Positions 1-64,000 of a DNA stretch of 64,000 nt are shown one piece after another. The stretch spans positions 248,001 through 312,000 of the forward strand of contig CDROCS010000275.1 of assembly GCA_977020255.1 (NCBI GenBank), in the 5' to 3' direction. How positions within the stretch are numbered: the stretch's first letter is position 1; each line of letters starts with the position of its first letter. The DNA is from Obrimoposthia wandeli. Its lineage: Eukaryota. The notes beneath the pieces are model-generated. The model saw only the letters and a list, made by a program, of their open reading frames with translations. It had not been told where the DNA came from and did not search any database. Made by a program: the position numbers and the translations under genes.

Positions 1-2
1 TG

Positions 3-881
3 ATCAATGTTACAATGAATCACAAATCGCAATATCAGACGATCTGAGCTATGACATTAAGAGTAAAAGACTCAATGGAGGCTAATCTTCTGGAATGGTT
101 CATAGAAACAAACCAGATAATTCACAGAGAACTCCAAAACCAAGGGAAAATATTGGTACATTGTCAGAAAGGAATCTCTAGATCAGCAACCTTAGTATTA
201 GCGTATCTAATAAAGACTAGACGAATGCAGGTTCTAGAAGCACTGAAATATCTACAAGAAAGACGAAGTATCGCGAACCCAAATCTTAACTTTTTGGGAC
301 AATTGTCAAATTATCAACTCTTGTTGCAAGAACAGAGACGGATGGACGACATCCCCGAGGATCCAAAGGAAAATAATTTCCTCCAATCACTATCGTTGAC
401 CAGATTATTCTTAGCCGGAGTTGACAAAATTACTCAGATAATGCCGAAAGTATTTTTATGTTATCCAGGAGATATAGATACTGCTGGATTAAAGTTCCAC
501 AGTATCAACCGAGTAATCAACATTGTTGAAGTCGAAAACGAAATAATCAGTCTGTGTCAAAATACCGAAGATGACACAACTCGATACATACATGCTTCCA
601 ATCGGGAGATAAACGATGCACAACAACATCTGATGAAATTGACTCAAACAATTCAAGCCGAAGTCACAGAAGGAAACGGCGTTCTGATATATCAGAAAAG
701 AGGTACAATGTTAGCGCCTACCATAGGTGTATCCTTGTTGGTAGAGTACCATGGTCATACACCAGAGGAAGCGATGGTTTATATAAAACAGAATAAACCA
801 GATACGGAATTCAAACCGTTACTCGTTCGAGAAATAGAGAAATACTCCGAAAAGATGAAAGCAACAACGAGAAACAAATGA
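3..881 (+). pseudogene. Dual-specificity phosphatase with a second, degenerate DSP-like domain; 5' end outside window, in-frame TGA at 45-47
   Basis: Active-site motif ILVHCQKGISRSATLVLAYL and ANPNLNFLGQL. The second half (KITQIMPKVFL...VLIYQKRGTMLAPT) repeats the fold without the catalytic Cys. The same frame reads INVTMNHKSQYQTI* upstream of the ATG at 51. Confidence 0.8.
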
Positions 882-894
882 AGCTACAACAACA

Positions 895-1305
895 GTGCCC
901 AGCTATCAATACCAAAGATTGCTAGCACTAGGCTTGTTAAGTTGTCTAATGCCGATAACGGGAGCACAGGAGATAGGCTCCAACCACGGAAATAGTTCCT
1001 GGTTCAAAGAAATCAACAACTACATCATACAGTACAATACACCGACACTGATGATGCTATTAGTGTTGATAGGAATAATTGATGTTTGGCTTATCCGAAA
1101 ATGTTTCCGATCTATGAGAACCGATGGAAAAAGATTCCAGTTTGTAAAAATGAAAAGACCAAACGGACCAACAAACCAAGTACTTATGTATCTAGACGAA
1201 AGGATTGAGGATAACATAGTGGATGAAGCGATATATTATCCACAAAACAGACTACTGAATAAATTCCGAATGGATTATGAAGCTGACCGAAAAACGCACA
1301 CTTGA
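895..1305 (+). CDS. Small type-I membrane protein of unknown function
   Basis: Hydrophobic N-terminus LLALGLLSCLMPITGA, TM segment LMMLLVLIGIIDVWLI followed by basic RK; tightly packed between neighbours; start codon uncertain. Confidence 0.5.
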   Translation: MPSYQYQRLLALGLLSCLMPITGAQEIGSNHGNSSWFKEINNYIIQYNTPTLMMLLVLIGIIDVWLIRKCFRSMRTDGKRFQFVKMKRPNGPTNQVLMYLDERIEDNIVDEAIYYPQNRLLNKFRMDYEADRKTHT

Positions 1306-2305
1306 CAGAATATCGGCAACATTCGCCGGATGCAAGCGAAGAAAACGAATTGTAAAGGAAATACAAAAAGATGCAGATACAAAAGGTGCGACGTACATAT
1401 TCGACGGCGATGTCATCAAAACACGTGAGTATGGAAGTAAGAGAGTGATAATCGAAACGATGGAAGGACATAAAACATGCTTGTCCGCCAAAAATGGATT
1501 CGGAAAGTTGATGATACAAGGCAAACAGGTACAGTTGATTATCGGAAAAACTGGAATCGAAGAAATGTCAAAACAACGACAGACAACCAAAACAAAACGA
1601 CCTAACCAGAAACAGATGTCTCTCAAACGAATAATAATCAAAACCCTTTGCAAAAGGACAATCAAGGCCCTGTGCACTGTTGCACAAGGATTGATCTACG
1701 GAGTAGTAATTGGATTGGTACTACAAGCCATTCCAACCAGTAAAGCCGAATTGATGACGCTACAGGGATATAATTTACATTTGAGAAATCTAGACAACAC
1801 CCTAGAAATAATCAAGACGTCTTATAGTAAAGCCGTGATGATCATGTGTGTGAAAGGATGTCCAGGACGAATATGTGTAATCCCAGCGACCGAAATGATA
1901 ACACTAAATAGTCATTATGGAGTTAGTGTTGTCACATGTGAAGGATACACTTTTGGACAAACTAAAATAGTACTTCTCAGTGACATGTCTAGCCAAAGTA
2001 CACATAAATTTAAAATATTAACCATCAAGAGTAAAGGGATACCAGCAATACGTTATGGTATTCTAGAATTGGTTAATCCAATACTGGCATTGACAATCGG
2101 AGTCATAATAATAATATTGCTCATTTTGTTTTGTTGTACAAAGATAGAGTTGAGATCAAAAAAGAAACGTCACGATCTCGCAAGACAAGCAGGTCAAATG
2201 AATTTACAAAAATTTAACACAACTATACCAAGACCAGCATTCCTAAATGAACCAGCACCGGAGTATCAGCCAACGATATATGAACATATTGAGGAAAGAC
2301 CATGA
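1277..2305 (+). CDS. Membrane (glyco)protein of unknown function, two hydrophobic segments
   Basis: 342-aa ORF with an internal signal-like segment LIYGVVIGLVLQAI, a Cys-containing ectodomain, TM ILALTIGVIIIILLILFCC and tail EPAPEYQPTIYEHI. Confidence 0.6.
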   Translation: MKLTEKRTLDRISATFAGCKRRKRIVKEIQKDADTKGATYIFDGDVIKTREYGSKRVIIETMEGHKTCLSAKNGFGKLMIQGKQVQLIIGKTGIEEMSKQRQTTKTKRPNQKQMSLKRIIIKTLCKRTIKALCTVAQGLIYGVVIGLVLQAIPTSKAELMTLQGYNLHLRNLDNTLEIIKTSYSKAVMIMCVKGCPGRICVIPATEMITLNSHYGVSVVTCEGYTFGQTKIVLLSDMSSQSTHKFKILTIKSKGIPAIRYGILELVNPILALTIGVIIIILLILFCCTKIELRSKKKRHDLARQAGQMNLQKFNTTIPRPAFLNEPAPEYQPTIYEHIEERP

Positions 2306-3243
2306 ATAACTTGAGTTACCCCAGAGAAGTTCCTGAAATTCGGAACCGGACGATCATAGGAATCATGCTGATCATACAAATCACTACGACCGAGGCTGGT
2401 TATGAGATCATGATCAGTAAATGGAGACAAGATACGATACGTGTGTTATACATAGAAATCCCTCTACTAAAAACAAATTACGTAGTAGACATTCATCTAC
2501 AAACATCAGCAACCGAAAATGTCGATCAGAAATTGTATGTCATTCGCCAGATCAAAATAAAGATTGACCAACATAAACTTTACTACCGACTGATATTATT
2601 CTACCATGAAAAGGTATTATACCTACGAATAACAATATCAAAAAGGAAACGGATTATTCAAATTATCCGAACAAAGTCATTAATATTGCCTAACGACGAG
2701 CGCATCTGGAAAGTTGTCGACAGGATTATGATCACAGGAAGACGACGTAAAACCGTATGGAATTCCGTTAGAATATTCTTCAGATTGTTAGAAACTGACC
2801 AGGTAACAGTGGCGTGTCCCAATCCAGATGGTGGAATCAGATTCGAAATTCAAAACCAAATGTTAGTACCACATTTTGATACGGAATGTCTATGTAACCG
2901 AATTTCCGGCAATGCTAAAGAGACCACTACCATAATCATGGTAATAACAGGTGAAATATTCTATATAACTCTAAGATACCAGATACGTCGATTTCGTGGA
3001 CTCGGTATAAGTATCAAACCCAGGAAAATCATTCCCGGAAAACCAATCATAGTCATAAAAAAGGAAAAGGTGAAAGGAAGTAAACGCCATTCCAAAAAAC
3101 CAATCATAGTCAAAAAGAAGGCAAAGGTAAACGGAAGACAACGCCATTCCGAGAAGCCAAAAGTAGTCATAACAAAGGCAGAAGTGAAAGGAAAAGAGCT
3201 CGATCCCAGAAACAAAGTACAATTATTGAGAGGACAAGAGTGA
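2302..3243 (+). CDS. Unknown protein with N-terminal hydrophobic segment and basic C-terminal repeats
   Basis: 313-aa ORF; ATGA overlap with previous stop (2302-2305); three ~19-aa Lys-rich repeats. Confidence 0.55.
   Translation: MNNLSYPREVPEIRNRTIIGIMLIIQITTTEAGYEIMISKWRQDTIRVLYIEIPLLKTNYVVDIHLQTSATENVDQKLYVIRQIKIKIDQHKLYYRLILFYHEKVLYLRITISKRKRIIQIIRTKSLILPNDERIWKVVDRIMITGRRRKTVWNSVRIFFRLLETDQVTVACPNPDGGIRFEIQNQMLVPHFDTECLCNRISGNAKETTTIIMVITGEIFYITLRYQIRRFRGLGISIKPRKIIPGKPIIVIKKEKVKGSKRHSKKPIIVKKKAKVNGRQRHSEKPKVVITKAEVKGKELDPRNKVQLLRGQE
3040..3195 (+). repeat. 57-nt coding tandem repeat, about 3 copies (KPIIVxKKxKVxGxxRHS)
   Basis: aaaccaatcatagtca...cgccattcc repeated with a 57-nt period. 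Confidence 0.8.
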
Positions 3244-3638
3244 AGGGAACGATTCCACTAGATCCCAAATATCATCTCCAATCCCAAATAATAATACCTG
3301 TTAGACCAAAAACAAAATATCCAAATCCGCGAGTTATTAGAAAGTCGGACATAATACACGGAAACCGATCAACATCAATGGAGACGCCATTCAAACCGAC
3401 AAACAACAAAATGAAATACGATTACCAATCCTCAGACAGTGGAATAACAGCAGTCAATGCTTTAATTGGAATGGCAGTAGTGTCAACAGCGATAGTTCTA
3501 TTGACAGTCGTGTGCGTGAAAGGCAGTCAGATATGCCCAAGAATACGACGGAAATGCAAAAAACTGCGATGCTGTAACACACCCACAATGGAGGAAGTGG
3601 AATTGCGGCCCTTACCTCCGCCTCCCATCAAGACATGA
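3240..3638 (+). CDS. Small membrane protein with Cys/Pro-rich tail
   Basis: GTGA overlap with the previous stop; TM AVNALIGMAVVSTAIVLLTVVCV; tail CCNTPTMEEVELRPLPPPP. Confidence 0.55.
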   Translation: MKGTIPLDPKYHLQSQIIIPVRPKTKYPNPRVIRKSDIIHGNRSTSMETPFKPTNNKMKYDYQSSDSGITAVNALIGMAVVSTAIVLLTVVCVKGSQICPRIRRKCKKLRCCNTPTMEEVELRPLPPPPIKT

Positions 3639-3645
3639 TAAGTCT

Positions 3646-3660
3646 GAGGAGGTTGTAGAT
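3646..3660 (+). other. Candidate polypurine tract plus TG start of a 3' LTR
   Basis: gaggagg (3646-3652) just after the last membrane ORF, followed by TGTAGA at 3654; short, and no partner LTR in the window. Confidence 0.3.
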
Positions 3661-3752
3661 AAATTAGAGTGTGAAACATGTAGAAGCGATTGTACAAATA
3701 AGTAGAAATATGTAAAACTCATGTAGAAATTAATCATCATCATGTATTTAGA

Positions 3753-3902
3753 ATGTTCGAAGAATGCCTAATATGTTTGGAAGATCTAACCGAACGAAGA
3801 ACAAGACCCGAAACCTGCAACCATTTACATCACGAGGAATGTTTATCAACATGGATCAGAACTTTAAAAATGTTGACACCAAGTCGCACATTCTTCCACT
3901 GA
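3753..3902 (+). CDS. RING-H2-like micro-ORF (49 aa), lacking the final CxxC; not in the ORF track
   Basis: My translation: MFEECLICLEDLTERRTRPETCNHLHHEECLSTWIRTLKMLTPSRTFFH*, i.e. C-x2-C...C-x-H-x2-H-x2-C-x3-W. Confidence 0.7.
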   Translation: MFEECLICLEDLTERRTRPETCNHLHHEECLSTWIRTLKMLTPSRTFFH

Positions 3903-4569
3903 ATTATTGCGGCTCGTAATCTATCCCGAAAATCATTCTAAGAAATGCACTTATTATTATCAATAACTTATTTTCATGAAATACTTTTCTTCCATGTCAT
4001 CTAACTGTTATATCTTAACGATATTGGAAATAAAATCCATGACAAATAAACACTTCAATTTAGTGACACAACAGAACTGCAACATAAATTTTTTTAAAAA
4101 CTTACTAATTCTGCATAATAATGGTTTTCAGATTAATCAACTTAATATTTATGATAAATACAACAATTTGATGTTCGATCTTTTAAAAATGAAATAAATT
4201 GTAATTTATTTTATGACATCAAAAAGATTTTGATTCATAAAAAGAATGTAGATGTTAAAAAGGTTTTTAGTTTTTTTATTAATTTGAAAGCATTGATAAA
4301 ATATAATTTCAAAGTTTTACATGCAATATTTCATCATTTCGTCCTAATTTCGGTGTTGTAAATTTATTTTGTGAGTTCAGTTTCTCTATTTTTACCCAGT
4401 ATCAAACTTCTAAGGAGAAGGGATTAGTGTCATAACCGTCAAGGATTTTAGAAAGTGATAAGAAACCCACAGATAAATGAGAAAAACAGGGATTAGAAGG
4501 ATTATCAGCTTAATTACCGAAAAAAACGACAACCACATCAAAGATTTCGTTTTTATTCAAACTTTAAGC

Positions 4570-4909
4570 CAGGGGCGTGCAACATTTTTAGTCGGCGGGC
4601 CATATAACATCACTTCAGATATTAAGTGGGCCACACTGAAAATTTAGAATTCATATGCATAATAAATTCAAAAATTTTACAATATATTTGCATTCAGAAA
4701 AATATTTATTTAACCTATGGAATAAATCTTGGCAAATCGTTTTAATGAGACACTTGGAATTTAGAGTTTAAAACTGTAAAATTTACCTTACTGTGTCGAA
4801 ACAGATTCAAATCCTGCGGAAGGTAAAAAATAAATTTTGTTAGCGAGGTCTGCACTAACTTGCATAGAGGGCCGCATGTGGCCCGCGGGCCGCTTGTTGC
4901 ACACCCCTG
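4570..4909. mobile_element. hAT-type MITE
   Basis: TIRs CAGGGGCGTGCAAC / GTTGCACACCCCTG; exact 8-bp TSD CTTTAAGC at 4562-4569 and 4910-4917. Confidence 0.9.
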
Positions 4910-7063
4910 CTTTAAGCTGTAAATTAAATGTACAACTTCATGGAGCGTTAACCAAGTCATTTCCAAATGTGAACTAAACATTTATTTTCTATTAACATTT
5001 TGAGAATCTTTTAGATTTAACCCAGCATATCTGCATAATTAAAAAAAATATTTCGCTAAAACTTAAGTAAAAATATTTGTGGATATTTGATTTATATAAT
5101 TAATATGTAATTTATAACTTGTTTTTTAGAAAGATTACTCAGTAATATGGACATAAAAGGGTATTATTCATTTAAATATATCCAACATTTGAATAGGCCA
5201 CAAGATTTTAAATAATTTTTAAGTAAATTACTCTAATATATACCTGCTTTATTATATGTACCATATTTATCCGGGTATAAGCCCCTACTTCTTTTCAAAC
5301 CCGTACAGGTTTCGTCACAAATCATGCACAAGCCTTCATTTTAAGCAAAATTTTATTTCTAAGTTTGTTTGATTATATCATATTATTTCAAAAGAAATTC
5401 AAAATTATATCTTCACAGTTCACGATATTATTTTCAAGTTTCCGACTATTGAAAAAGCCAAAGAAATTGATGAAAATACACATCTAGGGAATAAGTTGTA
5501 GCACCGAAACCAGTTCGATAATGGCTAATGGCTAAAATAACGTTAAGAAACATGTTGGAGACAATTTCTATGCAAGCTACACATGACCCAAGATGGAAGT
5601 CAAATTATTTATTGGCCAACTGTGCATTACGATTATTTTTCTTATATTTATAATTATTTGATGATGATAAATTACTACAGAACATTTGTTTATGTTCGCA
5701 TTTTTGAGTTTTTTTCAGTTAATTCTAATTTACTCTGTTCATACGCTTTTTCGAAATAAACAAATTTTATTTTGACTATGCTTATTAGAAATCAGAAAAA
5801 GTAAAACTGTTAAATTAGTCAGATATAAGAATAAAAAAACAAGAGTATAGAAATTCAGTAATGTGCTTCAGTCGTCGCCATTGTCATTGATTATTTGCCG
5901 ATATATATCAAGATCTATATTGAATTTATTTATTTATTTAAACTTTAGACTAAAGACGTTTGCAGAGAAAACTTGAGTCAGGCTAAAAATATTATTTTGT
6001 AACATTATTAAGTTATACAAATTTATTTTTAACTAAAATAATCGAAATTATAAATTATAAATCCTTACTTTAAAATAATGATTTTATATTATTCAACTTA
6101 GTTAAACATTCATGGCAAATATTTACAACTGTTGACAAGGTTCTATAAATAGAATATAAGCTCAGAAGAAGTGGTGAATAAAAACGGATACATTCTGGTA
6201 GAAGACAAAACATGATTTATTGTTCAACAGAAATTGATAAAAACAAAATGTCAAGAAATTCCCAGTTTCAATACTTGTAATTTGAGTGGTGTTTCAACAT
6301 GAGTTGAACTCAAATTCCCCAATTTCTCGAGAGGAGGAAGTCTATTTATGTGGGAATGAACTAATTTAATTTTGGGTTGTTTATCTAGATGAAATCCAAT
6401 GTTTGTTCATGTTGCTCTGATTGAAAATTTCTATTTATTAGAAGGATTAATTTAAACTTTGCTGTTTGAGTTATTAAGTTTTAATTACTGTTTTGTTATT
6501 TGTATTAAAACATTGTGATTCAAAATAATCGTTACAACTTCAATTCCTAGTTATTTACGAAGTACACTCTGTGAGCATTCAAAAAATAACTTATTTAGTA
6601 TGTTTAATGTTTAAAGCTTTAGTTTCCAATTTTAAATGAAATATGTTAAAAAGTTTTTGTAGCCAAAGCTCCATTGTCATTTGGTAATCAGCCATTTTCT
6701 TGCTGATCAACACCAATAATATGCATTATGAAATTATGTAAGTGTGTTCTAAAAAATTCATTTTTTTTAAATCATTTAATTTATTGTTGATTCTGAATGA
6801 TACCAACCAACCATTCTTTTACGTACATTAACTTTCTAAGACATATCAAACATTCCCTCGAGTTAATCATATCTTCCTCGAATCGTAATAAAATATCTTT
6901 GTTATTTTCAGTACATCTTTATGCACACTCTTTCACAGCATATACCTTTACTTAAATGGCTGTAATGATTAATAACACTAAATTAACAATTGCAAAAACA
7001 ATAAGTTTAGAAATGTATGCTTCTTTTTTCATGACTTCATTACTATTTTCTATTTCAAAATAC

Positions 7064-8703
7064 TGTTGAGGTCCAGAATCGGACAAATTTAATAAAATAA
7101 TTGGCTATATTTATAGTCCTGGCCAAAGACAATTAATAACCCTGAAGATTAAATTAAATTAAAATACTAAAAAGAGAACAATTTAAGGAAATTGGAAATT
7201 CCAAGAAATGGGAAATTAATTGATCTCATGTGACCGCTGATTCAACAGCATAAATAGAGTCACTTGAGACACCACAACTAGACAGTAAGTAAGCAATCAA
7301 GTCAGTCGGTAAATAGCAAGCAGTCGAGAAATTGGACTAGAAGAATCCCGGCGAATCGTGATCGCAGAAATTTGGGAAATCCCAGAAGAAGCCACTATCA
7401 TTGGTGGATTCAGATATATAAAGAAGACGACAACGAGAATACAATCATAACAATTTTCCGACAGAATTCAAAGGAATCCAGCCCGACCGAGTTTTTCCGC
7501 GAGAGGAAACTTTAATTTTGACAAAGATATTCAATAGCAGATACCAACTTTTCCCACGAGAGGAAAATTGGAAGGAGCAAAAAACAATCAACAAGAAGAA
7601 GACGAATTCGCAACAGGAGCCTGCTTCGAGAATTTACGGAGAGTGAATTTCAAATTAAATTTAAAATCCTAAAATCAATTTTATTTGTTAGATGTCCTGA
7701 ACCCGAACTATTTTGTTTGTAAAATTAAAATCAGGGGAAAATATATTAAACACGAACCAGGCCGAAGCCTTTTATAGTATCAATTTTACCCACTTTAAAA
7801 TTAGCCTGAATACGGCACATTTGTTAGGATCAGGATTTGATAAATATTAAATAATTGATCAAATTTATATCAAAATAAAAGCCTTGAAAACAAGGTTATA
7901 AATTAAATAAAAATTGTATTATTAAATAAATTAATAAAATTAAGACGGGAATTAAAAATTAAGGACCACGAAGGTCATGTGTAAGCGTGTGTTGTATTTA
8001 AGGGAATTTAAACTTAACCAAAAGGCCCCAAAAAGAGAAAAGAATAATCCGAAAAGAATATTAGAAGCAAGAAGATAATTAAGAAAAGGCAATTACGAAG
8101 AAAGTAGCCATACAGAGGTAAAAGCACTTAACTCAGTGCTAGTAATTATTTCCGATTCAGAAATTTACATCGCAATATCGACAAATCCATTAGCCGACTC
8201 CGCGATCTCAGATAGGAGTCCAATACAGCCGGATTCCAGACAAGAAGAAATTAGCTGCCCATCGCTATTCCGCAGTGAGAAAGAACAGCCAGCCTCCAAC
8301 CGAATTACGGTAGGAGCACTTAGGATAAGTGCAAATTATTTATATTTCTATTAGATCGCAGAAAGGAATCATCGTATAAAAGTAGATAAAACACAAGTGA
8401 CAAAACAGACGCATCCAGGTAGTAAATTGCAGATTCTAACGAAAAGTATAAGTCTCGTCGGAAAAATCCTAGCATCATTTTATTAAATACTTGTCACGTA
8501 TAAATTGAAGAAGAACAGCATTTCGGAATCGGGAACGCCGTTATTGCCAAGTCAACCTACGGAATCCAGAGCAACCCACCGAACTGAAATCTGTCGACAT
8601 CGGAAGGAATCTGCCTGACATTCGAGGAAACATATCGAGGACCCGAGCAGCAGCACACGAGGCCAGCGTACGTGAATTTGGAATCGGCAGCCTTCCCAAC
8701 TAT
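7064..8703 (+). mobile_element. LTR-like segment of a truncated retroelement
   Basis: Starts TGTTG at a composition shift; TATA-like gatatataaag near 7411; ends just before TGGTGAGGCAG (8704, PBS-like) and tandem-repeat arrays. No coding region or second LTR seen. Confidence 0.35.
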
Positions 8704-8769
8704 TGGTGAGGCAGAAATATAGAGGCGTCTATTAGTAACCGGCGAATCTGAAAATATATTCTAAAAAGA

Positions 8770-9362
8770 TAAAGATATTTTGGTAAAGTAATCAGTCTTT
8801 GCGTATAAAGATAAAGGAATTTGATATTTTGATAAAGAAATCAGTTTTGCGTATAAAGAAAATGGAATTTGATATTTTGATAAAATAATCAGTTTTGCGT
8901 ATAAAGATAAAGGAATTTGATATTTTGATAAAATAATCAGTTTTGCGTATAAAGATAAAGGAATTTGATATTTTGATAAAGTAATCAGTTTTTGCATATA
9001 AATATAAAAGAATTTGATATTTTGATAAAGTAATCAGTTTTTGCATATAAAGATAAAGAAATTTGATATTTTGATAAAGAAATCAGTTTTGCGTATAAAG
9101 AAAAATGAATTTGATATTTTGATAAAGTAATCAGTTTTGCGTATAAAGAAAAAGGAATTTGATATTTTGATAAAGTAATCAGTTTTGCGTATAAAGAAAA
9201 AGGAATTTGATATTTTGATAAAGTAATCAGTTTGGCGTATAAAGAAAAAGGAATTTGATATTTTGATAAGTAATCAGTTTTTGCGTATAAAGATAAAGGA
9301 ATTTGATATTTTGATAAAATAATCAGTTTTTGAGTATAAAGATAAAGGAATTTGATATTTTA
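8770..9362. repeat. 48-bp tandem repeat, about 12 copies
   Basis: Unit gcgtataaagataaaggaatttgatattttgataaagtaatcagtttt (47-49 bp). Confidence 0.95.
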
Positions 9363-9556
9363 CGAAAAAAGAATATTTGAATTAAACATTGAATTTGAAA
9401 TATACCCATATATTAATTGGATATTTTGCGTTGGGAGAATATTGAATTAGACATCGAATTTGAAATAAACCCATATATATTAATTTGATTTTGTGCGTAA
9501 AAAGAATATTTGATTTGGACATTTTTGAATTCGGAGTAAACCCATAATTGTCCATA

Positions 9557-9650
9557 TTTTAGAGCAACAGCTCTGTAAACTTATTCCCTAATTTAGAGCA
9601 ACAGCTCTGCAAACTTATTCCCTATTTTAGAGCAACAGCTCTGTAAAAAT
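9557..9650. repeat. 34-bp tandem repeat, about 3 copies, with internal inverted AGAGC-N4-GCTCT
   Basis: agagcaacagctct starts at 9561, 9595 and 9629. Confidence 0.9.
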
Positions 9651-10789
9651 CTATAAAGTAAAATTGTCCGCATTTTTTAGAGTACAGACTCTAGCGCCAA
9701 GCAAACCTAAACTAAAATCGATACGTGGTTCATTACCACTTGTGTAGAGACTTACGGAAGTCTTAGGAATTACTGTAACTTTTTAGAAATACGTACTTAA
9801 ACGTATTGCTTCGTGTTAGTCTAGTGTGTTAATAATAAACGATTTCCTACAACTAGAAAGCATTGTTCTAAACCCTTCAGATTAAGACAAAACAACAAAC
9901 CTTCAGATAAGAATAGAGACAGGCAACCATAGCATTAAGTAGGCCACAACCATCCTTAAGACCTGCTTCTATAGAACTCACGTTGGGGCCCTCCACAGTC
10001 AGAGGATCTATAAGTTTCATATAGAACACATTATTTTCCCAGACATTTCTGGATAACTTGGACAGAGAGCACGAGATTCTTTTTAGTATTCATATTATAA
10101 ACTGACTTTTTTAGTATTTATATTTGTAAGTTCGATTCGATTTGAATAAATTATTTGTTTAAATAAAATTGTATTTTTCGAAAGAGTTTGACCGTAGACG
10201 ATTAGAGAATAGCCCCACGTTTAACTGAAAGCATATAATTTAGAGAAGTCATATACTCACAGAATAAGCAAACATTAGGAATTAGAATTAAGGCAAATAA
10301 AAGCATACATCTTCAGATAATTTTTGAGACTAAAAGGGTAGGCCGTCCATACAAGACCTATCACTCTAAAGAACTCACGCACCAGAGGCTTCCATAAGAA
10401 GCATTTCAACTCTGGTCCCACACAATACAATGCTGTTAATCACCACTTGCAATCTAGTCATCAGTTTCAGAGGTCACCGTCCAGAGTTTTTCATTTGGTT
10501 GTTATTACTTCCAATATCTTTAAACATTTGTATAATTATAGATACTGTTCTGCGGCGGATGTTAGGTGTAGGATGTTTGTCATTTAACATTTGTGCGACC
10601 TTAAACAACAACAAAATCCATCAAAGCTAAATATTTGATTTTTTTTCCTGTTTTTGAAGAACAATCTGTTTTTACCCATAATTTATTCACAACAATAAAT
10701 AATAGGATTTGCTAATTCTTAAGTGATATCGGTTTAGATTTTAAAAAAAACATTTTAATATTTTTCAAACTTCACAAAACTATTAATAG

Positions 10790-11330
10790 ACTTCACTTGG
10801 ATTTCTTTGTTGGGCGAACATGTTGGGACATCTGCTGTGTGCGCATTATCTCTTTCTGAATAGCAAACTCTAAAGCATACTGAAATTGACTATTATGTCA
10901 TTTATGAAGATGTATATCGCTTCATTTATAATCGAATCAATGAAGAACACCTTCACTAAAATCTTTGTCATAATTCTCGGAGCGCAACTTAAACCAAAAT
11001 CTACTTGAATGAGAGCAAACATTTCCTCTTGAAATCTGTCTAATTATTATATCGATAGGGTTTGATTAACTTTAATTTGTAGTTAGGCTTTGGTTACATT
11101 GGGTAACATAACTCAATATTCTGGTACATCCTCATGGTTTCTTCATTCTTCTTCAATGTGATTCGAGACGCATCTGTCGAGCTCCCTAAATCGAGACTTG
11201 GTCTGACTTTGCAATTTATTTCAGATCCCAACAATGGGATTAACCCAGTGATGATATCCATCAGACTCTCCTAACTGATTGTTTGCAATCCAACTTCCGA
11301 GTTCCAATCATCCTCTAACTAATGCTTCAA
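10790..11330 (-). pseudogene. Degenerate Ty3/gypsy reverse transcriptase fragment
   Basis: Minus-strand peptides HHWVNPIVG...FRELDRCV and FGLSCAPRIMTKIL...IFINDIIV (decayed YxDD). Confidence 0.65.
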
Positions 11331-11654
11331 CTAAAACCATCAAATACTGTTTCGAGATCATCGCCTTCAATCACAAAGTGTGTAAAATAATCAATGCTTA
11401 CCATCGCTACTGCAGCCACAAAACTAATTTTTTATGCCACTATAACATTGAAAAATAAAATATGCATTAATCTATAAAGTTTAAAATTTGTCATTTTTGT
11501 GTCGTCGTTTTACCATACCATCTCACACCTGACAACTAGAAACTCTATAAGCATTAGATTCTGTGACTAAGGTCATTCTGAGATTTTCTAATGTGGAGAT
11601 TCCGAATATAATATCCATATGACCATTTTGTTTTACTAAAGTGGCATATACATG

Positions 11655-12991
11655 AGTAGGTAGAAGGATGGAGTCTAGATCACTTGACCCCCCCTGTGTG
11701 CGCACACCAAGTTAAAGGGTGGTGTGCGCACACCAAGTTAAAGGGTTTCACACCATAAGGGTGTCTTGCCACACCATAAGGGTATATGTTGCCTCACCAT
11801 AAGGGTGTCTTGCCACATCATAAGGGTCTGGCTCAGAAAGGTTATGAAGGTTTGAAGGTATGGTCGTGACGGTCTATGGTCGGCCAACATACCCAAGGGG
11901 TTGTGGTCGTCCATAGGTCAAAGGGTCGGGGTCAGTTTTGACTTGAAGGTTTGAAGGTATGGTCGTGACCGCCTATGGTCGGTCAACATACCCAAGGGGT
12001 TGTGGTCGTCCATAAATCAAAGGGTCGGACTCAGTTTTGACTTGAAACTTTGAAGGTATAATTAAGGTCAACTATGGTCGGCCGTCACATCTAAAGGGTT
12101 GTGGTTGTCCATAGGTCAAAGGGTCAAGGTCAGTTTTGACTTGAAACTTTGAAGGTATAATTAAGGTCAACTATGGTTGGTCATCACATCTAAAGAGTTG
12201 TGGTCGTCCATAAATCAAATGGTCGGACTAAAAAAAAAAAAAAAAAAAATATCAAGGTTTTAGTACATGGTTGTAATCATCTTTAGAAGACGAAGTCACT
12301 CATAAAGTATTGTCGGTCATATATGAATGGGTCGGGATATAGACCAAATCAAGTTTTAAATGTCAAAGTTTGAATACATGGTTGTAATCATCTTTAGAAG
12401 ACGAATTCATCCATATAGGTATGGTCGTCCATAGATGAAGGGTTAAAAAAAACTTGGAATTTCATAGTTTCAAGTACATGGTTGTATTCGTCAACATATT
12501 ACGAGTTTATTCATGTAAAAATTTTATGGTCGTTCACAAGTTAAGGGTTAGATTTGGCATAAATTAAGAAATTATATAGTATTCAATCAATTATTCTATG
12601 TGAAAGTTCACTCTTAAAAGTTAAGGAATGTATTACGTAATCATACACACACTATTCTATGTGAAAATTTAAGCTAAAGTTCACTCTTATCAGTTAAGGA
12701 ATGTATTACGTAATCATACACACACTATTCTATGTGAAAATTTAGATCAAAGTTTTTTCCTAGGCTTACACATCTAAAGAAATATGGTAAAAATTATTTA
12801 AATAACATAAATTATATATTAAAATAAAATATCCTTAATAAATATATTTATATACAATTTACATAATCAATACATAGAGAAAAACATTTCAAATAAGCAC
12901 AATGTTTTCCGTGTTTTCTAAACGGACATCGAATAATTTTGGCATTTTCTTTAAATTTTTGAAACTTTTATTATAATTCACAATTCTCAAA
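11655..12991 (+). repeat. Left TIR of the Polinton (~1.3 kb, internally repetitive)
   Basis: Reverse complement of 23884-25157, apart from differences in repeat copy number. Confidence 0.9.
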
Positions 12992-13038
12992 ATAAATAAG
13001 AAAGAAGTCAGAGAATAATACAAAATTAAACACATTTA

Positions 13039-16000
13039 TTATGTAATTTCATAATGTCCATAAGCGCGGCTTCTATTTTTCTCGTTCCAATAGCGTTTGT
13101 CATCTGATGAGCTGAGAGCAGTCTTTTGTGTTATGATTGTGTATAGTTGATGATTTATTGTTCCAAACTTCTTTTGTGGTATAGTATATGCATTACCGTT
13201 TTCATACACGTCTAAATATGTTTGATGTACAACCGTTGATCCCTTAAGATTTACTCCTTTTGCTTTATTATTTTCAAAGTCATCTTCAAACTTAAGTGAA
13301 TAACATTTACAAAGTAAGAAAATCCATTCTTTATACATTCTTCCTTCCGATTCATCTTTAAATAAACCTATTTTACTATTAAATTTATTAGAATATAATG
13401 GATCATTCACATTATAATTTGACGTATCTAATAATCCATCTGCAATCATTTTTGGTAACAACTGTTTTCTTAAATTAACGTTTTTACATTCCAAAAAGAA
13501 TGAGTCGTTATCACCGGCAACTATATTAATTGAACAATTGAATAAATTACGATATATTTGCAAATCATGATACTGAAGAGTATACATTCGTAATTTGCTA
13601 AGGTCTAGTACAGCTTGGCCTATATAATTTGGTCGATCGAGACAAATAAAGTCTTTTCTTAATAAAACAGCTATTAAATTATCATGAATTTCAATTGTTC
13701 GTTGAAACATAGGTTTGCTAGTATATGTAATTAATTTTGTAGAACTAGTGCAGATGCGAAGATTCAACCGTTTCTTAACATTTTCAACGGTCTTTCCATA
13801 CAAACTAACATTTTTAAGTTTATAAAAATCTTTGTCACATTTATTCGTTGCTTGTGATCTCATTTCTGAATTATATTCTATATATTCTGCGAATATCTTA
13901 GCCTGAGAGAATTTTACTGCTCGAAGAATAATTGTTACCACTGCTCCTAAACTAACATACATCTGCAATAGTCTCCAATGAATAACATAATGACTTTTTG
14001 GCGAATGCGTCATTAAAAGTTTTTCAACTTTTTTACCAGGTGGACATTTCTTTTCTGGAGCTATAGGAAGATCATCTAAAAAGTCATGAAGGTTTTCTGG
14101 TATTACCAAGTCTACTTCCATAACATAATCATATTCAATATGTTCCATGTTCACATTTTTCATTTCATGCAATATTTCGTTTAATTTTATATCATCAAGA
14201 ATCCATTCAAAATCTCCTTTTGGTAAAGGTTGATCAAGAGCCCATCCATATAAATTATTAACATCTATATATAAAAGACTTGTTTCTTCATCAGCGACTA
14301 CATGATGCTTATTGACAAATGTCATTCCTCCTCGTATACCCGAAGAAATCATGTTGTACATTTCAGGATCCTGCATCAGTTCAACCTTATGTTTTAACAT
14401 TTTTAGAGCACTTGCCCAACTCAACCCAGGAATGCTAAAAAGGTTAAGTGGTTCTAAACCATCTTCACTGAGAGCTTTTCTTCTGAATGTTTGAAACACG
14501 TCAGCTAATAAATATATGTCAGTCTTTAAGTAAACTAACATATAATCCAACATATTTCTACAATTGGTTATTTTCCAAACATCTTGTGCTTTTTGATATT
14601 CAGTGTCTGTGATTTTATCATTCCATTTTACTGGTAAACTTAACTTATTCTGGAGGACATTTAATGATGTAGCAAAATCATATGGGAATATTCCTTTGCC
14701 ATCAATAAGTTTAGATGGAAAAACTGATCTTGTTAATGGAATAGTTGGTAATTTACCGGCTAAATTTTCCAAAGATGATTGCAAAAATTGCAAAGAATCT
14801 ATAAATCTCAGAGTTATTTTACCTAATCTTACAATCATGGCTTGAAACTTTTCTGTTGATTGTGGTATAATATTTATATCCCAGTCAGTAAATTTATTCA
14901 ATGCATGTTTTAAAATATGATGTAAATCATAACCTCTGAGATTATGAAACACAATAGGTAAAGTTGGACGAAGTTTTCTTGATAAATTACATTCATTGCA
15001 TGCAGGACCTAGATACTTGCCAGTAAAGTGATCATGATCTTTAACATATTTTTCAGATGATTCGTGACATAAATAACATTCATCGGCATTGCTAAATGTA
15101 TGAATCTCTGCATTTGTTAAGGGAATCATTACGTTTTTAAGAGCATCTAAATACCATGGCAAAACCTTTTCTTTAGCCAAGTTCTCTATTGACTGAAGAA
15201 ATTTAACTATGCAGTCATCACCAACATTATGTTGATACTGCGTTTCAATTTCATCTGTACTCATAAATAACATACCAGATGCGACAGGCATATGCTTTTG
15301 ATGATAACTCTCATCTGGTACTAATACAGATTCAAAATCAGCGTAAACGACATATTTCGGTGATATAGTTTTTGACCAATCGTTGAATTTTAACGTACTT
15401 ATTCTTAGGCATAGTATACATTGTAGTGCTTTCTTGATTATAGTCACATAAAACTTTATGCTTTTCTAATGACAAATCGGTTTTGAAACCATGTAAACAC
15501 TTTTCACACCATTTTCTACTAATTCTAGTCGTTCCAGTTCGAATATTTAATAACCGGTTAAGACAACTTATTCCTATATAATGAAACCGTTCCTTGGATT
15601 CTAGTAACAATAAATTAACTCTAGTTCCTTCCTTCATTTTTGATTTGTATGCAACATCGATATAAGGATTCTTGATAACATCAGTTTTTGATTCTTTTTC
15701 ACTTACCTCATTGAATATGAATACATTTATTATTATACCAGGGTTTTGCCTTTCAAATTTTGATATATTTGATATTTTCATTGGCATGTCTTCAGTATTA
15801 TATACAAAATCATTTAAAAATCTTTCATAGTTACTTGGTCTATTTCTATTTATTTCTATTTCATTATATTTAAGTATTGATAATATTGCATAAATAAAGC
15901 AAAGATTATCAGAGTTTTGAATATTTATGACTGCTTTAGATTTTGTAAGAGAATTTGGTGATTTAATATATGAATGACCTGACAATGCACAAATTTGACT

Positions 16001-16705
16001 ATATTTAGTAACAATAAATGCATATTCAAGTATATTCATCAATTTCCAACCACTACCTTTTTCTGAATATTCTTCAACTTTATTTTCCATTGTATCTTCC
16101 AATTCTGAAATTATAGCATGTGAAAAAATCATTGCTCGATGCGAAGCATACCATTCTTTAGTTTCTCCATCATTCTTTTCAAACCTCATTCTAATGATGT
16201 ATTGTATCTTTGCATTTCCCATTAATTGCACTATTCTTTCTAGTTCGTTTAATAATGAAACTGGAACCTTAAGACTTACAAGATTGAGATGATCTACTTT
16301 CATGGATATCATTGAATAACTATTTTCTAACGATGTTTTAGTCTGTATATTGTCATTTATTTTACGTTTTCGTGACGGAGTAGGAGCTGAAATTACTATG
16401 TTTGATGATTCATTAATTATATCAGTTCTTTTGCTTAAAGCCGGTACTTTAAATAATGTTTTCTTACTACCATTTTTATATTCTTTTAAATGACTAACAT
16501 GTCGACTATAAAATAAGTTGTAATCAACATTTTCAGTGCTTAAACATTGTGGACATATGAAATAATTTATCTTTTTGTATGAATAACCATAATAATTTTT
16601 CATGATATCATGACAGACTTGAGGATTAAAATGTGTTTCCAATGAACAATAATTTGAATAAGTTTTACATATACTCATCTGATGATATGATTGGTATTGA
16701 GACAT
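13039..16705 (-). pseudogene. polB: Protein-primed family B DNA polymerase, split by a +1 frameshift near 15380
   Basis: ORFs 15338-16780 and 13039-15447 join as MPKNKYVK|FNDWSKT if one A of an AAAA run is removed. Motifs: DNLCF...HY (vOTU-like terminal-protein region), YADFES, CYLC..DHDH..CNECN, FHNLRGYD, YIDVNNLYG, KLKNVSLYGK, GDNDS. Confidence 0.95.
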
Positions 16706-16758
16706 TGATTGATTTGATTGAACTTGAGATATTGATTGATTTGTATACTGAATAAAAA

Positions 16759-16777
16759 ATATATATATATATAAATA
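16759..16777. promoter_or_regulatory. (AT)n-TATAAATA tract in the short divergent polB / TBP-like intergenic region
   Basis: atatatatatatataaata between ATG 16705 (minus) and ATG 16803 (plus); function inferred. Confidence 0.4.
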
Positions 16778-16802
16778 CAATAATTTAATTATTTTACTTA
16801 CA

Positions 16803-17357
16803 ATGTTAACAAATATTAATTATGAAGGAATTTGCTTAGATGATGTATCCAAATTAAAATTTCGAACACGACCAGAACAATACGTTTATAAAGCCAAAGA
16901 TTATACAATACTTATTTTTAGAAATAAGAAATGCAGGATTATGGGATGTAAGGTACCTATTAAAAATATTTCTTACCCTTTAAGAATAAATATACTTGGT
17001 ATTCAATCAATTACGGTATGTGAAAATTTAGATCAAAGTATCAATCTATTTAAATTATGGAATGTGTTACGTAATACATGTTCATTTGACCCTGAGGTTT
17101 TCCCAGGCTTAAGATTAAATATTTTCAATCCATTGTGTGTAAATATTTTCACATCTGGAAAGGTCGTAATTTTAGGTCTTAGAAATTTAGATTTTCAAAA
17201 TCAAGTTAACGATATCATGACATACATTAAAAAAAATTATATAAATACGAAACAATTTCTAATTAAATCATTCAATTTTAAATGTCTTATAAAGCCGTTC
17301 AAAAGTATTACGAGTATGATATGTTCTTCTTGGCATCTGCATGGATTCATCCAATGA
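16803..17357 (+). CDS. TATA-binding protein (TBP)-like protein
   Basis: Two TBP repeats: TILIFRNKKCRIMGCK resembles TALIFSSGKMVCTGAK; IQSITVCENL...SFDPEVFPGL..VNIFTSGKVVILGLR resembles IQNMVGSCDV...SYEPELFPGL..LLIFVSGKVVLTGAK. Confidence 0.85.
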   Translation: MLTNINYEGICLDDVSKLKFRTRPEQYVYKAKDYTILIFRNKKCRIMGCKVPIKNISYPLRINILGIQSITVCENLDQSINLFKLWNVLRNTCSFDPEVFPGLRLNIFNPLCVNIFTSGKVVILGLRNLDFQNQVNDIMTYIKKNYINTKQFLIKSFNFKCLIKPFKSITSMICSSWHLHGFIQ

Positions 17358-17668
17358 CTATGCCAGTGACATTATCGAAAACTTCGTACAATTACCGAGT
17401 CTCTGATTTTGACGACAAAGACATTCAACAATTCAATGAAGTCGTCAAATATTTGAAAATTGACATTGAACTTGAGAATGAGGGTATATTTATGCGCGGA
17501 GATAAGTGCAAATTTTATGATTGTTCCGGAACAAAGATTTCGGATATTCAAGAAGATGGAAGAAGTTGGATGCTCGAAATAAAAATTCTCGGATATAAAA
17601 TAAATAAAAAGAATGAAACAACTCTCATCTGGAGGATTCATACAGCGGCCGAATATTTTGATGATTAA
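17282..17668 (+). CDS. Hypothetical protein, possibly OB-fold ssDNA-binding (start 17282 or 17354)
   Basis: Beta-rich 128-aa ORF ending IWRIH...EYFDD (acidic tail); ATGA overlap with the TBP-like stop at 17354-17357. The function is inference. Confidence 0.4.
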   Translation: MSYKAVQKYYEYDMFFLASAWIHPMTMPVTLSKTSYNYRVSDFDDKDIQQFNEVVKYLKIDIELENEGIFMRGDKCKFYDCSGTKISDIQEDGRSWMLEIKILGYKINKKNETTLIWRIHTAAEYFDD

Positions 17669-17749
17669 TAAATATTTAATAAAATGTTGTTATTGTTATA
17701 AACATGTACTTATTCTGATATATTTATTTTATATTAATATTTATATATA

Positions 17750-18368
17750 ATGTTATTAACAAACAATTCGACTTTTCAAGTAGTAGGACCAAGTGGTAGT
17801 GGAAAAACTTTATTTGTTTGTAAATTATTAAATTCAAAAATGTTTAAAAATAAATTTAATAAAATATATTGGCATCAAGGTGGTGACGGAGAAGCTGGTT
17901 TAACAAACCAAGAATTTAATAAAATAAAAAACATTAAGATTATTAACGGTTTTGATGAAAATTGGACGACAAGACTTGTAAAAGGTGATGTAATTGTTAT
18001 TGATGACTTATATCAAGAGGCTAACAAAGAATCTGATTTTAATGATTTATTTACAAAAATTGCAAGACATAGAGAAGTTACTGTAATTTTTATAACCCAA
18101 AATTTATTTCAATCATCGTACTCGTAATCTTAATGTACATTATTTGATTTTATTCAAAAATCCTAGAGATCAAACAGTGATAGATTTTATTACTCGTCAA
18201 GCATTTCCTCATAACAAGAGTTATTTAATTGATGCGTTTCATGATGCTACATCTTTACCTCATGGTTATTTATTTTTAAATTTTACTCAATCATGTCCTG
18301 ATGATTTAAGAATTGTTACTGATATATTTAACCGTAATGGTATTACAGTCTATAAACAAAATAAATAA
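17750..18368 (+). pseudogene. A32/FtsK-like genome packaging ATPase, frameshifted near 18112
   Basis: Walker A GPSGSGKT, Walker B VIVIDDL, RHREVTVIFITQNLF; continues in another frame as HRTRNLNVHYLILFKNPRD. Confidence 0.92.
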
Positions 18369-18388
18369 TAATAATGTTTTAAAATAAA

Positions 18389-18799
18389 ATGAATTTTAAA
18401 AAGAGTATTCTTAAACATAGTAAAAGGACAGATAAAGATGAAGTTAAAAAATTAATAAACACTGTATTATATGATCGTAATAATATTGAATTTTCAAAAA
18501 GTTTACCTTATTTTTAAACCTTAATTGACGTATCAAAAACGAATAAAATGAAAATGTTGAAATCATTTCCAATTTATGTAGTTGATGATTTAATAAAAAT
18601 TTTAAATAAAATAATTTATGGTAAAATTAAACCTGATCCTAATATTTTAAAATATAAAAATTCATTAATAAATTTAGCAAATTCACGTGGTAAAATTAAT
18701 AAAAGAAACATTATTTACAATCAAAATGGCGGATTCCTATTGGCCATACTGCCCGCTATAGCATCAGTAATAGCTGGTCTTATAACTTCAAGAAGTTAG
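18389..18799 (+). pseudogene. Basic core protein ending in an adenovirus pX-like GG|FL motif; in-frame TAA at 18515-18517
   Basis: ATG 18389 is in frame with ORF 18548-18799; C-terminus NQNGGFLLAILPAIASVIAGL. Confidence 0.7.
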
Positions 18800-18822
18800 A
18801 AGTTTAAAAAAAAATTATAAAA

Positions 18823-19130
18823 TTATATAAGAGTCTTACAAAGTAACATTAATAAGAAACTTACATTAAATGTTGAAGTAGATTCTCCCGATGTACCAGG
18901 AACCATTGTTGTTGATGCTGATGTAGAAATCATTACCGCGGCTGCTAGTCTAAAAACAATATTAAAATTAATTTAAAAAAGAAAAAAAAATACTTTTTAT
19001 GTTTCTTACTCTGCATATGAGCATCCATTGAATATTTATTATTCATTGGTCCTGTTTGACATATTTGGCAATTAAATCTAAATATAAATCATAATTAAAA
19101 AAAATATATATAATAAACTCACGTATTCAT
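18823..19130 (-). CDS. Spliced micro-gene encoding a U1/zf-met-type C2H2 zinc finger; not in the ORF track
   Basis: Exons 19130-19123, 19077-18994 and 18949-18823; GT-AG introns of 45 and 44 nt restore MNTFNCQICQTGPMNNKYSMDAHMQSKKHKKLAAAV... Confidence 0.7.
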
Positions 19131-19456
19131 TTTGAGTCTTGATTTATTTAAATTAAAGAAAATAACAAAATAGTAAATTATATTTAATTTAACATTTCAA
19201 TTTATAATAGATATCCTATTATGTAATTTCAATTATTGATAATAATATAATTATCTCAATTGCTACAATTGAATTGTGCCTATTTAATTAAGATAGTTGC
19301 CTTAATAACGAAAATTATAATAATATTAAATAATTACATTCTTTCGTTTTATACAAACATATAAACAGATTAAAATATATTTAACTTTTATAATAATGGG
19401 GATAAACAATACAAAGTTGTCTAACTTATTTATAAATTTTAATTCTTCATGCTGCA

Positions 19457-20482
19457 ATGGAAAAGATTTGGAACAATCCAGAAGATCCAGACGGGTATAC
19501 AGGGTTAGAAAAATTGACAAACAGAGTCAAACAATCAAAAACAAACACACAAAAATGGTTAAGAAATGAATTATCATATAGTTTGAATAAACCTTTAAGA
19601 CGTAAATTTCCTACTAGATCATATAAAACTAATGGTATTAATTCCTTATGGCAGATGGATTTAATGGAAATGATACCTTATTCTTCAGTAAATAACGGAT
19701 TCAAGTATATTTTAACTTGTATTGATGTATTTAGTCGTTTTGCAAGGGCAGTTGGTATTAAATCAAAATCGGGTATTGATTTATTACATGCAATAGAATC
19801 TTTAATTGTTGATGATGTACCAGTAAATATCCAAACCGATGAAGGTAAAGAATTTTTTAATTCACATGTTAAGAAATTATTTAAAACTGAAAATATCAAT
19901 CATTATTCAGTATATTCTCAATATAAAGCTGCAGTAGTTGAAAGATTTAATAGAACGTTAAGAGAACGGTTAAAGAAATATTTTACTAAACAAGGTAATA
20001 AGAAATGGGTGAATGTATTACCAAACATTATTTATGCTTATAATAATTCTAAACATAGAGGTTTAGATGGTTTAAAACCTGTAGATGTAAATAATAAAAA
20101 TGCATTTGAAATTTGGTTGAAACAAAATCCAAAAGAAAAGAAAGTTAAATCTAAATATAAAATTGATGATTATGTTCGAATATCAAAAATAAGTTCAAGT
20201 CCATTTATTAAAAATTTTAATCAAAATTGGAGTGATGAGGTTTTTCAAATTCATGATATTAATTATAAACAAAATCCAATAATGTATATTTTAAAAGATA
20301 TTGATAACGTCATCATCAAAGGAAAATTTTATAAACAAGAGTTACAATTAATTGATAAACCTAAACTATATCGAATACAAGAAATTTTAAAAACTAAAGG
20401 TCGTGGTAAGAATAAACAATATTACGTAAAGTGGCACGGATACTCTGAACCTTCTTGGATATTTGCTTCTCAAATTGAATAA
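19457..20482 (+). CDS. Retroviral-type DDE integrase with C-terminal chromodomain (intact ORF)
   Basis: WQMDL, IQTDEGKEF, AVVERFNRTL; C-terminal YYVKWHGYSEPSWI. Confidence 0.97.
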   Translation: MEKIWNNPEDPDGYTGLEKLTNRVKQSKTNTQKWLRNELSYSLNKPLRRKFPTRSYKTNGINSLWQMDLMEMIPYSSVNNGFKYILTCIDVFSRFARAVGIKSKSGIDLLHAIESLIVDDVPVNIQTDEGKEFFNSHVKKLFKTENINHYSVYSQYKAAVVERFNRTLRERLKKYFTKQGNKKWVNVLPNIIYAYNNSKHRGLDGLKPVDVNNKNAFEIWLKQNPKEKKVKSKYKIDDYVRISKISSSPFIKNFNQNWSDEVFQIHDINYKQNPIMYILKDIDNVIIKGKFYKQELQLIDKPKLYRIQEILKTKGRGKNKQYYVKWHGYSEPSWIFASQIE

Positions 20483-21494
20483 TGTCAAAATATATCATTT
20501 TACCTAGTTATAGTTGTCCAAGTACTCAACCTAACAATACAGCCAATCAATTTACTGTAGATTGGGAAAACTCTCTAAATTTAGATGGTGAATGGGAGGT
20601 TGCCTTGACTGAATTTGTATTTAATTATACTCCTTTAACAATACAAACTAATTCAAAAATACTTTATAAAACAGAAAAGATAGAAATGAAAACTTTCGAT
20701 GTATCTTTTGCAATTTTAAATGGATTAATTTTTAATAATTTAAATAATGTTTTCAATTTCAAAATTACAAAGGATCAAAAATTAGAAATAAGTACAATTA
20801 ACAGTATTCCTCGAATGTTGTTAAAATTCGAATCTTTAGAAGAATCAAAAATTATAGGTTTTAATGAAATACAAAAAATTGCTAGTCATGTTATAACAAG
20901 TGATGAAATTGTTGACATAAATAAAAATATTCATGCTAAAATGAGAATTACAATTTATTCTTTAGCTGAATATGAATACGAAATAAAATTTAATCAAAGT
21001 TATTTGATACAAGATAGTTCTTCATTATGTAATATTATAGCCAGTAAATGTAATGCGATTTTTAAAAGCTGTAATATAGATTCAAACGGATTATTTGATA
21101 TTTTAATAAATATAAATGTAAAATCAGTTTTATTTGACGAAAAACTTGCATCTTTATTAGGTTTAAATAATGTTTTCTTTGAGAAACGAATTAAAGGTTT
21201 TCAAGAACCAACACTTTCTAGCTCATATAATCAAATGTATATTTATACTAGTTTAACAGATTCTGTCTTAGTAGGATCTGATTATGTTCCACTGTTAAAG
21301 TCTATTTGGTTAAAATCATTAAAATATCGATATGGAGATGTAGTAAATGTTAAAATTGATAATCCAATGTACTTGAAAATAAGAGATTCAAGTATTAATA
21401 GAATCGAGGTAAATATACGTGATGATTCTGGTAATTTAATTCCATTTTCATATGGAGCAAAACTAGTTTAACTCTTCATTTACGTAAAGTATAA
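20482..21494 (+). pseudogene. Minor capsid protein (penton); terminal 1-nt frameshift near 21460
   Basis: NNTANQFTV...DGEWEVALTEF; MYIYTS...VPLLK; IEVNIRDDSG; the natural end TLHLRKV* is in a shifted frame. Confidence 0.85.
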
Positions 21495-21530
21495 ACAATA
21501 TAAATATATTTAAAATATAAAAATATAAAA

Positions 21531-21932
21531 ATGAATACATCAATTATAAAATTTTACAGCAAAAGTCAACAGGGCGGTGAACTTCCCTATTTCATTGGTA
21601 AGCAATATGGATCTGGTTGGTTTCAAACTATTTCTAGATTAGCTATTCCATTTATTAAAAAAGCTGGTTTATCAGCAGCTACAAGTGCTGCCAATGCAAT
21701 TGGCGAAACGGTAGGAACTGCGTTAACAAATCCAAAAAACTTAATTTCATCTCTCAAAGAAAATACAATCAAAGAAGTCAAAACTTTGATTCCAAAATTA
21801 AAAAATAATGCTGTTGAGAGTTTAAATAAAGTCGCAAATTGTGTTGAACAAAATGGAAAGGGTCTTAAACGTAAAAGAAATCATTTAAATAGTATAAACA
21901 AACGTCTTAAAGGTACTATATTCCAAAAATGA
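21531..21932 (+). CDS. Polinton small virion protein (pVI-like, amphipathic) with QxGG/QxGxG motifs
   Basis: QQGG, QYGSGWFQTISRLAIPFIKK and QNGKGLKRKR; lies between penton and MCP. Confidence 0.7.
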   Translation: MNTSIIKFYSKSQQGGELPYFIGKQYGSGWFQTISRLAIPFIKKAGLSAATSAANAIGETVGTALTNPKNLISSLKENTIKEVKTLIPKLKNNAVESLNKVANCVEQNGKGLKRKRNHLNSINKRLKGTIFQK

Positions 21933-23149
21933 CTAGTATAAAATCTGAATTGTGTATTTTCTATAGACCACTACCTCAAGTAGTGATTGAAAATTCAAGT
22001 TTTGAAGAAATATTTCCAATCAATTCAATTACTGGGGGAAATTTAAATGACATAGAATTTAATATTCATGCATCTGAATAAGATTATCTGGATTTGAATG
22101 ATACTTTGTTAAATATTAAATTAAAAGTTGTAAATGAAGATGGTACTGATTTAATGAAAGATAACGATGTAACTCCAGATAATTACATGTTTCAAACTTT
22201 GTTTAGAGATGTTATTCTAACACTTAATAATGTAAAGGTTGAAGGAGGAAATGGAACGTATACTCATAAGGCTATATTCGATACTCTTTTGAATTTTAGT
22301 AGTGATACCAAGTATACTAACCTTGAATGTTCCGGGTATGATGATGATGCAAAAAATCGTAAACAATGGATTAGTGAATCTAAAATATTTTCATTGTGTA
22401 ATTCAATTAGATTAGATTTCTTTGATCAACCAAAATATTTGATTCCAGGGATTAATGTTCATTTGAGATTTATGAGAAATCAGCATAATTTTTCGCTCTA
22501 TTCAGAAACTTCAAAACCAATTATTCAAATTCTAGATGCTAGATTGTATGTTAGAAGAGTAAAAGTTGATTCTTCAGTAATGATTGGACATCAGTTAGGT
22601 TTGCAAAGTCAGAATGCAGTTTACCCAATTAGAAAAACTCAGTTAGTAACATATTCAATTCCTCAGGGTTCTTTGGAACTTAATAAAGATCAAATATTCG
22701 GAGACTATCGTTTACCCAAGTTCATTTTGATTGCTTTCAAAGATACACCTCAGGGTGGTAAGGAATACAAAGTTAAATCTTCTACGTTCAATACATTTAA
22801 TGTTTCAACAATATCATTAGCTAGAAATACAGATTATCGAGAAACTTATAATCTAGATAATAACAATTTTTCATTAGCATATATGCAGTCAATTATTCGA
22901 AATATGAATATTTTAGATAAAAACTTGAATAATGGTATCAGATTTTCTGATTTTAAATCAAGAAGTTCGATTTTCACTTTTCTATTAGCACCAGATTTTG
23001 ATATAAACACTACTCAAGTGCCTAAAACTGGTAATTTAAGACTTGAAATTAGATTTAATTCTCCTTTGGTTGTTCCAACAAGTGTTTTGATTTACGGAAT
23101 ATTTGATTCCGAAATTCAGATTACGAAAAATAAAACTGTGATTGTATGA
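21929..23149 (+). pseudogene. Double jelly-roll major capsid protein with in-frame TAA at 22079-22081
   Basis: ATG 21929 MTSIKSELCIF...IEFNIHASE*DYLDLNDTLL is in frame with ORF 22094-23149; typical LRLEIRF..P C-terminus. Confidence 0.9.
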
Positions 23150-23522
23150 AGTAAGCTTATTGTATATTATATTCTTTATTTAAATTAGTACTTTAGAAAT
23201 TTATAAATCCGGAAAAATATTATTGAATAACAAATTTAATGGAGTATATTCATTGGATAAAATTCCATCATTAAAACCCGGAGGCTACATTATCAATACT
23301 CATACTTCAAATCTACCAGGCGAACATTGGATAGCAATATTCGTTGACAGATTCGAGATTCGAGTGTTTGATCCTTTTGGATTCTATTATCCTTCAAAGT
23401 TGGTGTCTACACTTGAAAAAGAAAACATTCCAGTCTACTATAATCGAGTTAAATTTCAGAATCCATTAACTAAAAACTGCAGACCTCTGAGTCTTTTATG
23501 GTTGAAACTTCAACACAAATAA
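23146..23522 (+). pseudogene. Adenain-family cysteine protease, N-terminus disrupted
   Basis: NTHTSNLPGEHWIA, VFDPFG, FQNPLTKNC (usual CG is CR here). Confidence 0.85.
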
Positions 23523-23574
23523 TTTTAAGTATAAACAAATATATCATTATAGTATTTCATTTTATTTTTTTCAA

Positions 23575-24028
23575 ATGGCTTTTTTTTGATTTAGAATGTT
23601 TTATTGATAATAATGGAGAATATATTCCAAAGGAATTATGTATAATGTATGTGAATGATATGACTTGTCCATTTCATTACGTGTTTAAAAATCAAATACT
23701 ATGGAGTAGTTTATCATTTACAGTTAAAAGAAAAAATCTATATTTGATAAATCATCATCATCAGTTATCCTGGTTTGAAGGTGAAAGCTCTGATATTCAT
23801 ATTGATGATGTTGAAACAATATTCTATGTTATGGATTCTATTGATGGAAAGAAAATTAATTTAGTGAAACGAATGTTTCCAAATTTGAGAATTGTGAATT
23901 ATAATAAAAGTTTCAAAAATTTAAAGAAAATGCCAAAAAATATTCGATGTCCGTTTAGAAAACACGGAAAACATTGTGCTTATTTGAAATGTTTTTCTCT
24001 ATGTATTGATTATGTAAATTGTATATAA
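23575..24028 (+). pseudogene. DnaQ/DEDD-like exonuclease-type accessory protein, probable +1 T frameshift after the start
   Basis: FFDLECF...PKEL and C-terminal CPFRKHGKHCAYLKC; removing one T of an 8-T run gives MAFFDLE from ATG 23575. Confidence 0.6.
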
Positions 24029-25157
24029 ATATATTTATTAAGGATATTTTATTTTAATATATAATTTATGTTATTTAAATAATTTTTACCATATTTCTTT
24101 AGATGTGTAAGCCTAGGAAAAAACTTTGATCTAAATTTTCACATAGAATAGTGTGTGTATGATTACGTAATACATTCCTTAACTGATAAGAGTGAACTTT
24201 AGCTTAAATTTTCACATAGAATAGTGTGTGTATGATTACGTAATACATTCCTTAACTTTTAAGAGTGAACTTTCACATAGAATAATTGATTGAATACTAT
24301 ATAATTTCTTAATTTATGCCAAATCTAACCCTTAACTTGTGAACGACCATAAAATTTTTACATGAATAAACTCGTAATATGTTGACGAATACAACCATGT
24401 ACTTGAAACTATGAAATTCCAACTTTTTTTTAACCCTTCATCTATGGACGACCATACCTATATGGATGAATTCGTCTTCTAAAGATGATTACAACCATGT
24501 ATTCAAACTTTGACATTTAAAACTTGATTTGGTCTATAGCTCGACCCTTTGATTTATGGACAGTCATACTTTATGGGTGACTTCGTCTTCTAAAGATGAT
24601 TACAACCATGTACTAAAACCTTGATATTTTAATTTTTTTTTTAGTCCTACCCTTTGACCTATGGACGACCACAACCCTTTAGATGTGATGACCAACCATA
24701 GTTGACCTTAATCATACCTTCAAAGTTTCAAGTCAAAACTGAGTCTGACCCTTTGATTTATGGACGACCACAACCCTTTAGATGTGACGGCCAACTATAG
24801 TTGACCTTAATTATACCTTCAAAGTTTCAAGTCAAAACTGACCTTGACCCTTTGAATTATGGACGACCATAGTGGTATACCAAAGAAGGGTGGAGACTAG
24901 ATCAATTGACCCTTCCGCCCTCCCCCCTTAAAACCTTCAAGTCAAAACTGACCTTGACCCTTTGACCTATGGACGACCACAACCCCTTGGGTATGTTGGT
25001 CGACCATAGACCGTCACGACCATACCTTCAAACCTTCATAACCTTTCTGAGCCAGACCCTTATGGTGTGGCAAGACACCCTTATGGTGTGACACCCTTTA
25101 ACTTGGTGTGCGCACACAGGGGGGTCAAGTGATCTAGACTCCATCCTTCTACCTACT
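23884..25157 (-). repeat. Right TIR of the Polinton
   Basis: Inverted copy of 11655-12991. Confidence 0.9.
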
Positions 25158-25578
25158 TACATGTATATTCGTACTGATTTTGGGAAATGGACAATTAATT
25201 GATATATATTAAATCAAATGCCTATATTTATAATCCTGTTCTAAGACATATTAGGAGCAAAATAAATAAAATAATTTTAAATAATTCAAATAACTAAAAT
25301 GTTACAGTTACAAGAGTTAACTTTATTAGTCAGAGTCACCTGAGGCCCTACACCATCAGTGGGTTTTTCTAACAAAAATTTGGAAACGTGAGTAAGTCAT
25401 TAAAAGTGGATTCAAGAAGTCATCATTATACGAGGAGTGAAAACCGAACGAGAAATTCTGAGATAGTGAATTAAGCATAAAATAAAATCTATTTTTGTTT
25501 TATCTCAGTAGATGTAGATATAAAAGAGGACAAGAATTCCAATTGAAGACAAAAAAACATTGATAGCGAAATTTCCAC

Positions 25579-26190
25579 TGGCACTATACCCTGTGAACAA
25601 GCTGTTTGGGAATGAACATGTTGAAAGCGCCGAATTTTTAAAGCTACTTTTGTCGTACATTTGAATGGAATCATCGAAGCGACTATATAAACCATAATCG
25701 ATCTTTTTATGTTAAACTAAAATTCACTGAAATTCACATTTATGCAGTTTAAAATAAAATTAAATTTAAGATTCATTAATTTGATTATTCATTACATTAT
25801 TTATTTAAATATTATATGAACTTTTCGGATAAAATCTATACTAAGAATAATTTTTTTTAACTAAAAATATAAAATTTTTCTTTGTATAAATCATAAATTA
25901 TAGATATTTAAAGATATTTTGGGTGAATTTCCTTTATTGTAATTTAATGTTTGTAATTTATTCAAATATAATACATTTCTAAAGTTTCTTTTGTATAAAA
26001 ACAGACTTATTTTGAGCTCACACAGAATAGTCTTGGGGAAGTATAATATTTTACTATTTTATGTATGTATAAAAATTGTCATTCAATTCTTATTGCCGAA
26101 GTTCACCTGTGAGATCTATTTTGTCTCCTCATTGTCTCATCGGCGCTTTGAACATGTTCATTCCCAAACAGCTTGTTCCATATAGTGCCA
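25579..26190. mobile_element. MITE-like element bounded by ~52-bp inverted repeats
   Basis: 25579-25633 (tggcactata...gaacaagctgtttgggaatgaacatgttgaaagcgccga) is inverted at 26140-26190; no TSD found. Confidence 0.55.
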
Positions 26191-27149
26191 TATTATATAG
26201 TTGACTATTGATTCTCCCTTTTCATCTTGACAGAGTACGGATAAAGTCTGACGTGTAATATTTTTTAAATTTTATATAATATAACGTTTATGAATATCTT
26301 GATAATTTACAATTTTTCTTTTATATTTGTTATAATGCTTTTCTTGAGATTTATTATGAAAAAGTAGTTTTGTGAAAGTTGATTTTAAAATAAAAAATTT
26401 AATTGCACTTTTGTATAACATTATTACACAAACTGACAACAAAATGTGTGATCTTATAAAGGTCATACAATATAGTTTCCTTACTTTAGATTACAGGTGG
26501 AACCGGTCATCCAAAATCTAACCTGATCTGATAGACGATAAACATAATTTAGACCTGTTTCGGTCGACTAAACAAACGACATTTCAGAATTTAATAACCC
26601 AAAATAGCTGCAACATAATTGGCATACTAAAATGTGGTTTTAACCGGTTTATATATTCTCTTTCATTCCATATAAATTGAAACTATAATGACTATTTTTA
26701 GTAGTTTATCATATTGTTAATATTTTGTATATATACTTTCAAATATTAACAGTATACTTATGACAATGTGTCAATCTAATTTCAGTAGTGTTGCATTTTT
26801 CTAATAAAGAAAATTTACTTGGCAGGACTAAACAATGTTGTGCAAACAGAATTTGCTCAATTTATCATCATTTTATTAATTGAAATTACAGAGCATTGTC
26901 AAAGTTACCTCCACTATCAATAATCAAGTTAACATACTGGGTGACATATAAGTTACTTGACCCAAATTCAAAAAAAAACTTTATATTATTAGAAATGATT
27001 TTTTTAATCATTATAAAAAGTTTTAAATGAAGTTAAATTTTTTTGTTTCTAAACGTAGACTACACATTTGTGAATAAATATGCATATTTATAATATAAGT
27101 ATAATTAAGATATAATTATAGTTTTTAACTTAAATATTCCAACATAAAT

Positions 27150-28020
27150 TATGGCTAACGCAAACAGACAATGAAATTTTATTGAACGACTTCATGTGAT
27201 TAAAAAATATAATTTTGGAGGTCGCACTTATAAATACGTTATTGATACATGAACCGATACTTGTACATTACCTAATCCTTTAAATGAATCTTTTGGCAAT
27301 TTAGTTAATAAGTTTGATCGGCTATGTAATATTGCAAATGCTCCCATGCCTGGTGCACCCAAATCAATCCGACCCGCGGATAACAGAGATATTGTTGCTG
27401 CAACCCATGCGCATAACCCAACTAAGTCTCAAAGACGTGCATCTACAAAACTTAGTTTTTCGTGAAGATCTCTTGGACGTCTCATGGAAGATACAGGACT
27501 GGCCCTATTGACTAAAAGCACTGCAAGCATTAAATAACGATGATCCAGACAAAGACTACTATTTTCTGAAATATTTATTGGGTTTATAAGGACGGTCCAC
27601 ACATTTTGAATCAAATAATATGCTCGGATGAAGCCCAATTCGAGTTCAATAGATAATTGTGTGTATTGGAGTGATTCGTATTCTTACCAAATTTGCACAA
27701 ATCATGTCAACATTCCAGGCATCACTGTATGAGCAGGTATATTAAACTTTTATTTTTCAGAAGAACCATTAATTCTAAAGACTATCAAGCTATGTTGAAA
27801 GAAGAGTTTATCCATGTTACATCCAATCTCATCAATTTAGACAATTGTTATTTTCAACGAGAAGGTGTTCCGCCACATTACATTCATTTAGTAAGAGAAT
27901 GGCCCTATGAAACGTTTCCTGATCATTGGCTAGATCATATAGGTCCTATTGAGTGACCAACAAGGTAACCGACCTAACTTCTTTCGAATTCTTGCTCTAG
28001 GGGGGGTTCTAAAAATCCAC
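27150..28020 (+). pseudogene. Degenerate mariner-family transposase
   Basis: EGVPPHYIHLVREWPYETFPDHWLDHIGPIE* resembles QQDGAPPH...WIGRRGPIEWPPRSPDL. Confidence 0.75.
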
Positions 28021-29339
28021 TGTACTAACGTTTTAATCGTCCAAGTGCTACATCATATGATTTTCTTGTGAAATCTAGATTCAAAATTAATATCAACGGT
28101 TCTTTTACCAGATACTGCCGTAAATTTAGTAACTTGTCGACTTTATCTCCCGCTACATTATTTATTAAATCATTATATATGGCTCTCTAACTCTCGAATT
28201 CATATAAGCTTCCATTAAAACCCATATGTACACCTTCAATACTTCATTCCTCGCCAACCACTGATTTATTTAATTACATTATAGATCTTTCCTCCAATAA
28301 TCATTCTTGCTTCTCATTAAATTCTTCATATACGTGGTTATTTTACTGATATCCTTTTCTATATCTTTTTGGTTATCCTCCATATGTAATTCATCCGCTA
28401 ACATCTGAATCTCATTTAATTGTGTTAACGTTCTTTAAAAAAACAATATATCCGTATCTTTCAATTTCTTCTTCACTATTCTCTCTTCTTGTTGATCTAT
28501 TGAAAGTGTTTCTAGCCTTTATCAACATACCTTTCCATATTCGTTTTTGTTTTATTAACTAAATTAGCTTTGTTTCAGCATCGATACCTCCAATTAATTT
28601 TAAATTAATTTTACTTTATTTAGTATTATTTTGACTGTTAGGAAGGAGCTTTCTATTCCATTGTAACTTAAATTTATTAATCTTTAAATTTAATAACTTG
28701 ATATCATGACCTCTAAATTTGTCATATACAATCGTATTTTATCTTATACTCAATATTATTCCAATCTTTATATATTATTAATATATCTAAAATTAATTAT
28801 TTCTCTTTTATCCTTATCATCATACACTTTCTATCTAATGAGTGAAAGAAAGTATATAAGAGAACACTTTTACTAATAACGGCCTTGATCGCAATTATCC
28901 TATAACTACTATCTAGCCTAATTCTTAAAATCTCAAAGGACCTTACATAAGTCTATCCAAACTCTCCAATATATAAATTTTAATGTCTTCATTAGGGGCC
29001 AGAAATAATAATTTATTAAATATTTTCAATCATTAGGTTTTGTAAATCAGTTTGGAAAATTCAAATAAAATCAAGAATAGAGTATATAAATACATTTCAA
29101 CAATTAAAATCATCTATAATGTCTATGTAAGCTATAAATTAAGTTTATGGAATCAATATTTCAAGTTTGAATATCAAAAATAATTACAACTTTTGAGGAA
29201 AACTATTGATACTTAATAAAATATACAATAGTTATGTGGTGACCTTGGAAATACCAGAAAAAATTATTTAATTTCAAATTAAAAATTAAACCATTTTGTT
29301 TAAATATGTGGAATAAAAAATACAATTATTCAAACTGCG

Positions 29340-31106
29340 ACTTCGACTCCTACATTGGTGAGCCGGACAACAGAAGAACATGCCGAACGAAGAACAGCAT
29401 ATTGCTCACCATTTTGTCACCATTTTGGCCAGAAGATCCGAACTTTGGTCCAGATTGAAGCTAATTCCAAACAAGTGGAATCTCCTCATAGAAAACGAAA
29501 CACAGCATCCCGGGGTCGGGATATTATTATGCAGCCAACAGCTACAGATCCATACGAGAGTCTACATGCGGCTATGATCAAGCGAATGGCCCCATCCAAA
29601 TTCCAAAGACTGGAGCAGTTACTGAATATGGGTCCGATTGAAGATAGGAAGCTGACTCAATTGCTTAGGGACATGAAGCGACTTAGCGAACATAATAGTG
29701 TCAGAGATCTCCTACAAGAAATATTTATGTGGAATATTACAGCACAAGTATGAGAAATGTTAGTCACTCTTACTGACAAACCATTCGAAGATATCGCAGA
29801 ATTTGCAGATAGTATCACGGAGGCTTTGGAGACATCGACTCATCCGGTCTCAGAAATTTCAACATATTGCCAGAAGGACAGCTTCCAAGATCAGATAAAC
29901 GGGTTATCGAAGAAATTGAAAATGTACTCAAGCGTATTGATAATGGCTCTTCAAATCCAAGAAAAAATAGATGATATCATCGAGTCGTCTTATGTACGTC
30001 ACAAATTAATTAACAGGCCAACAACATTTAGTAGATACTGGTGCTGAATTCAGTGTTCTCCCAACAACAGCTCAATACCGTGTTTCTCCAAATACAGAAA
30101 ATCTGAAAGCAGCAAACAATACACCTATCAGAACGTTTGGTTGCCGTGAAATAAAGTTAAATATTGGCCTTCGACAATTGACTTCATAATTACAGACGTA
30201 TCTAGACCCATTCTTGGCGTAGATTTCTTCCGACATTTTGGGATACTAATTTATTTACCTAATTGACGATTAATCAATGCTGAAACATTTGTCAATGCGC
30301 CAATTTGAAATACATACGGTATCTCGTCGTTATTGGATATAGATGGTCTGAAGATGTTTATACAAAAATGCTAATTGAGTTTCCAAATCTTACGAATACT
30401 CAATTTCGTCAGACAAACTCAGGCATGAAATATTCCATCATAGCGAGACAGCATGAGTTCCCGTTTACTGCCGTCCAAGACGACTACCTATGGAGAAATT
30501 CACAGCCGCCAAAAATGAATTTGATTATATCTAAAGGCAGGAATAGTTCGATGTGCCAACAGTCCTTGGGGATCAGCTCTTCATATGGTTCCGAAATCTA
30601 TAAAACTCGCAGAATGGATACCATGTGGAGACTACCACGTTCTGAACCAAGCTACTACTCCCGATAGATATCCAATTCCTCATATTCAAGATTGCAACCA
30701 GAAGCTAGCCGGGATGAAATTTTTTCGAAAATTGATCTTATAGAATATCATCAAATTCCTATTGCTCCGAAGGATATTTCTAAAACGGCTATAACAACAT
30801 CATTTGGGATGTTCGAGTATTTGAGGATGCCATTTGAACTCCGAAACGCAGAACAAACATTTCAGAGACTGATGGATAAGGTTTGTCATGGGTTGGATTT
30901 TGTTTACGTCTATTTGGACAACATTTTGGTATTTAGTCAATCCGAGGAAGACCATGTCAATCATATTAAGAAGCTGTTTGGTCGACTCGACGATAATAGT
31001 CTGATAATAAACAAAGTAAAATGCGAATTTTGAAAAAAATCTATCACTTTTCCGGGACATCTTATCAATGCAACAGGGATTCTTCCGCCTACAGAGAGAA
31101 TACGTG
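29340..31106 (+). mobile_element. Degenerate Ty3/gypsy element, 5' part (gag, protease, RT)
   Basis: Gag SPFWPEDP / DPYESLHAAMIKR / RKLTQLLRDMKRL; protease LVDTGAEFSVLP; [25 protein letters not shown]. Confidence 0.9.
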
Positions 31107-34100
31107 AGTAGGTAGAAGGATGGAGTCTAGATCACTTGACCCCCCCTGTGTGCGCACACCAAGTTAAAGGGTGTCACACCATAGAAATGTCACACCATAA
31201 GGTGTCACACCATAAGGGTATATGTTGCCTCACCATAAGGGTATATGTTGCCTCACCATAGAAATGTCACACCATGAAGGTATATGTTGACTCACCATAA
31301 GGGTGTCTTGCCACACCATAAGGGTCTGGCTCAGAAAGGTTAAGATAGAGAGGGAGGGGGGAAGGGTCAATTGATCTAGTCTCCACCCTTCTTTGGTATA
31401 CCACTATGGTCGTCCATAATTCAAAGGGTCAAGGTCAGTTTTGACTTGAAGGTTTTAAGGTATGGTCATGACCGTCTTTGGTTGGCCATCACATCTAAAG
31501 GGTTGTGGTCGTCCATAAATCAAAGGGTCAAGGTCAGTTTTGACTTGAAGGTTTTAAGGTATGGTCATGACCGTCTATGGTTGGCCATCACATCTAAAGG
31601 GTTGTGGTCGTCCATAAATCAAAGGGTCTAGGTCAGTTTTGACTTGAAACTTTGAAGGTATAATTAAGGTCAACTATGGTTGACCATCACATCTAAAGGA
31701 TTGTGGTCGTCCATAGGTCAAAGGGTCGGACTAAAAAAAAAAAATTAACGAATTCATCCATATAGGTATGGTCGTCCATAGATGAAGGGTTAAAAAAAAT
31801 TGGAATTTCATAGTTTCAAGTACATGGTTGTATTTGTCAACATATTACGAGTTTAATCATGTAAAAATTTTATGGTCGTTCACAAGTTAAGGGTCAGATT
31901 TGGAACAAACATGATAATTTTATTACATGGCGGTATTTGCATATGAAAATTGACTTCAAAGATACCCTTAAGGTCATGCAAACTTTAAGAGGTCCTTGTA
32001 AAAAATAAAAATACTTGTAATTTTCTAAAATAAAAATATTTTTTAAATTTAAATTTGTGCCAAATTATTTTGTTAGATTTTGTAAAGTTAAACAAATTTA
32101 ATTTATAGAATTTTTTAAAATATTAAAGTAACATTATTTAAAATAAATATTAGGGAAAATGTTAATAAACTCAAATTACTTTACTAACAGTATTATTATT
32201 ATTATTATTATTTTTTCATAAATATTTAAATTTACGCAAATTTTTATCCATTTTATTAATGTAATTAAACAATTCCTGGTCCTGGTGAAAAATAAAAAAT
32301 ACTTGTAATTTTCTAAAATAAAAATATTTTTAAATTTAAATTTGTGCCAAATTATTTTGTTAGATTTTGGTAAAGTTAAACAAATTTTAATTTAAGGGAT
32401 TTTTTAAGATATTAAAGTAACATTAATTAAAATAAATATTAAGAAAAAATGTTAATAAACTCAAATTACTTTACTAACAGTATTATTATTATTATTATTA
32501 TTATTTTTTTTTTTTCATAAATATTTAAATTTACGCAAATTTTTATCCATTTTATTAATGTAATTAAACAATTCTTTGCGGAAAAATTACTTGTAATTTT
32601 GTTTTTTCTTCAAAATAATAATAATTTAAATTTGCGCCAATTTAATTTATTAGATATTATTAAAGTTAAACAAATTTTAATTTAACAAGTTTTTTAATAT
32701 TAAAGTACCAACACATCTATCAATCAATTATTCTATGTGAAAGTTCACTCTTATCAGTTAAGGAATGTATTACGTAATCACACACACACTATCCTATGTG
32801 AAAATTTAGTACAAAGTTTTTCCCAGGCTTATGCATCTAAAGAATTATGGTAAAATTTCTTTAAATAACTTAAATTTCATGTCATACATACTTTGGAGTC
32901 CTGGAGAAAAATACTTGTAATTTTCTAAAATAATTTTATTTTTTTTTTAATTTAAATTTGTGCCAAATTTTTTATCGTTTCTTTGATTTAATTAAACAAA
33001 TTTGATTTTAAACATAATGTTAATTATAAAATAATTAATAATTTGATAAAAATTCATCTTACCACAAGTTATTCATCGAATCCATTGATGTATGTCCGTC
33101 AGCCTAATAGCATTATTCCATAATCTAACTGTAACTTTAGAAAAAAAAATAACAAATTTATTATATTAAAATTTAAAAATTGCGCGTTTTTTATTGTTTA
33201 CAATTAATGTATTAAAATAATGACGAAAATAGTTTCAAATACAAAGCAATTCATATTAATTATAACTAATTTATTAAAATAAACAAATTTACAAGTACTA
33301 TTTGATATTTTTAAAATATAAATAATTTATTTAAAAAAAAAGAATACTTCAAGTTCAAGTTAAATTTTGATAAATTCTAACATATTATTTTTAAATTACC
33401 GCCATTTATATATTATCCCTTTTGATGTATTTAAACAAATGTATATACAAACCTAATTATTATAACTCTAAGTTAAATATCTTAAATATTTATTAATTTT
33501 AAAATTGCATTATTTTATGATTGTAATTTATACCTAAAATAATGATGAATTTATTAAAAATATAATAATTACAAAGCAAATTAAAAAAAATTAAAAAAAA
33601 AATATATATATATATATATAAAGTAAAATCATTTGCTATTATTAATTTGTAATTTTCAAATTAATACTAGCAACCAATGAATAACATTAATAATATGTTT
33701 ACATTATATTAATTAATATGTAAATTTTCATGTGTGTGTTTTCTCTCACATAACTTTCACATGTTATAATGATCAATTAACACTCACATAAATAATTAAA
33801 ACATCCTTATAACATTCCTTAATTGATTTTTATTTAAACTGATAAAATTAACTTAATGTTATTCAAAGCTTACTAATTAAATAAATGTTTATTTAAATAA
33901 TTTGAGTATTAACATTATTCGATTTACACTATAAATATTCGAAAATATCTTTAACACATTAAAAAATAACTTCAATTTTTAAAATTTGTATCGAATATTG
34001 AAAATTCATTTGAAAACACATGTTTTTCGTCTATAAATTCGAATATAAAATCTTTAATTATATTGTTTTATATGTAAATAAATTAAAATATGTACATATT

Positions 34101-37100
34101 CGATTATGAATTAAGACTAATTGTATGAATTAATACAAGTGTAAATGTAAATAAAGGCAATTACAATTAACAATGAATGCAGTTACAAGTACAAGTAAGA
34201 AAGAATACGAATACAATTATGAATGAATATGAATGTAAAAACAAATGTACAAGTACATGAATGAATATTAGTAAAAATATCAATGCATTTGAGTTATAGT
34301 TTGAATAAAGGAGAGTTAGATTGAAAGTGAATGAATACAAGTATACATTCAAGTGAATGCAAATACGAGTAAGAGTTTCAGCAAGTAAATATAAAACTAT
34401 GAATGAGTGACAGTATAAGTGATTGAAAATAAGAGTGTCGATAGTTTGATTGAATGCGAGTGTAATTTATACTATAAGTAAATTAAAATAGAGTTTTCGT
34501 ATGAATAAAGTTATGTTAAGTTACAGTTAGATTAATAACAAGTAAGCAACTATAGGAAGCAGTGATATTGAAGTATGTTAAAAATTAGAACCACTAAGTT
34601 ATGGCAAGATTAATAAAAAACAACACCAAGTTTGAAGGTATGAATGAAAATTAGTAAAATATTTATGTATTTGAATGTAATTGAAAGATAGTTTGAATAA
34701 ATTACATTTAGATTGAATGTAAATGAATGCAAGTATGATTGAATGCTGTTACAAGTACAAGTAAGAAAGAATACGACTGCAAGTACGAATGTCAATTATG
34801 AATGAAAATTAGTAAATATATTAATGAATTTGAATAATTAAAATGTCTTATCTCGTTTGATAAAATTCCTTAATTGAAATATTTTAAAATAATTAGTTTA
34901 ATTTAAATTCTTTATTTTTAAATAACTCGATTATACAATTATATTCGTAAATATAATTGAAATTATCATTATTCGTTTCTCTTTTTAACTATTCGAAAAT
35001 ATATTTATATACAAATTTAGTAAATTAACTCAACAAACAATTTTATTTTTTAATTACTTGATATTTTTGCCATTGTCTTATTAATATAATATGAATATTC
35101 AATTTATTTCTTCAAAAATTCATTTTATATGTTAAATAATATTTTTTTACCACATTATTGTGGTTTTTATCAAGTGTTTTTATTTTTAAACTATAAAAAT
35201 ATTTTAATTATAAAGTTAGTAGCTGTATTCCGCCCACTGCATATAACATAAATTTCAAATATAAAGTACTATTAAATGTATTCTTTCAAATAGTAAATGT
35301 TTTTTCGAGTTATTTAATTTTGTTTACTAGACATTCGAAAATTGACTTGTAAACATAATATTATTTTGCATATATTCACTTTAATATGTTGTAAGTTATT
35401 ACTTTAATATAATCTACAACAAAAAACTTCAAATAATTTAATATTATGATTATTAAGTAAACTACTTGAAGTTTTTATATCAAATGATTTTACTTTATAT
35501 ATATATATATTTTTAATTTGCTTTGTAATTATTATATTTTTAATATATTCATCATTATTTTAGGCATAAATTACAATCATAAAATAATGCAATTTTAAAA
35601 TTAATAAATATTTAAGATATTTAACTTAGAGTTATAATAATTAGGTTTGTATATACATTTGTTTAAATACATCAAAAGGAATAATATAAAAATGGCGGTA
35701 ATTTAAAAATAATATGTTAAAATTTATCATTTTACAGACTTTTATTAAAATCTAAAGGGTTTAAAGCATAAATTGTAACAACAACAAAAGTACAAGTGAG
35801 TTAATATCTTGTAATATTCTATAATTTTTAACATTTGTATTTTAGTAGTTATTAATTGAACTTGAAGTATTCTTTTTTAAATAAATTATTTAAATTTTAA
35901 AAATATCAAATAGTACTTGTTAATATGAATTGCTTTGTATTTGAAACTATTTTCGTCATTGTTTTAATACATTAATTGTAAACAATAAAAAACGCGCAAT
36001 TTTTAAATTTTAATATAATAAATTTGTTATTTTTTTTTTCTAAAGTTACAGTTAGATTATGGAATAATGCTATTAGGCTGACGGACATACATCAATGGAT
36101 TCGATGAATAACTTGTGGTAAGATGAATTTTTATCAAATTATTAATTATTTTATAATTAACATTATGTTTAAAATCAAATTTGTTTAATTAAATCAAAGA
36201 AACGATAAAAAATTTGGCACAAATTTAAATTTTAAAAATATTTTTATTTTAGAAAATTACAAGGATTTTTCTCCAGGACTCCAAAGTATGTATGACATGA
36301 AATTTAAGTTATTTAAAGAAATTTTACCATAATTCTTTAGATGCATAAGCCTGGGAAAAATTTTGTACTAAATTTTCACGTAGAATAGTGTGTGTATTAT
36401 TACGTAATACATTCCTTAACTGATAAGAGTGAACTTTCACATAGAATAATTGATTGATAGATGTGTTGGTACTTTAATATTAAAAAACTTGTTAAATTAA
36501 AATTTGTTTAACTTTATTAATTTCTAACAAATTAAATTGGCGCAAATTTAAATTATTATTTTGAAGAAAACAAATTTACAAGTAATTTTTCCACCAGGAA
36601 TTGTTTAATTACATAAATAAAATGGATAAAAATTAGCGTAAATTTAAATATTTATGAAAAAATAATAATAATACTGTTAGTAAAGTAATTTGAGTTTATT
36701 AACATTTTTTCTTAATATTTATTTTAAATAATGTTACTTTAATATTTAAAAAAAAAAATGATATAAATTAAATTTGTTTAACTTTACCAAAATCTAACAA
36801 AATAATTTGGCACAAATTTAAATTTAAAAAAAATTTATTTTATTTTAAAAAAATTTTCAAGTATTTTTATTTTTTCACCAGGACCTCTTAAAGTATGAAT
36901 AACCTTAAGGGTATATTTGATCTAAATTTTCACATAGAATAGTATGTGTGTTAAAAACCACATTCCTTAACTGATAAGAGTGAACTTTAGCCTTGATTTT
37001 CACATAGAATAGTGTGTGTGTGATTACGTAACACATTCCTTAACTGATAATAGTGAACTTTCATATAGAATAATTGATTGAATACTATATAATTTTTTAA

Positions 37101-37852
37101 TTTATGCCAAATCTAACCCTTAACTTGTGAACGACCATAAAATTTTTACATGAATAAACTCGTAATATGTTGACAAATACAACTATGTACTTGAAACTAT
37201 GAAATTCCAACTTTTTTTAAACCCTTCATCTATGGACGACCATACATATATGGATGAATTCGTCTTCTAAAGATGATTACAACCATGTATTCAAAACTTG
37301 ACATTTAAAACTTGATTTGGTGTATAGCTCGACCCTTTGATTTATGGACAGTCATACTTTATGGGTGAATTCACCTTCAAAAGATGATTACAACCATGTA
37401 CTAAAACCTTGATATTTAAAAAAAAAAAAAAATTTAGCCCGACCCTTTGACCTATGGACGACCACAACCCTTTAGATGTGATGACCAACCATAGTTGACC
37501 TTAATTATACCTTCAAAGTTTCAAGTTAAAACTGAGTCTGACCCTTTGACCTATGGACGACCATAGTGGTATACCAAAGGGTGGAGACTAGATCAATTGA
37601 CCCTTCCCCCCTCTCCCCTATCTTAACCTTTCTGAGCCAGACCCTTATGGTGTGGCAAGACACCCTTATGGTGAGTCAACATATACCTTCATGGTGTGAC
37701 ATTTCTATGGTGAGGCAACATATACCCTTACGGTGTGACACCTTATGGTGTGACATTTCTATGGTGTGATACCCTTATGGTGTGACACCCTTTAACTTGG
37801 TGTGCGCACACAGGGGGGGTCAAGTGATCTAGACTCCATCCTTCTACCTACT
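31107..37852. mobile_element. Non-autonomous fold-back Polinton derivative, 6,746 bp
   Basis: Same AGTAGG...CCTACT ends; TSD TACGTG (31101-31106, 37853-37858); arms 31107-33635 and 35481-37852 are inverted repeats; no recognisable genes. Confidence 0.93.
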
Positions 37853-38440
37853 TACGTGCTATAAAGAAGTTTTCTAGACCACAATCACAACGTCAATTAC
37901 GGAAATATCTCGGTATTATCAATTTTTACCACCTATTTATGCTGCCAACATTCTTTCATCTAGTCTTAAGAAAGCCAAGAAAGACTTCCAATGGAGTCAT
38001 GAATGTGAATTAGCCTTCAATAGATCTAAGACAGCCCGAGCTGAATTAGTTGCACTTAGACATCCTCAAGTAGATAGCCCGATGGCTATTACAACAAATG
38101 CGTCAGACATAGCAGTCGGAGGAGTCCTCGAGCAATTTAAAGATGGTCAGTGGGTCCCAATCTCATTTTCGTCAAGAAAACTCAGTCCAGCAGTACAAAA
38201 TTATGGCACCTTCGATAGCAAGCTAATCGGCCTCCTAGATGGAATAAAACACTTTTAGCATCTCGTTGATGGTCGACACTAAACAGTATTTACGGACCAT
38301 AAGCCTTTGATTTACGCTCTAACATCTAAAGCAGAGAAAAGAACTGCAGCTCAGATCAGAAGAATTCATCGATTATCCACCTTTACGACAGATATACGCC
38401 ATGTCTCAAGAAAGGGAAATCTGGTTGCTGAAATCCGCCA
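37853..38440 (+). mobile_element. Ty3/gypsy element, continuation (RT thumb, RNase H)
   Basis: The empty site reads ERIRAIKKFSRPQSQRQLRKYLG; then ASDIAVGGVLEQ...FSSRKL...VFTDHKPL. Confidence 0.9.
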
Positions 38441-41400
38441 GAAGATATACTAGACAACGACTCAGATTTTGACTATTGTTAGAGTTAAATTTAAAAGAAC
38501 ATTAAAATTACTATCCTTAAAAACTGTTAAGCAAATAACAAATATAATAACAATTGCTTAAGTTATGAATAAAGTTTATACCAAAATACTTATTAAAATG
38601 TTAAGTAGTGACCCACAATTAAGAATCATAGTTTTATTATATTAAATAATTATGTGTAAAATTCACCTTTTTACGAATAACTTTTTAAAAAAAGACCATA
38701 AATCAAAATCTGAACTACACATAAATTAGTAATGAAATATCAATTTATTTCATGTATGCTCGAAAGGATTTAAAAATATTGAACTAAAATTAAATTAGAA
38801 AATTAAAACTCACAACAACTTTCAGTGAAGGCTTTCACTAAAAACAAGAAGACAGAATATTTGAAGTTTCTATAGTAAAGCTTTATAACAAATTGGCTCT
38901 CTGATCAAAAATTGCAAAATGTTTAATAATTATAAATTAATAAAGACTTTCCTAATTAAGAAGCATTATGAAGAGTTCCTGTGACATCAACCAACTGGAA
39001 AGTGCATCGACTTGAAATGATCGATCAGGGATTCGATGGAACGTTCTAGATTTTTCATTTGTTCTCAATTACGTCATTTATCTGTGACGTCTCGATAAAT
39101 CATCGGCGGGACCCCACTGATTTAAAAACAAAAAAAATTCTGATAACCGCAGAATAATACTCAAAACTTATACAATAAAAAAATCATCTTACGTGTATCT
39201 GGAAGATAATTTTAATTCAATTTAAAATATTATAAATTTATCTAAGAAGTCCCAGCTAGTCTATGGCCAATCCACACATATTATATTTCAAATCTGGAAC
39301 GTCTAGTACGAACCAAGGCCATTCCAGTATAGCTGTACCTATTACGGCCCCCCTCCACGACAACTTTTTTCCCAACATGAAGCTACAGTAAATTGCTTGT
39401 CATCAAGTTCAAGTTTTGTGTGCCTTTGGAAAATATGCGATCATTAAATTCATGCACTGCCTAAATATAAGTATATGTTTTGTTACACGGAACTATCGTG
39501 GCTTTTAATTTTTCCTGATGACCCAAATTACGAATAAACCTTCTCAACTGTTAACCACAGATTTATTAAATGTTCAAATTTCTTATCAAGTTCTTATCGT
39601 CATAGTGTTCTTAAAGAAAAGTTCATTTTAAATTATTTAGTAGGTTTCTTACCGTGTGTCGATTATATCGTGTAACGAATAACCTAAAATTATTATGATA
39701 GAATTTCGTATTGGAAAGATACAAATCAATAACATGTTTAAGTTAAAGAACGCAATAAAATGTTTACATGAAAGTTCCATGATTTCTTTCACTTCAAAAC
39801 ATTCTACATTCTTGTACAAAGTACCTTAAATCAAAACATATTTTAATTGTTTCGTGATAAAATTATCATAAATGATTTTCTTAACACTTGCAATCGATAG
39901 CTTCACAGCTTAAAATGGAGGGCTAAAGAAGTTCCTTTATAAAATTCAAATATTTTGGCAACTTACTTACCAGATGAAGTATTCCTTATGAACGAGACTT
40001 AATTTGTTTTCAAGCTCTTCCAAACAAGACATAAAATTTGTAAAATGCAGGTTCTCAATTTCCGTATGCTGTAATGTTTCTGTTATTAGAAAATCGGTTA
40101 ACCAACGCTTTTTCGATAGACTGCATATGTCATGACTACCAGTCACTTAGAAATCAAATAAAAATCTTGAATGGTTTCAAAAAAGTTGGCTTCATTATCT
40201 AGATGCGATTCCACTTTATTCGTAAAAAAGCCTGGAGGATATGTTTGTCGATTATTGCTCTTCTCATCCTCATAATATTAAAGAATCATTGACTAGCAAT
40301 AATCGTATCTTCTTAACACTAAACTTAACAGCAATCATTCAACATTGAGATCTTAAAAACATTCGAATGGTCAAACTAAAGTATTGCAAAGACAGCAGTT
40401 CTACATATACTCATATTATAATCATGGATTATGATATGTGAAATGTGACAGCGGTAGATGCTATAAATAAGATATTTACATATTGGATTGTAATTAACTA
40501 TTGATTGATATTAAGTAATTATAAATATTGTTTTTACATGTGGGTTTAGATATTCAACTTAAGAAGAGAAACAATTTACATAATATGCATTAAATGATGA
40601 TAATGAGTTCCTATTTCAGTTAATACTTTTGTGAAAACATTCTTTCTCTATACTACAATCTTTAGATAATGAACAAAACGAAATATAAATTTTTTCTAAC
40701 TTAAAGTTTGATTTTCTAAAACAGTTAGTTGTATTTCGAATATTTATCCAGCATGGAAATATCAGCAGTAGGTGTATGGGTTTGACTCGTATTTCAATGA
40801 CATTGAAATATGTTTTCTCACAAATGTTAAGAATACTGCTAAACAAAGTTGTATTATAGACATTTCTTGATGCAAATGCACTTTCCTCATATATATCTGA
40901 ATGTAACTGAATGTTACTACATTACATATTATTTTAATAATAAGTTAATAATAAGCAAAAGATTTACTAAGGGCAGTATTCGACAGTCTTCCACAATGAT
41001 TTTTAATTATTTTTGTGAGTTTTTAGCGGCCTATAATAACATTTTCCTTGTAAACCTGATTTCTGATCTTTTTGAATAAATTTGGTTATTCTAGGCAGTA
41101 TACTTTTAAATTTGCCGCTAAAAACTCATAAAAATAATTAAGTATTATTAAAACAATTTATTCAAAGAAGTTAAAATATTAATTTTGGATCTTTTACCAT
41201 TTATTTTTTTCTCAATTTTATGTGTAAAATCATTAAAAACATTTAGAATTTTTTAGAATGCATTTTAATATGATAATAATGTTTTACAATCAAATAGTCA
41301 TATGCATGTTTATTTATTGTTATTTTTATAATTTATTATTAGAATAATTTATGTTATATGTTAATAATATGGTGTTTTTAATATGTTTTTAATATTTAAA

Positions 41401-44400
41401 TATAGAAATTTCATTATTATAATTAAGACTTCTTTTTAAATAAACAATTTAATTATTATATTAAATTATTTAAATTATTAAAATATGTGACCTTTTTCAT
41501 TATTTTTTCTTTAAAATAATTAAAAATCATTGTGGACGACTGTCGAATATTACCTATTATAGTAAAAAATCTTTTAAATTTAGTTTTGTTTGAAATTTGA
41601 CTATTTAAAAACATTTAAACAACATTTATATAGTCTTTTAGTTCAAAATTACTCCGTTTTAACATGTCATGAATTGTAAATATTGATATCTTATCAATAT
41701 TTACCCCTATTTAAAATGTATTATTTTAATATTCAGAGGCCCTTGTTACCATTTAATGAATGTCAGAAACCTTTAAATATTATGTCAGTATAGGGCATCT
41801 AAATATATGATTAAAAATATGTTAGAATTAAACTTTTACATATATTGTACAATAAATATTTCTCAAATAACTTAATATTTTTCGGCAAAATAATTTTAAT
41901 GAAACATAATTTGTATAATTTGCACTTGTAATAATAGTTATTTAAAATAAGATTTAAATTTTTAAATAAAATTCATGAAACATTGGTTATTTTGTACTAG
42001 AAATAAGTTTAGATATTCTAATTTTCCTCAATTTCTTAGAATTATAGTACAAATTTAAACATATAAATGTCTTTTATTCAGGAAAACATATTAGTAGTGA
42101 AGACTATACACGACTCAAAAATATTAACAACGGAGTGCGAACTGTAATTATACTTCATAATTTTTGCTGTACAATTTTCTCTACTAAATACATGTATATA
42201 GCATTTGTAACTCTTTCAGAGGTATATCAAAATTTACTTGTATTTATATTTAATAATCTTTTATTATCTATCTAATGTTATATATTTAACATATGAATTT
42301 ATACATTAAAAATAATTATTCCTATTCGAAACTGGTTATTTTAAAGTAAATTACAAGTAAGTCAAGTATATGAAATCTATTAAAAAGAGACTAAAATCTG
42401 AATACTTTTATGAATTTAATAATCAAGAAAAGTCATTCTCAGGAACATAAAACAAAAACTGCATAAACATATTTGAATACAAATTACCTTCAAACTTTAG
42501 CTACAGCTTTTACGTAGAGCAGTAGAGCTTTAACTTTGTTTGATTCAATAAAATAAAATTTGAATCTTATATGAGGCTAGTTTTAACTTTATTTTTGAAG
42601 CTCTGTATACCGAAAATAAAGCTACAGTTTCAAACTTTCAATTTTTTATATCAATAATATTGTTTAGAAAACATTCGAACTCTGATGCTACTTTTAGGGA
42701 GATATATCATCTTGTTTTGGCAACCTTATAACTACATGAATTAGATATACATATGATAAAATTGGAACGTTACAGAGAGGATTTTTATAATTAGATTAAT
42801 GTAGTTATGGTGCAATCCAGAATGCTTTAGTTTTAAATCGAAGCTTACGAAATTATCGTATTACCTACAACATAATGTGTATTACTGCCCACCATTCTGA
42901 CAAGTATGTCATATTTTATTACTTTTGCGAACTTGACAGATAAATCTTTGTAAAATATGACAAAATAACAATATTAATTGGAGTCAAATATATATAACAA
43001 CTTTAATTGTACTCTCAGGATGAGATTTCGTACAAAAGAATGACACATTAAAATGTAAAAAATATATGAAAGTGTGATGAATGATGATTGTTTCTTACTA
43101 AGTTTGATTTAGAAATTCAATATAGAACACTCGTTGAATCTGATGAGCTACCATAAGTGGATAAGGCTCAAGGAGAAGGATTGTGTAGCCTATGTGATGA
43201 TGATGTTGATAAGGAAGGAATATAATGCGTCTTCCTCAGATATTTACAACAGGGCTGATAGGTTTGAGGTTGATATGTGGTTCACATTTGACCATTGCCC
43301 GAAGTCTGTCACTGGTTCAGATGATCTGGGAATTTACAACAATAAGGTCAACATTCCTTTGTTCTCTGCAATGGATAGTACCTTGATCCGGATAGGCTTG
43401 CTAATTAGTTCAAAATATTCAGCAACATTTTGTTCAATGGCAAATACTTCGAAACAAATTGAAATCTTGAATTATTTTCTTTATCATTTTTTATATTATG
43501 TTGGCTAATTCATGCATATTTCAAACTGTCGAAAAGCCATTGGAAGCCATTGTTTCCATTTCCAAAATATATATAATCTCTTGTTTCTTACCATGCACTC
43601 TCATTTCCAGTAATTTAAAAAAACAAATGTTCTCCATTATTTTCGACATAAGGCATCTTACTACTACCTGAAGCACTATATTATAATCAGGATAATAACT
43701 TGATCAACAAAATATCTAAATATGCAGTCACTCAAACGTATTAAGGGGTTTTAAAAAACTATAACAAGAAATATTAAAGTAAAACAATTAAATATATTTT
43801 GTTTTATTAGTGTAACATTTCAATTTGATATCAAATATCACAAATATCAAATATTAACAAATGTGCTGAAGATTATTGCAGTTATAGCTATTCATAAATC
43901 TTGTTTTTTCACAAATCTTCAAAATGTTTTCCATACTATTTTTGAGAGGTATAATTCATTGTATCAGTAGTATTTTGCAGTAGTATATTCAGTCCTCGAA
44001 CGATTTTGAAAACAATAGACTAGATATGGCCCAATATAAACAGTCAAGTGATTTACACCATTTCGTCCAGAAATAATTTTATTTAAAAAGGTAGGTACTA
44101 TTAAACCCTAGTTTGGTGGCGTCCCATCTTATTGAAAATAAGTTGCAGAAACTCTTATATTTTTCTGAAGTACTTGAACAAAATATGTTTAAGCATATTT
44201 AGATAACTTTCCTTGTTAACAGTTACATCAAATAAAGATGAACCAATGATGCAGTCTTCAAAAATGGCAGTCCGTACCGATAACACTTACCATTTCAGAG
44301 GCCTTTGCTCGAAAGCATAAGGATTTTCAAAATCCCGAATTACAATATTCTCATATCACAAAAATAATTATAAAATGCAAAAAATCACATTTTTTGTGAG

Positions 44401-44568
44401 TCAAAATCAATTTGGTTATTAAACTCTACCTATATCTAACTGGTAATTAGAAATTCTACTAACTCACTAATTTCAGCGAGTGTACACTTTATTCTTCATA
44501 TTATTAGAAATGCAAATCCAAATGATTTATAACTGAATTCCCAAAACCAAAAAGGGCTGAGCACTTAC

Positions 44569-44973
44569 ATTGATGCCAGATTTCCAGTTGCACAGTCTCC
44601 AAATGAGGCATGGGAAGTTGAACATGAGTGCTTGCAGCATTAAGATGAAGGGAACCCACTGGTAGTAGAGCAGCCGGGAGTTGTCTCGCTGGGCGATCAG
44701 CTCCGGTATGTGGCGGTACGGATTGATGAAGTAGGTGCTCGACACCCAGCACACTGACTCTGCATACTCCTCCTGGGCACTGGTAAACTCGGTGGGTACC
44801 CAGCAGGCGATGGGCTTGCCCACATATTGGCGAGTGGACACCACCAGCGTGAACCCGATCAGCAGGACTGTGGTGAAGAAGTGACTGAATCTGTCGGCCT
44901 GGTCATCGTCGCGACGAAATTTGCCAATATCCACTTTGAACTTGGACAAACCGGCGAAGAACGGAGCCTCCAT
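44569..44973 (-). CDS. Innexin, first coding exon (135 codons)
   Basis: DDQADR..QYVGKPIACWVPTEF..EEYAESVCW..YYQWVPFILMLQALMF; GTAAGT donor at 44568. Confidence 0.92.
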
Positions 44974-46129
44974 GTTTAGAACTCAGTAAACTTGAGCGGC
45001 AGCAGCACAAGCGACAATAACGACAACAGCGGCAGAAGCAGTGTTTAGAGAAACCTCATCTGAAACTTCATTGTAGCTCTGTGTAATAAGCAGAAATCAG
45101 AAAGAGCCAATCAGTGGTCACATTTCCTATGAATTTTCTCCAGACAATCTGTGTGTATGATCCATGGATCCGTTCTCTTTTCTAATATTGATTGGAGTAT
45201 ATAATTCTTCGTTAATTGATTTACAGGAAACAGTTACTTATTATGCAAATCTTTGGCAGAAATTCGCTTTGACATATGTATCAATACAGCAATAAAAATT
45301 CGAAATTAATTTCGGTTATTTTAACGGTTACTTTGTCATTTGAAATAATCGCCAATTGCACAATGCTAAAAAATACAATTATACGATTCTCCATTTACGC
45401 CAGTGTTGCTCAACTTCTTCAAGGACGTAATTTAAACCAGAAATAATAGCAGGAAATATTTAAATTTAATTTCAAAATGGCAAATTCACAATTTTCCCTT
45501 AGTTTTTCTTTCGAATATGTAAGCTTTATTGGTATATAAACTGATATTGTCCAAAAATCAACAACAAAAATTTAACTTATTAATTCAAATTAAATTTCAG
45601 TCTATAATGCTTCAAAGGGCATTGAAAATTTAGAAAATGTATTTTATGACAAAGTCATTCACATAATGGTTTCTTCAGATAATCCAATTAAGAAAATCTG
45701 AAAATGAATTATGCATTTCAATTTGTAAGTAGCTGAACATATCAAATTAAGCTTATCCTCAAGCTATAAGCTCACTTAGGCCGTATTCAAGAACCTTCCT
45801 TAACTTTAAGGAACATTAACTAAAATTATTTTCTTAACTAAGGAGTTCCTTAACTTTTTTACTAAAGTCCGTCTCATAAGAATAGTTGTATTTCTTTAAC
45901 TAAGGAAAACGTTAAGCAGAAAGCTAAATATTTAAATTCTCAGATAATTAAAGTTGCAAAAAAAATTATAATAATAAAATATATAATATAAAATATATTT
46001 AAATTATTTTTAAACTTTTTATTTCAAAAAGAAAGCAACTCAAAATAAAATAAAATTTTCATCGAAAAAATAATTCTAAAAACTCATTATTTTGAATAAT
46101 ATTCATAAAACAACTTATTCGATCATAAT

Positions 46130-46600
46130 TTGATATATCTTTGTGTCTATAGAAATTCTCCAAAAGCTTGGGTATTAACTCATATATTTGAAAAATTATT
46201 AGATAATTCTAATTCAGAAATGGAACAATGTAACCGAAATATCTTATTGATAATTGATTATGTACCTGTAAATGAAATGGTAGAATGTACCAACATAAAA
46301 ATAATATATCTACCACCAAATTCAACTGGAATTACACAAACTCTAGATTTGGGTAACTTTTATCTATATCAATAATTAAATTAAATATTTTATATTAAGC
46401 ATTATAAGATCAGCTAAAGCAAAACTCGGGCGTAAGCAAATAGAAAGAATATTTATCGAAAAGCTAAATGGAAAAATACTAATGAATCTTTCAAAGATTA
46501 TTCAATTAAATTTACTGAAGTAGATTTTACAGATGCTTGGGATTGTGTTGAAATTTCTATAACTAAAAATTGCTTTAACGCTACTCCGTTAATCGATGGA
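46130..46600 (+). pseudogene. pogo/Tigger DDE_1 transposase remnant
   Basis: KAWVLTHIFE...RNILLIIDY...IIYLPPNSTGITQTLDLG. Confidence 0.8.
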
Positions 46601-48831
46601 CAAAGTTTATTGTAACGTTTGAAGATGAACAATTAACAAATGCTATTATAAATGAAGTCATAGACAACGTAATATATGTAAAAGAAATAGAGGAATAACT
46701 ACAGTTTGACCTGTTTGGTATACATTGGTATATAAATACAGATATACTTTGACAACTAGTTTTCTTTAACTTTCAAGCTACGTCAGGGAATGTGAATATT
46801 CAAAACCAATATAGATACAAAAAATATGTATATGCCTGGTCTCAATAATAATGTATTGCGAATACCCAAAGTAATCAATAAAAAAGAAACAGAAAAAAAT
46901 TGAAATAGTTTTAAAAAATTATATGAATCATTCGTTATATTGCAGTTAATTTATTTGACGGTAATAAAATAGCTTCACAATTGTTGCATAAAATAAATTC
47001 TCAATACAATATTTTAGGCCGTGAAATTAATATTTATTTATGTTTTCCCTTATTTTACTCAGGTAATTTTACGCTGGTTTATTTTACTATATATTATACT
47101 CCTTTGGCAATGGTTTGTACAAGATAAATCTACTGGTATCTCTGAACTAAAATATGCCAAATTGATGTGATGCGGTATAAATTTGATGAAGGACTTAGTT
47201 TAATTCACATTCTTTTAATGTTCTTTTACGATGTTTTCAAAACTAAAACGTTTTGAATTACTCATTAAACACATAATAAAAATAAATTACTCATACGTAC
47301 TCATTTACACTTTTTAATTTAAAAATTTGTATGCATTCTTATATTTTTATACTGTTTATTAAATGTCGACATTGGTTACTTAACGTTTATAAAGACCATT
47401 CATTTACCCATATGCAAATAGAGAATCAAGTTTTTAAACTAAAGAGAGCAGGTAAACTAGACTTCAATTGATAATTAATGGCAGCAGTCATCAGGGGAAG
47501 CCGACAAAACGTACAGCTGCACATAGCATTGGAATTAGAGATAAATAAATATAATTTTAGTGTTAAATATAGATGTTACAAATAAGATGTATTTTTCAGA
47601 TTTATTTAATTTACATTAACAAAATTTTCTAACGAGGAAAATACATCTGCTGCCAGAAGGAACATGCATAAGTTCTATAAAACTGCATATGTGTGTATGA
47701 ATTTCACATCTGACCTCCAAGGTTGGACCTGAAAAGATGATTATAGATGAATATATACATGAATCCAGATAGCTACACATATATTTTTAGGAGAAAAAAA
47801 TACAACACAAAAAATAATTTCAATACATTTATTAAATCAAATATAAAACAACGTATTAGCTTCACTCAAAGTCCAAAGAAGTTGTATTTTTTTCATCGGT
47901 ATCAGCATAATATCCATTAAATCATATTACAATACTTCATATCTCTCAATATAAGTAGAACCAATCAAATAACCAAGGTCATTTCTAAAAGCCATACTGG
48001 GATTACTTTCAATCTGAAAAGAATTTCCTACATATCCATAATCAGGTATGTAAAATTCCAAAATATTTTTGAATTGATCAATATCAGATGTTGTTAAAAT
48101 TTAAATTAAATATTTATTTTCAACCTTTGATATTTTCGCAGGATTCATAACTCGTATAATTTAATGCCTCTTTAATATATTACGCGGTTTCCCTTTCGAA
48201 AGTCTTTCCGGATAATAAAAATTACGTAAATAACTAAGAAAAGGATCCAATCTAAAAATAAAGAAACTGATTTAAAAAAATATTTATATAAAATTATTTT
48301 AAACAAGTTACAAATATTATGAAACGAAATTAAAATATTAAAACTGATTATGATTTATTACTTGAATACATGCAGAAATATACAAATGAAAGAAACATGG
48401 TAAAAATAAAGTTATCTAGAAAGAAAGAAATACTAGCGATATGAGCATGTTCAATTTTCCACATAGGTAGATTTGTTCTAATTTCATCCTTCTTATAACC
48501 ATGGATATTGATATTACATCAAATGGTTTAGTTTAAAGTCACAGGTCAGCTTGGTTCACACAATACTATGTTCGAATATAAATATGTACCAAGCGAATGA
48601 TGGTATTCTTCTTGATGTTGCTCGTAAAGCTGGACAGGTGAACCCGATGTTCAGCTAAGAACACCTGATACTCCTTGTCCTCCATTATTCAGCAGAACGG
48701 GTAGGCGTAATCAGAGATTGAAATGAAAAAGGTAAAAGCATATATATTAAAGTTTATATACACACACTATTATCTTATTGGCCGAAATTATTAATTTTCA
48801 TTTAATTGATTTCTTCAATTGCCATAATTGT

Positions 48832-49035
48832 CTATTTACATGGCAGGCAATAGTAAGATAGACTTATAGGTCGACTTATAGACCTCTTATATGCACAATA
48901 TTCACCATGACAGTGATATGGACAGCAAATATTATTTGGAATTTTTAACAAATGATCATGCAAAATATTAAATATGATAAATGTATTGTACTTTTTGCCA
49001 TTCATTTCATCTAAAACATAAAAAAAACATTTCAA
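48832..49035 (-). pseudogene. Diverged remnant of the Polinton exonuclease-like gene
   Basis: FYVLDEMNGKK...KIPNNICCPYHCHGEYCAYK resembles FYVMDSIDGKK...KMPKNIRCPFRKHGKHCAYLK (23498-24028). Confidence 0.65.
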
Positions 49036-52000
49036 TATTAAAATTAAATTTTTATTTCATCAAAAATCCAAATGTCGCAAAAAAAATTATTTCCTTCTTT
49101 GCATTTAAATTTTTTTAAAATATTTAGTAAGATATAAATAAGTAAAAATAAATTTAAATCAAAACTTAATCGGAATATCTACAGGAAATATATAATTGTT
49201 GTAACCACATCCTTTCTCTCACCCTCATTACTTTGTGTTTTTATGTTTTATTACATTATTGTAATTATTATTAATGCAATTAAATTAATTATGGTGATTA
49301 CTTAAAGTCAATAAATCGATACTGAATCTTGATCGTGTTATTTCCCTTGTCGCTCCTATAATTTCTCAATCACAACTCTCTCCATCGCCCACCAACACTT
49401 ACAATAATGTAAAATATTAAAAACATTGCATACATCCATAAAACATAATTATTTTATATTATAATCTCCATCTTTATTTATGAAAGCCTCTAAATCAATA
49501 AAATATAAAAGCATAATTATCAAAATAAATCATAAATATGATAATTTATAATCATTTAAAATAAAAATGAATAATAAAATTCAAAAATTTAATCAAATAT
49601 TAAAAATTTTAATTTTTAACTGTATTTTTGTTGTTGTTAATGTTAGTATATAGTTTCAAATCTCCTATGAATAATAAAAATAATAATAAAGGAAAATCCT
49701 ACCTAAATATTTTGAAAGTAAATTGCATATTTATCTGCAACAATTTTAGAAGTATCTAGTAATTGAAGATAAAAAATTAAGTTATTCCAATTTATTTTGT
49801 CATCCATCTTATAAAAACTTGCAAATATAATTTTTTTTATACTTAGGGATGTTATTTCAATTATTTAGACATTACACTGATTTCTTTATATTAAATAATA
49901 TGGGAATGATTTTTGAATGTTTGAGAATTTTATTATTGTGAAAATATTCAGTTAAGAAATATTAAAATTTATTAACAAACAATTAAACAAAATCTAAATT
50001 AAGAAAATCCTATTTAAAAATTAATAAACGAATGCACTTAGGCATTTTTAAAATTAAAGTGGTCAATCTCCGACTGCGAAAAAGCCCGTTTTGCCCTTCC
50101 TGGCTCTTCAGGGAGATGCCTTATTATATCTGACTTCGTGGTGGATTTCGCAAGCTAGATATAATAATAGTAGTGATAATGATAAAGTAAACAAATAGAG
50201 AAGATTCTATCACAGATCGAGTAGCCCTTTTGTGCTGTCTTTCTGGATTCGGGTAGGTGTGTGCTGCTGCCGTTCTCTCTTCTATCGATTTATCTCCCTC
50301 AATATAGGATCAGTATTTGACTAGCCTGCCATAATATTTAAAGAAAAAACGTAATTTTATTATCATTATTGTTTTGGACTATGAAGCTTTGCCGAATTTT
50401 CAGTGTATTTTAATAAAAATTAATTTAACAAGATTGGTTCTATTATCCTACAATACAATATTCATGAAAATTATAGTCACAAAAAGAAAGTCAAAATAAA
50501 CATTTCTTACATGATTTACTTTTAGGAGAAGCGTCTTGATCCGATTGATGTTGTAACACTCCTTTCCTTTTTGCCTGTCGTCTATCCTGAAATTTTAACT
50601 TCTTATTTCATTCACTCGCCACAGTGGCATACATCTTCTGATTTAGAATCTTCTTGCGGATGTCTTTTTCGTAGAGATTTCTTCTTATGTTTTCTGTAAT
50701 CCGCGTCATGAGCTCCTTAATTTGTGGGAATTCCATTTTATGAAAGTCATGTGGATTTACCAAGCTAGAACGTCATGTTCAGTTTTAATTCTTCGAACAT
50801 ACCGATTTGCATCCAAAACATTGAGTTTATGTTTTAGAAATTCAGTGCTTAACAAAGAATTGTTTCATTTATTGTGTTTTAAACGAAGATGCACATTGAC
50901 ACAAAGAATTAAATATATAAGTTGTTCAAAGAATATTAGTCTCTGTGAACCACACATTCCCAAATGTGTGGAACCTTCAATCCATGCTTTGCGAGTTTCG
51001 GCAGTTTTATCAAAATCAATTGTAAACCATTTAGTATTTTGAATATCAGTGCAATAATTCAATATAATTTTAATCAAAGCTTAATGAGAATAGGAAAAAT
51101 TCCAACCTTCAATTTGAACATTATGAAGAGTAACAACGGCACAATTAACTAATTAATTAAAAAAGTAATTAATATATGTTACTTTAGCATTTTCTGCTAA
51201 ATTAATACCACCCCGATCTGTTACTTTTAGTTGAAGTAAAGTATCATTCAAATTTAAATAATCACTATTGGAACCATTAATATAAAATTTTAAAACGGTT
51301 TAGGTTATCCCTGAAGCTGCGTTAACTAAAAATATTTCTTCAAATGAAACATTACCAACAACAACTTATGGAAGTTGTTTATCAAAAAGTCATAATTCAG
51401 TTTGGTCCAATTCATTATACCTATTGAAGATACCGTCCCAAAGTTTGAGGCAGAATAGTGTATTTACTAAGAAGAGCAATAAGATATCATTTAACAAGCT
51501 TAACATCATCAAGAATCGGATATGGAGCTGCTTGGTAATCAGGGTTTTAACGCCGTAACCATATTGAGTATTGAAAATTAATTCATGTGATGACTTGACA
51601 TATCAACATCATTCATAAATTTGCTAATTTTAAATCTAACAGAATCAAATTTAGCTTAAGTTTATCATGTTGTCTCTTGGTTTGTATTCCAATTAAAAAA
51701 CAAACTGAAAGACCAAATGAAAACCGTATTATTAAATATGTATCTTGATATTTCCAGCGTCAATAATTTCAAGCTACTTGAACTCAACACAACAATTGTT
51801 TGATATTATGATACAAACAAAAATTTTAATTTTATTTAGAACCCTAATTTTATTTAGAACCCCTAATTTTATTTAGAACTCTTAGTTGCCTAATCCGGCC
51901 TACAGAAAGTCCATATAATGTTTTAAAACATTCGTCTTTTTCAAAGAACATAAGTAAATCTGAAGTCTACAGATCTTTGAAGTTTTAATAAATAATTCTT

Positions 52001-53283
52001 AAATGTCGAATAATTAGAATATTAAGCATAAATTAATAATTAATATCAGAACCATTTCAATTGCAATATTTTTAATTATAACGTATAACTTATTTTAATT
52101 AAGATTCATTTTTCATTTCGTTGTAGTAATAATAGTGTTGGGCGTACGGCATTATTGCTTGAGCAAACGATTCAAATATCCTTTCCCGATCTCGAAGCAC
52201 AATCTAACTGTGGTACTGGAGAATCAATTGCTGGATCTGGATGTTGACGATAACAAGAAAATTATAATTAGCTTTGAATTTGCAGTATCATTGAAGTGTT
52301 ATTGGATTCAAGTTAAAGTTGAAGTTGTTCTTAAAATGACTTTTCCATTATCCTTGACATGTTTCGGTAAGACGACCTTCTTAATAAGAGTTTTATCAGA
52401 ATTAAGTACATACACCATTTAAATATTGGAATGCCATTATGTGTTGAACTCCATTTTATAGAGCCCAGTCTTGATTGTAAAACAAGAAACAATGGCACAA
52501 TTACACTGACTAATGTGTGCTGTATTTAAAATATTTTTTAAACAAATTGTTCCATAAATCGACAAAAACTATTATTATCGCCACCGTTTCAAATAATTTG
52601 AAAAAAACGATGTAAACCCCTTATTCTCTTTGGTATAATGTGTAAAATTATAGGGTAGTGTATGTATGTAGTTTAATAAATTACTTATAGTTTGTTTGTA
52701 TTATTAAGCTAGATTGCATGAAAACGAAGATTTATAAAAATACGCTCAAAAGCAGATTTTGATGAATACCATATCATTATTAATGGGAGATCAAAAATTG
52801 AGAAAGAAAAACCCTTTCCTAACTGAATTGTCGAATAAAAATAACACTAATCATCGAAAAAAAAAATTTAATAAATCAAAAATTAAAACTTTTACAATAT
52901 TTAAATATTTTGCCAACCAATTTTAAGTTTTTTATTTACTCTAAAATCTTTATTTTACCATAAATTATCGCTGGCTTTAATTTACTCTCTGAAATATAAA
53001 AACTTTAAATACACTTGAAATACACCTATTTGTTCATTACATCTAACAAAAAGTCAACTTAAATTGCTACTATCTTTATTTTACGTTATACATTTTAGGT
53101 CATTTTTATTGGAGGGAAAATGGAAACTTTTTATTATAATCCAAATAAAAATTATAGAGAATATATTAAGGAAGTACATCACAAACTCACATCACAAATA
53201 AAAATACTGGACAAAATCACAAAAATAAAATAAGTTCTAACCATATTTCACAATATTTGATATCAACGAAAATTCGTTAATCT

Positions 53284-53414
53284 TTACTCTGCTTCGTTGA
53301 TAGATTTATACACCATCGATTCCGCAAGCTCATCTTCAGCGATAAGTGGCTTTGTATCGTCTATTTTATTCATTATGCTATGATTCATTCCATATCCGAA
53401 ATAAATTATAAAAC
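53284..53414 (-). CDS. SLC7/CAT cationic amino-acid transporter, last exon
   Basis: GFIIYFGYGMNHS motif; acceptor at 53415. Confidence 0.8.
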
Positions 53415-53453
53415 CTTTAACAAAATAATCAATCATGAGATGAAAAAACATAC

Positions 53454-53562
53454 CAAACAATAGCCAAACTAAGAATCGAATCCACGTAACTAATGACAAA
53501 TTAATAATCAGTGTCAAATTTAACAATATCGTGAACAATGGAATTAGGGGAACAAATGGCAC
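53454..53562 (-). CDS. SLC7/CAT transporter exon
   Basis: VPFVPLIPLFTILLNLTL...TWIRFLVW; AG acceptor and GTATGT donor. Confidence 0.85.
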
Positions 53563-53687
53563 CTAAATTAAGTGCACTATTAATAATAGCTGTTTCTGAA
53601 ATAAAACATAACAAAAAATACAATACTTATAACTTTAAGTAAGCAAAGTTTAAATAAAGTAAATTGGAAATATGTAAATAAACGTAC

Positions 53688-53945
53688 CTTAAAAGTATCG
53701 AAACTTTTAAATTGCTCAATGGAATGAAGAACCATTAGACAAACAAACATTCCTATAAATAAAATAACCAAAAAGGTCCACGCCCACCACGAATTTGAAT
53801 ATAGATAGCGATTACCTTTGAATATTAAACAGCACATTAAACTTGCAAATAAAATAAATAAATTTATCGCTGTATTAGGAATATATTCCCGCTCCAAAAA
53901 TCGCCATGGAAGAATTCTTTTATATTTTTCCTTTACTTTGGAGAC
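53688..53945 (-). CDS. SLC7/CAT transporter exon
   Basis: Two TM helices ending FDTFK; 258 nt, phase 0, TTCAG acceptor and GTACGT donor. Confidence 0.8.
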
Positions 53946-56900
53946 CTGAAGGGAAATATTTGATATCAAATTTCAAGTTAATCAGGTTCTAGATTTTTCA
54001 AGTTTCAGGGTAATTTCAGAAATTCTATATTACAATAGTGTATATAGGAAATTGTGAACTTATTTAATAAGTATATATACAGTGTGTATAAAAAATAAAT
54101 TTTAGGATATGTAATAAAAAATTATTCATATTCCAAAAAAATGTCCAGCTTATAAATTAAAACGCTTACTAAAGCTGTCAGAATTATATTCAAAATAAAG
54201 AAAAGAGTTAGTACAATTGAACATTTTAATTAAACTCCATTGGCTTCCGATCAATGCCAAAATTCAATTCAAGATCTTACATATTATTTGAAAAAAAATC
54301 ACTCATTAAAGCCAAAATATTTAAATTCGTCTCTTGAACATGTTGCAGTAAACATGTATATACATCTAAGAATAAACAATGATAAGTGCATATTGGTAAA
54401 TAAAATCTTAAATAACAAACATAGTGATGGAATATTTGAAATATATTTTTCGAATCTTTAAAACAATCAACCAATGAACATAAGAAACTGTAACAATGTT
54501 GAGAAATTTAAGAAGCAGCTGAAGACCTTTCTATCCAGAAAATATTTCGAATAATAATGCAAAACAGGAAGCCCTTTAGAATAATAAATCATACATTTAT
54601 TATATATTAGTGTCATATGAAAATATTATTGTATTTTGTTGAAAATCAAAGTTAATATGATAAATATTTAAACTTGAACGATAAAATTTCCATAAAATTA
54701 GTGATAGTCATGGTCAAAATAAATTAAAATATTTCTTAAAGGTTTTTCTTAGCACAGGGAATAAGTACAATTGCTTACAAAAATGGTTATTATTTATATC
54801 GTAAGTCACTAAAATGAATACTCGGTGATTTGAAATGAAAACTTTAACGTCAACTTTAGCATGAATTGTGTTCAACATTCCAACAAATTTCAAGTTTGAT
54901 TTCCAACTCAATTTGACAAGGAAAGTTGTTATGGAAGGTGGAAATCACAGATATTTATAATATCTTAAAATTTGCTTATTTGTTCTAAAACAACTTGATT
55001 AGAAAATTTTTGGCTTGCCTATATTCATTATTTTAAGAAATTTATATATTATATACTTACTTATTTGTTTTAGTTAAAATTGCCACAAATGTATAACTTC
55101 CATGTTAAAAGGGAAATTATCAAATACTTTTAATTACTTAAAAGTATTTCTTCATAATTAATTAAACCTTATTAATTTTTTAGGGTTTGTACATATTTTT
55201 ATATTTACTTAACATCAAAGTGACATCATTAAAGAGATTCATTTTCATTTTAAAATTATTTCTAAATGAATTAATTTAAAAACCTCTTAGAAAGGTTACA
55301 TTAAAACAATAGTATATATAAATTTAATAATTTAATTTATTTATGTTATTAGTTACAAGTTTTTAGGAGAATCTAAAACACCAAAATAACATGTTTGAAA
55401 CTTTTACATAATGTACAAATCAGATTTAGAACTAGTCGGTAAATTAAAAATAAAATAAAGTATTTTACACTCTAATTTTTATTTTTCAAGAAATTGTTAG
55501 TAATCTGTAACCTAAATAAATAGTAATCATTGAATAATATTTTTTTATGTATTACATAAATTGTGATTTATGCCAAATATTGAAAGTTAAACTTATTTTA
55601 TACATAATTTATTAATAAATCTGTAATTGTAGAAAATTATTCATAATAAATATTTTAGAGCTTAGAATTTTTAAATATACCAAAAGGGCTTAAATCTGAT
55701 ACAAATATAACCTTTCAACTATCTTAAGTAGTCTTCGTTAACTAGTGGCTTGCATTAAAACGGAGACTACCACGATTAATAGAATCAGCAGTTTAGTTTG
55801 ATGATATAATTAGTTCTCAGTATAATGGGTTGGGTTATGAAATAATTTGGGCTGTACAATGAGTAGGTTGCTATAAGGAGTCGGGTTGTACGAGTCTCGA
55901 GTTTTACAAAGTTGGATCATATGAGAAGTCTGATTTAAATTAAAGGCCGTTTTTAGATTAACAACTTGTCATAACAACATGAAAAACCAATGCATAAATA
56001 ATAATTGTTATTATCCAATGCATGAATGAAAGCTACTAAAGTAGTGTTTATTTGAATGAAAAGTCTGTATTGTAAATGAATTTTGCAGGTATTAAAGTAA
56101 AAATTATGACATAACACAACATAAATGATAACCAACAATAACTTCTAAAAAAGTCAACTCTAAAATATAGCCATATTTTGTGTACCATAAGCTGATTTAT
56201 AAAATGTACTATTAGACGTCCCATAAATCAATAAAAAATTTAAGGAGATTAAAGTCAGTTAGAATATGAAGAATTTAAGAATCTAATCACAACAATAAGA
56301 GAATGTACATTATAAAATATCAGGCGGTATAAAGAGGAAGCTGATTGTCGGGCGTGTTGAAAGAATGTTTCTAAGACAAGAATGTTGATTCCAAAACAGA
56401 CAAGATTCAAAATCTTTATTTAGATACCAAATACTTCTTAATAACAACGAAATAAATTTTCATAGAAAATATACAATAATGTTGAGTTCAGAAGTTCTGA
56501 TTTTAAGTCCGGATTTGAGAGAAAAATGAAGTTTGTAGAGTATTCATTTATTTTTGACACTAAAATTTCACAACTTTTTATTGACAATTTTTATATTATT
56601 AAATTAACTAATGGACAAATTAATAACCATGTTTAAAACACAAGAGATAGATATAATTTGTTTGTATAAAGAGTTAGAATCATGAATTAAACAAACTAAT
56701 AAGTAAAAATAAAAACCTAACATACAAAATGAATAACATGTGACAACTTCTGTAAAAGTAGAATAAAATCAAAAACCTTTTTTAACTTTAATGCAATTGT
56801 TACAATATACAATGCACATGGCACGCCTTCCTTACAAAAGGTTAGATACACAATATCTTTATTTATTTAAAATATATGTTTAAAACCAATTCAAGTTTAC

Positions 56901-57776
56901 ACATATGCTCAAACTTTAAATGGGTACGATGCATGGCTGTCTTTATTGAAGAGGCACGATTTAATACCAATGCCTAGTGAGCCATTTTTGACAAGCATAG
57001 CTGGCGATGTGGGATGAACCAAACAAATGCTGACAATAACAGAACTTCTTGAGAACATGCCCGAAAAATCCTTTATAGAGGGCTATTCAATTAGTTTTTA
57101 TTAAGTGTCACATTAGTCTTTCAGTAGAACATGGCAGAACAACTAGTTTTCACCAAAATATTTTGCATTTAATTTATGCTGTATTTTGTTAGGTAAGAAT
57201 TATAAAAATACATATTAGGAGAACAAAAATTATTTTTAAGTATTAAACACCATATTATTAATGAAAGAAATACATTTACTGCTAGTTTTTGCTAGATTTT
57301 TAAAACTTGGTTCGTACGACGAAAGCGAGTTTTTCAAACAATTTAGTAAGATAACTTCTCCCTTTTTATTTTGATCTAATTCATATGTGAAAAGCTAAAT
57401 TCACATACATATGATAATTAAAAAATTAATTTGTAAAATTAAAAATAATCCAAATTAAAATGACTTTTAAATAATTTAAATTCAATAAATTTCTTACCGT
57501 ACGAAATATAATTTCCAACAAAATATTAAAATGTTATGTTCATGGTAAGCTGCGGATCAGTTTAGTTCAGGTCACAGGTTGCCTATTGAATAGCCCTGCT
57601 TTAGAGAATATTTCGCATCAACATTTCCAAGATTCTCATAATTTTTTATCGAAATCTGAGCGGTTAGACTCAAATACCTACGTTATTATTGCAGTATATC
57701 ACCATTTAGCAAGTTTTTTTTAAATACTAAAAAAATTATAAGTAATCACTCGTAACTAGTAACAAGATGATCTGAC

Positions 57777-58025
57777 CTTGAACTCGGGCTTGTTGTCGTG
57801 GTCGCCGTCATTGTCACCCCCCAGTTGGTCAGGAGACGGCATTTTGTTGTTGCTGGGGAGCTCACTCCCAACCCGGTTATAGCGCAAGATGAGTAGCACC
57901 ACGGAGGCCAGGGTGTAGGCAATGAGGGTACCTATGCTGAGGAAATCAGCCAACGTGTGGATGTCCAGTAGAAGAGCAAGAACAGCTGCCAGTGCGGTGA
58001 ATACGGCTAGACCCACCACTGGCAC
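57777..58025 (-). CDS. SLC7/CAT transporter exon
   Basis: VPVVG...LADFLSIGTLIAYTLASVVLLILRY; 249 nt, phase 0. Confidence 0.88.
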
Positions 58026-58987
58026 CTGGGTCACGGGAGTTGGGTGAATAATATAAACAAGTATCCATTAAAAGTTTTGAAAATTCTTAAAGTTACATTT
58101 TCAGTAACTTTAATTTGATTTTTCAAATTTTAAAGAACCTGGGTATCCTAATATGAACACTTTTACTGACTACTGAAGTTTGCATATTCGCCTACTATGT
58201 TTTTACTAATATCAATGTGTTTATAGATATTATTTCTTACTTTGTCAAACAATTCTATGTATATTTACAGATAATGCATTTATTTTCCGTCGGTTTTATT
58301 AGTCAATAAGAGATAACAAGCTCGTCGGCGTCCATTCTGTTTACTGTGGAAGCCCTTGTAACGAGGGAGCTTGATAAATATGTGCACTTTCTATTTATTC
58401 TCATCAGTCCCAGATTAGACGAGCTTTGCTGCAAATATTATTACCTAGATGCTTAGATAAAATTAATAAATTAAAACCTAAAAACCATGGACCCAACTCT
58501 ATATTAGATCACTAGACTCTCGATCCCATTGATATCAACCCTTGGGGTGTCACTTGGAATATTGTTTCAGAGTTTGTGGCAGAGATAAAGAAATTGTTCC
58601 TGCAACAAGATTAAGCAACAGCAATTCTGACAATAATAGCCAGTGGCTGGGATTAAAACTGAGACTACCCCAGTAGAGGGGGTTAGATGTTATAAAAATG
58701 TATATAATTAGCTTTCTGTATAACATATTTGTGATATAAATATTGGACTTTTTAATAAGATGGTTGGTATAAGGAGTAGTGTTGAATTTTACATAGCTGG
58801 AGAAGTCGAATCATAAATAGGTTGGACTCTTTTAGAGTAATAATAATAACTTAACCTAACATGAAAAACCGATAATCAATAAAGCCGAATATAATCATGA
58901 TATTTGTCCCATATACTATTACAATATTCACTGTATGTGGTGCGCCTTCGATACACATCACAGTTGGGGTAATTGGATCGAACATAC

Positions 58988-59640
58988 TTGAGTGCGAGCG
59001 TAGACGCAGTCAAGTGGGGCCATGAGCAGGCCGTCCCCGGCCATGGAATAGACTAGACGCGGCAGGGCATAGAGGCTGGTGAAGAGGCTGGCACTGATGC
59101 CGAACAGAGATCCTATTCCGGTGACGTATGTGGCCCAGTTGATGTGTCGGTACTTGAATGCGGACGTGAAAGCGGCGCGGGGATCGACCTGTGTCCAGGG
59201 CACAAACAGCGGCAGCGCAGCGCTACTAACGACGAACATCAGCGTCACAAATGAAACCGACAGTGCATTGGCTAGGGGAATCGACTTAGATGGGTTGATG
59301 GCCTCTTCGGAGCTGATCGTGACCGCGTCAAAGCCTATGTATGAGTAGAAGCAAGTACCAGCACCAGCCAGCACGCCGCTCACCCCAAATGGGAGGAAGC
59401 CACCGGTGGATTTGGGTGCGAAACTTAAGGGCTTGTTGGGATTCGTGAGCATGATGCTGGTGGCCAGTACGATTATCGAGACGTTGATGATGGTGATGCT
59501 GGAGTTGAAGTAAATGGACAGCTTGGGACCGAACACGATTATCACCGCGAAAAAGATGATTATGGCCACTGCTAGAAAATCAGGATAGGCTGATAGACCG
59601 AATCGATTCGGAAATCTGTGTGGTGTAATAACGAATATTT
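58988..59640 (-). CDS. SLC7/CAT transporter exon (5' boundary approximate)
   Basis: YPDFLAV...GFLPFGVSGVLAGAGTCFYSYIGFDAVTISSEEAINP...LPRLVYSMAGDGLL; GTATGT donor at 58987. Confidence 0.9.
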
Positions 59641-61039
59641 GCATAGCTATCAAAGCATTAACAATACTAAATTCACAATCTATAATATCATCTAAATGAT
59701 ACTTTCACAATTTTCTATCATACAATGCTTCATACTGTTATTTGAAGAGAATACCAATGATAGTTGTGCTAAAGTATCGGTGATAAACGAACGAAGCTTT
59801 GTCAATAACTTAGAATTAAAGTAAACTTTTGTTTTTAAAAAGAAAAGCATTGTTATATTTTTTTAAGTAAATAAATTAAAAGAATATTTGGTTCCCATCT
59901 AAAATGTCATCGGGAAGTATCTAAAACGAGAAATTAAAGAATTTTTTAAAGTTTACTTTGTCAAATAAATAAAATTTAAATTAATGGAATAAACAATAAA
60001 AAAGAATATTATTAATGTTGTTTAATTTATTAATTCCATTTATTCAAATTTTATTTATTAATTTATTTATTGTTCCTCTATTACAATCGGAGGATCTTTA
60101 ATTTCAAATTGTGATTGCCCTACTTATAATTATTTAGCTACTTATATATCTAAATGACGGGAAATCCTACAAAATCATTAATAAATTACTTTTATTCTTC
60201 TTCCTTGTTTGTAATAAATTATATTATCAATTTACGTTACATAATTTTTTCTTCTAAGGATAATTTTTCTCCCTGGATTGTCTAATTTAGTTACAGAAAA
60301 TAATGTTTTTAATTCACTAGAAGAGTAATTTTATGATTTTGTTAATTCATCCTTTATAGTTTATTAATCTAGAAATGAAATCATAAAGGAATCTAAATAG
60401 TTTGGAAAGCATCGGTATGGGTAGGGATTGTTTAAGGAATATCAATAGTGACGGCGTCATTCAATTCAATCCAATCAAATGATTTAAAATATAGTTGCAC
60501 TTTAATAGTTTTTTTTTAAGTGACAGTTTAACTGTACACTGGAATAAGCTGAGTTGGAGAAGATTAAATTAAAAGATAATGATTATTATAAAAAGACGTT
60601 ATAATAGAAAGTAAATGGATTTCAGGAACTATAAGACTAAAGATGTAAAACAAGTTGCTGCAACAGGCCTAAAATTGCAAAGTTTCTAGGAAAATCCAAT
60701 TTCAGTTATTGGACTAACGTGGATATTAGAGAATTGAAAGACAATTAAGTGTGTCCCAAAATTTTAAAACCAATACTATTAAAGTAAATAATTTGTTTAA
60801 TTTAATGTATTTATAAATAAAATGTAAGTCATTAAAATATTTAAGTCACATAAATAAAGTAAAAATTAACATTCTTAACTCAATCGTTTATTTATTGGAA
60901 AAAATATTCATAAAAAAATAATAAATTGTTTTATTGTCCCAAAATTTTAAAACCACTAATTTAAAATAGAGGTAATTTTAACTATTTTATATAATTTATA
61001 GTCTTTTCTTAATTTCAGTATAAATATACATTAACATGC

Positions 61040-61736
61040 TCAAAAACAATATCTATCTGTAGAAGAAAAAGAGGTAATTCTTAATTCAGATAGGTGCACG
61101 AGAAATAGGAAGAAATATCGGTAAATCGCACAATACTATTTCAATTTTTAAAAGCACCATTACAATATGATAAAAAAATTAAAAGCATTAATTATCAGAA
61201 AGAGCAAAAAGAATTCTTATTCATGACGTAAGAGTTCAAATGTTATCTTCGCGTCGAGCTGCTAATGCGCATGTTGATAATATTAGTAAATCATCTGTTC
61301 AACGTATAATGAAGAAGTCGTACTATACAACAGCAAAATTAATGAAGCGACCAAGTCTTATTAAATGTAAAAATATCAGCGAATTGAATTAGCTCGATAT
61401 ACGTTATTAAAAAGTAATGCATTTATAGATAGTATCGTGTTTAGTGATTAAATTCAGTGATTTCAACAAGATAAAGCAACTAAGCAATGGTTAATATCTC
61501 AACATGTAATTGATTGTCCTGCGAATCCCACAGATTTGAATCTGATAGAAAACATTTGGGGCATATTAGTTCGAAGTATCTATAAAAATCAAATGCATCT
61601 TAATAATTTAAGCACTTTGAAAAATGCTATTTTAAAGAACTGGAACGAATTTGATTCTGAACTGTTTAATAATTTATATAAATCTTTGTCAGGTCGCCCT
61701 TTTGAAATTATTAAATGTAAAGGTAACACTGTTTAA
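61040..61736 (+). pseudogene. Degenerate Tc1 transposase
   Basis: PTDLNLIENIWGILVRSIY...LYKSLSGRPFEIIKCKG. Confidence 0.8.
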
Positions 61737-62689
61737 TAAATATATGTATTCGATGTAATGCTTTTTTTTTAATACATTAGTGACTTTTTTTAATGGCTGG
61801 TACTAAACTTTTGTGACGGAAAATTTTGTTTTTCCCTCATATTGTATTTGTTAAGAATTTTAAGGTTTGATTAATAGGTTTGAAATATTGCTTAAATTTA
61901 TTATTGAACAATATTAATATAATAATACTATTAAAAAAGTAATTCTCGATATAGAAAATATAAGTATAAAGATGGTCTTAAAATTTAGGTCTTTTCACAC
62001 AGTATAGATGAATGAAAATAAATAATCAGATGGCGTATTATAGTAACATTTGTTTACATCAGATAGATTTATGTTTTAAATACATATGTATGCAGTAGAT
62101 AATATACAAGCAAATGCAATTATACAATGTAATGTACTTGGAAATTATTGTATATCGTTATTACTAAAAGTCACAATTAAATTGAAAAGGCAGTTATATG
62201 AAATAATCAATTATTTTAGTTCTAGTAAAATTGCAAAGTGTAGATTATATTATCGTAATCAATAAATAATTACAAAGGAAAGAACTTGAAAACATATTTA
62301 AATTATATTCTATCTTAGATGCAGTGAAAACACTTCATAAGAAATACATATCTGAAAAACTGATGAAACCAGAGATAAAATGTAGAATAAATATGTTCAG
62401 TAATCCATTTAGTTATGTTCAGCTTTTGAGAGGAAGGATTTTGATAAAATTTCCAATCCAAAAGTCTACATAAACTAACCGTAAATATATACGAGCTTCC
62501 AAAATAATACTACCGTTTCCAAAATGGATATAGCCGTATACAGTATCCGCGATTGTTTAAGTTCTTAACCAAATCCGACATTCGCGAATATCCATGGATA
62601 TCCTGAATTGATTTTGTTAAAACTGTAGAACGTAGAGTTGATATTGATTTGATGGTTTATATAATTATTACAAAATATACTACTAGCTT

Positions 62690-64000
62690 AGTAGGTAGAA
62701 GGATGGAGTCTAAGCCACTTGACCCCCCCCCGTGTGCGCACACCAAGTTAAAGGGTGTCACACCATAAGGGTGTCTTGCCACACCATAAGGGTGTCTTGC
62801 CACACCATAAGGGTCTGGCTCAGAAAGGTTAAGATAGGGGGGAGGGGGAAGGGTCAAGTGGCTTAGTCTCCAACCTTCTTTGGTATACCACTATGGTCGT
62901 CCATAATTCAAAGGGTCAAGGTCAGTTTTGACTTGAAGGTTTTAAGGTATGGTCATGATCGTCTATGGTTGGCCATCACATCTAAAGGGTTGTGGTCGTC
63001 CATAAATCAAAGGGTCAAGGTCAGTTTTGACTTGAAACTTTGAAGGTATAATTAAGGTCAACTATGGTCGGCCAACATACCCAAGGGGTTGTGGTCGTCC
63101 ATAATTCAAAGGGTCAAGGTCAGTTTTGACTTGAAACTTTGAAGGTATAATTAAGGTCAACTATGGTTGACCAACACATCTAAAGGGTCATGAACGTCCA
63201 TAGGTCAAAGGGTCGGACTAAAAAAAAAAAATTAAAATATCAAGGTTTTAGTACATGGTTGTAATCATCTTTAGAAGACGAAGTCACCCATAAAGTATGA
63301 CTGTCCATAAATCAAAGGGTTGGGATATAGACCAAATCAAGTTTTAAATGTCAAAGTTTGAATACATGGTTGTAATCATCTTTAGAAGACGAATTCATCC
63401 ATATAGGTATGGTCGTCCATAGATGAAGGGTTAAAAAAAGTTGGAATTTCATAGTTTCAAGTACATGGTTGTATTTGTCAACATATTACGAGTTTATTCA
63501 TGTAAAAATTTTATGGTCGTTCACAAGTTAAGGGTTAGATTTGGCATAAATTAAGAAATTATATAGTATTCAATCAATTATTCTATGTGAAAGTTCACTC
63601 TTAAAAGTTAAGGAATGTATTACGTAATCACACACACACTATTCTATGTGAAAATTTAGTCTAAAGTTCACTCTTATCAGTTAAGGAATGTGGTTTTTAA
63701 CACACACACTATTCTATGTGAAAATTTAGACTAAAATCACTCTTATCAGTTAAGGAATGTATTACGTAATCATACACACACTATTCTATGTGAAAATTTA
63801 GTACAAAGTTTTTTCCAGGCTTATGCATCTAAAGAAATATGGTAAAATTTATATTAAAATAAAAAATAAAATAAGAAAGAAGTCAGAGAATAATACAAAA
63901 TTAAACACATTTATTATGTAATTTCATAATATCATCTTCAAACTTAAGTGAATAACATTTAAAAAGTAAGAAAGTCCATTCTTTATACATTCTTTTCGTT
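62690..64000. mobile_element. Left end of a third copy of the same Polinton family (runs off the window), with internally deleted polB 3' end
   Basis: AGTAGGTAGAAGG start and TIR to ~63860. The sequence then matches 12992-13055 and jumps to 13280-13345. Confidence 0.92.

Follow-up and report, generated by a model that had tools for sequence, protein, structure and literature searches.

Fragments of an element's own TBP gene in the terminal inverted repeats of a Polinton, with a possible footprint of host silencing in the donor gene

Introduction

The inner units of the terminal inverted repeats (TIRs) in a Polinton/Maverick element, here called family A, resemble a TBP-like gene carried by the same element. 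The element lies in the window, the whole 64,000-nt stretch of DNA analysed here. The locus raises the question of whether this resemblance is real, in which direction the sequence moved, and whether the element keeps the copied sequence as a device or bears it as an accident. The original prediction held that the TIRs had taken up the gene fragments, and that these act as a cis element or as a source of antisense or hairpin RNA against TBP mRNA. In the accessible text of two adintovirus papers, Polintons/Mavericks and adintoviruses are described with pPolB, rve integrase, ATPase and inverted termini, and TBP-like genes are labelled in the figure legends (PMC8502044; bioRxiv 10.1101/697771); carrying a TBP gene is thus no novelty for elements of this kind. 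Unlike family A, TIRs made from a gene fragment go unmentioned in that text.

Organisation of the element

The features of the window are listed in Table 1. The family A Polinton is flanked by a 6-bp target-site duplication (TSD; 11649-11654 and 25158-25163), and its TIRs are long and start with AG, as those of Polintons do. Left and right TIRs are 93.6% identical (11795-12991 against 25088-23884). The 802-aa polymerase ORF has family-B motifs by eye, and Pfam gave Endonuclease_7 only. A Peptidase_C5 match falls below the cut-off (E=0.0039), and the presumed capsid ORFs have no Pfam match. Besides the genes in Table 1, the element has further ORFs. The 3' end of the right-terminal ORF is present at both ends of the window copy; its left copy at 12848-12991 is a second TIR extension, adjacent to the TBP-derived module and absent from most other left ends. 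The type-M foldback derivative is high-copy, and no TBP gene was found in two 8-kb type-M interiors.

Table 1. Coordinates of the features in the window
Feature	Position	Strand	Remarks
Polinton/Maverick element, family A	11655..25157	.	termini and TSD read directly from sequence
Left TIR	11655..12991	+	about 1.3 kb
Outer TIR array, 99-bp units	11874..12226	+	TRF period 99, 3.6 copies
Mid-TIR degenerate units	12250..12575	+	extra 7-11-nt words present at 17198-17353
TBP-derived module, left TIR	12579..12778	+	
3' end of right-terminal ORF (23884-24028) inside left TIR of window copy	12848..12991	-	
Putative protein-primed polymerase B gene	13039..16780	-	two frames, split near 15400
TBP-like gene	16803..17357	+	
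Donor stretch of TBP-like gene	16999..17156	+	
A32-type packaging ATPase	17750..18370	+	PF04665 1.4e-5, above cut-off; frame break near 18110
rve integrase, chromo-like C-terminus	19457..20482	+	PF00665 4.7e-10
Right-terminal ORF	23498..24028	+	
Right TIR	23884..25157	-	
TBP-derived module, right TIR	24098..24297	-	
Non-autonomous foldback derivative, type M	31107..37852	.	own 6-bp TSD
Modules in type-M derivative	32720-32845(+), 36333-36457(-), 36916-37085(-)		
Left end of another family A derivative	62690..64000	+	module at 63566-63830

The product of 16803-17357 belongs firmly to the TBP family and has the TBP saddle fold, as indicated by Pfam (PF00352, 5.3e-12), a PDB profile (3.4e-21) and a structure model (pLDDT 87.5; Foldseek matches to TBPs at 1.5e-9). 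The fold occupies residues about 1-146, most homologues are 145-160 aa long, and 17 homologues stand at 42-52% identity to the window gene. Throughout the 1.35-Gb genome, 1,768 copies of the family A TBP gene share a common 26-nt anchor. The coding sequence contains an imperfect 29-bp palindrome (17057-17085) with TTACGTAA at its centre, and this core is also present in the TBP gene of the sister lineage A'.

TBP gene sequence in the inner TIR

Three of the matches first proposed between TIR and gene are exact: 12579-12593 equals 16999-17013 (15/15), 12731-12753 equals 17017-17039 (23/23) and 32818-32831 equals 17098-17111 (14/14). The predicted cacatct continuation is found at 12769-12775 (17150-17156 in the gene). 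The remaining block, ggaatgt-ttacgtaat, matches 17059-17075 at 17/17 positions at 37023-37039(-) but with one mismatch in the window Polinton's own units. It was thought to recur in each ~73-bp unit, which is not so: the ACGTAA core is missing in 31/181 natural units. The further sites of these blocks proposed in the window are confirmed at 24123-24297(-), 32720-32831, 36346-36457(-), 36916-37085(-) and 63566-63801.

The module opens with block 16999-17013. Two 73-bp units that derive from 17017-17079 follow, and then a final, partial unit that continues into 17098-17111 and 17150-17156. The predicted colinear order therefore holds for the composite only: a short stretch is deleted from unit 1, the units duplicate one another in tandem, and the final one jumps from 17039 to 17098. 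That join shows about 2 nt of microhomology within a variable T run. There are 4,488 last-unit junctions, and 55 among the first 100 listed carry the 23/23 allele; a minority allele of the module matches the gene at 27/27 positions (16999-17025; 123 copies vs 2,415).

Chance likeness is a rival because TIR and gene are both AT-rich and many 11-13-nt matches occur over the window. At 58, the local TIR/gene score exceeds that of all 2000 dinucleotide shuffles (mean 24.8, highest 49), and element-interior windows without gene overlap score at most 32. The longest exact match between TIR and interior is 23 nt, against a maximum of 18 in 200 shuffles. The word score of the module is 64.6, and the highest of 1635 natural background windows is 29.6. 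The match thus survives the composition-matched shuffles suggested at the outset. Together with the 27/27 allele and the 72 end/gene pairings described below, these scores rule chance out, and we give it a negligible probability.

The signal is confined to part of the TIR. The outer 99-bp array does not match the TBP gene (score 22, z -0.6), and a TBP origin of its units is rejected. In the mid-TIR region, which was chosen after its matches were noticed, the word score is 25.6, reached by 0/1000 shuffles and 0/1635 natural windows; a sister-lineage region scores 7.2. The words shared with 17198-17353 are probably a real but weaker TBP-derived signal, and possibly represent a second or older capture.

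Direction and lineage of the capture

The gene is the donor, as first proposed. Over the donor stretch it aligns gap-free with the 17 homologues and encodes the conserved TBP motifs. In the TIR copy, by contrast, gaps break the frame, and parts are duplicated or deleted; the TIR-to-gene direction is rejected on these grounds. The genome holds four further TBP-carrying Polinton families, B-E, and the TBP of sister lineage A' is 61-70% identical to that of family A. Among 72 end/gene pairings, in which the family C and D ends were unconfirmed as paired TIRs, only family A TIR with family A gene scored above its shuffle maximum. Relatives had been proposed as a control, and the four other families indeed lack an end/gene match. 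Left ends of A', whose lack of the module may be old or due to recombination, show no signal against either TBP gene, nor does the module against three host TBP-like stretches. A general rule for TBP-carrying Polintons is rejected on the 72 pairings; judged from these sequences, the capture is a lineage-specific event. At the sites that distinguish A from A' in the matched blocks, the TIR agrees with A at 10/12, which places the capture after the A/A' split and before the present burst.

The families themselves differ in several respects. One genome contains at least five TBP-carrying Polinton families; the TBP gene of C, D and E has an apparent intron, and in D and E the polymerase lies at the opposite end. 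Family D ends carry long, near-perfect hairpin-like inverted repeats. AAGGTCA words, which we take to resemble nuclear-receptor half-sites, recur in the TIRs of families A (11874-12226), B and E, whose sequence is otherwise unrelated. There are also mosaic elements, whose left half (polymerase, often TBP and the next ORF) is about 75% identical to that of the window element and is fused to a right half at 95-98% identity.

Drift of the module in the TIRs

The module is present at about 4,500 element ends, compared with the 1,768 gene copies. Its carriers include non-autonomous foldbacks and a subfamily whose TIRs have another core repeat; this TIR type has up to five module units and is mostly paired with mismatched TBP alleles. 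Among 46 distinct long units, 21/32 gene-matching columns vary, versus 2/17 in the non-matching stretch (anchor columns excluded; columns not independent). Selection of the TIR for complementarity to the gene is rejected, as the gene-matching columns vary most.

The original prediction suggested a self-limiting antisense or hairpin role, and the TIR side gives no support to one that is maintained. The module alone forms no stable hairpin (folding z -0.68 and 0.30), so a hairpin is rejected. An AATAAA stands at the polymerase gene stop, ahead of the left module. Another lies 50-52 nt past the right-terminal ORF stop, just ahead of the module, in 11/11 other right ends examined, and is missing in the window copy. 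These early signals on both sides weaken the case for antisense sequence in mature 3' UTRs. Furthermore, 104 left ends lack the module. In all six such elements with both ends found, the module is on the right only, and five of the six have intact TSDs, indicating that one-ended elements have transposed.

The copied stretch could instead be a candidate protein-binding cis element, amplified in the TIR as an enhancer or terminal array, in which case the gene variants would adjust or abolish the site within the gene. A TTACGTAA or TGACGTAA site persists at least once in 108/109 natural arrays, many of which are near-identical relatives; the palindromic TTACGTAA site is presumably of bZIP type. 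The least variable part of the unit is the non-gene stretch, which contains a TIR-only word that we assume to be a GATA-like site, and units are retained and multiplied in type-M derivatives and in the other-core subfamily. On the other hand, the ACGTAA core is lost in the units noted above, ends without the module exist, and the TTACGTAA core is kept in all common gene alleles, with most variants outside it. We consider a cis element unlikely on these sequence comparisons.

Drift in the TIR copy, transposition of one-ended hybrids, and recruitment of the neighbouring ORF's 3' end are all as would be seen with a neutral module in a repeat-prone TIR. The last of these shows that family A TIRs extend readily. 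If the module is neutral, the variants in the donor gene would have another origin, namely weak constraint on the helix after the IQSI strand or selection on the protein, such as on its contacts with host transcription factors; their overlap with the copied stretch would be coincidental.

Common variants in the donor gene

Seventy gene copies were taken from the first 100 listed by an anchor outside the copied stretch. Eight common variants (at least 8 carriers) are found in 16803-17222, and seven of them lie inside the copied 81 nt of these 420 nt (17016, 17033, 17053, 17059, 17066, 17075 and 17076). Five of the seven alter residues and the other two are synonymous, while no common synonymous variant lies outside the zone. 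Along the gene, A and A' diverge evenly (21.9, 21.0 and 22.4%; 17/81 vs 75/339), and against this background the clustering gives Fisher p=1.5e-4, although p values are optimistic because the seven sites are linked. Singletons are also even (33, 17 and 30 over 196, 81 and 143 nt; 17 vs 63). Thus, the zone is no mutation hotspot.

In families C, D and E, which are module-free, only 16/58 shared variants lie in the same zone (p=0.002; 3-7 copies each, sampled differently from family A). The clustering has limits, however. In family E alone the fraction is 6/15. As many common variants as in the zone are found in 7.5% of 81-nt windows in 13039-17700, so the zone is not unique at element scale. 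It is also the least conserved part of the gene among homologues (0.53 vs 0.60 and 0.71), and four of the five residue-changing variants are in or beside helix 82-92 of the model, both consistent with a neutral module and weak constraint. However, residues 1-65 have 35/65 low-conservation columns and yet no common variant, and amino-acid divergence between A and A' is even (18/66, 7/27 and 13/47). Nor would weak constraint account for two synonymous variants inside the zone and zero outside, or for a share in the zone of 88% in family A and 28% in the module-free families. We regard a neutral module with coincidental overlap as rather unlikely.

The variants touch each of the 27-nt, 23-nt and 17-nt blocks and shorten the longest perfect TIR match from 23-27 to 16-17 nt. 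Specifically, 61 of 116 arrays have a match of at least 20 nt to the window allele, 33 to one-step alleles, and 2 to alleles changed at 17033. Private substitutions are scarcer in copies changed at 17033 (1.4 vs 2.7 per kb, p=0.007; 38 vs 30 copies, two dropped for missing sites). The mismatched gene copies therefore look younger, with the caveat that every new mutation leads away from a common state, and that a younger subfamily is expected to be more derived in any case. The loss of pairing is uneven. Predicted 30-nt duplex energies fall by only 0.4-6.7 kcal/mol and hardly change against some arrays; variant 17053 sits in a poorly matched part of the stretch, and at 17066 the commoner letter gives the better match to the TIR.

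Family A haplotypes nest for the most part, and when each site is polarised against A', more than one branch bears changes; thus a single patch is insufficient to explain the variants. Events at the DNA level might nevertheless be involved. The right-end module could pair with the gene in single-stranded replication intermediates and cause mis-repair or short conversion tracts, or a patch could come from an unsampled sister lineage. The family is mosaic, with A/A' hybrids, and four-gamete violations occur inside the zone. Moreover, one element has the same derived letter at 17033 in its own gene and TIR, possibly a single case of gene-to-TIR conversion, and one TIR carries another derived gene letter. 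Such single cases of letter sharing are, however, within chance, the derived gene letters differ from the common TIR letters, and zone singletons are not raised. No TIR-gene junction chimera was found at the 23-mer, searched as one exact pattern, which also disfavours a cost through DNA deletion. A DNA-level origin is, in our estimate, quite improbable.

Host silencing as the favoured explanation

We give a probability of about 0.4 to the reading that homology-guided host silencing targets the copied stretch via thousands of TIR copies, and that the clustered gene variants follow from it; its small-RNA step is inferred. Host silencing was among the roles first suggested for the captured sequence, and the gene-side clustering may lend it indirect support. 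The likeliest agent would be host small RNAs, since DNA junction products were not found and singletons are not raised. Against this reading, such RNAs could target any part of the 1,768-copy element even without the module. If the reading holds, the module would be an accident being escaped by the element, not a device kept.

The mechanism may be envisaged as follows. Template switching would put a TBP fragment at one end, and end-to-end copying would carry it to the other TIR, as in other TIR extensions. Transcripts of TIRs and foldback derivatives would feed small RNAs complementary to TBP mRNA. Thousands of module copies would make identity over the donor stretch costly, and alleles with a shorter match would express TBP better and found younger insertion waves. 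In its strongest form, the element would have seeded thousands of small-RNA templates against its own TBP, a self-inflicted immune epitope, and a 60-nt stretch would be mutating to escape with amino-acid changes as the price. This form is possible but doubtful.

In Mu killer-type hairpin silencers and piRNA traps, a rearranged transposon piece guides silencing of the intact element. Each of these consists of a long hairpin, or of an insertion into a cluster, at a single locus. By analogy, a rearranged piece would guide silencing of intact family A elements; unlike those systems, the family A blocks are 14-27 nt long and sit on element ends genome-wide, and the silencing role is putative.

If host silencing is the cause, family A would preserve, within a genome, a dated record of how a target site escapes silencing by small RNAs. 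Whether transposons escape by target-site mutation is normally difficult to test, since the guides span entire elements. In family A a single short gene stretch is present in about 2.5 times as many copies as the gene, natural alleles that differ in degree of mismatch run to hundreds of copies, and the genome itself shows how old they are relative to one another. A neutral module would still leave a Polinton TIR assembled from an internal gene that does not adjoin it, in coexisting one-ended and two-ended states.

Comparison with known elements

The accessible text on Galileo describes long, internally repetitive TIRs, lengthened both through expansion of tandem repeats and through uptake, at the two ends, of sequence from inside the element, and also cites expansion of Polinton inverted repeats (PMC3573991). 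Similarly, in family A the two ends carry duplicates of internal sequence in inverted orientation. As described there, Galileo recruits the spacer adjoining its TIR, whereas coding sequence serves as the donor in family A, at distances of 4.2 kb (left module) and 6.9 kb (right module), and only the terminal-ORF fragment adjoins the TIR. Family A also departs from that description in that the captured piece has been rearranged and turned into a repeat unit, and in the clustering of variants in its donor gene.

Pack-TIRs and Pack-MULEs, according to the accessible text of PMC8277862, capture gene fragments by template switching with 1-36-bp microhomology and a bias for nearby donors. They hold host sequence between TIRs, whereas family A holds its own gene inside the TIR. 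At eri-6/7 of C. elegans, Polinton TIRs are implicated in RNA-level pairing or rearrangement and their remnants serve host trans-splicing; self-gene capture as in family A is not described in the accessible text (PMC11414722).

Thus, TIR extension and gene-fragment capture are each known. Within the open-access literature, we found no report of a TIR repeat unit made from a fragment of the element's own non-adjacent gene, nor of escape or clustered change in the donor gene of such a TIR; as far as this search extends, that combination appears new.

Other features of the window

Outside the Polinton, the window contains a 48-bp tandem array of 12 copies at 8774-9361, and an innexin exon, which suggests an invertebrate as the host animal. 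Positions 51-3638 and the 10 kb upstream contain tightly packed ORFs, including a dual-specificity phosphatase (PF00782, 1e-34), which follow gag/pol/integrase-like ORFs recognised by eye. This region is probably a giant LTR retroelement with accessory genes.

Follow-up and report, generated by a model that had tools for sequence, protein, structure and literature searches.

The window analysed here is a 64,000-nucleotide stretch of Obrimoposthia wandeli DNA (GCA_977020255.1, contig CDROCS010000275.1, positions 248,001 to 312,000, forward strand). It contains a 13.5-kb Polinton/Maverick element at 11655..25157, with AGTAG ends at 11655 and 25157 and TACATG, a 6-bp target duplication, on both flanks. 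Like other Polintons, the element has AG...CT ends on its terminal inverted repeats and is flanked by a target-site duplication of 6 bp; its inverted arms are 96% complementary and its GC content is about 26%. The core Polinton gene set is also present, comprising a protein-primed DNA polymerase (PolB), a retroviral-type integrase (rve, E 5e-10) and an A32-like packaging ATPase (Pox_A32, E 1e-5). Ends, flanks, arms and these three genes together bear out the earlier note, which had placed a TATA-binding protein (TBP) gene inside a Polinton. The element is laid out as follows.

11649..11654, plus strand: left target-site duplication TACATG, read at the left end
11655..25157, no strand: whole Polinton/Maverick element, 13.5 kb, AGTAG termini, from end and repeat comparison
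11655..12969, no strand: left terminal inverted repeat
13039..16705, minus strand: protein-primed family B DNA polymerase with HNH/endonuclease VII insert, in two frames, broken near 15338-15465 in the window copy
16803..17357, plus strand: TBP gene ORF, 184 aa, from the ORF list
16803..17240, plus strand: conserved TBP domain, codons 1-146, predicted ten-stranded saddle with helix-less N-lobe and complete C-lobe (Pfam, model, alignment)
17229..17236, plus strand: A-tract whose length differs among copies (copy comparison)
17241..17357, plus strand: copy-specific tail of the 184-aa ORF, without match in homologues and with low model confidence
17282..17668, plus strand: ORF128, of unknown function, beside TBP in many relatives and absent from some copies
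17750..18368, plus strand: packaging ATPase, Pox_A32-like (Pfam), broken near 18096-18127 in the window copy
19457..20482, plus strand: retroviral-type integrase with C-terminal chromodomain (Pfam)
20482..21471, plus strand: putative minor capsid protein, by position, without Pfam match
21531..21932, plus strand: ORF133
21929..23149, plus strand: putative major capsid protein, by position, without Pfam match, broken near 22081 in the window copy
23184..23522, plus strand: putative adenovirus-type cysteine protease, a frame without start codon
23498..24028, plus strand: ORF176, as called
23907..25157, no strand: right terminal inverted repeat
25158..25163, plus strand: right target-site duplication TACATG, read at the right end

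The putative names of the two capsid genes follow from gene order and that of the protease from a His/Asp/Cys pattern, and ORF176 is presumably a DEDD-type nuclease. The capsid candidates in the window have no Pfam match and are conserved in relatives. Three genes of this copy are split, those for polymerase, ATPase and major capsid, and no start codon opens the protease frame; the integrase and minor capsid frames are open. Endonuclease_7 is the sole Pfam match of the split PolB here, and PF03175 scores above cut-off at 91 places in the genome, several of which adjoin listed TBP copies. The TBP gene stands head-to-head with the polymerase.

The window has several other features. The left terminal repeat holds the 3′ end of ORF176 (12851-12990), so the repeat extends into coding sequence, and a short frame with a C2H2-like zinc-finger pattern lies between ORF83 and the integrase (18945-19088). 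Fragments of another Polinton (capsid 43% identical, ORF176-like), together with the polymerase end of the TBP-Polinton family, occupy 48874-51263 and 63931-63993, and further terminal-repeat pieces are found near 31.2-31.9, 36.9-37.7 and 62.8-63.7 kb. A very AT-rich element at 32603-36574 has long inverted arms of 341, 238 and 235 nt that are 93-95% complementary.

Profile matches and a predicted structure confirmed that ORF 16803-17357 encodes a TBP-fold protein. The Pfam TBP family (PF00352) matches residues 67-130, one repeat only, with an E value of 5e-12 and 45.9 bits against a cut-off of 22.9, and 35 of the 36 PDB sequence matches of the ORF are TBPs (best E 1.5e-14). An AlphaFold2 model of the 184-aa ORF, built on a 62-row alignment, has a mean pLDDT of 89.7. 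Its residues 1-150 align with yeast TBP 66-240 at Z 13.2 (rmsd 2.5, 148 residues), the best non-TBP fold reaching Z 6.4; the saddle fold for which the earlier note had proposed to look is thus the one predicted. Foldseek returned 44 matches at E<=0.001, all of those listed being TBP entries, and the Atlas matches are TBP clusters of 144-162 aa, whose taxon labels rest on few members. All ten strands and a complete C-lobe appear in the model. The N-lobe helices H1 and H2 do not: no helix is predicted in residues 1-75, at pLDDT 89-98, and the protein as modelled departs in this from canonical TBP, which has helices in both lobes with a basic patch on N-lobe H2. A long-form relative from a Polinton contig reaches Z values up to 18.1 against TBPs in its predicted model and keeps both helices, and the helix loss is therefore likely derived.

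The conserved protein is shorter than the ORF. The earlier note had called the ORF intact, which holds for codons 1-142 and fails beyond them, where the A-tract measures 7, 8, 9 or 10 nt in 7, 36, 53 and 4 copies, respectively (first 100 listed of 1,536 matches). With this variation, some of which may be assembly error, natural copies end mostly at 146, 154 or 184 codons, and the ORFs of 30 natural copies span 144-184 codons. Close homologues are mostly 145-170 aa long and show no match to the tail; 17 homologues of near length cover 52-83% of the query, and those reaching its C-terminal part cease matching near residue 145-150. Since homologues stop short and copy ORFs vary in this way, the last ~38 residues lie outside the conserved protein and the 184-aa length is copy-specific. 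Residues 161-184 are modelled at a pLDDT of only about 50-56.

We mapped residues onto yeast TBP through the yeast range of the PDB match for the C-lobe and by structural and sequence comparison for the N-lobe, using the DNA-contact list of Table 1 in the accessible part of PMC12529657. Canonical TBP has four intercalating phenylalanines, of which the family keeps three, at F116, F190 and F207 in yeast numbering, alongside P191 and N69. The three-phenylalanine signature described from the window alone therefore extends to the family, in which F39, F100 and F116 of the Polinton protein occupy 61/62, 62/62 and 62/62 rows; the position of F99 is Pro24 in 59/62 rows. Judged from this substitution, the protein could be weakened in DNA bending. 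Besides F99→P, the DNA face carries V71→N, A101→Q/M, V122→R, T124→M, N159→S, V161→T, I194→R, V203→C and L205→N, most of them in 52-62 of the 62 rows and most also present in the long-form relatives. The altered-specificity yeast variant TBPm3 is changed at three positions, I194, V203 and L205, according to the accessible text of PMC1636458, which also has the N-lobe reading the 3′ half of the TATA box and a yeast TBP variant disfavouring C in the downstream half. The long-form Polinton TBPs (165-171 aa; loci L069, L070 and L071) combine both N-lobe helices with an altered DNA face and the same upstream motif as the short forms, and so the change of the DNA face, as far as aligned residues tell, likely predates the loss of the helices.

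The surface that would meet TFIIB is preserved. The acidic stirrup noticed earlier as FDPE reads D96-P-E98 in the window and E-P-E in most relatives, with E96 and E98 each kept in 60/62 rows, so that by sequence the family retains the acidic C-lobe stirrup of canonical TBP. Two stirrup glutamates bind TFIIB, one of them only ~40% conserved in viral TBPs, and nearly all viral TBPs are accompanied by a virus-encoded TFIIB; of four conserved basic residues in contact with TFIIA, TAF1, Brf1/2 and Mot1, three are on N-lobe H2 (Ravarani 2020, PMC7221094, accessible portion). A search of the genome for TFIIB (PF00382) yielded 29 candidates and, from them, 12 matches; it showed nothing of high copy number to set beside the 1,536 element matches, at a sensitivity that could miss a very divergent TFIIB. 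With 12 matches genome-wide rather than hundreds, no element-encoded TFIIB was found. A complex predicted with the TFIIB core P0166 (84% identical to a host exon), without DNA and with the TFIIB alignment unused, scored 0.17 (mark 0.34), a value that we weigh neither for nor against TFIIB binding.

The gene is neither rare nor confined to one family. The 3′ end of the TBP gene has 1,536 exact pattern matches, and the genome holds over a thousand copies of the Polinton. All 150 places scored in the first genome search are 96-100% identical to the TBP gene, and across 30 copies the polymerase lies beside it in 30/30, the ATPase in 29/30 and ORF128 in 28/30. A TBP gene at 31-56% identity also occurs in two or more other Polinton families of the genome, and outside it 91 representatives score E<=1e-10. 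Among 50 metagenome loci, 39 have another gene of the element (23 a core Polinton gene, 16 more ORF128 or ORF176); of the 11 that do not, 10 are under 2 kb. The gene sits beside the ATPase or after ORF176, depending on the family. In the further Polinton families of the genome, TBP gene and motif occur together, some copies being nested in one another (loci L123-L138, L118). IMG/VR contained no family member, only five distant TBP matches at 30-36%, three distant ATPases and nothing for integrase or capsid, and the phage collection contained nothing matching. All eight own-genome places fetched by their ATPase have a TBP match within about 10 kb, and no complete TBP-less Polinton that could serve as a control was found among these places or the fetched relatives.

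In a 50-row tree of rows that we selected, with 'eukaryotic' and 'archaeal' labels read from the sequences, the 24 family rows fall on one side at 100/100 and 13 short forms group at 99/99. The family stands apart from all 26 non-family rows, including the two viral-contig TBPs, on a branch that is long against all cellular rows, in a tree with few TBPs of nucleocytoplasmic large DNA viruses (NCLDVs) and bootstrap values not fully settled. Host TBP paralogues group with eukaryotic TBPs outside the family, as they do in a 74-row quick tree. The comparison with host TBP and TRF that the earlier note had called for thus gives the family a branch of its own, and the one-off host capture it had named as a refutation is not what we see, since the gene is in other copies and other Polinton families. 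Recent capture of a host TBP was likewise rejected: the host paralogues match the C-terminal lobe only, at 29-44% in local alignments, and lie outside the family. Related TBP genes give dN/dS of 0.11-0.40 in the six unsaturated of eight pairs (two are saturated), and within-family pN/pS is 0.25 across 48/49 copies, best-matching ones and so biased toward intact genes; by these sequence measures the family is under purifying selection. The description of a streamlined, element-encoded TBP stands, with conservation across Polinton families, a TFIIB-type stirrup and no element TFIIB found.

The host genome itself holds several divergent TBP paralogues, with two pairs among them, one head-to-head on contig C238 and the other, on C60 and C1092, divergent and apparently intronless (loci L076-L081; C968 too). 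ORF128 belongs to a family found next to TBP genes, in one orientation or the other, and some copies in this genome lack it (window 17282-17668; L027-L048). Thirteen members gave no Pfam family above cut-off and no PDB match was found; Atlas matches at 0.90, with low recognition, offer a lead to DUF6751/ASCH-like clusters. For a single sample, the contigs of two runs show that the TBP-Polinton is present and include joints that skip ORF128. One Polinton relative (L037, 222-719) has an ORF that by eye resembles a ubiquitin-conjugating (E2) enzyme.

We analysed upstream sequences in 19 of the 50 metagenome loci (near-duplicates and short ones dropped) together with the window. Inspection of upstream regions had revealed the word YATAAACR in front of late-type genes, and the top 7-mers found de novo before ORFs were ATAAACA and TATAAAC. 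Sites 15-60 nt before an ORF start make up 57/113 of the occurrences of YATAAACR, where the baseline is 5% and 12 control patterns give 2-17%; the loci are related and some are near-duplicates, so motif counts are not independent. Counted from the first base of the motif, the ATG lies most often 32-38 nt away (33/72, only 8 shorter). YATAAACR precedes 15/15 distinct ATPase genes and most virion genes, is upstream of ORF176 in 7/9, and precedes 0/38 distinct TBP genes. Those 38 TBP genes have promoter words of another kind: a canonical TATA in 17 and a TCAY initiator-like word in 33, with a TATA-to-initiator spacing of 30-32 nt in 12 of the 17 that bear a TATA, a spacing matched by the 32-38-nt peak of YATAAACR before ATG. 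The window TBP gene has the TATA and no TCAY word. Promoter-type words in the window are as follows.

16768..16777, plus strand: canonical TATA box (TATATAAA/TATAAATA), 33-35 nt before the TBP start codon, a predicted host-read early promoter
17697..17704, plus strand: YATAAACR, 53 nt before the ATPase start
18351..18358, plus strand: YATAAACR in the last ATPase codons; a basic ORF of 42 aa begins 38 nt later, at 18389
19360..19367, plus strand: YATAAACR; a 57-aa Met-Gly ORF begins 36 nt later, at 19396, and overlaps the integrase start
21490..21497, plus strand: YATAAACR, 41 nt before ORF133
21893..21900, plus strand: YATAAACR; the putative major capsid gene begins 36 nt later, at 21929
23530..23537, plus strand: YATAAACR near the ORF176 start

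The virion cluster of the window holds nine sense and no antisense sites; shuffles average 1.3 and 0/500 reach nine. Six of the nine lie 36-53 nt before a start codon and three have no gene start nearby. None falls in the window's polymerase region, none was found in the terminal repeats, and the ATPase site is kept in 26/26 copies read. ORF83 and the minor capsid gene have AATAAACA in place of YATAAACR. Where the motif falls in coding sequence its bases are kept while the encoded residue changes, at 13/13 ATPase ends, where AT-rich codon bias alone favours these codons at about 0.72-0.76 each, and at 7/9 integrase ends, where the residues are His, Tyr, Asp or Asn. In two Polinton contigs found by their ATPase and without a TBP match, a small control, YATAAACR precedes 0/12 ORFs, against 43/158 in TBP-carrying loci; both contigs are partial (7.9 and 3.2 kb), from one assembly and of a different Polinton group, and a TBP gene could lie beyond the fetched DNA. 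A third such contig (L141) is rearranged and was set aside as uninformative.

Two kinds of small ORF lie behind the motif. A Met-Gly ORF with a Cys-containing motif overlaps or precedes the integrase start in several families (window 19396-19569; L037 4536-4736; L041 5592-5786; L056 1531-1710; L059 3410-3661) and, from its sequence, may encode a myristoylated virion protein. The other kind comes after the ATPase (window 18389-18517; L037 3936-4133; L041 5021-5197; L059 2850-3038), is short and very basic, and is a candidate DNA-condensing core protein.

These observations suggest how a Polinton might time its genes. Polintons have, to our knowledge, no RNA polymerase. The TBP gene would first be transcribed from an ordinary host-read TATA/initiator promoter, and its product would then bind the YATAAACR boxes that stand about 32-45 nt ahead of the genes for packaging, capsid and maturation. 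Through the kept stirrup it would recruit host TFIIB and, with it, RNA polymerase II (Pol II), which would start about 30 nt downstream of the motif and leave these genes with very short leaders. YATAAACR departs from TATA in the 3′ half of the box, the half read by the N-lobe, and the DNA-face changes would let the protein accept C at motif position 7; loss of N-lobe H2 would free it from Mot1/BTAF1, TAF1, Brf1 and TFIIA. We consider it probable that the Polinton TBP is a late-gene factor steering host Pol II to element promoters. The fold, the family conservation and the motif distribution are the basis of this reading, and from them we infer the binding, the use of host TFIIB and the early/late timing. 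The broader proposal is one we hold to be evenly poised: that a broad Polinton lineage runs a one-protein orthogonal promoter system, in which YATAAACR is read by a TBP whose DNA face has been re-engineered and which connects directly to host TFIIB and Pol II, and that one sub-lineage deleted both N-lobe helices to escape Mot1, TAF1 and Brf1. Among the functions originally offered for the gene, redirection of host Pol II gains specific support from a promoter-positioned motif that stands before virion genes but not before the TBP gene; competition with host TBP and binding of AT-rich DNA found no positive evidence.

A host factor, either a TBP/TRF paralogue or a forkhead protein, might instead read YATAAACR, in which case the element TBP would compete or serve as a decoy, by titrating TFIIB or by sitting on host TATA boxes. 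YATAAACR differs from TATA by one or two bases, and TATAAACA contains what we take to be a forkhead site (RYAAAYA); with both resemblances a host factor could read it. The host's divergent paralogues would supply candidates, and a decoy would need the stirrup that is kept. We nevertheless judge this unlikely: the general forkhead pattern is far less promoter-positioned (79/455, 17%, against 57/113), the spacing is sharp and TATA-like, the yeast variant disfavours C in the downstream half (PMC1636458, accessible text), and a decoy leaves the invariant new DNA-face residues R45, M47 and N114 unexplained. Motif and TBP could also work with the RNA polymerase of a helper giant virus, as in virophages, which have promoter motifs in common with their giant viruses. 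BFVD structural matches show TBP-fold factors in many NCLDVs, and poxvirus initiators contain TAAA, as YATAAACR does. Against such a helper, which we think very unlikely, the TBP genes carry TATA and TCAY words at host Pol II spacing, the family lies apart from the two viral-contig TBPs in the tree, the stirrup is of host type, and YATAAACR precedes 0/85 ORFs in four viral-contig TBP loci.

Two further readings detach the motif from the TBP. In one, the protein binds AT-rich or terminal DNA during replication, integration or packaging and YATAAACR is unrelated, for which its head-to-head position with the polymerase, the loss of one phenylalanine and both N-lobe helices, and the ~26% GC could be cited; its chances appear slim, given a nearly invariant TFIIB stirrup, a gene position that moves among families and terminal repeats free of the motif. 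In the other, YATAAACR is a 3′-end signal for polyadenylation or termination and says nothing about the TBP. TATAAA is a weak poly(A) variant, and the motif often overlaps the end of the previous gene: 38/103 sites lie within about 20 nt of a stop, and the 103 divide into 14 near a start only, 20 near a stop only, 40 near both and 29 near neither. Its occurrence at TBP 3′ ends, sorted by the next gene (7/20 against 4/20), does not discriminate. Yet after ORF176 with TBP next, the motif is present in only 1/13, though it stands upstream of ORF176 in 7/9, and it occurs between divergent genes in L041, L043 and L037. Absence before TBP and presence between divergent genes favour a promoter, and we allow the 3′-end reading only the slightest chance.

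If the broader proposal is true, it would give an unusually small natural two-lobed TBP and a first defined early-to-late switch in an animal Polinton, evidence of a timed viral programme in these elements. How Polintons control their capsid genes would come within reach of a direct test, with a dedicated TBP and a matching promoter word: the test would need a single small protein and a single site of 8 bp, about 30 nt downstream of which the start is predicted. Vertebrate Maverick virions had not been observed as of a 2021 abstract. A natural TBP without regulatory helices would be useful for asking what purpose the contacts with TFIIA, TAF1 and Mot1 serve, TBP and YATAAACR form a possible orthogonal TBP-promoter pair, and the motif can mark real small genes in Polintons.

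A TBP-like gene has been annotated in related elements before. The label 'TBP' appears in the Fig. 5 legend of Starrett 2021 (PMC8502044), for MELD viruses with adintovirus-like PolB, and in its preprint, as a legend abbreviation only; the accessible text has no family analysis and no promoter motif. The earlier statement that no Polinton TBP had been described accordingly fails for the label and stands for the analysis. The word 'transcription' was not found in the accessible parts of PMC11161782 or a nematode Polinton preprint, and PMC12220804 gave reference-list matches only. We found no analysis of a Polinton TBP or of YATAAACR in a literature search that covered subscription journals and Repbase reports little, where an earlier description may exist.

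With cellular TBPs (eukaryotic TBP/TRF and archaeal TBP; PF00352) the Polinton protein shares the predicted two-lobed, ten-stranded saddle, the residues F116, F190, F207, P191 and N69 and equivalents of the stirrup glutamates E186 and E188. It differs in its length of ~146 residues, in the absence of N-lobe helices from the model, in the proline at F99 and in about nine other DNA-face positions that are conserved in the Polinton form and mostly polar. On the predicted structure, it is a member of the TBP fold that lacks two canonical TBP features.

NCLDVs with TBP-TFIIB pairs mostly encode their own RNA polymerase. These pairs, as treated in the accessible portion of PMC7221094 and seen in BFVD structural matches, resemble the Polinton case in a virus-encoded TBP with a divergent N-lobe, proposed to evade Mot1/BTAF1. 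They differ in that no TFIIB was found beside the Polinton TBP, whose stirrup is host-like and whose helices appear deleted rather than altered, whereas the NCLDV stirrup is variable.

The closest functional likeness may be to the vTBPs of beta- and gammaherpesviruses (KSHV ORF24, EBV BcRF1, HCMV UL87) and their TATT late promoters, with which the Polinton protein would share a viral TBP fold, a polar DNA face, a variant TATA before structural genes and the use of host Pol II. The accessible part of PMC12529657 describes KSHV ORF24 as a multi-domain protein of 752 residues that belongs to a complex of six members and binds Pol II directly, lists polar residues at V122, T124, V161 and L205 (Table 1), and states in a section heading that the ORF24 model is incompatible with TFIIB binding. 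The Polinton protein, in contrast to the herpesviral vTBP and its preinitiation complex (vPIC), is a bare domain of ~146 residues that keeps the TFIIB stirrup and has none of the large multi-domain layout, in which Pol II is bound by the N-terminal domain. By this analogy, we read the Polinton TBP as a protein that would work like the herpesviral vTBP-TATT system while not being a member of it.

Follow-up and report, generated by a model that had tools for sequence, protein, structure and literature searches.

A small spliced gene for a single U1-type zinc finger predicted in Polinton elements of Obrimoposthia wandeli

A Polinton/Maverick element of Obrimoposthia wandeli carries a small multi-exon gene that, judged from its sequence, is very probably real and coding, and whose predicted product bears a single U1/matrin-type C2H2 zinc finger. 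The gene lies in a 64,000-nt stretch of contig CDROCS010000275.1 (positions 248,001 to 312,000; hereafter the window, whose own numbering is used throughout), and related fingers adjoin other Polinton cores in this genome, at 114 distinct loci that fall into nine clusters, here termed lineages. The predicted exons, the class of the finger, purifying selection, a conserved splice donor and, in six lineages each, a TATA box and a second, helical motif argue, together with the number of lineages, for an old accessory gene borne by the element and not for a chance arrangement. Its product may act as an adaptor between RNA and a host protein.

The host element (11655..25157, no strand assigned; 13,503 nt) has long inverted ends flanked on both sides by the same 6 bases, as a 6-bp target duplication, and encodes an integrase and a packaging ATPase whose Pfam matches (rve, 40 bits; Pox_A32, 25 bits) both exceed the cut-offs. 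The integrase gene (19436..20482, plus strand), whose chromo match falls below the cut-off, is divergent from the finger gene. A small core ORF (18518..18799, plus strand), which lies tail-to-tail with the finger gene, has counterparts in other lineages at 33-43% identity and is presumably PZ/pX-like. Among the other ORFs, Pfam returned only Endonuclease_7 for the long ORF and nothing for the capsid candidate; ORF size and order are fitting, and gene order and motifs are our basis for naming polymerase, capsid, protease and exonuclease among them. In the window copy (13039-16819, 17738-18368, 22082-23149) the polymerase is broken across two overlapping frames, as is the ATPase, and the frame of the capsid candidate begins without Met; decay and assembly error are both possible. 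A TBP-like protein (16752-17357, plus strand; Pfam TBP 46.1 bits, cut-off 22.9) has counterparts in related lineages that are about 38-51% identical to it. In the available text of PMC8502044 one figure legend, on protist MELD viruses, includes a TBP label, and a literature search combining Polinton/Maverick with TATA-binding protein returned one unrelated review.

The genome of 1.35 Gb contains at least 635 candidate copies of the element region, of which 40 were scored. Elsewhere in the window, a derivative made of element ends (about 31100-37860) has nested inverted arms at 32603-33602 and 35495-36574 and is a possible source of hairpin RNA; its relation to the finger gene is one of co-occurrence only. 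The left end of another element copy lies at about 62680-64000. Further features are a dual-specificity phosphatase ORF, two unassigned ORFs (348 and 316 codons) and an ORF for an amino-acid permease (48-881, 1259-3243, 58958-59704), and a 48-nt tandem repeat with about 11 overlapping matches across a 124-codon frame (8716-9425).

The finger gene and all of its parts are on the minus strand. Its predicted exons, 19130-19123, 19077-18994 and 18949-18823, join in frame to give 219 nt, that is 72 residues and a stop codon; this three-exon join had been proposed by a sequence-only reading of the window, with which every coordinate and the 72-residue translation agree letter for letter. Exon 1 (19123..19130, 8 nt) supplies the start codon, exon 2 (18994..19077, 84 nt) the entire finger, from its first Cys codon at 19070 to the end of its last His codon at 18999, and exon 3 (18823..18949, 127 nt) a Ser/Thr-rich linker and a tail up to the stop codon. 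Both predicted introns are GT-AG, with a G+C content of 0.11 in intron 1 (19078..19122, 45 nt) and 0.09 in intron 2 (18950..18993, 44 nt); the exons have 0.25 (exon 1), 0.27 (exon 2) and 0.41 (first 85 nt of exon 3). If intron 1 is disregarded, exon 2 offers no in-frame ATG ahead of the first Cys. The gene had been described as a hidden antisense gene inside the Polinton, and it does lie inside the element on the opposite strand. However, no plus-strand frame of at least 30 codons with a Met overlaps it, so it is an opposite-strand intergenic gene and not an overlapping antisense one.

Two further sites could diversify the product. A 30-nt in-frame segment near the end of exon 3 (18835..18864, G+C 0.23) is either a third intron or the code for a hydrophobic tail with an LxxLL-type pattern, which in the window's lineage is present only if the segment is retained. 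The segment reads as the earlier account of an optional intron described it, and it may or may not be removed: it is shorter than the other introns measured here (33 nt and up), higher in G+C and constant in length, yet equipped with a perfect donor, and spliced and retained isoforms are both possible. In addition, a consensus-like cryptic donor within exon 2 (19004..19009) would, if used, remove the last His.

The structure is largely maintained within the window's own family. Eighty family loci were fetched, some of them twice, and 64 distinct ones passed a pattern demanding the finger residues, which excluded copies with altered Cys, His or Asn; 63 copies were thus compared with the window. 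Exon 1 measures 8 nt in 63/63 copies and begins with ATG in 60/63, exon 2 measures 84 nt in 61/63, and the stop codon is kept in 61/63. Intron 1 is between 43 and 101 nt long (donor kept in 60/63, acceptor in 56/63) and intron 2 between 41 and 47 nt (60/63 and 62/63, respectively). The 30-nt segment has its donor in 62 of the 63 copies, its acceptor in 56 and its exact length in 56, and the GT of the cryptic exon-2 donor occurs in all 63. Among the 29 closest copies, which were taken without the finger pattern, there were no indels in exons and 25 + 17 indel events in introns; since these length changes lie in homopolymer runs and may in part be assembly errors, the support that they lend to splicing is confounded. 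Distinct changes in exon 2 number 6 synonymous and 12 non-synonymous, and exon 3 gives no sign of selection (5 synonymous and 20 non-synonymous; 6 and 17 in the alternative frame), its changes favouring neither frame. At donor 2 the window has a weaker form than the one that predominates in the family (20/64 versus 37/64 copies). A gapped-pattern search for an intron-less, processed copy of junction 2, a weak test, gave no match. The sequence-only reading had named conservation of the Cys and His residues and of the GT-AG sites as one test of the gene, and these are conserved both within the family and across the diverged lineages.

The finger has the spacing C-x2-C-x13-H-x5-H in the window and x12 in the other lineages, in keeping with the U1/matrin definition (C-x2-C-xn-H-x5-H) as given in the available text of PMC6488673 and PMC9508840. 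Such a motif is unique among the six frames of the window and did not arise when the intergenic gap was shuffled 5000 times. The class assigned earlier is borne out by Pfam zf-met (PF12874; 23.7 bits, cut-off 21.2), while zf-C2H2_jaz (PF12171), the other family suggested for a search, is narrowly missed by the window finger (22.3 bits, cut-off 22.6); all nine aligned lineage fingers match both families at E up to 0.01, and all nine are net basic. In H-x5-H fingers, basic residues near the histidines are described as touching RNA duplexes without base specificity, and the same fingers are also described as protein contacts (available text of PMC6488673 and PMC9508840). A profile of the lineages gave 10 matches in the PDB, all weak (E 0.005-4.6), of which the nearest are single fingers of RNP machines (SF3A2/Prp11 and TUT1), followed by Spindle-E and ZMAT2; the window finger alone found no match there.

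Relatives beyond these elements proved elusive. Against a profile of the eight other lineages the window finger scored 39.6 bits, compared with 21.8 for the best of 18 other fingers from the same genome. A tree of 27 fingers on 26 columns gave no resolution, the Polinton group requiring 2 changes, which is compatible with one origin as well as with more than one; no host parent gene was found among the same-genome fingers examined (50 fetched of 150 scored, from 1155 candidates). Protein searches found no clear relative outside this genome. The finger alignment, run in a search of 5.8 billion entries that covered longer proteins only, returned 35 candidates and none at E <=10; an Atlas search returned generic small C2H2 clusters only (0.91-0.92). 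A HMMER scan matched 152 proteins, and among the 150 listed, 149 had at least two matching stretches, the best single finger reached 36.0 bits, and the family signature Thr-x-x-Met-Asn-x-Tyr did not occur in these best 150 of 152. That protein libraries yield only generic multi-finger matches is to be expected of a gene missed by ORF callers.

The nine lineages emerged when the genome was searched with zf-met, 150 of 1155 candidates being scored, and in two follow-up searches. Neighbouring proteases, compared for five lineages, are 57-66% identical, apart from those of lineages D and G (88%), which are also sisters by finger. In all nine representatives the residues Cys, Cys, Thr, Asn, Tyr, His and His are invariant, several of them with synonymous codon changes. 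Mean pS among the representatives is 0.69 and mean pN 0.25, which indicates purifying selection, and identity by codon position is 0.73, 0.80 and 0.50; the loci were chosen by protein similarity and Cys/His pattern, which inflates conservation and lowers pN but leaves the synonymous spread as it is.

The splice sites predicted in the window have counterparts in these lineages. A GT exactly 3 nt (one codon) past the last His is in the majority in 6/8 other lineages and present at one or more loci in 8/8 (9/9, 9/12, 16/17, 1/3, 3/4, 1/1, 1/3 and 1/1), against a background of 0.04 per position; as the lineages share ancestry, a binomial figure for this conservation overstates it. In the window's lineage the donor lies 2 nt later, and its intron 2 corresponds to the post-finger intron of the others. 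Past short AT-rich introns of some 33-64 nt the reading frame resumes, and in four lineages the residues that follow are related. Introns of the host ZFR gene resemble those of the finger gene in size and style, spanning 38-74 nt with 3/5 at 38-40 nt; here 5/7 joints were called, and one top score (49 nt) outranked a more plausible 37-nt call. The piece of ZFR recovered is 73% identical to one protein and reaches at most 55% against the named matches of full coverage.

Upstream sequence and gene order add to this picture. A TATA box stands 33-55 nt before the start codon in six lineages (6/9, 9/12, 3/4, 3/3, 1/1 and 1/1 loci; controls 0-0.20). It is lacking from that interval in the window's lineage (1/60), D and G, all three of which carry a site resembling an acceptor directly upstream of the finger. 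The finger gene is tail-to-tail with the last core gene in lineages B (10/12), D (16/17) and G (3/3), and in C and G, the only lineages in which a search for an upstream terminus was clear, the common upstream sequence stops 777-1502 nt away from the finger, at a motif resembling a terminus; both observations place the gene inside the element. The gap that holds the finger gene in the window measures no more than about 60-160 nt in three other lineages, which suggests that the gene moved into its position in the window.

The downstream exons of six lineages contain a second module, Trp-Glu followed by hydrophobic residues at i+3, i+4 and i+7 with acidic flanks. This motif, a putative helix, occurs at 2/9 loci of lineage C, 16/17 of D, 1/4 of F, 1/3 of G, 2/3 of H and 1/1 of J, and in 6/2000 shuffles; it was found at 0/64 loci of the window's lineage, 0/12 of B and 0/1 of I (a locus cut short), and is absent from the six frames of the window element. 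In lineage D it is joined in frame to the finger in 4/5 walked copies. The procedure used to chain exons passed over the third donor of the window and was inconsistent in decayed copies, so only the lineage D chain is relied on: in-frame joining is demonstrated there at the level of predicted exons, and the motif exons of C, G, H and J are candidates. A second conserved motif of this kind points to a protein partner. In lineages H and J (L182, L183, L189) a run of short, Ser/Asn-rich exons lies between finger and helix, possibly through exon duplication.

As an explanation we tentatively place an adaptor mechanism, to which we would give somewhat less than an even chance, ahead of suppression of silencing, regulation of transcription, a leader for the polymerase and the absence of any gene. 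Under the adaptor mechanism the gene would be transcribed and spliced by the host in the cell; its U1-type finger would bind zinc, as its class suggests, and contact structured or duplex RNA, and the short helix, acidic and hydrophobic, would serve as the docking site for a host protein. Such an adaptor would probably help the element's own transcripts, its presumed target, to be processed or to survive. The window's lineage would then be a short relocated form, with three exons in the gap before the integrase and no motif exon. A single finger combined with a docking helix is more in line with an adaptor than with a dsRNA sponge, JAZ having four fingers, and the adaptor is favoured for this reason; the RNA-processing factor offered as an option by the sequence-only reading comes close to it. 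Against the adaptor, the cryptic exon-2 donor could truncate the finger, and the window's lineage has neither the TATA box nor the helix motif, the latter being missing from B and I as well.

The finger might instead suppress silencing, by coating dsRNA or small-RNA duplexes or by acting as a decoy of a host silencing finger, and so shield the element. We consider this unlikely, although the zf-C2H2_jaz matches of all nine aligned fingers, the binding of dsRNA by JAZ fingers without sequence preference (available text of PMC6488673), the at least 635 candidate element copies and the nested inverted arms of the derivative (about 32600-36570) are in its favour, as is the existence of anti-silencing proteins encoded by plant transposable elements (VANC; available text of PMC5735166). 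ZNF346/JAZ employs four fingers with avidity, however, and there is a single finger here; the window finger stays below the jaz cut-off, no JAZ, ZFR or Wig-1 structure is among the 10 PDB matches, and the helix motif suggests recruitment rather than mere coating. The weak match to Spindle-E (E 0.11) concerns the C-terminal finger of a protein present in the SIWI silencing complex 9NHS, but a role for that finger was not found in the parts of the literature examined, and mimicry of Spindle-E is a lead only. A counter-silencing reading, in which the spliced, TATA-driven gene stays expressed after integration of the element, its finger binds RNA duplexes of the element and its helix diverts a small-RNA or RNA-decay factor, is doubtful; if true, it would help explain the many hundreds of element copies in this genome. 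Equally, the finger could bind DNA or protein at element promoters with the acidic helix as an activation motif, and in the window's lineage the 30-nt splice could be an on/off switch for activation, by analogy with E1A; this reading, too, seems improbable to us. The helix does fit the acidic hydrophobic-x-x-hydrophobic-hydrophobic pattern of activation domains, the gene has its own TATA promoter, in most lineages its transcription would run inward from the end of the element, and the element also encodes a TBP-like protein. A single zinc finger, on the other hand, provides little DNA specificity. Moreover, the characterised H-x5-H fingers are mostly RNA-binding (available text of PMC6488673 and PMC9508840).

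Two less probable readings concern the status of the exons themselves. They could also serve the DNA polymerase gene as a remote leader, joined to it by a splice that spans the core module on the opposite strand, in the manner of adenovirus E2B. The finger lies on the polymerase strand and upstream of that gene in the window and in copies that keep the order, the window's third donor is in phase 0, and a predicted 54-nt intron (16748..16801, minus strand) ends in a phase-0 acceptor before the N-terminal polymerase ORF, whose first ATG is at 16705. This ORF starts at an AT-run plus CAG in 20/20 window-family copies, and the acceptor falls on a codon boundary in 9/18 anchored lineage-D-like and 12/14 anchored lineage-B copies, most of the remainder having apparent frameshifts. 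In a different Polinton group, moreover, an ATG and a U1-type finger precede the N-terminal polymerase matches by 540-850 nt at 8/15 loci. Nevertheless, a long-range splice, although phase-compatible, is not needed and seems quite improbable: in every lineage a start codon and a donor, the latter 31-58 nt ahead of the acceptor, are available nearby, in 3/5 walked lineage-D copies the finger-gene chain can end close by, at a stop codon and with a poly(A)-like signal, all called host introns are shorter than 80 nt, and most exons are symmetric, which makes phase agreement weak evidence. That there is no gene at all, but a captured or decayed fragment with chance splice-like sites in AT-rich DNA, we regard as highly improbable. 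The lack of visible selection in exon 3, the weaker form of donor 2 in the window and the failure to find clear relatives outside this genome would suit such a fragment; the synonymous divergence at invariant residues speaks against it, as does the retention of donor position, TATA box and helix motif across lineages whose proteases, as far as compared, are 57-66% identical (88% in one sister pair).

Separately from the finger, a phase-0 acceptor with a short upstream intron is conserved in three lineages (L210-L269 and the window), and the polymerase gene, judging by these sites, may itself be spliced at its 5' end. In the different Polinton group (L081-L084, L088-L090, L094, L098) the N-terminal polymerase matches are closely preceded by an ORF that begins with ATG, has no intron and encodes two fingers, one of them of U1 type.

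Annotation of Polintons relies on long open frames, and the core genes of these elements are said to lack introns. Exons of 8 to 120 nt escape such annotation, yet this multi-exon gene has been kept through deep divergence and relocation, which suggests that Polintons can have a regulatory layer missed by ORF-based maps. With its two conserved modules, the finger gene is a small, testable candidate for the activation of animal Polintons or their resistance to host silencing. A spliced single U1-type finger gene in Polintons was not found in the literature searched (which included few subscription papers and no supplements), and the available text of PMC6431247, PMC13269885 and PMC10748475 makes no mention of one; an earlier annotation may exist in element maps of the Repbase type or in supplementary tables of ORFs.

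Intron-bearing Maverick cargo, in contrast, is already known. According to the available text of bioRxiv 10.1101/2022.07.12.499685, nematode Mavericks carry the wasp proteases and krma kinases, which, like the finger gene with its predicted introns inside the element ends, are intron-bearing genes in Mavericks with intronless core genes. However, that cargo consists of large enzymes, encoded in a variable region, that have relatives among host genes and are exchanged between species, whereas the finger gene encodes roughly 60-130 residues with a single finger, is kept across diverged lineages, has no host parent among the fingers examined and changed position in one lineage. The accessory genes of adintoviruses (Oncoid, Adintoc, PLA2X and gasdermin-like; available text of PMC8502044) are likewise small and belong to animal Polintons, and the Oncoids combine zinc-binding CXXC pairs with short linear motifs; the same text mentions neither splicing nor a U1-type finger, and the finger gene lacks an LXCXE motif. 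Arabidopsis VANC is also an extra element-borne gene proposed to aid its element against the host, but, as far as the description in the available text of PMC5735166 goes, it belongs to another class of element, acts sequence-specifically on DNA methylation and has a tested function. With the host proteins SF3A2/Prp11, TUT1, TUT4, U1C, JAZ/ZNF346 and ZFR the finger shares the C-x2-C-xn-H-x5-H spacing, the basic residues around the histidines and the Pfam match. Host U1/matrin fingers sit in large proteins or multi-finger arrays, whereas the Polinton finger stands almost alone and has its own Thr-x-x-Met-Asn-x-Tyr signature.

Follow-up and report, generated by a model that had tools for sequence, protein, structure and literature searches.

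The element at positions 31107-37852 (E2) is a non-autonomous Polinton with extended terminal inverted repeats (TIRs), whereas the label of a defective-interfering satellite, proposed when its sequence was first read, is unproven. E2 lies in a 64,000-nt window of Obrimoposthia wandeli DNA (GCA_977020255.1, contig CDROCS010000275.1:248,001-312,000, forward strand), to which all coordinates refer, together with two other members of its family: a full-size Polinton (E1, 11655-25157, TSD TACATG) and a copy that is cut by the window, so that only its left end is included, and whose TIR is not extended (E3, from 62690 to 64000, plus strand). The 6746 bp of E2 begin with AGTAGGTAG and end with CTACCTACT, termini common to E1, and flank comparison revealed a perfect 6-bp TSD, TACGTG, on both sides (31101-31106 and 37853-37858, plus strand), bearing out the ends and the perfect TSD given in the sequence-only reading. 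Over the first 116 aligned bases E2 and the right TIR of E1 do not differ (0/116), and the unique TIR module shows 3-5 differences in 154-155 positions between E2 and the gene-bearing E1. The insertion target is a decayed gypsy-type gag-pol remnant (29304-38450, plus strand; domain matches to DUF7041, RVT_1 and RT_RNaseH), for which we looked for an LTR pair and found none. When the flanks were translated separately, the frame ending in PPTERIR on the left resumed as (R)AIKKFSRP on the right, so the earlier statement that the TSD restores the gypsy RT frame holds (ERIR continues as (R)AIK across E2), in a pol that is dead anyway because of stops and frameshifts elsewhere.

The claim that E2 carries no genes also stood. 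It has five stop-to-stop frames of at least 60 aa, the longest of 99 aa and of low complexity, and no pPolB, integrase or capsid genes: tblastx of 31910-35476 against the E1 core and 28 metagenome loci gave 0 matches, as did Rfam and ARAGORN searches of 31107-36100, which is part of the element only. A sigma-70 promoter scan (24 found versus 30.8 expected) was discarded as inapplicable to an animal genome. Termini, 6-bp TSD and absence of genes together support the earlier view of a non-autonomous Polinton inserted by the family integrase. Kapitonov and Jurka are said to have described non-autonomous Polinton families in 2006. The evidence that E2, known from one copy, is mobile in its exact form is indirect and consists of the TSD and an indirect dating.

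Self-comparison confirmed the inverted arms, with limits at most 4 bp from those first proposed: a left arm of 2533 bp (31107-33639, plus strand) and a right arm of 2376 bp (35477-37852, minus strand) make up 4909 of the 6746 bp, around a spacer of 1837 bp. The arms are about 1.9 times as long as the TIRs of E1 (1.28-1.34 kb) and thus do extend far beyond the autonomous TIR, as had been claimed. They are not clean mirror images, however, and differ by whole modules, a feature absent from the sequence-only reading. The left arm opens with a family TIR part (31107-31909, plus strand) comprising the terminus, 15-23-bp repeats, three 99-bp units plus a stub and the 155-bp unique module; within it the terminus recurs as a subterminal inverted copy, at about 31364-31392, and the two 111-bp repeats are lacking. 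According to the arm alignment, a patch then replaces the outer TBP-like cluster (31910-31990, plus strand), with about 35 bp without clear match followed by a 56-bp block that differs from the right arm at 8 sites; the 99-bp units of these unequal outer arms differ at 10-12 of 93-99 positions. Further inward, the module map places about 2.5 copies of an AT-rich 290-bp repeat (31991-32710, plus strand, 15% GC) that is missing from the TIRs of E1 and E3, then an inner TBP-like cluster (32720-32876, plus strand; a 73-bp unit plus tail) representing the inner end of the family TIR in a displaced position, and finally a non-TIR extension (32877-33639, plus strand, 16% GC). The right arm bears an inner TBP-like cluster (36301-36457, minus strand) and the only outer one (36916-37100, minus strand).

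Amplified or chimeric long reads are known to produce spurious long inverted repeats. Chimeric fold-back reads would mirror the flank and yield identical arms, whereas the arms of E2 differ by about 2% substitution and by whole modules, their longest perfect stem is 201 bp, a TSD copy stands at both ends and the gypsy frame resumes in order beyond E2; we regard an assembly artefact as barely credible.

How, then, did the arms become so long? We lean, with modest confidence, toward template switching in the course of helper-driven replication as the cause of the longer TIRs, followed by insertion of the product by integrase acting in trans. An unlikely alternative is that the TIRs were extended as in the Drosophila element Galileo, when the two ends of a chromosomal copy recombined or underwent gene conversion, and were left with unequal outer modules: a break at one end would be repaired from the other, with interior DNA copied inward, and later movement would be optional. 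Consistent with the Galileo-type route, the outer modules of E2 differ although the inner kilobase is only 2.4% diverged (22/934), and the pattern recurs in E1. Exactly such recruitment, with the longest TIRs in non-autonomous copies, is described in the accessible text of Marzo et al. 2013 (PMC3573991), according to which inverted-repeat expansion has also been reported for Polintons. The same inequality weighs against template switching, since a single copy-back would predict identical outer arms and those of E2 differ. By contrast, a late event in place predicts an extension younger than the termini, and the extension is not younger: its arms differ at 14 of 674 bp (2.1%) versus 2.2% for the terminal parts (3/257 and 6/158). 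Being as diverged as the TIR-like parts, the extension can be little younger than the insertion. Also against a single copy-back, the inner TBP-like clusters differ between the arms at 5/115 and 4/80 positions and are hardly more distant from E3 (6-7/112 and 3-5/79). Far older than the split of the arms is an internal duplicate within E2, with 20-22 differences in 133-134 aligned bases (about 15%), and this age suggests that the lineage propagated in trans.

The Galileo-type route also leaves unexplained the hairpins found at both junctions between arms and spacer. The left hairpin (33633-33673) has 16 of 17 pairs and a predicted stability of about -12 to -13 kcal/mol, while the right one (35422-35476) has 11 perfect terminal pairs and reaches -9.1 kcal/mol on the minus strand. 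In a post hoc test, designed once the hairpins had been seen, the left value of -12.0 was equalled at 0/113 and 0/113 spacer positions and 0/165 host positions, and the right value of -9.1 at 0/113 and 1/113 spacer positions and 1/165 host positions; z scores against 200 shuffles were -5.8/-6.2 (left) and -2.7/-2.9 (right). The junctions of the extended TIR of E1 have no comparable hairpins (-2.4 and -4.1). The end of the left arm differs from the right at one base, 33636, and it is this base that forms a pair within the left hairpin. The junctions also share a 6-of-7-nt microhomology, weak evidence in DNA of 20% GC, and the hairpins could be repair scars rather than causes.

The unpaired spacer itself (33640-35476, 20% GC, non-coding) contains purine-skewed degenerate repeats at 34080-34845 and has no match in E1 or elsewhere in the 64-kb window. 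One could imagine that E2 began as a spacer-less snap-back palindrome on GATATC, later stabilised by an unrelated, hairpin-ended insertion of 1.8 kb. The hairpin at each spacer end fits this scenario, and the arm ends, (A/C)TAT and ATAT, would suit a 4-bp duplication. However, four self-complementary bases in a row are frequent in AT-rich DNA, part of the left hairpin lies within the arm, the window holds no second spacer copy, and the spacer lacks a terminal or subterminal inverted repeat (the best is 10 nt and internal). Comparison thus ruled out that the spacer is itself a TIR or subTIR element, and we consider an inserted centre very improbable.

Under template switching, an ancestor of the E1/E3 family would have shed its genes and acquired AT-rich DNA without coding content, and an old internal duplication would then have doubled the TBP-like cluster, the linker and the 290-bp unit. 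A linear copy would next have been replicated by the strand-displacing pPolB of a helper, such that the nascent strand from the right end crossed the spacer, stalled on the 41-nt hairpin and, at the foot of the second hairpin, paired with its own strand through the 6-of-7-nt microhomology. Copy-back from there would turn interior DNA into a second arm, and the product would integrate into the gypsy remnant with its 6-bp TSD. The arms could later have become unequal as tandem modules slipped, other family copies exchanged sequence with E2 and each arm gathered about 1% of point mutations. The enzyme doubling back while copying is the probable source of the long arms, and phi29 provides a documented case of a protein-primed polymerase that switches templates (available portion of PMC4974454). 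No parent for the extension was found in E1 or the 28 metagenome loci by blastn or tblastx, which leaves no template on which to place the switch. Of the copy-back origin first proposed for E2, one part survives: a fold-back origin of the arms is plausible, judged from the junction hairpins, the equal age of extension and termini, and TIR recruitment in E1. The other part does not, as E2 is not a copy-back of E1, because its extension lacks E1 sequence and its outer-arm modules differ; extension and spacer match neither the interior of E1 nor the left interior of E3. What E2 does combine is family termini, a 6-bp TSD, the absence of genes, TIR modules joined to foreign AT-rich DNA, and two junction hairpins. 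Its lifestyle would be that of any non-autonomous transposon, supplying ends and borrowing enzymes, and an interference function is unnecessary to explain it.

Interference is nonetheless central to a further scenario, in which E2 would be a copy-back of one end of an autonomous subfamily outside the window, amplified faster than its helper and suppressing it, putatively by titration of terminal protein, polymerase or integrase or by hairpin RNA against the TIRs. The panhandle geometry is the textbook copy-back form in the part of PMC13506859 available, AAV snapback genomes can regulate their helper via dsRNA (PMC8235507, excerpt), and 217 of 1002 paired 21-mers of E2 are present in the TIRs of E1. 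Yet none of the 1002 occurs in the E1 coding core, arms and spacer lack helper interior (blastn and tblastx against E1 and the 28 metagenome loci), and TBP-like units are no more numerous in E2 than in E1 (4 matches to the 73-bp unit in each). We therefore judge such a satellite quite improbable.

The extra TBP-derived clusters of the sequence-only reading were upheld in part. The 73-bp repeat is indeed TBP-like, each of its four plus-orientation clusters scoring 39-58 locally against the TBP-like ORF (16752-17357) with 0/200 simulated sequences as high, and similarity marks 16980-17111 (plus strand) of that ORF as the likely donor. Only one cluster is extra, though, on the right arm, and with as many units in E1 the repeat belongs to the normal make-up of TIRs in this family. 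The long extra repeat of about 290 bp is not TBP-like (49/200 simulated sequences score as high), and local scores against simulated sequences led us to reject it, the 99-bp repeat, the extension and the spacer as TBP-derived; the 99-bp unit reached 2/200 on the minus strand, one among 18 tests. The sole exact 21-nt match to the TBP-like ORF (36916-36936) lies in the outer cluster that is missing from the left arm. The proposal of long dsRNA with TBP-matching sequence accordingly fails, because no paired 21-mer matches helper genes.

E2 shares AGT-type termini and the 6-bp TSD with Polintons/Mavericks (adintoviruses; compared with Starrett et al. 2021, PMC8502044, in part), and its TIR is homologous to that of E1, which is full-size with pPolB, integrase, ATPase, capsid and protease. 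It departs from them in having no genes or gene remnants except the TBP-like repeats and an interior foreign to E1; its terminus is AGTAGG versus the commonest AGTAGT, and its arms, at 2.4-2.5 kb, are longer than the TIRs of 134 intact vertebrate Mavericks, for which a range of 46-1447 bp is given in the accessible text of Barreat and Katzourakis 2021 (PMC8097293). With the Galileo 2RT ("two extended or recombinant TIR") and Foldback elements of Drosophila, as far as PMC3573991 was available, E2 has in common long, internally repetitive TIRs with unequal repeat numbers, interior DNA recruited into the TIR, and the longest TIRs in non-autonomous copies. Galileo is a cut-and-paste element of the P superfamily with a 7-bp TSD and TIRs of up to about 1.26 kb (same partial source), whereas E2 has Polinton ends and a 6-bp TSD, and the strand-displacing polymerase encoded by its family offers a replicative route. 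E2 works like Galileo 2RT, but is not a member of Galileo or the P superfamily. As in copy-back or snap-back defective genomes (PMC13506859, PMC8235507 and PMC4974454, each in excerpt), E2 depends on a helper and has complementary arms that enclose an unpaired loop, with an origin intact at either end. In those genomes the arms are the helper's own end and nearly identical, and interference has been measured; in E2, known from sequence alone, no helper DNA has been recognised in the extension, the arms form a mosaic and the element is integrated with a TSD.

The 23-nt terminus of E2 had no matching stretch in metagenome_contigs or viral_contigs. Among sequencing runs, a search gave four contig-level matches from a single sample and study (word shares 0.39-0.78), which may be the source of the assembly and hence not independent, and it listed no RNA run. 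In viral_contigs, 0 of 17 candidates were confirmed with the TBP-like ORF alone and 5 of 41 with its alignment, all distant (30-36%). A repeat of a locus's own TBP-like gene was absent from the first 12 self-matches of each of the 13 metagenome loci of at least 2.5 kb (of 28), and no locus showed both TIRs. Among the titles and abstract openings listed in the literature searches, none mentions gene-less fold-back Polintons; such families may already be contained in Kapitonov and Jurka 2006, Jurka et al. 2007, Repbase or supplementary files. The available text of PMC6431247 and PMC3014272 gave no long-armed Polinton example, and according to the latter non-autonomous Polintons are apparently absent from the anole. 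Gene-less members escape surveys that mine pPolB or integrase, and their number may therefore be underestimated.

A broader proposition, that animal Polintons regularly shed gene-less fold-back genomes at hairpin-defined sites, founding satellite lineages with borrowed polymerase and integrase, clean integration and putative helper suppression, strikes us as doubtful. If true, such elements would be defective-interfering genomes of a DNA virus that have become endogenous, and would provide an in vivo footprint of strand-displacement replication, in a group whose replication in animals has so far been inferred mostly from genes. If many long-armed derivatives have such junctions, they would be fossils of strand-displacement replication with template switching, and arms ending exactly at hairpins offer a sequence footprint testable across genomes. 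Should E2 prove to be silent and present only once, it is a non-autonomous transposon in ordinary decay. Rearrangement, too, can be favoured by inverted arms of such length, as it was by Polinton TIRs at the C. elegans eri-6/7 locus (bioRxiv 2024.01.15.575659, in part).

E1 has a split pPolB (13039-16819, minus strand), the TBP-like ORF, a short ATPase, an integrase with chromodomain, capsid-module ORFs and a protease; its rve integrase, ATPase and protease were found, and its pPolB and capsid ORFs are collinear with metagenome loci L001 and L016. We rejected E1 as a working helper, given pPolB in two ORFs versus one of 1148 aa in L001 and an ATPase frame of 129 aa versus 218-227. Its left TIR contains an inverted copy of the last ~48 codons of the conserved right-end ORF (12814-12993, minus strand; ORF 23474-24028), which is missing in E3 and E2. 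With this ORF tail and pieces of the TBP-like ORF in TIRs, interior DNA has been copied into the TIRs repeatedly in this family, and such double recruitment of own gene pieces is likewise a footprint that can be tested across genomes.

The element under study (E2, 31107-37852) is by every feature tested a non-autonomous Polinton, as the sequence-only reading had proposed. Its termini are those of the Polinton family to which the full-size E1 (11655-25157) and a third copy, E3 (left end from 62690), belong, its 6-bp target-site duplication (TSD), TACGTG, is perfect, and it carries no genes (five frames of at least 60 aa, up to 99 aa). The claims of a clean Polinton-type integration and of a gene-less element are both upheld, as is that of a gypsy reverse transcriptase frame continuous across the TSD (ERIR/AIK): the gypsy pol frame runs uninterrupted through the site (ERIR, then RAIKKFSRP) and carries stops and frameshifts elsewhere. 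Rfam and ARAGORN gave no matches on 31107-36100, a part of E2. Non-autonomous Polintons were reportedly described by Kapitonov and Jurka in 2006.

E2 is an unusual variant through its arm length and the hairpins at its arm/spacer junctions. The inverted arms (31107-33639 and 35477-37852) take up 4909 of 6746 bp and enclose a spacer of 1837 bp. Intact vertebrate Mavericks, as described in PMC8097293, share the 6-bp TSD but have terminal inverted repeats (TIRs) of 46-1447 bp. An assembly artefact that created the inverted arms is, judged from anatomy alone, very unlikely, because the arms differ from each other, pair perfectly over no more than 201 bp at a stretch and lie between collinear flanks.

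From outside to inside, the arms begin with the terminus and short repeats, followed by a module holding an inverted copy of the terminus. Inward of 99-bp units (three left, one right) and two 111-bp units found in the right arm only lies a 155-bp unique module. An outer cluster of the TBP-like 73-bp repeat is likewise confined to the right arm; the left arm instead carries some 35 unmatched bases plus a 56-bp block that differs at 8 positions. A 290-bp AT-rich repeat (about 2.5 copies left, 1.5 right) is followed inward by a second TBP-like cluster with the family tail, and the innermost modules are a partial 290-bp unit and then about 700 bp of AT-rich DNA. Within the spacer, 34080-34845 consists of degenerate, purine-skewed repeats (GC skew 0.44). 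The inverted terminus copy lies 160-260 bp inside the TIR in four of five TIRs (31364-31392, 62690-62880 and counterparts), and in E3 the terminus and its inner inverted copy carry identical changes, which points to copying or to selection for pairing.

The 290-bp repeat, the extension (the AT-rich arm DNA inward of the last TIR-like piece) and the spacer have no match in the E1 interior, E3, the rest of the window or 28 metagenome loci with homologues of the TBP-like gene. This result weighs most heavily against the earlier description of E2 as a copy-back of its helper, a gene-bearing Polinton supplying enzymes in trans, since the arms of such a copy-back would hold helper DNA. Copy-back and snap-back forms are described in PMC13506859 and PMC8235507; that E2 is a truly interfering copy-back of some helper subfamily beyond the window is improbable given the lack of E1-interior, E3 or 28-locus DNA in extension and spacer. 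That the spacer is a later insertion into the centre we consider quite improbable. We lean instead, with a little over even confidence, towards replicative template switching: a molecule already without genes would have been replicated by a helper, a template switch during replication would have lengthened its TIRs, and the product would then have integrated with enzymes supplied in trans. Template switching in phi29 is described in PMC4974454. Conversion between ends of the Galileo type would give the same product and is a possible, though clearly less probable, route. The study of Marzo et al. 2013 (PMC3573991) describes interior DNA recruited into Galileo TIRs, with the longest TIRs in non-autonomous copies, and cites TIR expansion in Polintons. 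In our literature search, no title or opening of an abstract dealt with gene-less fold-back Polintons.

Divergence was counted over aligned blocks of 30 bp or more. Between the E2 arms it amounts to 3/257 in the terminus, 6/158 in the unique module, 22/934 in the inner kilobase and 14/674 inward of the last TIR-like piece; the E1 TIRs differ at 11/753 and 4/203 positions. Because the extension has diverged like the termini, it is about as old as the insertion, which argues against late addition in place. A duplicated linker plus 290-bp start within E2 shows 20-22 differences per 133-134 bases, far above arm-arm divergence, so the gene-less design was probably propagated in trans before this insertion. 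A simple history would not suffice: left-arm and right-arm 99-bp units are 10-12 sites apart, those of the left arm are 2-3 sites away from the E3 units, and the inner TBP-like clusters are nearly as distant from each other as from E3, so that the account also needs slippage between dissimilar units and exchange with further copies.

A hairpin marks the end of each arm, at 33633-33673 (16/17 pairs) on the left and at 35422-35476 on the right. In a test devised post hoc, with a single rule at all positions and near-junction positions excluded from the background, the left hairpin (-12.0 kcal/mol) was equalled or exceeded at 0/113, 0/113 and 0/165 background positions and the right one (-9.1 kcal/mol) at 0/113, 1/113 and 1/165. 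Shuffles matched the left hairpin in 0/200 cases on each strand, and the right in 2/200 and 1/200 on the two strands. The arms end in TTGCTAT (left) and TTGATAT (right), and the base that differs is paired in the left hairpin, as expected if these seven bases were spacer-side DNA used as a short microhomology. The hairpins may be repair scars; none occurs at the extended-TIR junctions of E1.

TIR extension is routine in this family, with E2 as the extreme case. Interior DNA had been recruited into family TIRs twice before, as an ORF tail in E1 and as the TBP-like pieces. The left TIR of E1 contains, at 12814-12993, an inverted copy of the last ~48 codons (23882-24028) of ORF 23474-24028, an ORF also conserved in two metagenome loci (L016 and L023); on this comparison, extension of the E1 TIR took in the 3' end of this conserved ORF, leaving at the left end an inverted copy absent from E3 and E2.

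Aligned to the TBP-like ORF of E1, the four TBP-like clusters reach scores of 39-58, a level attained by 0/200 simulated sequences; for the E1 cluster, alignment to six other E1 regions gives 25-35, and the 290-bp unit, extension and spacer stay at background level against the ORF. By these scores the TBP-like nature of the repeat is real, and the gene is its likelier donor, because the matched codons are poorly conserved across 16 aligned proteins. The proposed derivation of the repeat is thus probable, but its supposed excess in E2 does not hold: E2 has four unit matches, as does E1, and the repeat is present in every TIR of the family. Nor did the idea of long dsRNA with TBP-matching sequence survive. 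The longest exact match to the ORF is 23 nt in the E1 TIRs and 21 nt in E2, where the single such match (36916-36936, right arm) lacks a left-arm counterpart. Among 1002 21-mers shared by the arms, none lies in the E1 coding core and 217 lie in E1 TIRs, so the possible targets of a predicted fold-back RNA would be limited to TIRs.

The window consists of AT-rich DNA from an animal, probably an invertebrate, with pieces of host genes for a dual-specificity phosphatase (48-881) and an amino-acid permease (58958-59704) and an innexin exon (44527-44982). In E1, Pfam identified TBP, an A32-type ATPase, an rve integrase with chromodomain and, weakly, an adenoviral protease; the pPolB and capsid ORFs are presumed from position, motifs and the usual make-up of the family, with no Pfam match behind them. 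E1 is itself broken, because its polymerase is split over two overlapping ORFs (one 1148-aa ORF in locus L001) and its ATPase frame has 129 aa as against 218-227 aa in comparison loci. A metagenome search with the TBP-like gene confirmed 28 of 69 candidate stretches, partly collinear with the E1 ORFs (matches to ATPase in 8, integrase in 5, capsid ORF in 3 and polymerase in 2). The divergent gene (16752-17357) has 17 homologues at 42-53% identity and adjoins ATPase and integrase in five loci (L001, L014, L016, L023, L025); on these comparisons it is a regular component of the clade of E1. In the adintovirus paper PMC8502044, a figure legend likewise labels a gene as TBP.

Over the compared stretch of E1 (13039-24028), the polymerase is on the left and the capsid module is behind it, whereas the polymerase of L001 and L016 is on the right and converges on that module. 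Read by eye, ~85 codons present in E1 are missing from within the 3' end of the E3 polymerase (63866-64000). Outside the Polintons, a tandem array at 8774-9361 comprises 12.2 copies of a 48-bp unit with 93% matches. The three Polinton copies lie within 52 kb, and their target hexamers, TACATG (the E1 TSD, 11649-11654), TACGTG (31101-31106) and TAGCTT (62684-62689, one side only), share an initial TA and a T in fifth place, a hint of some target preference.
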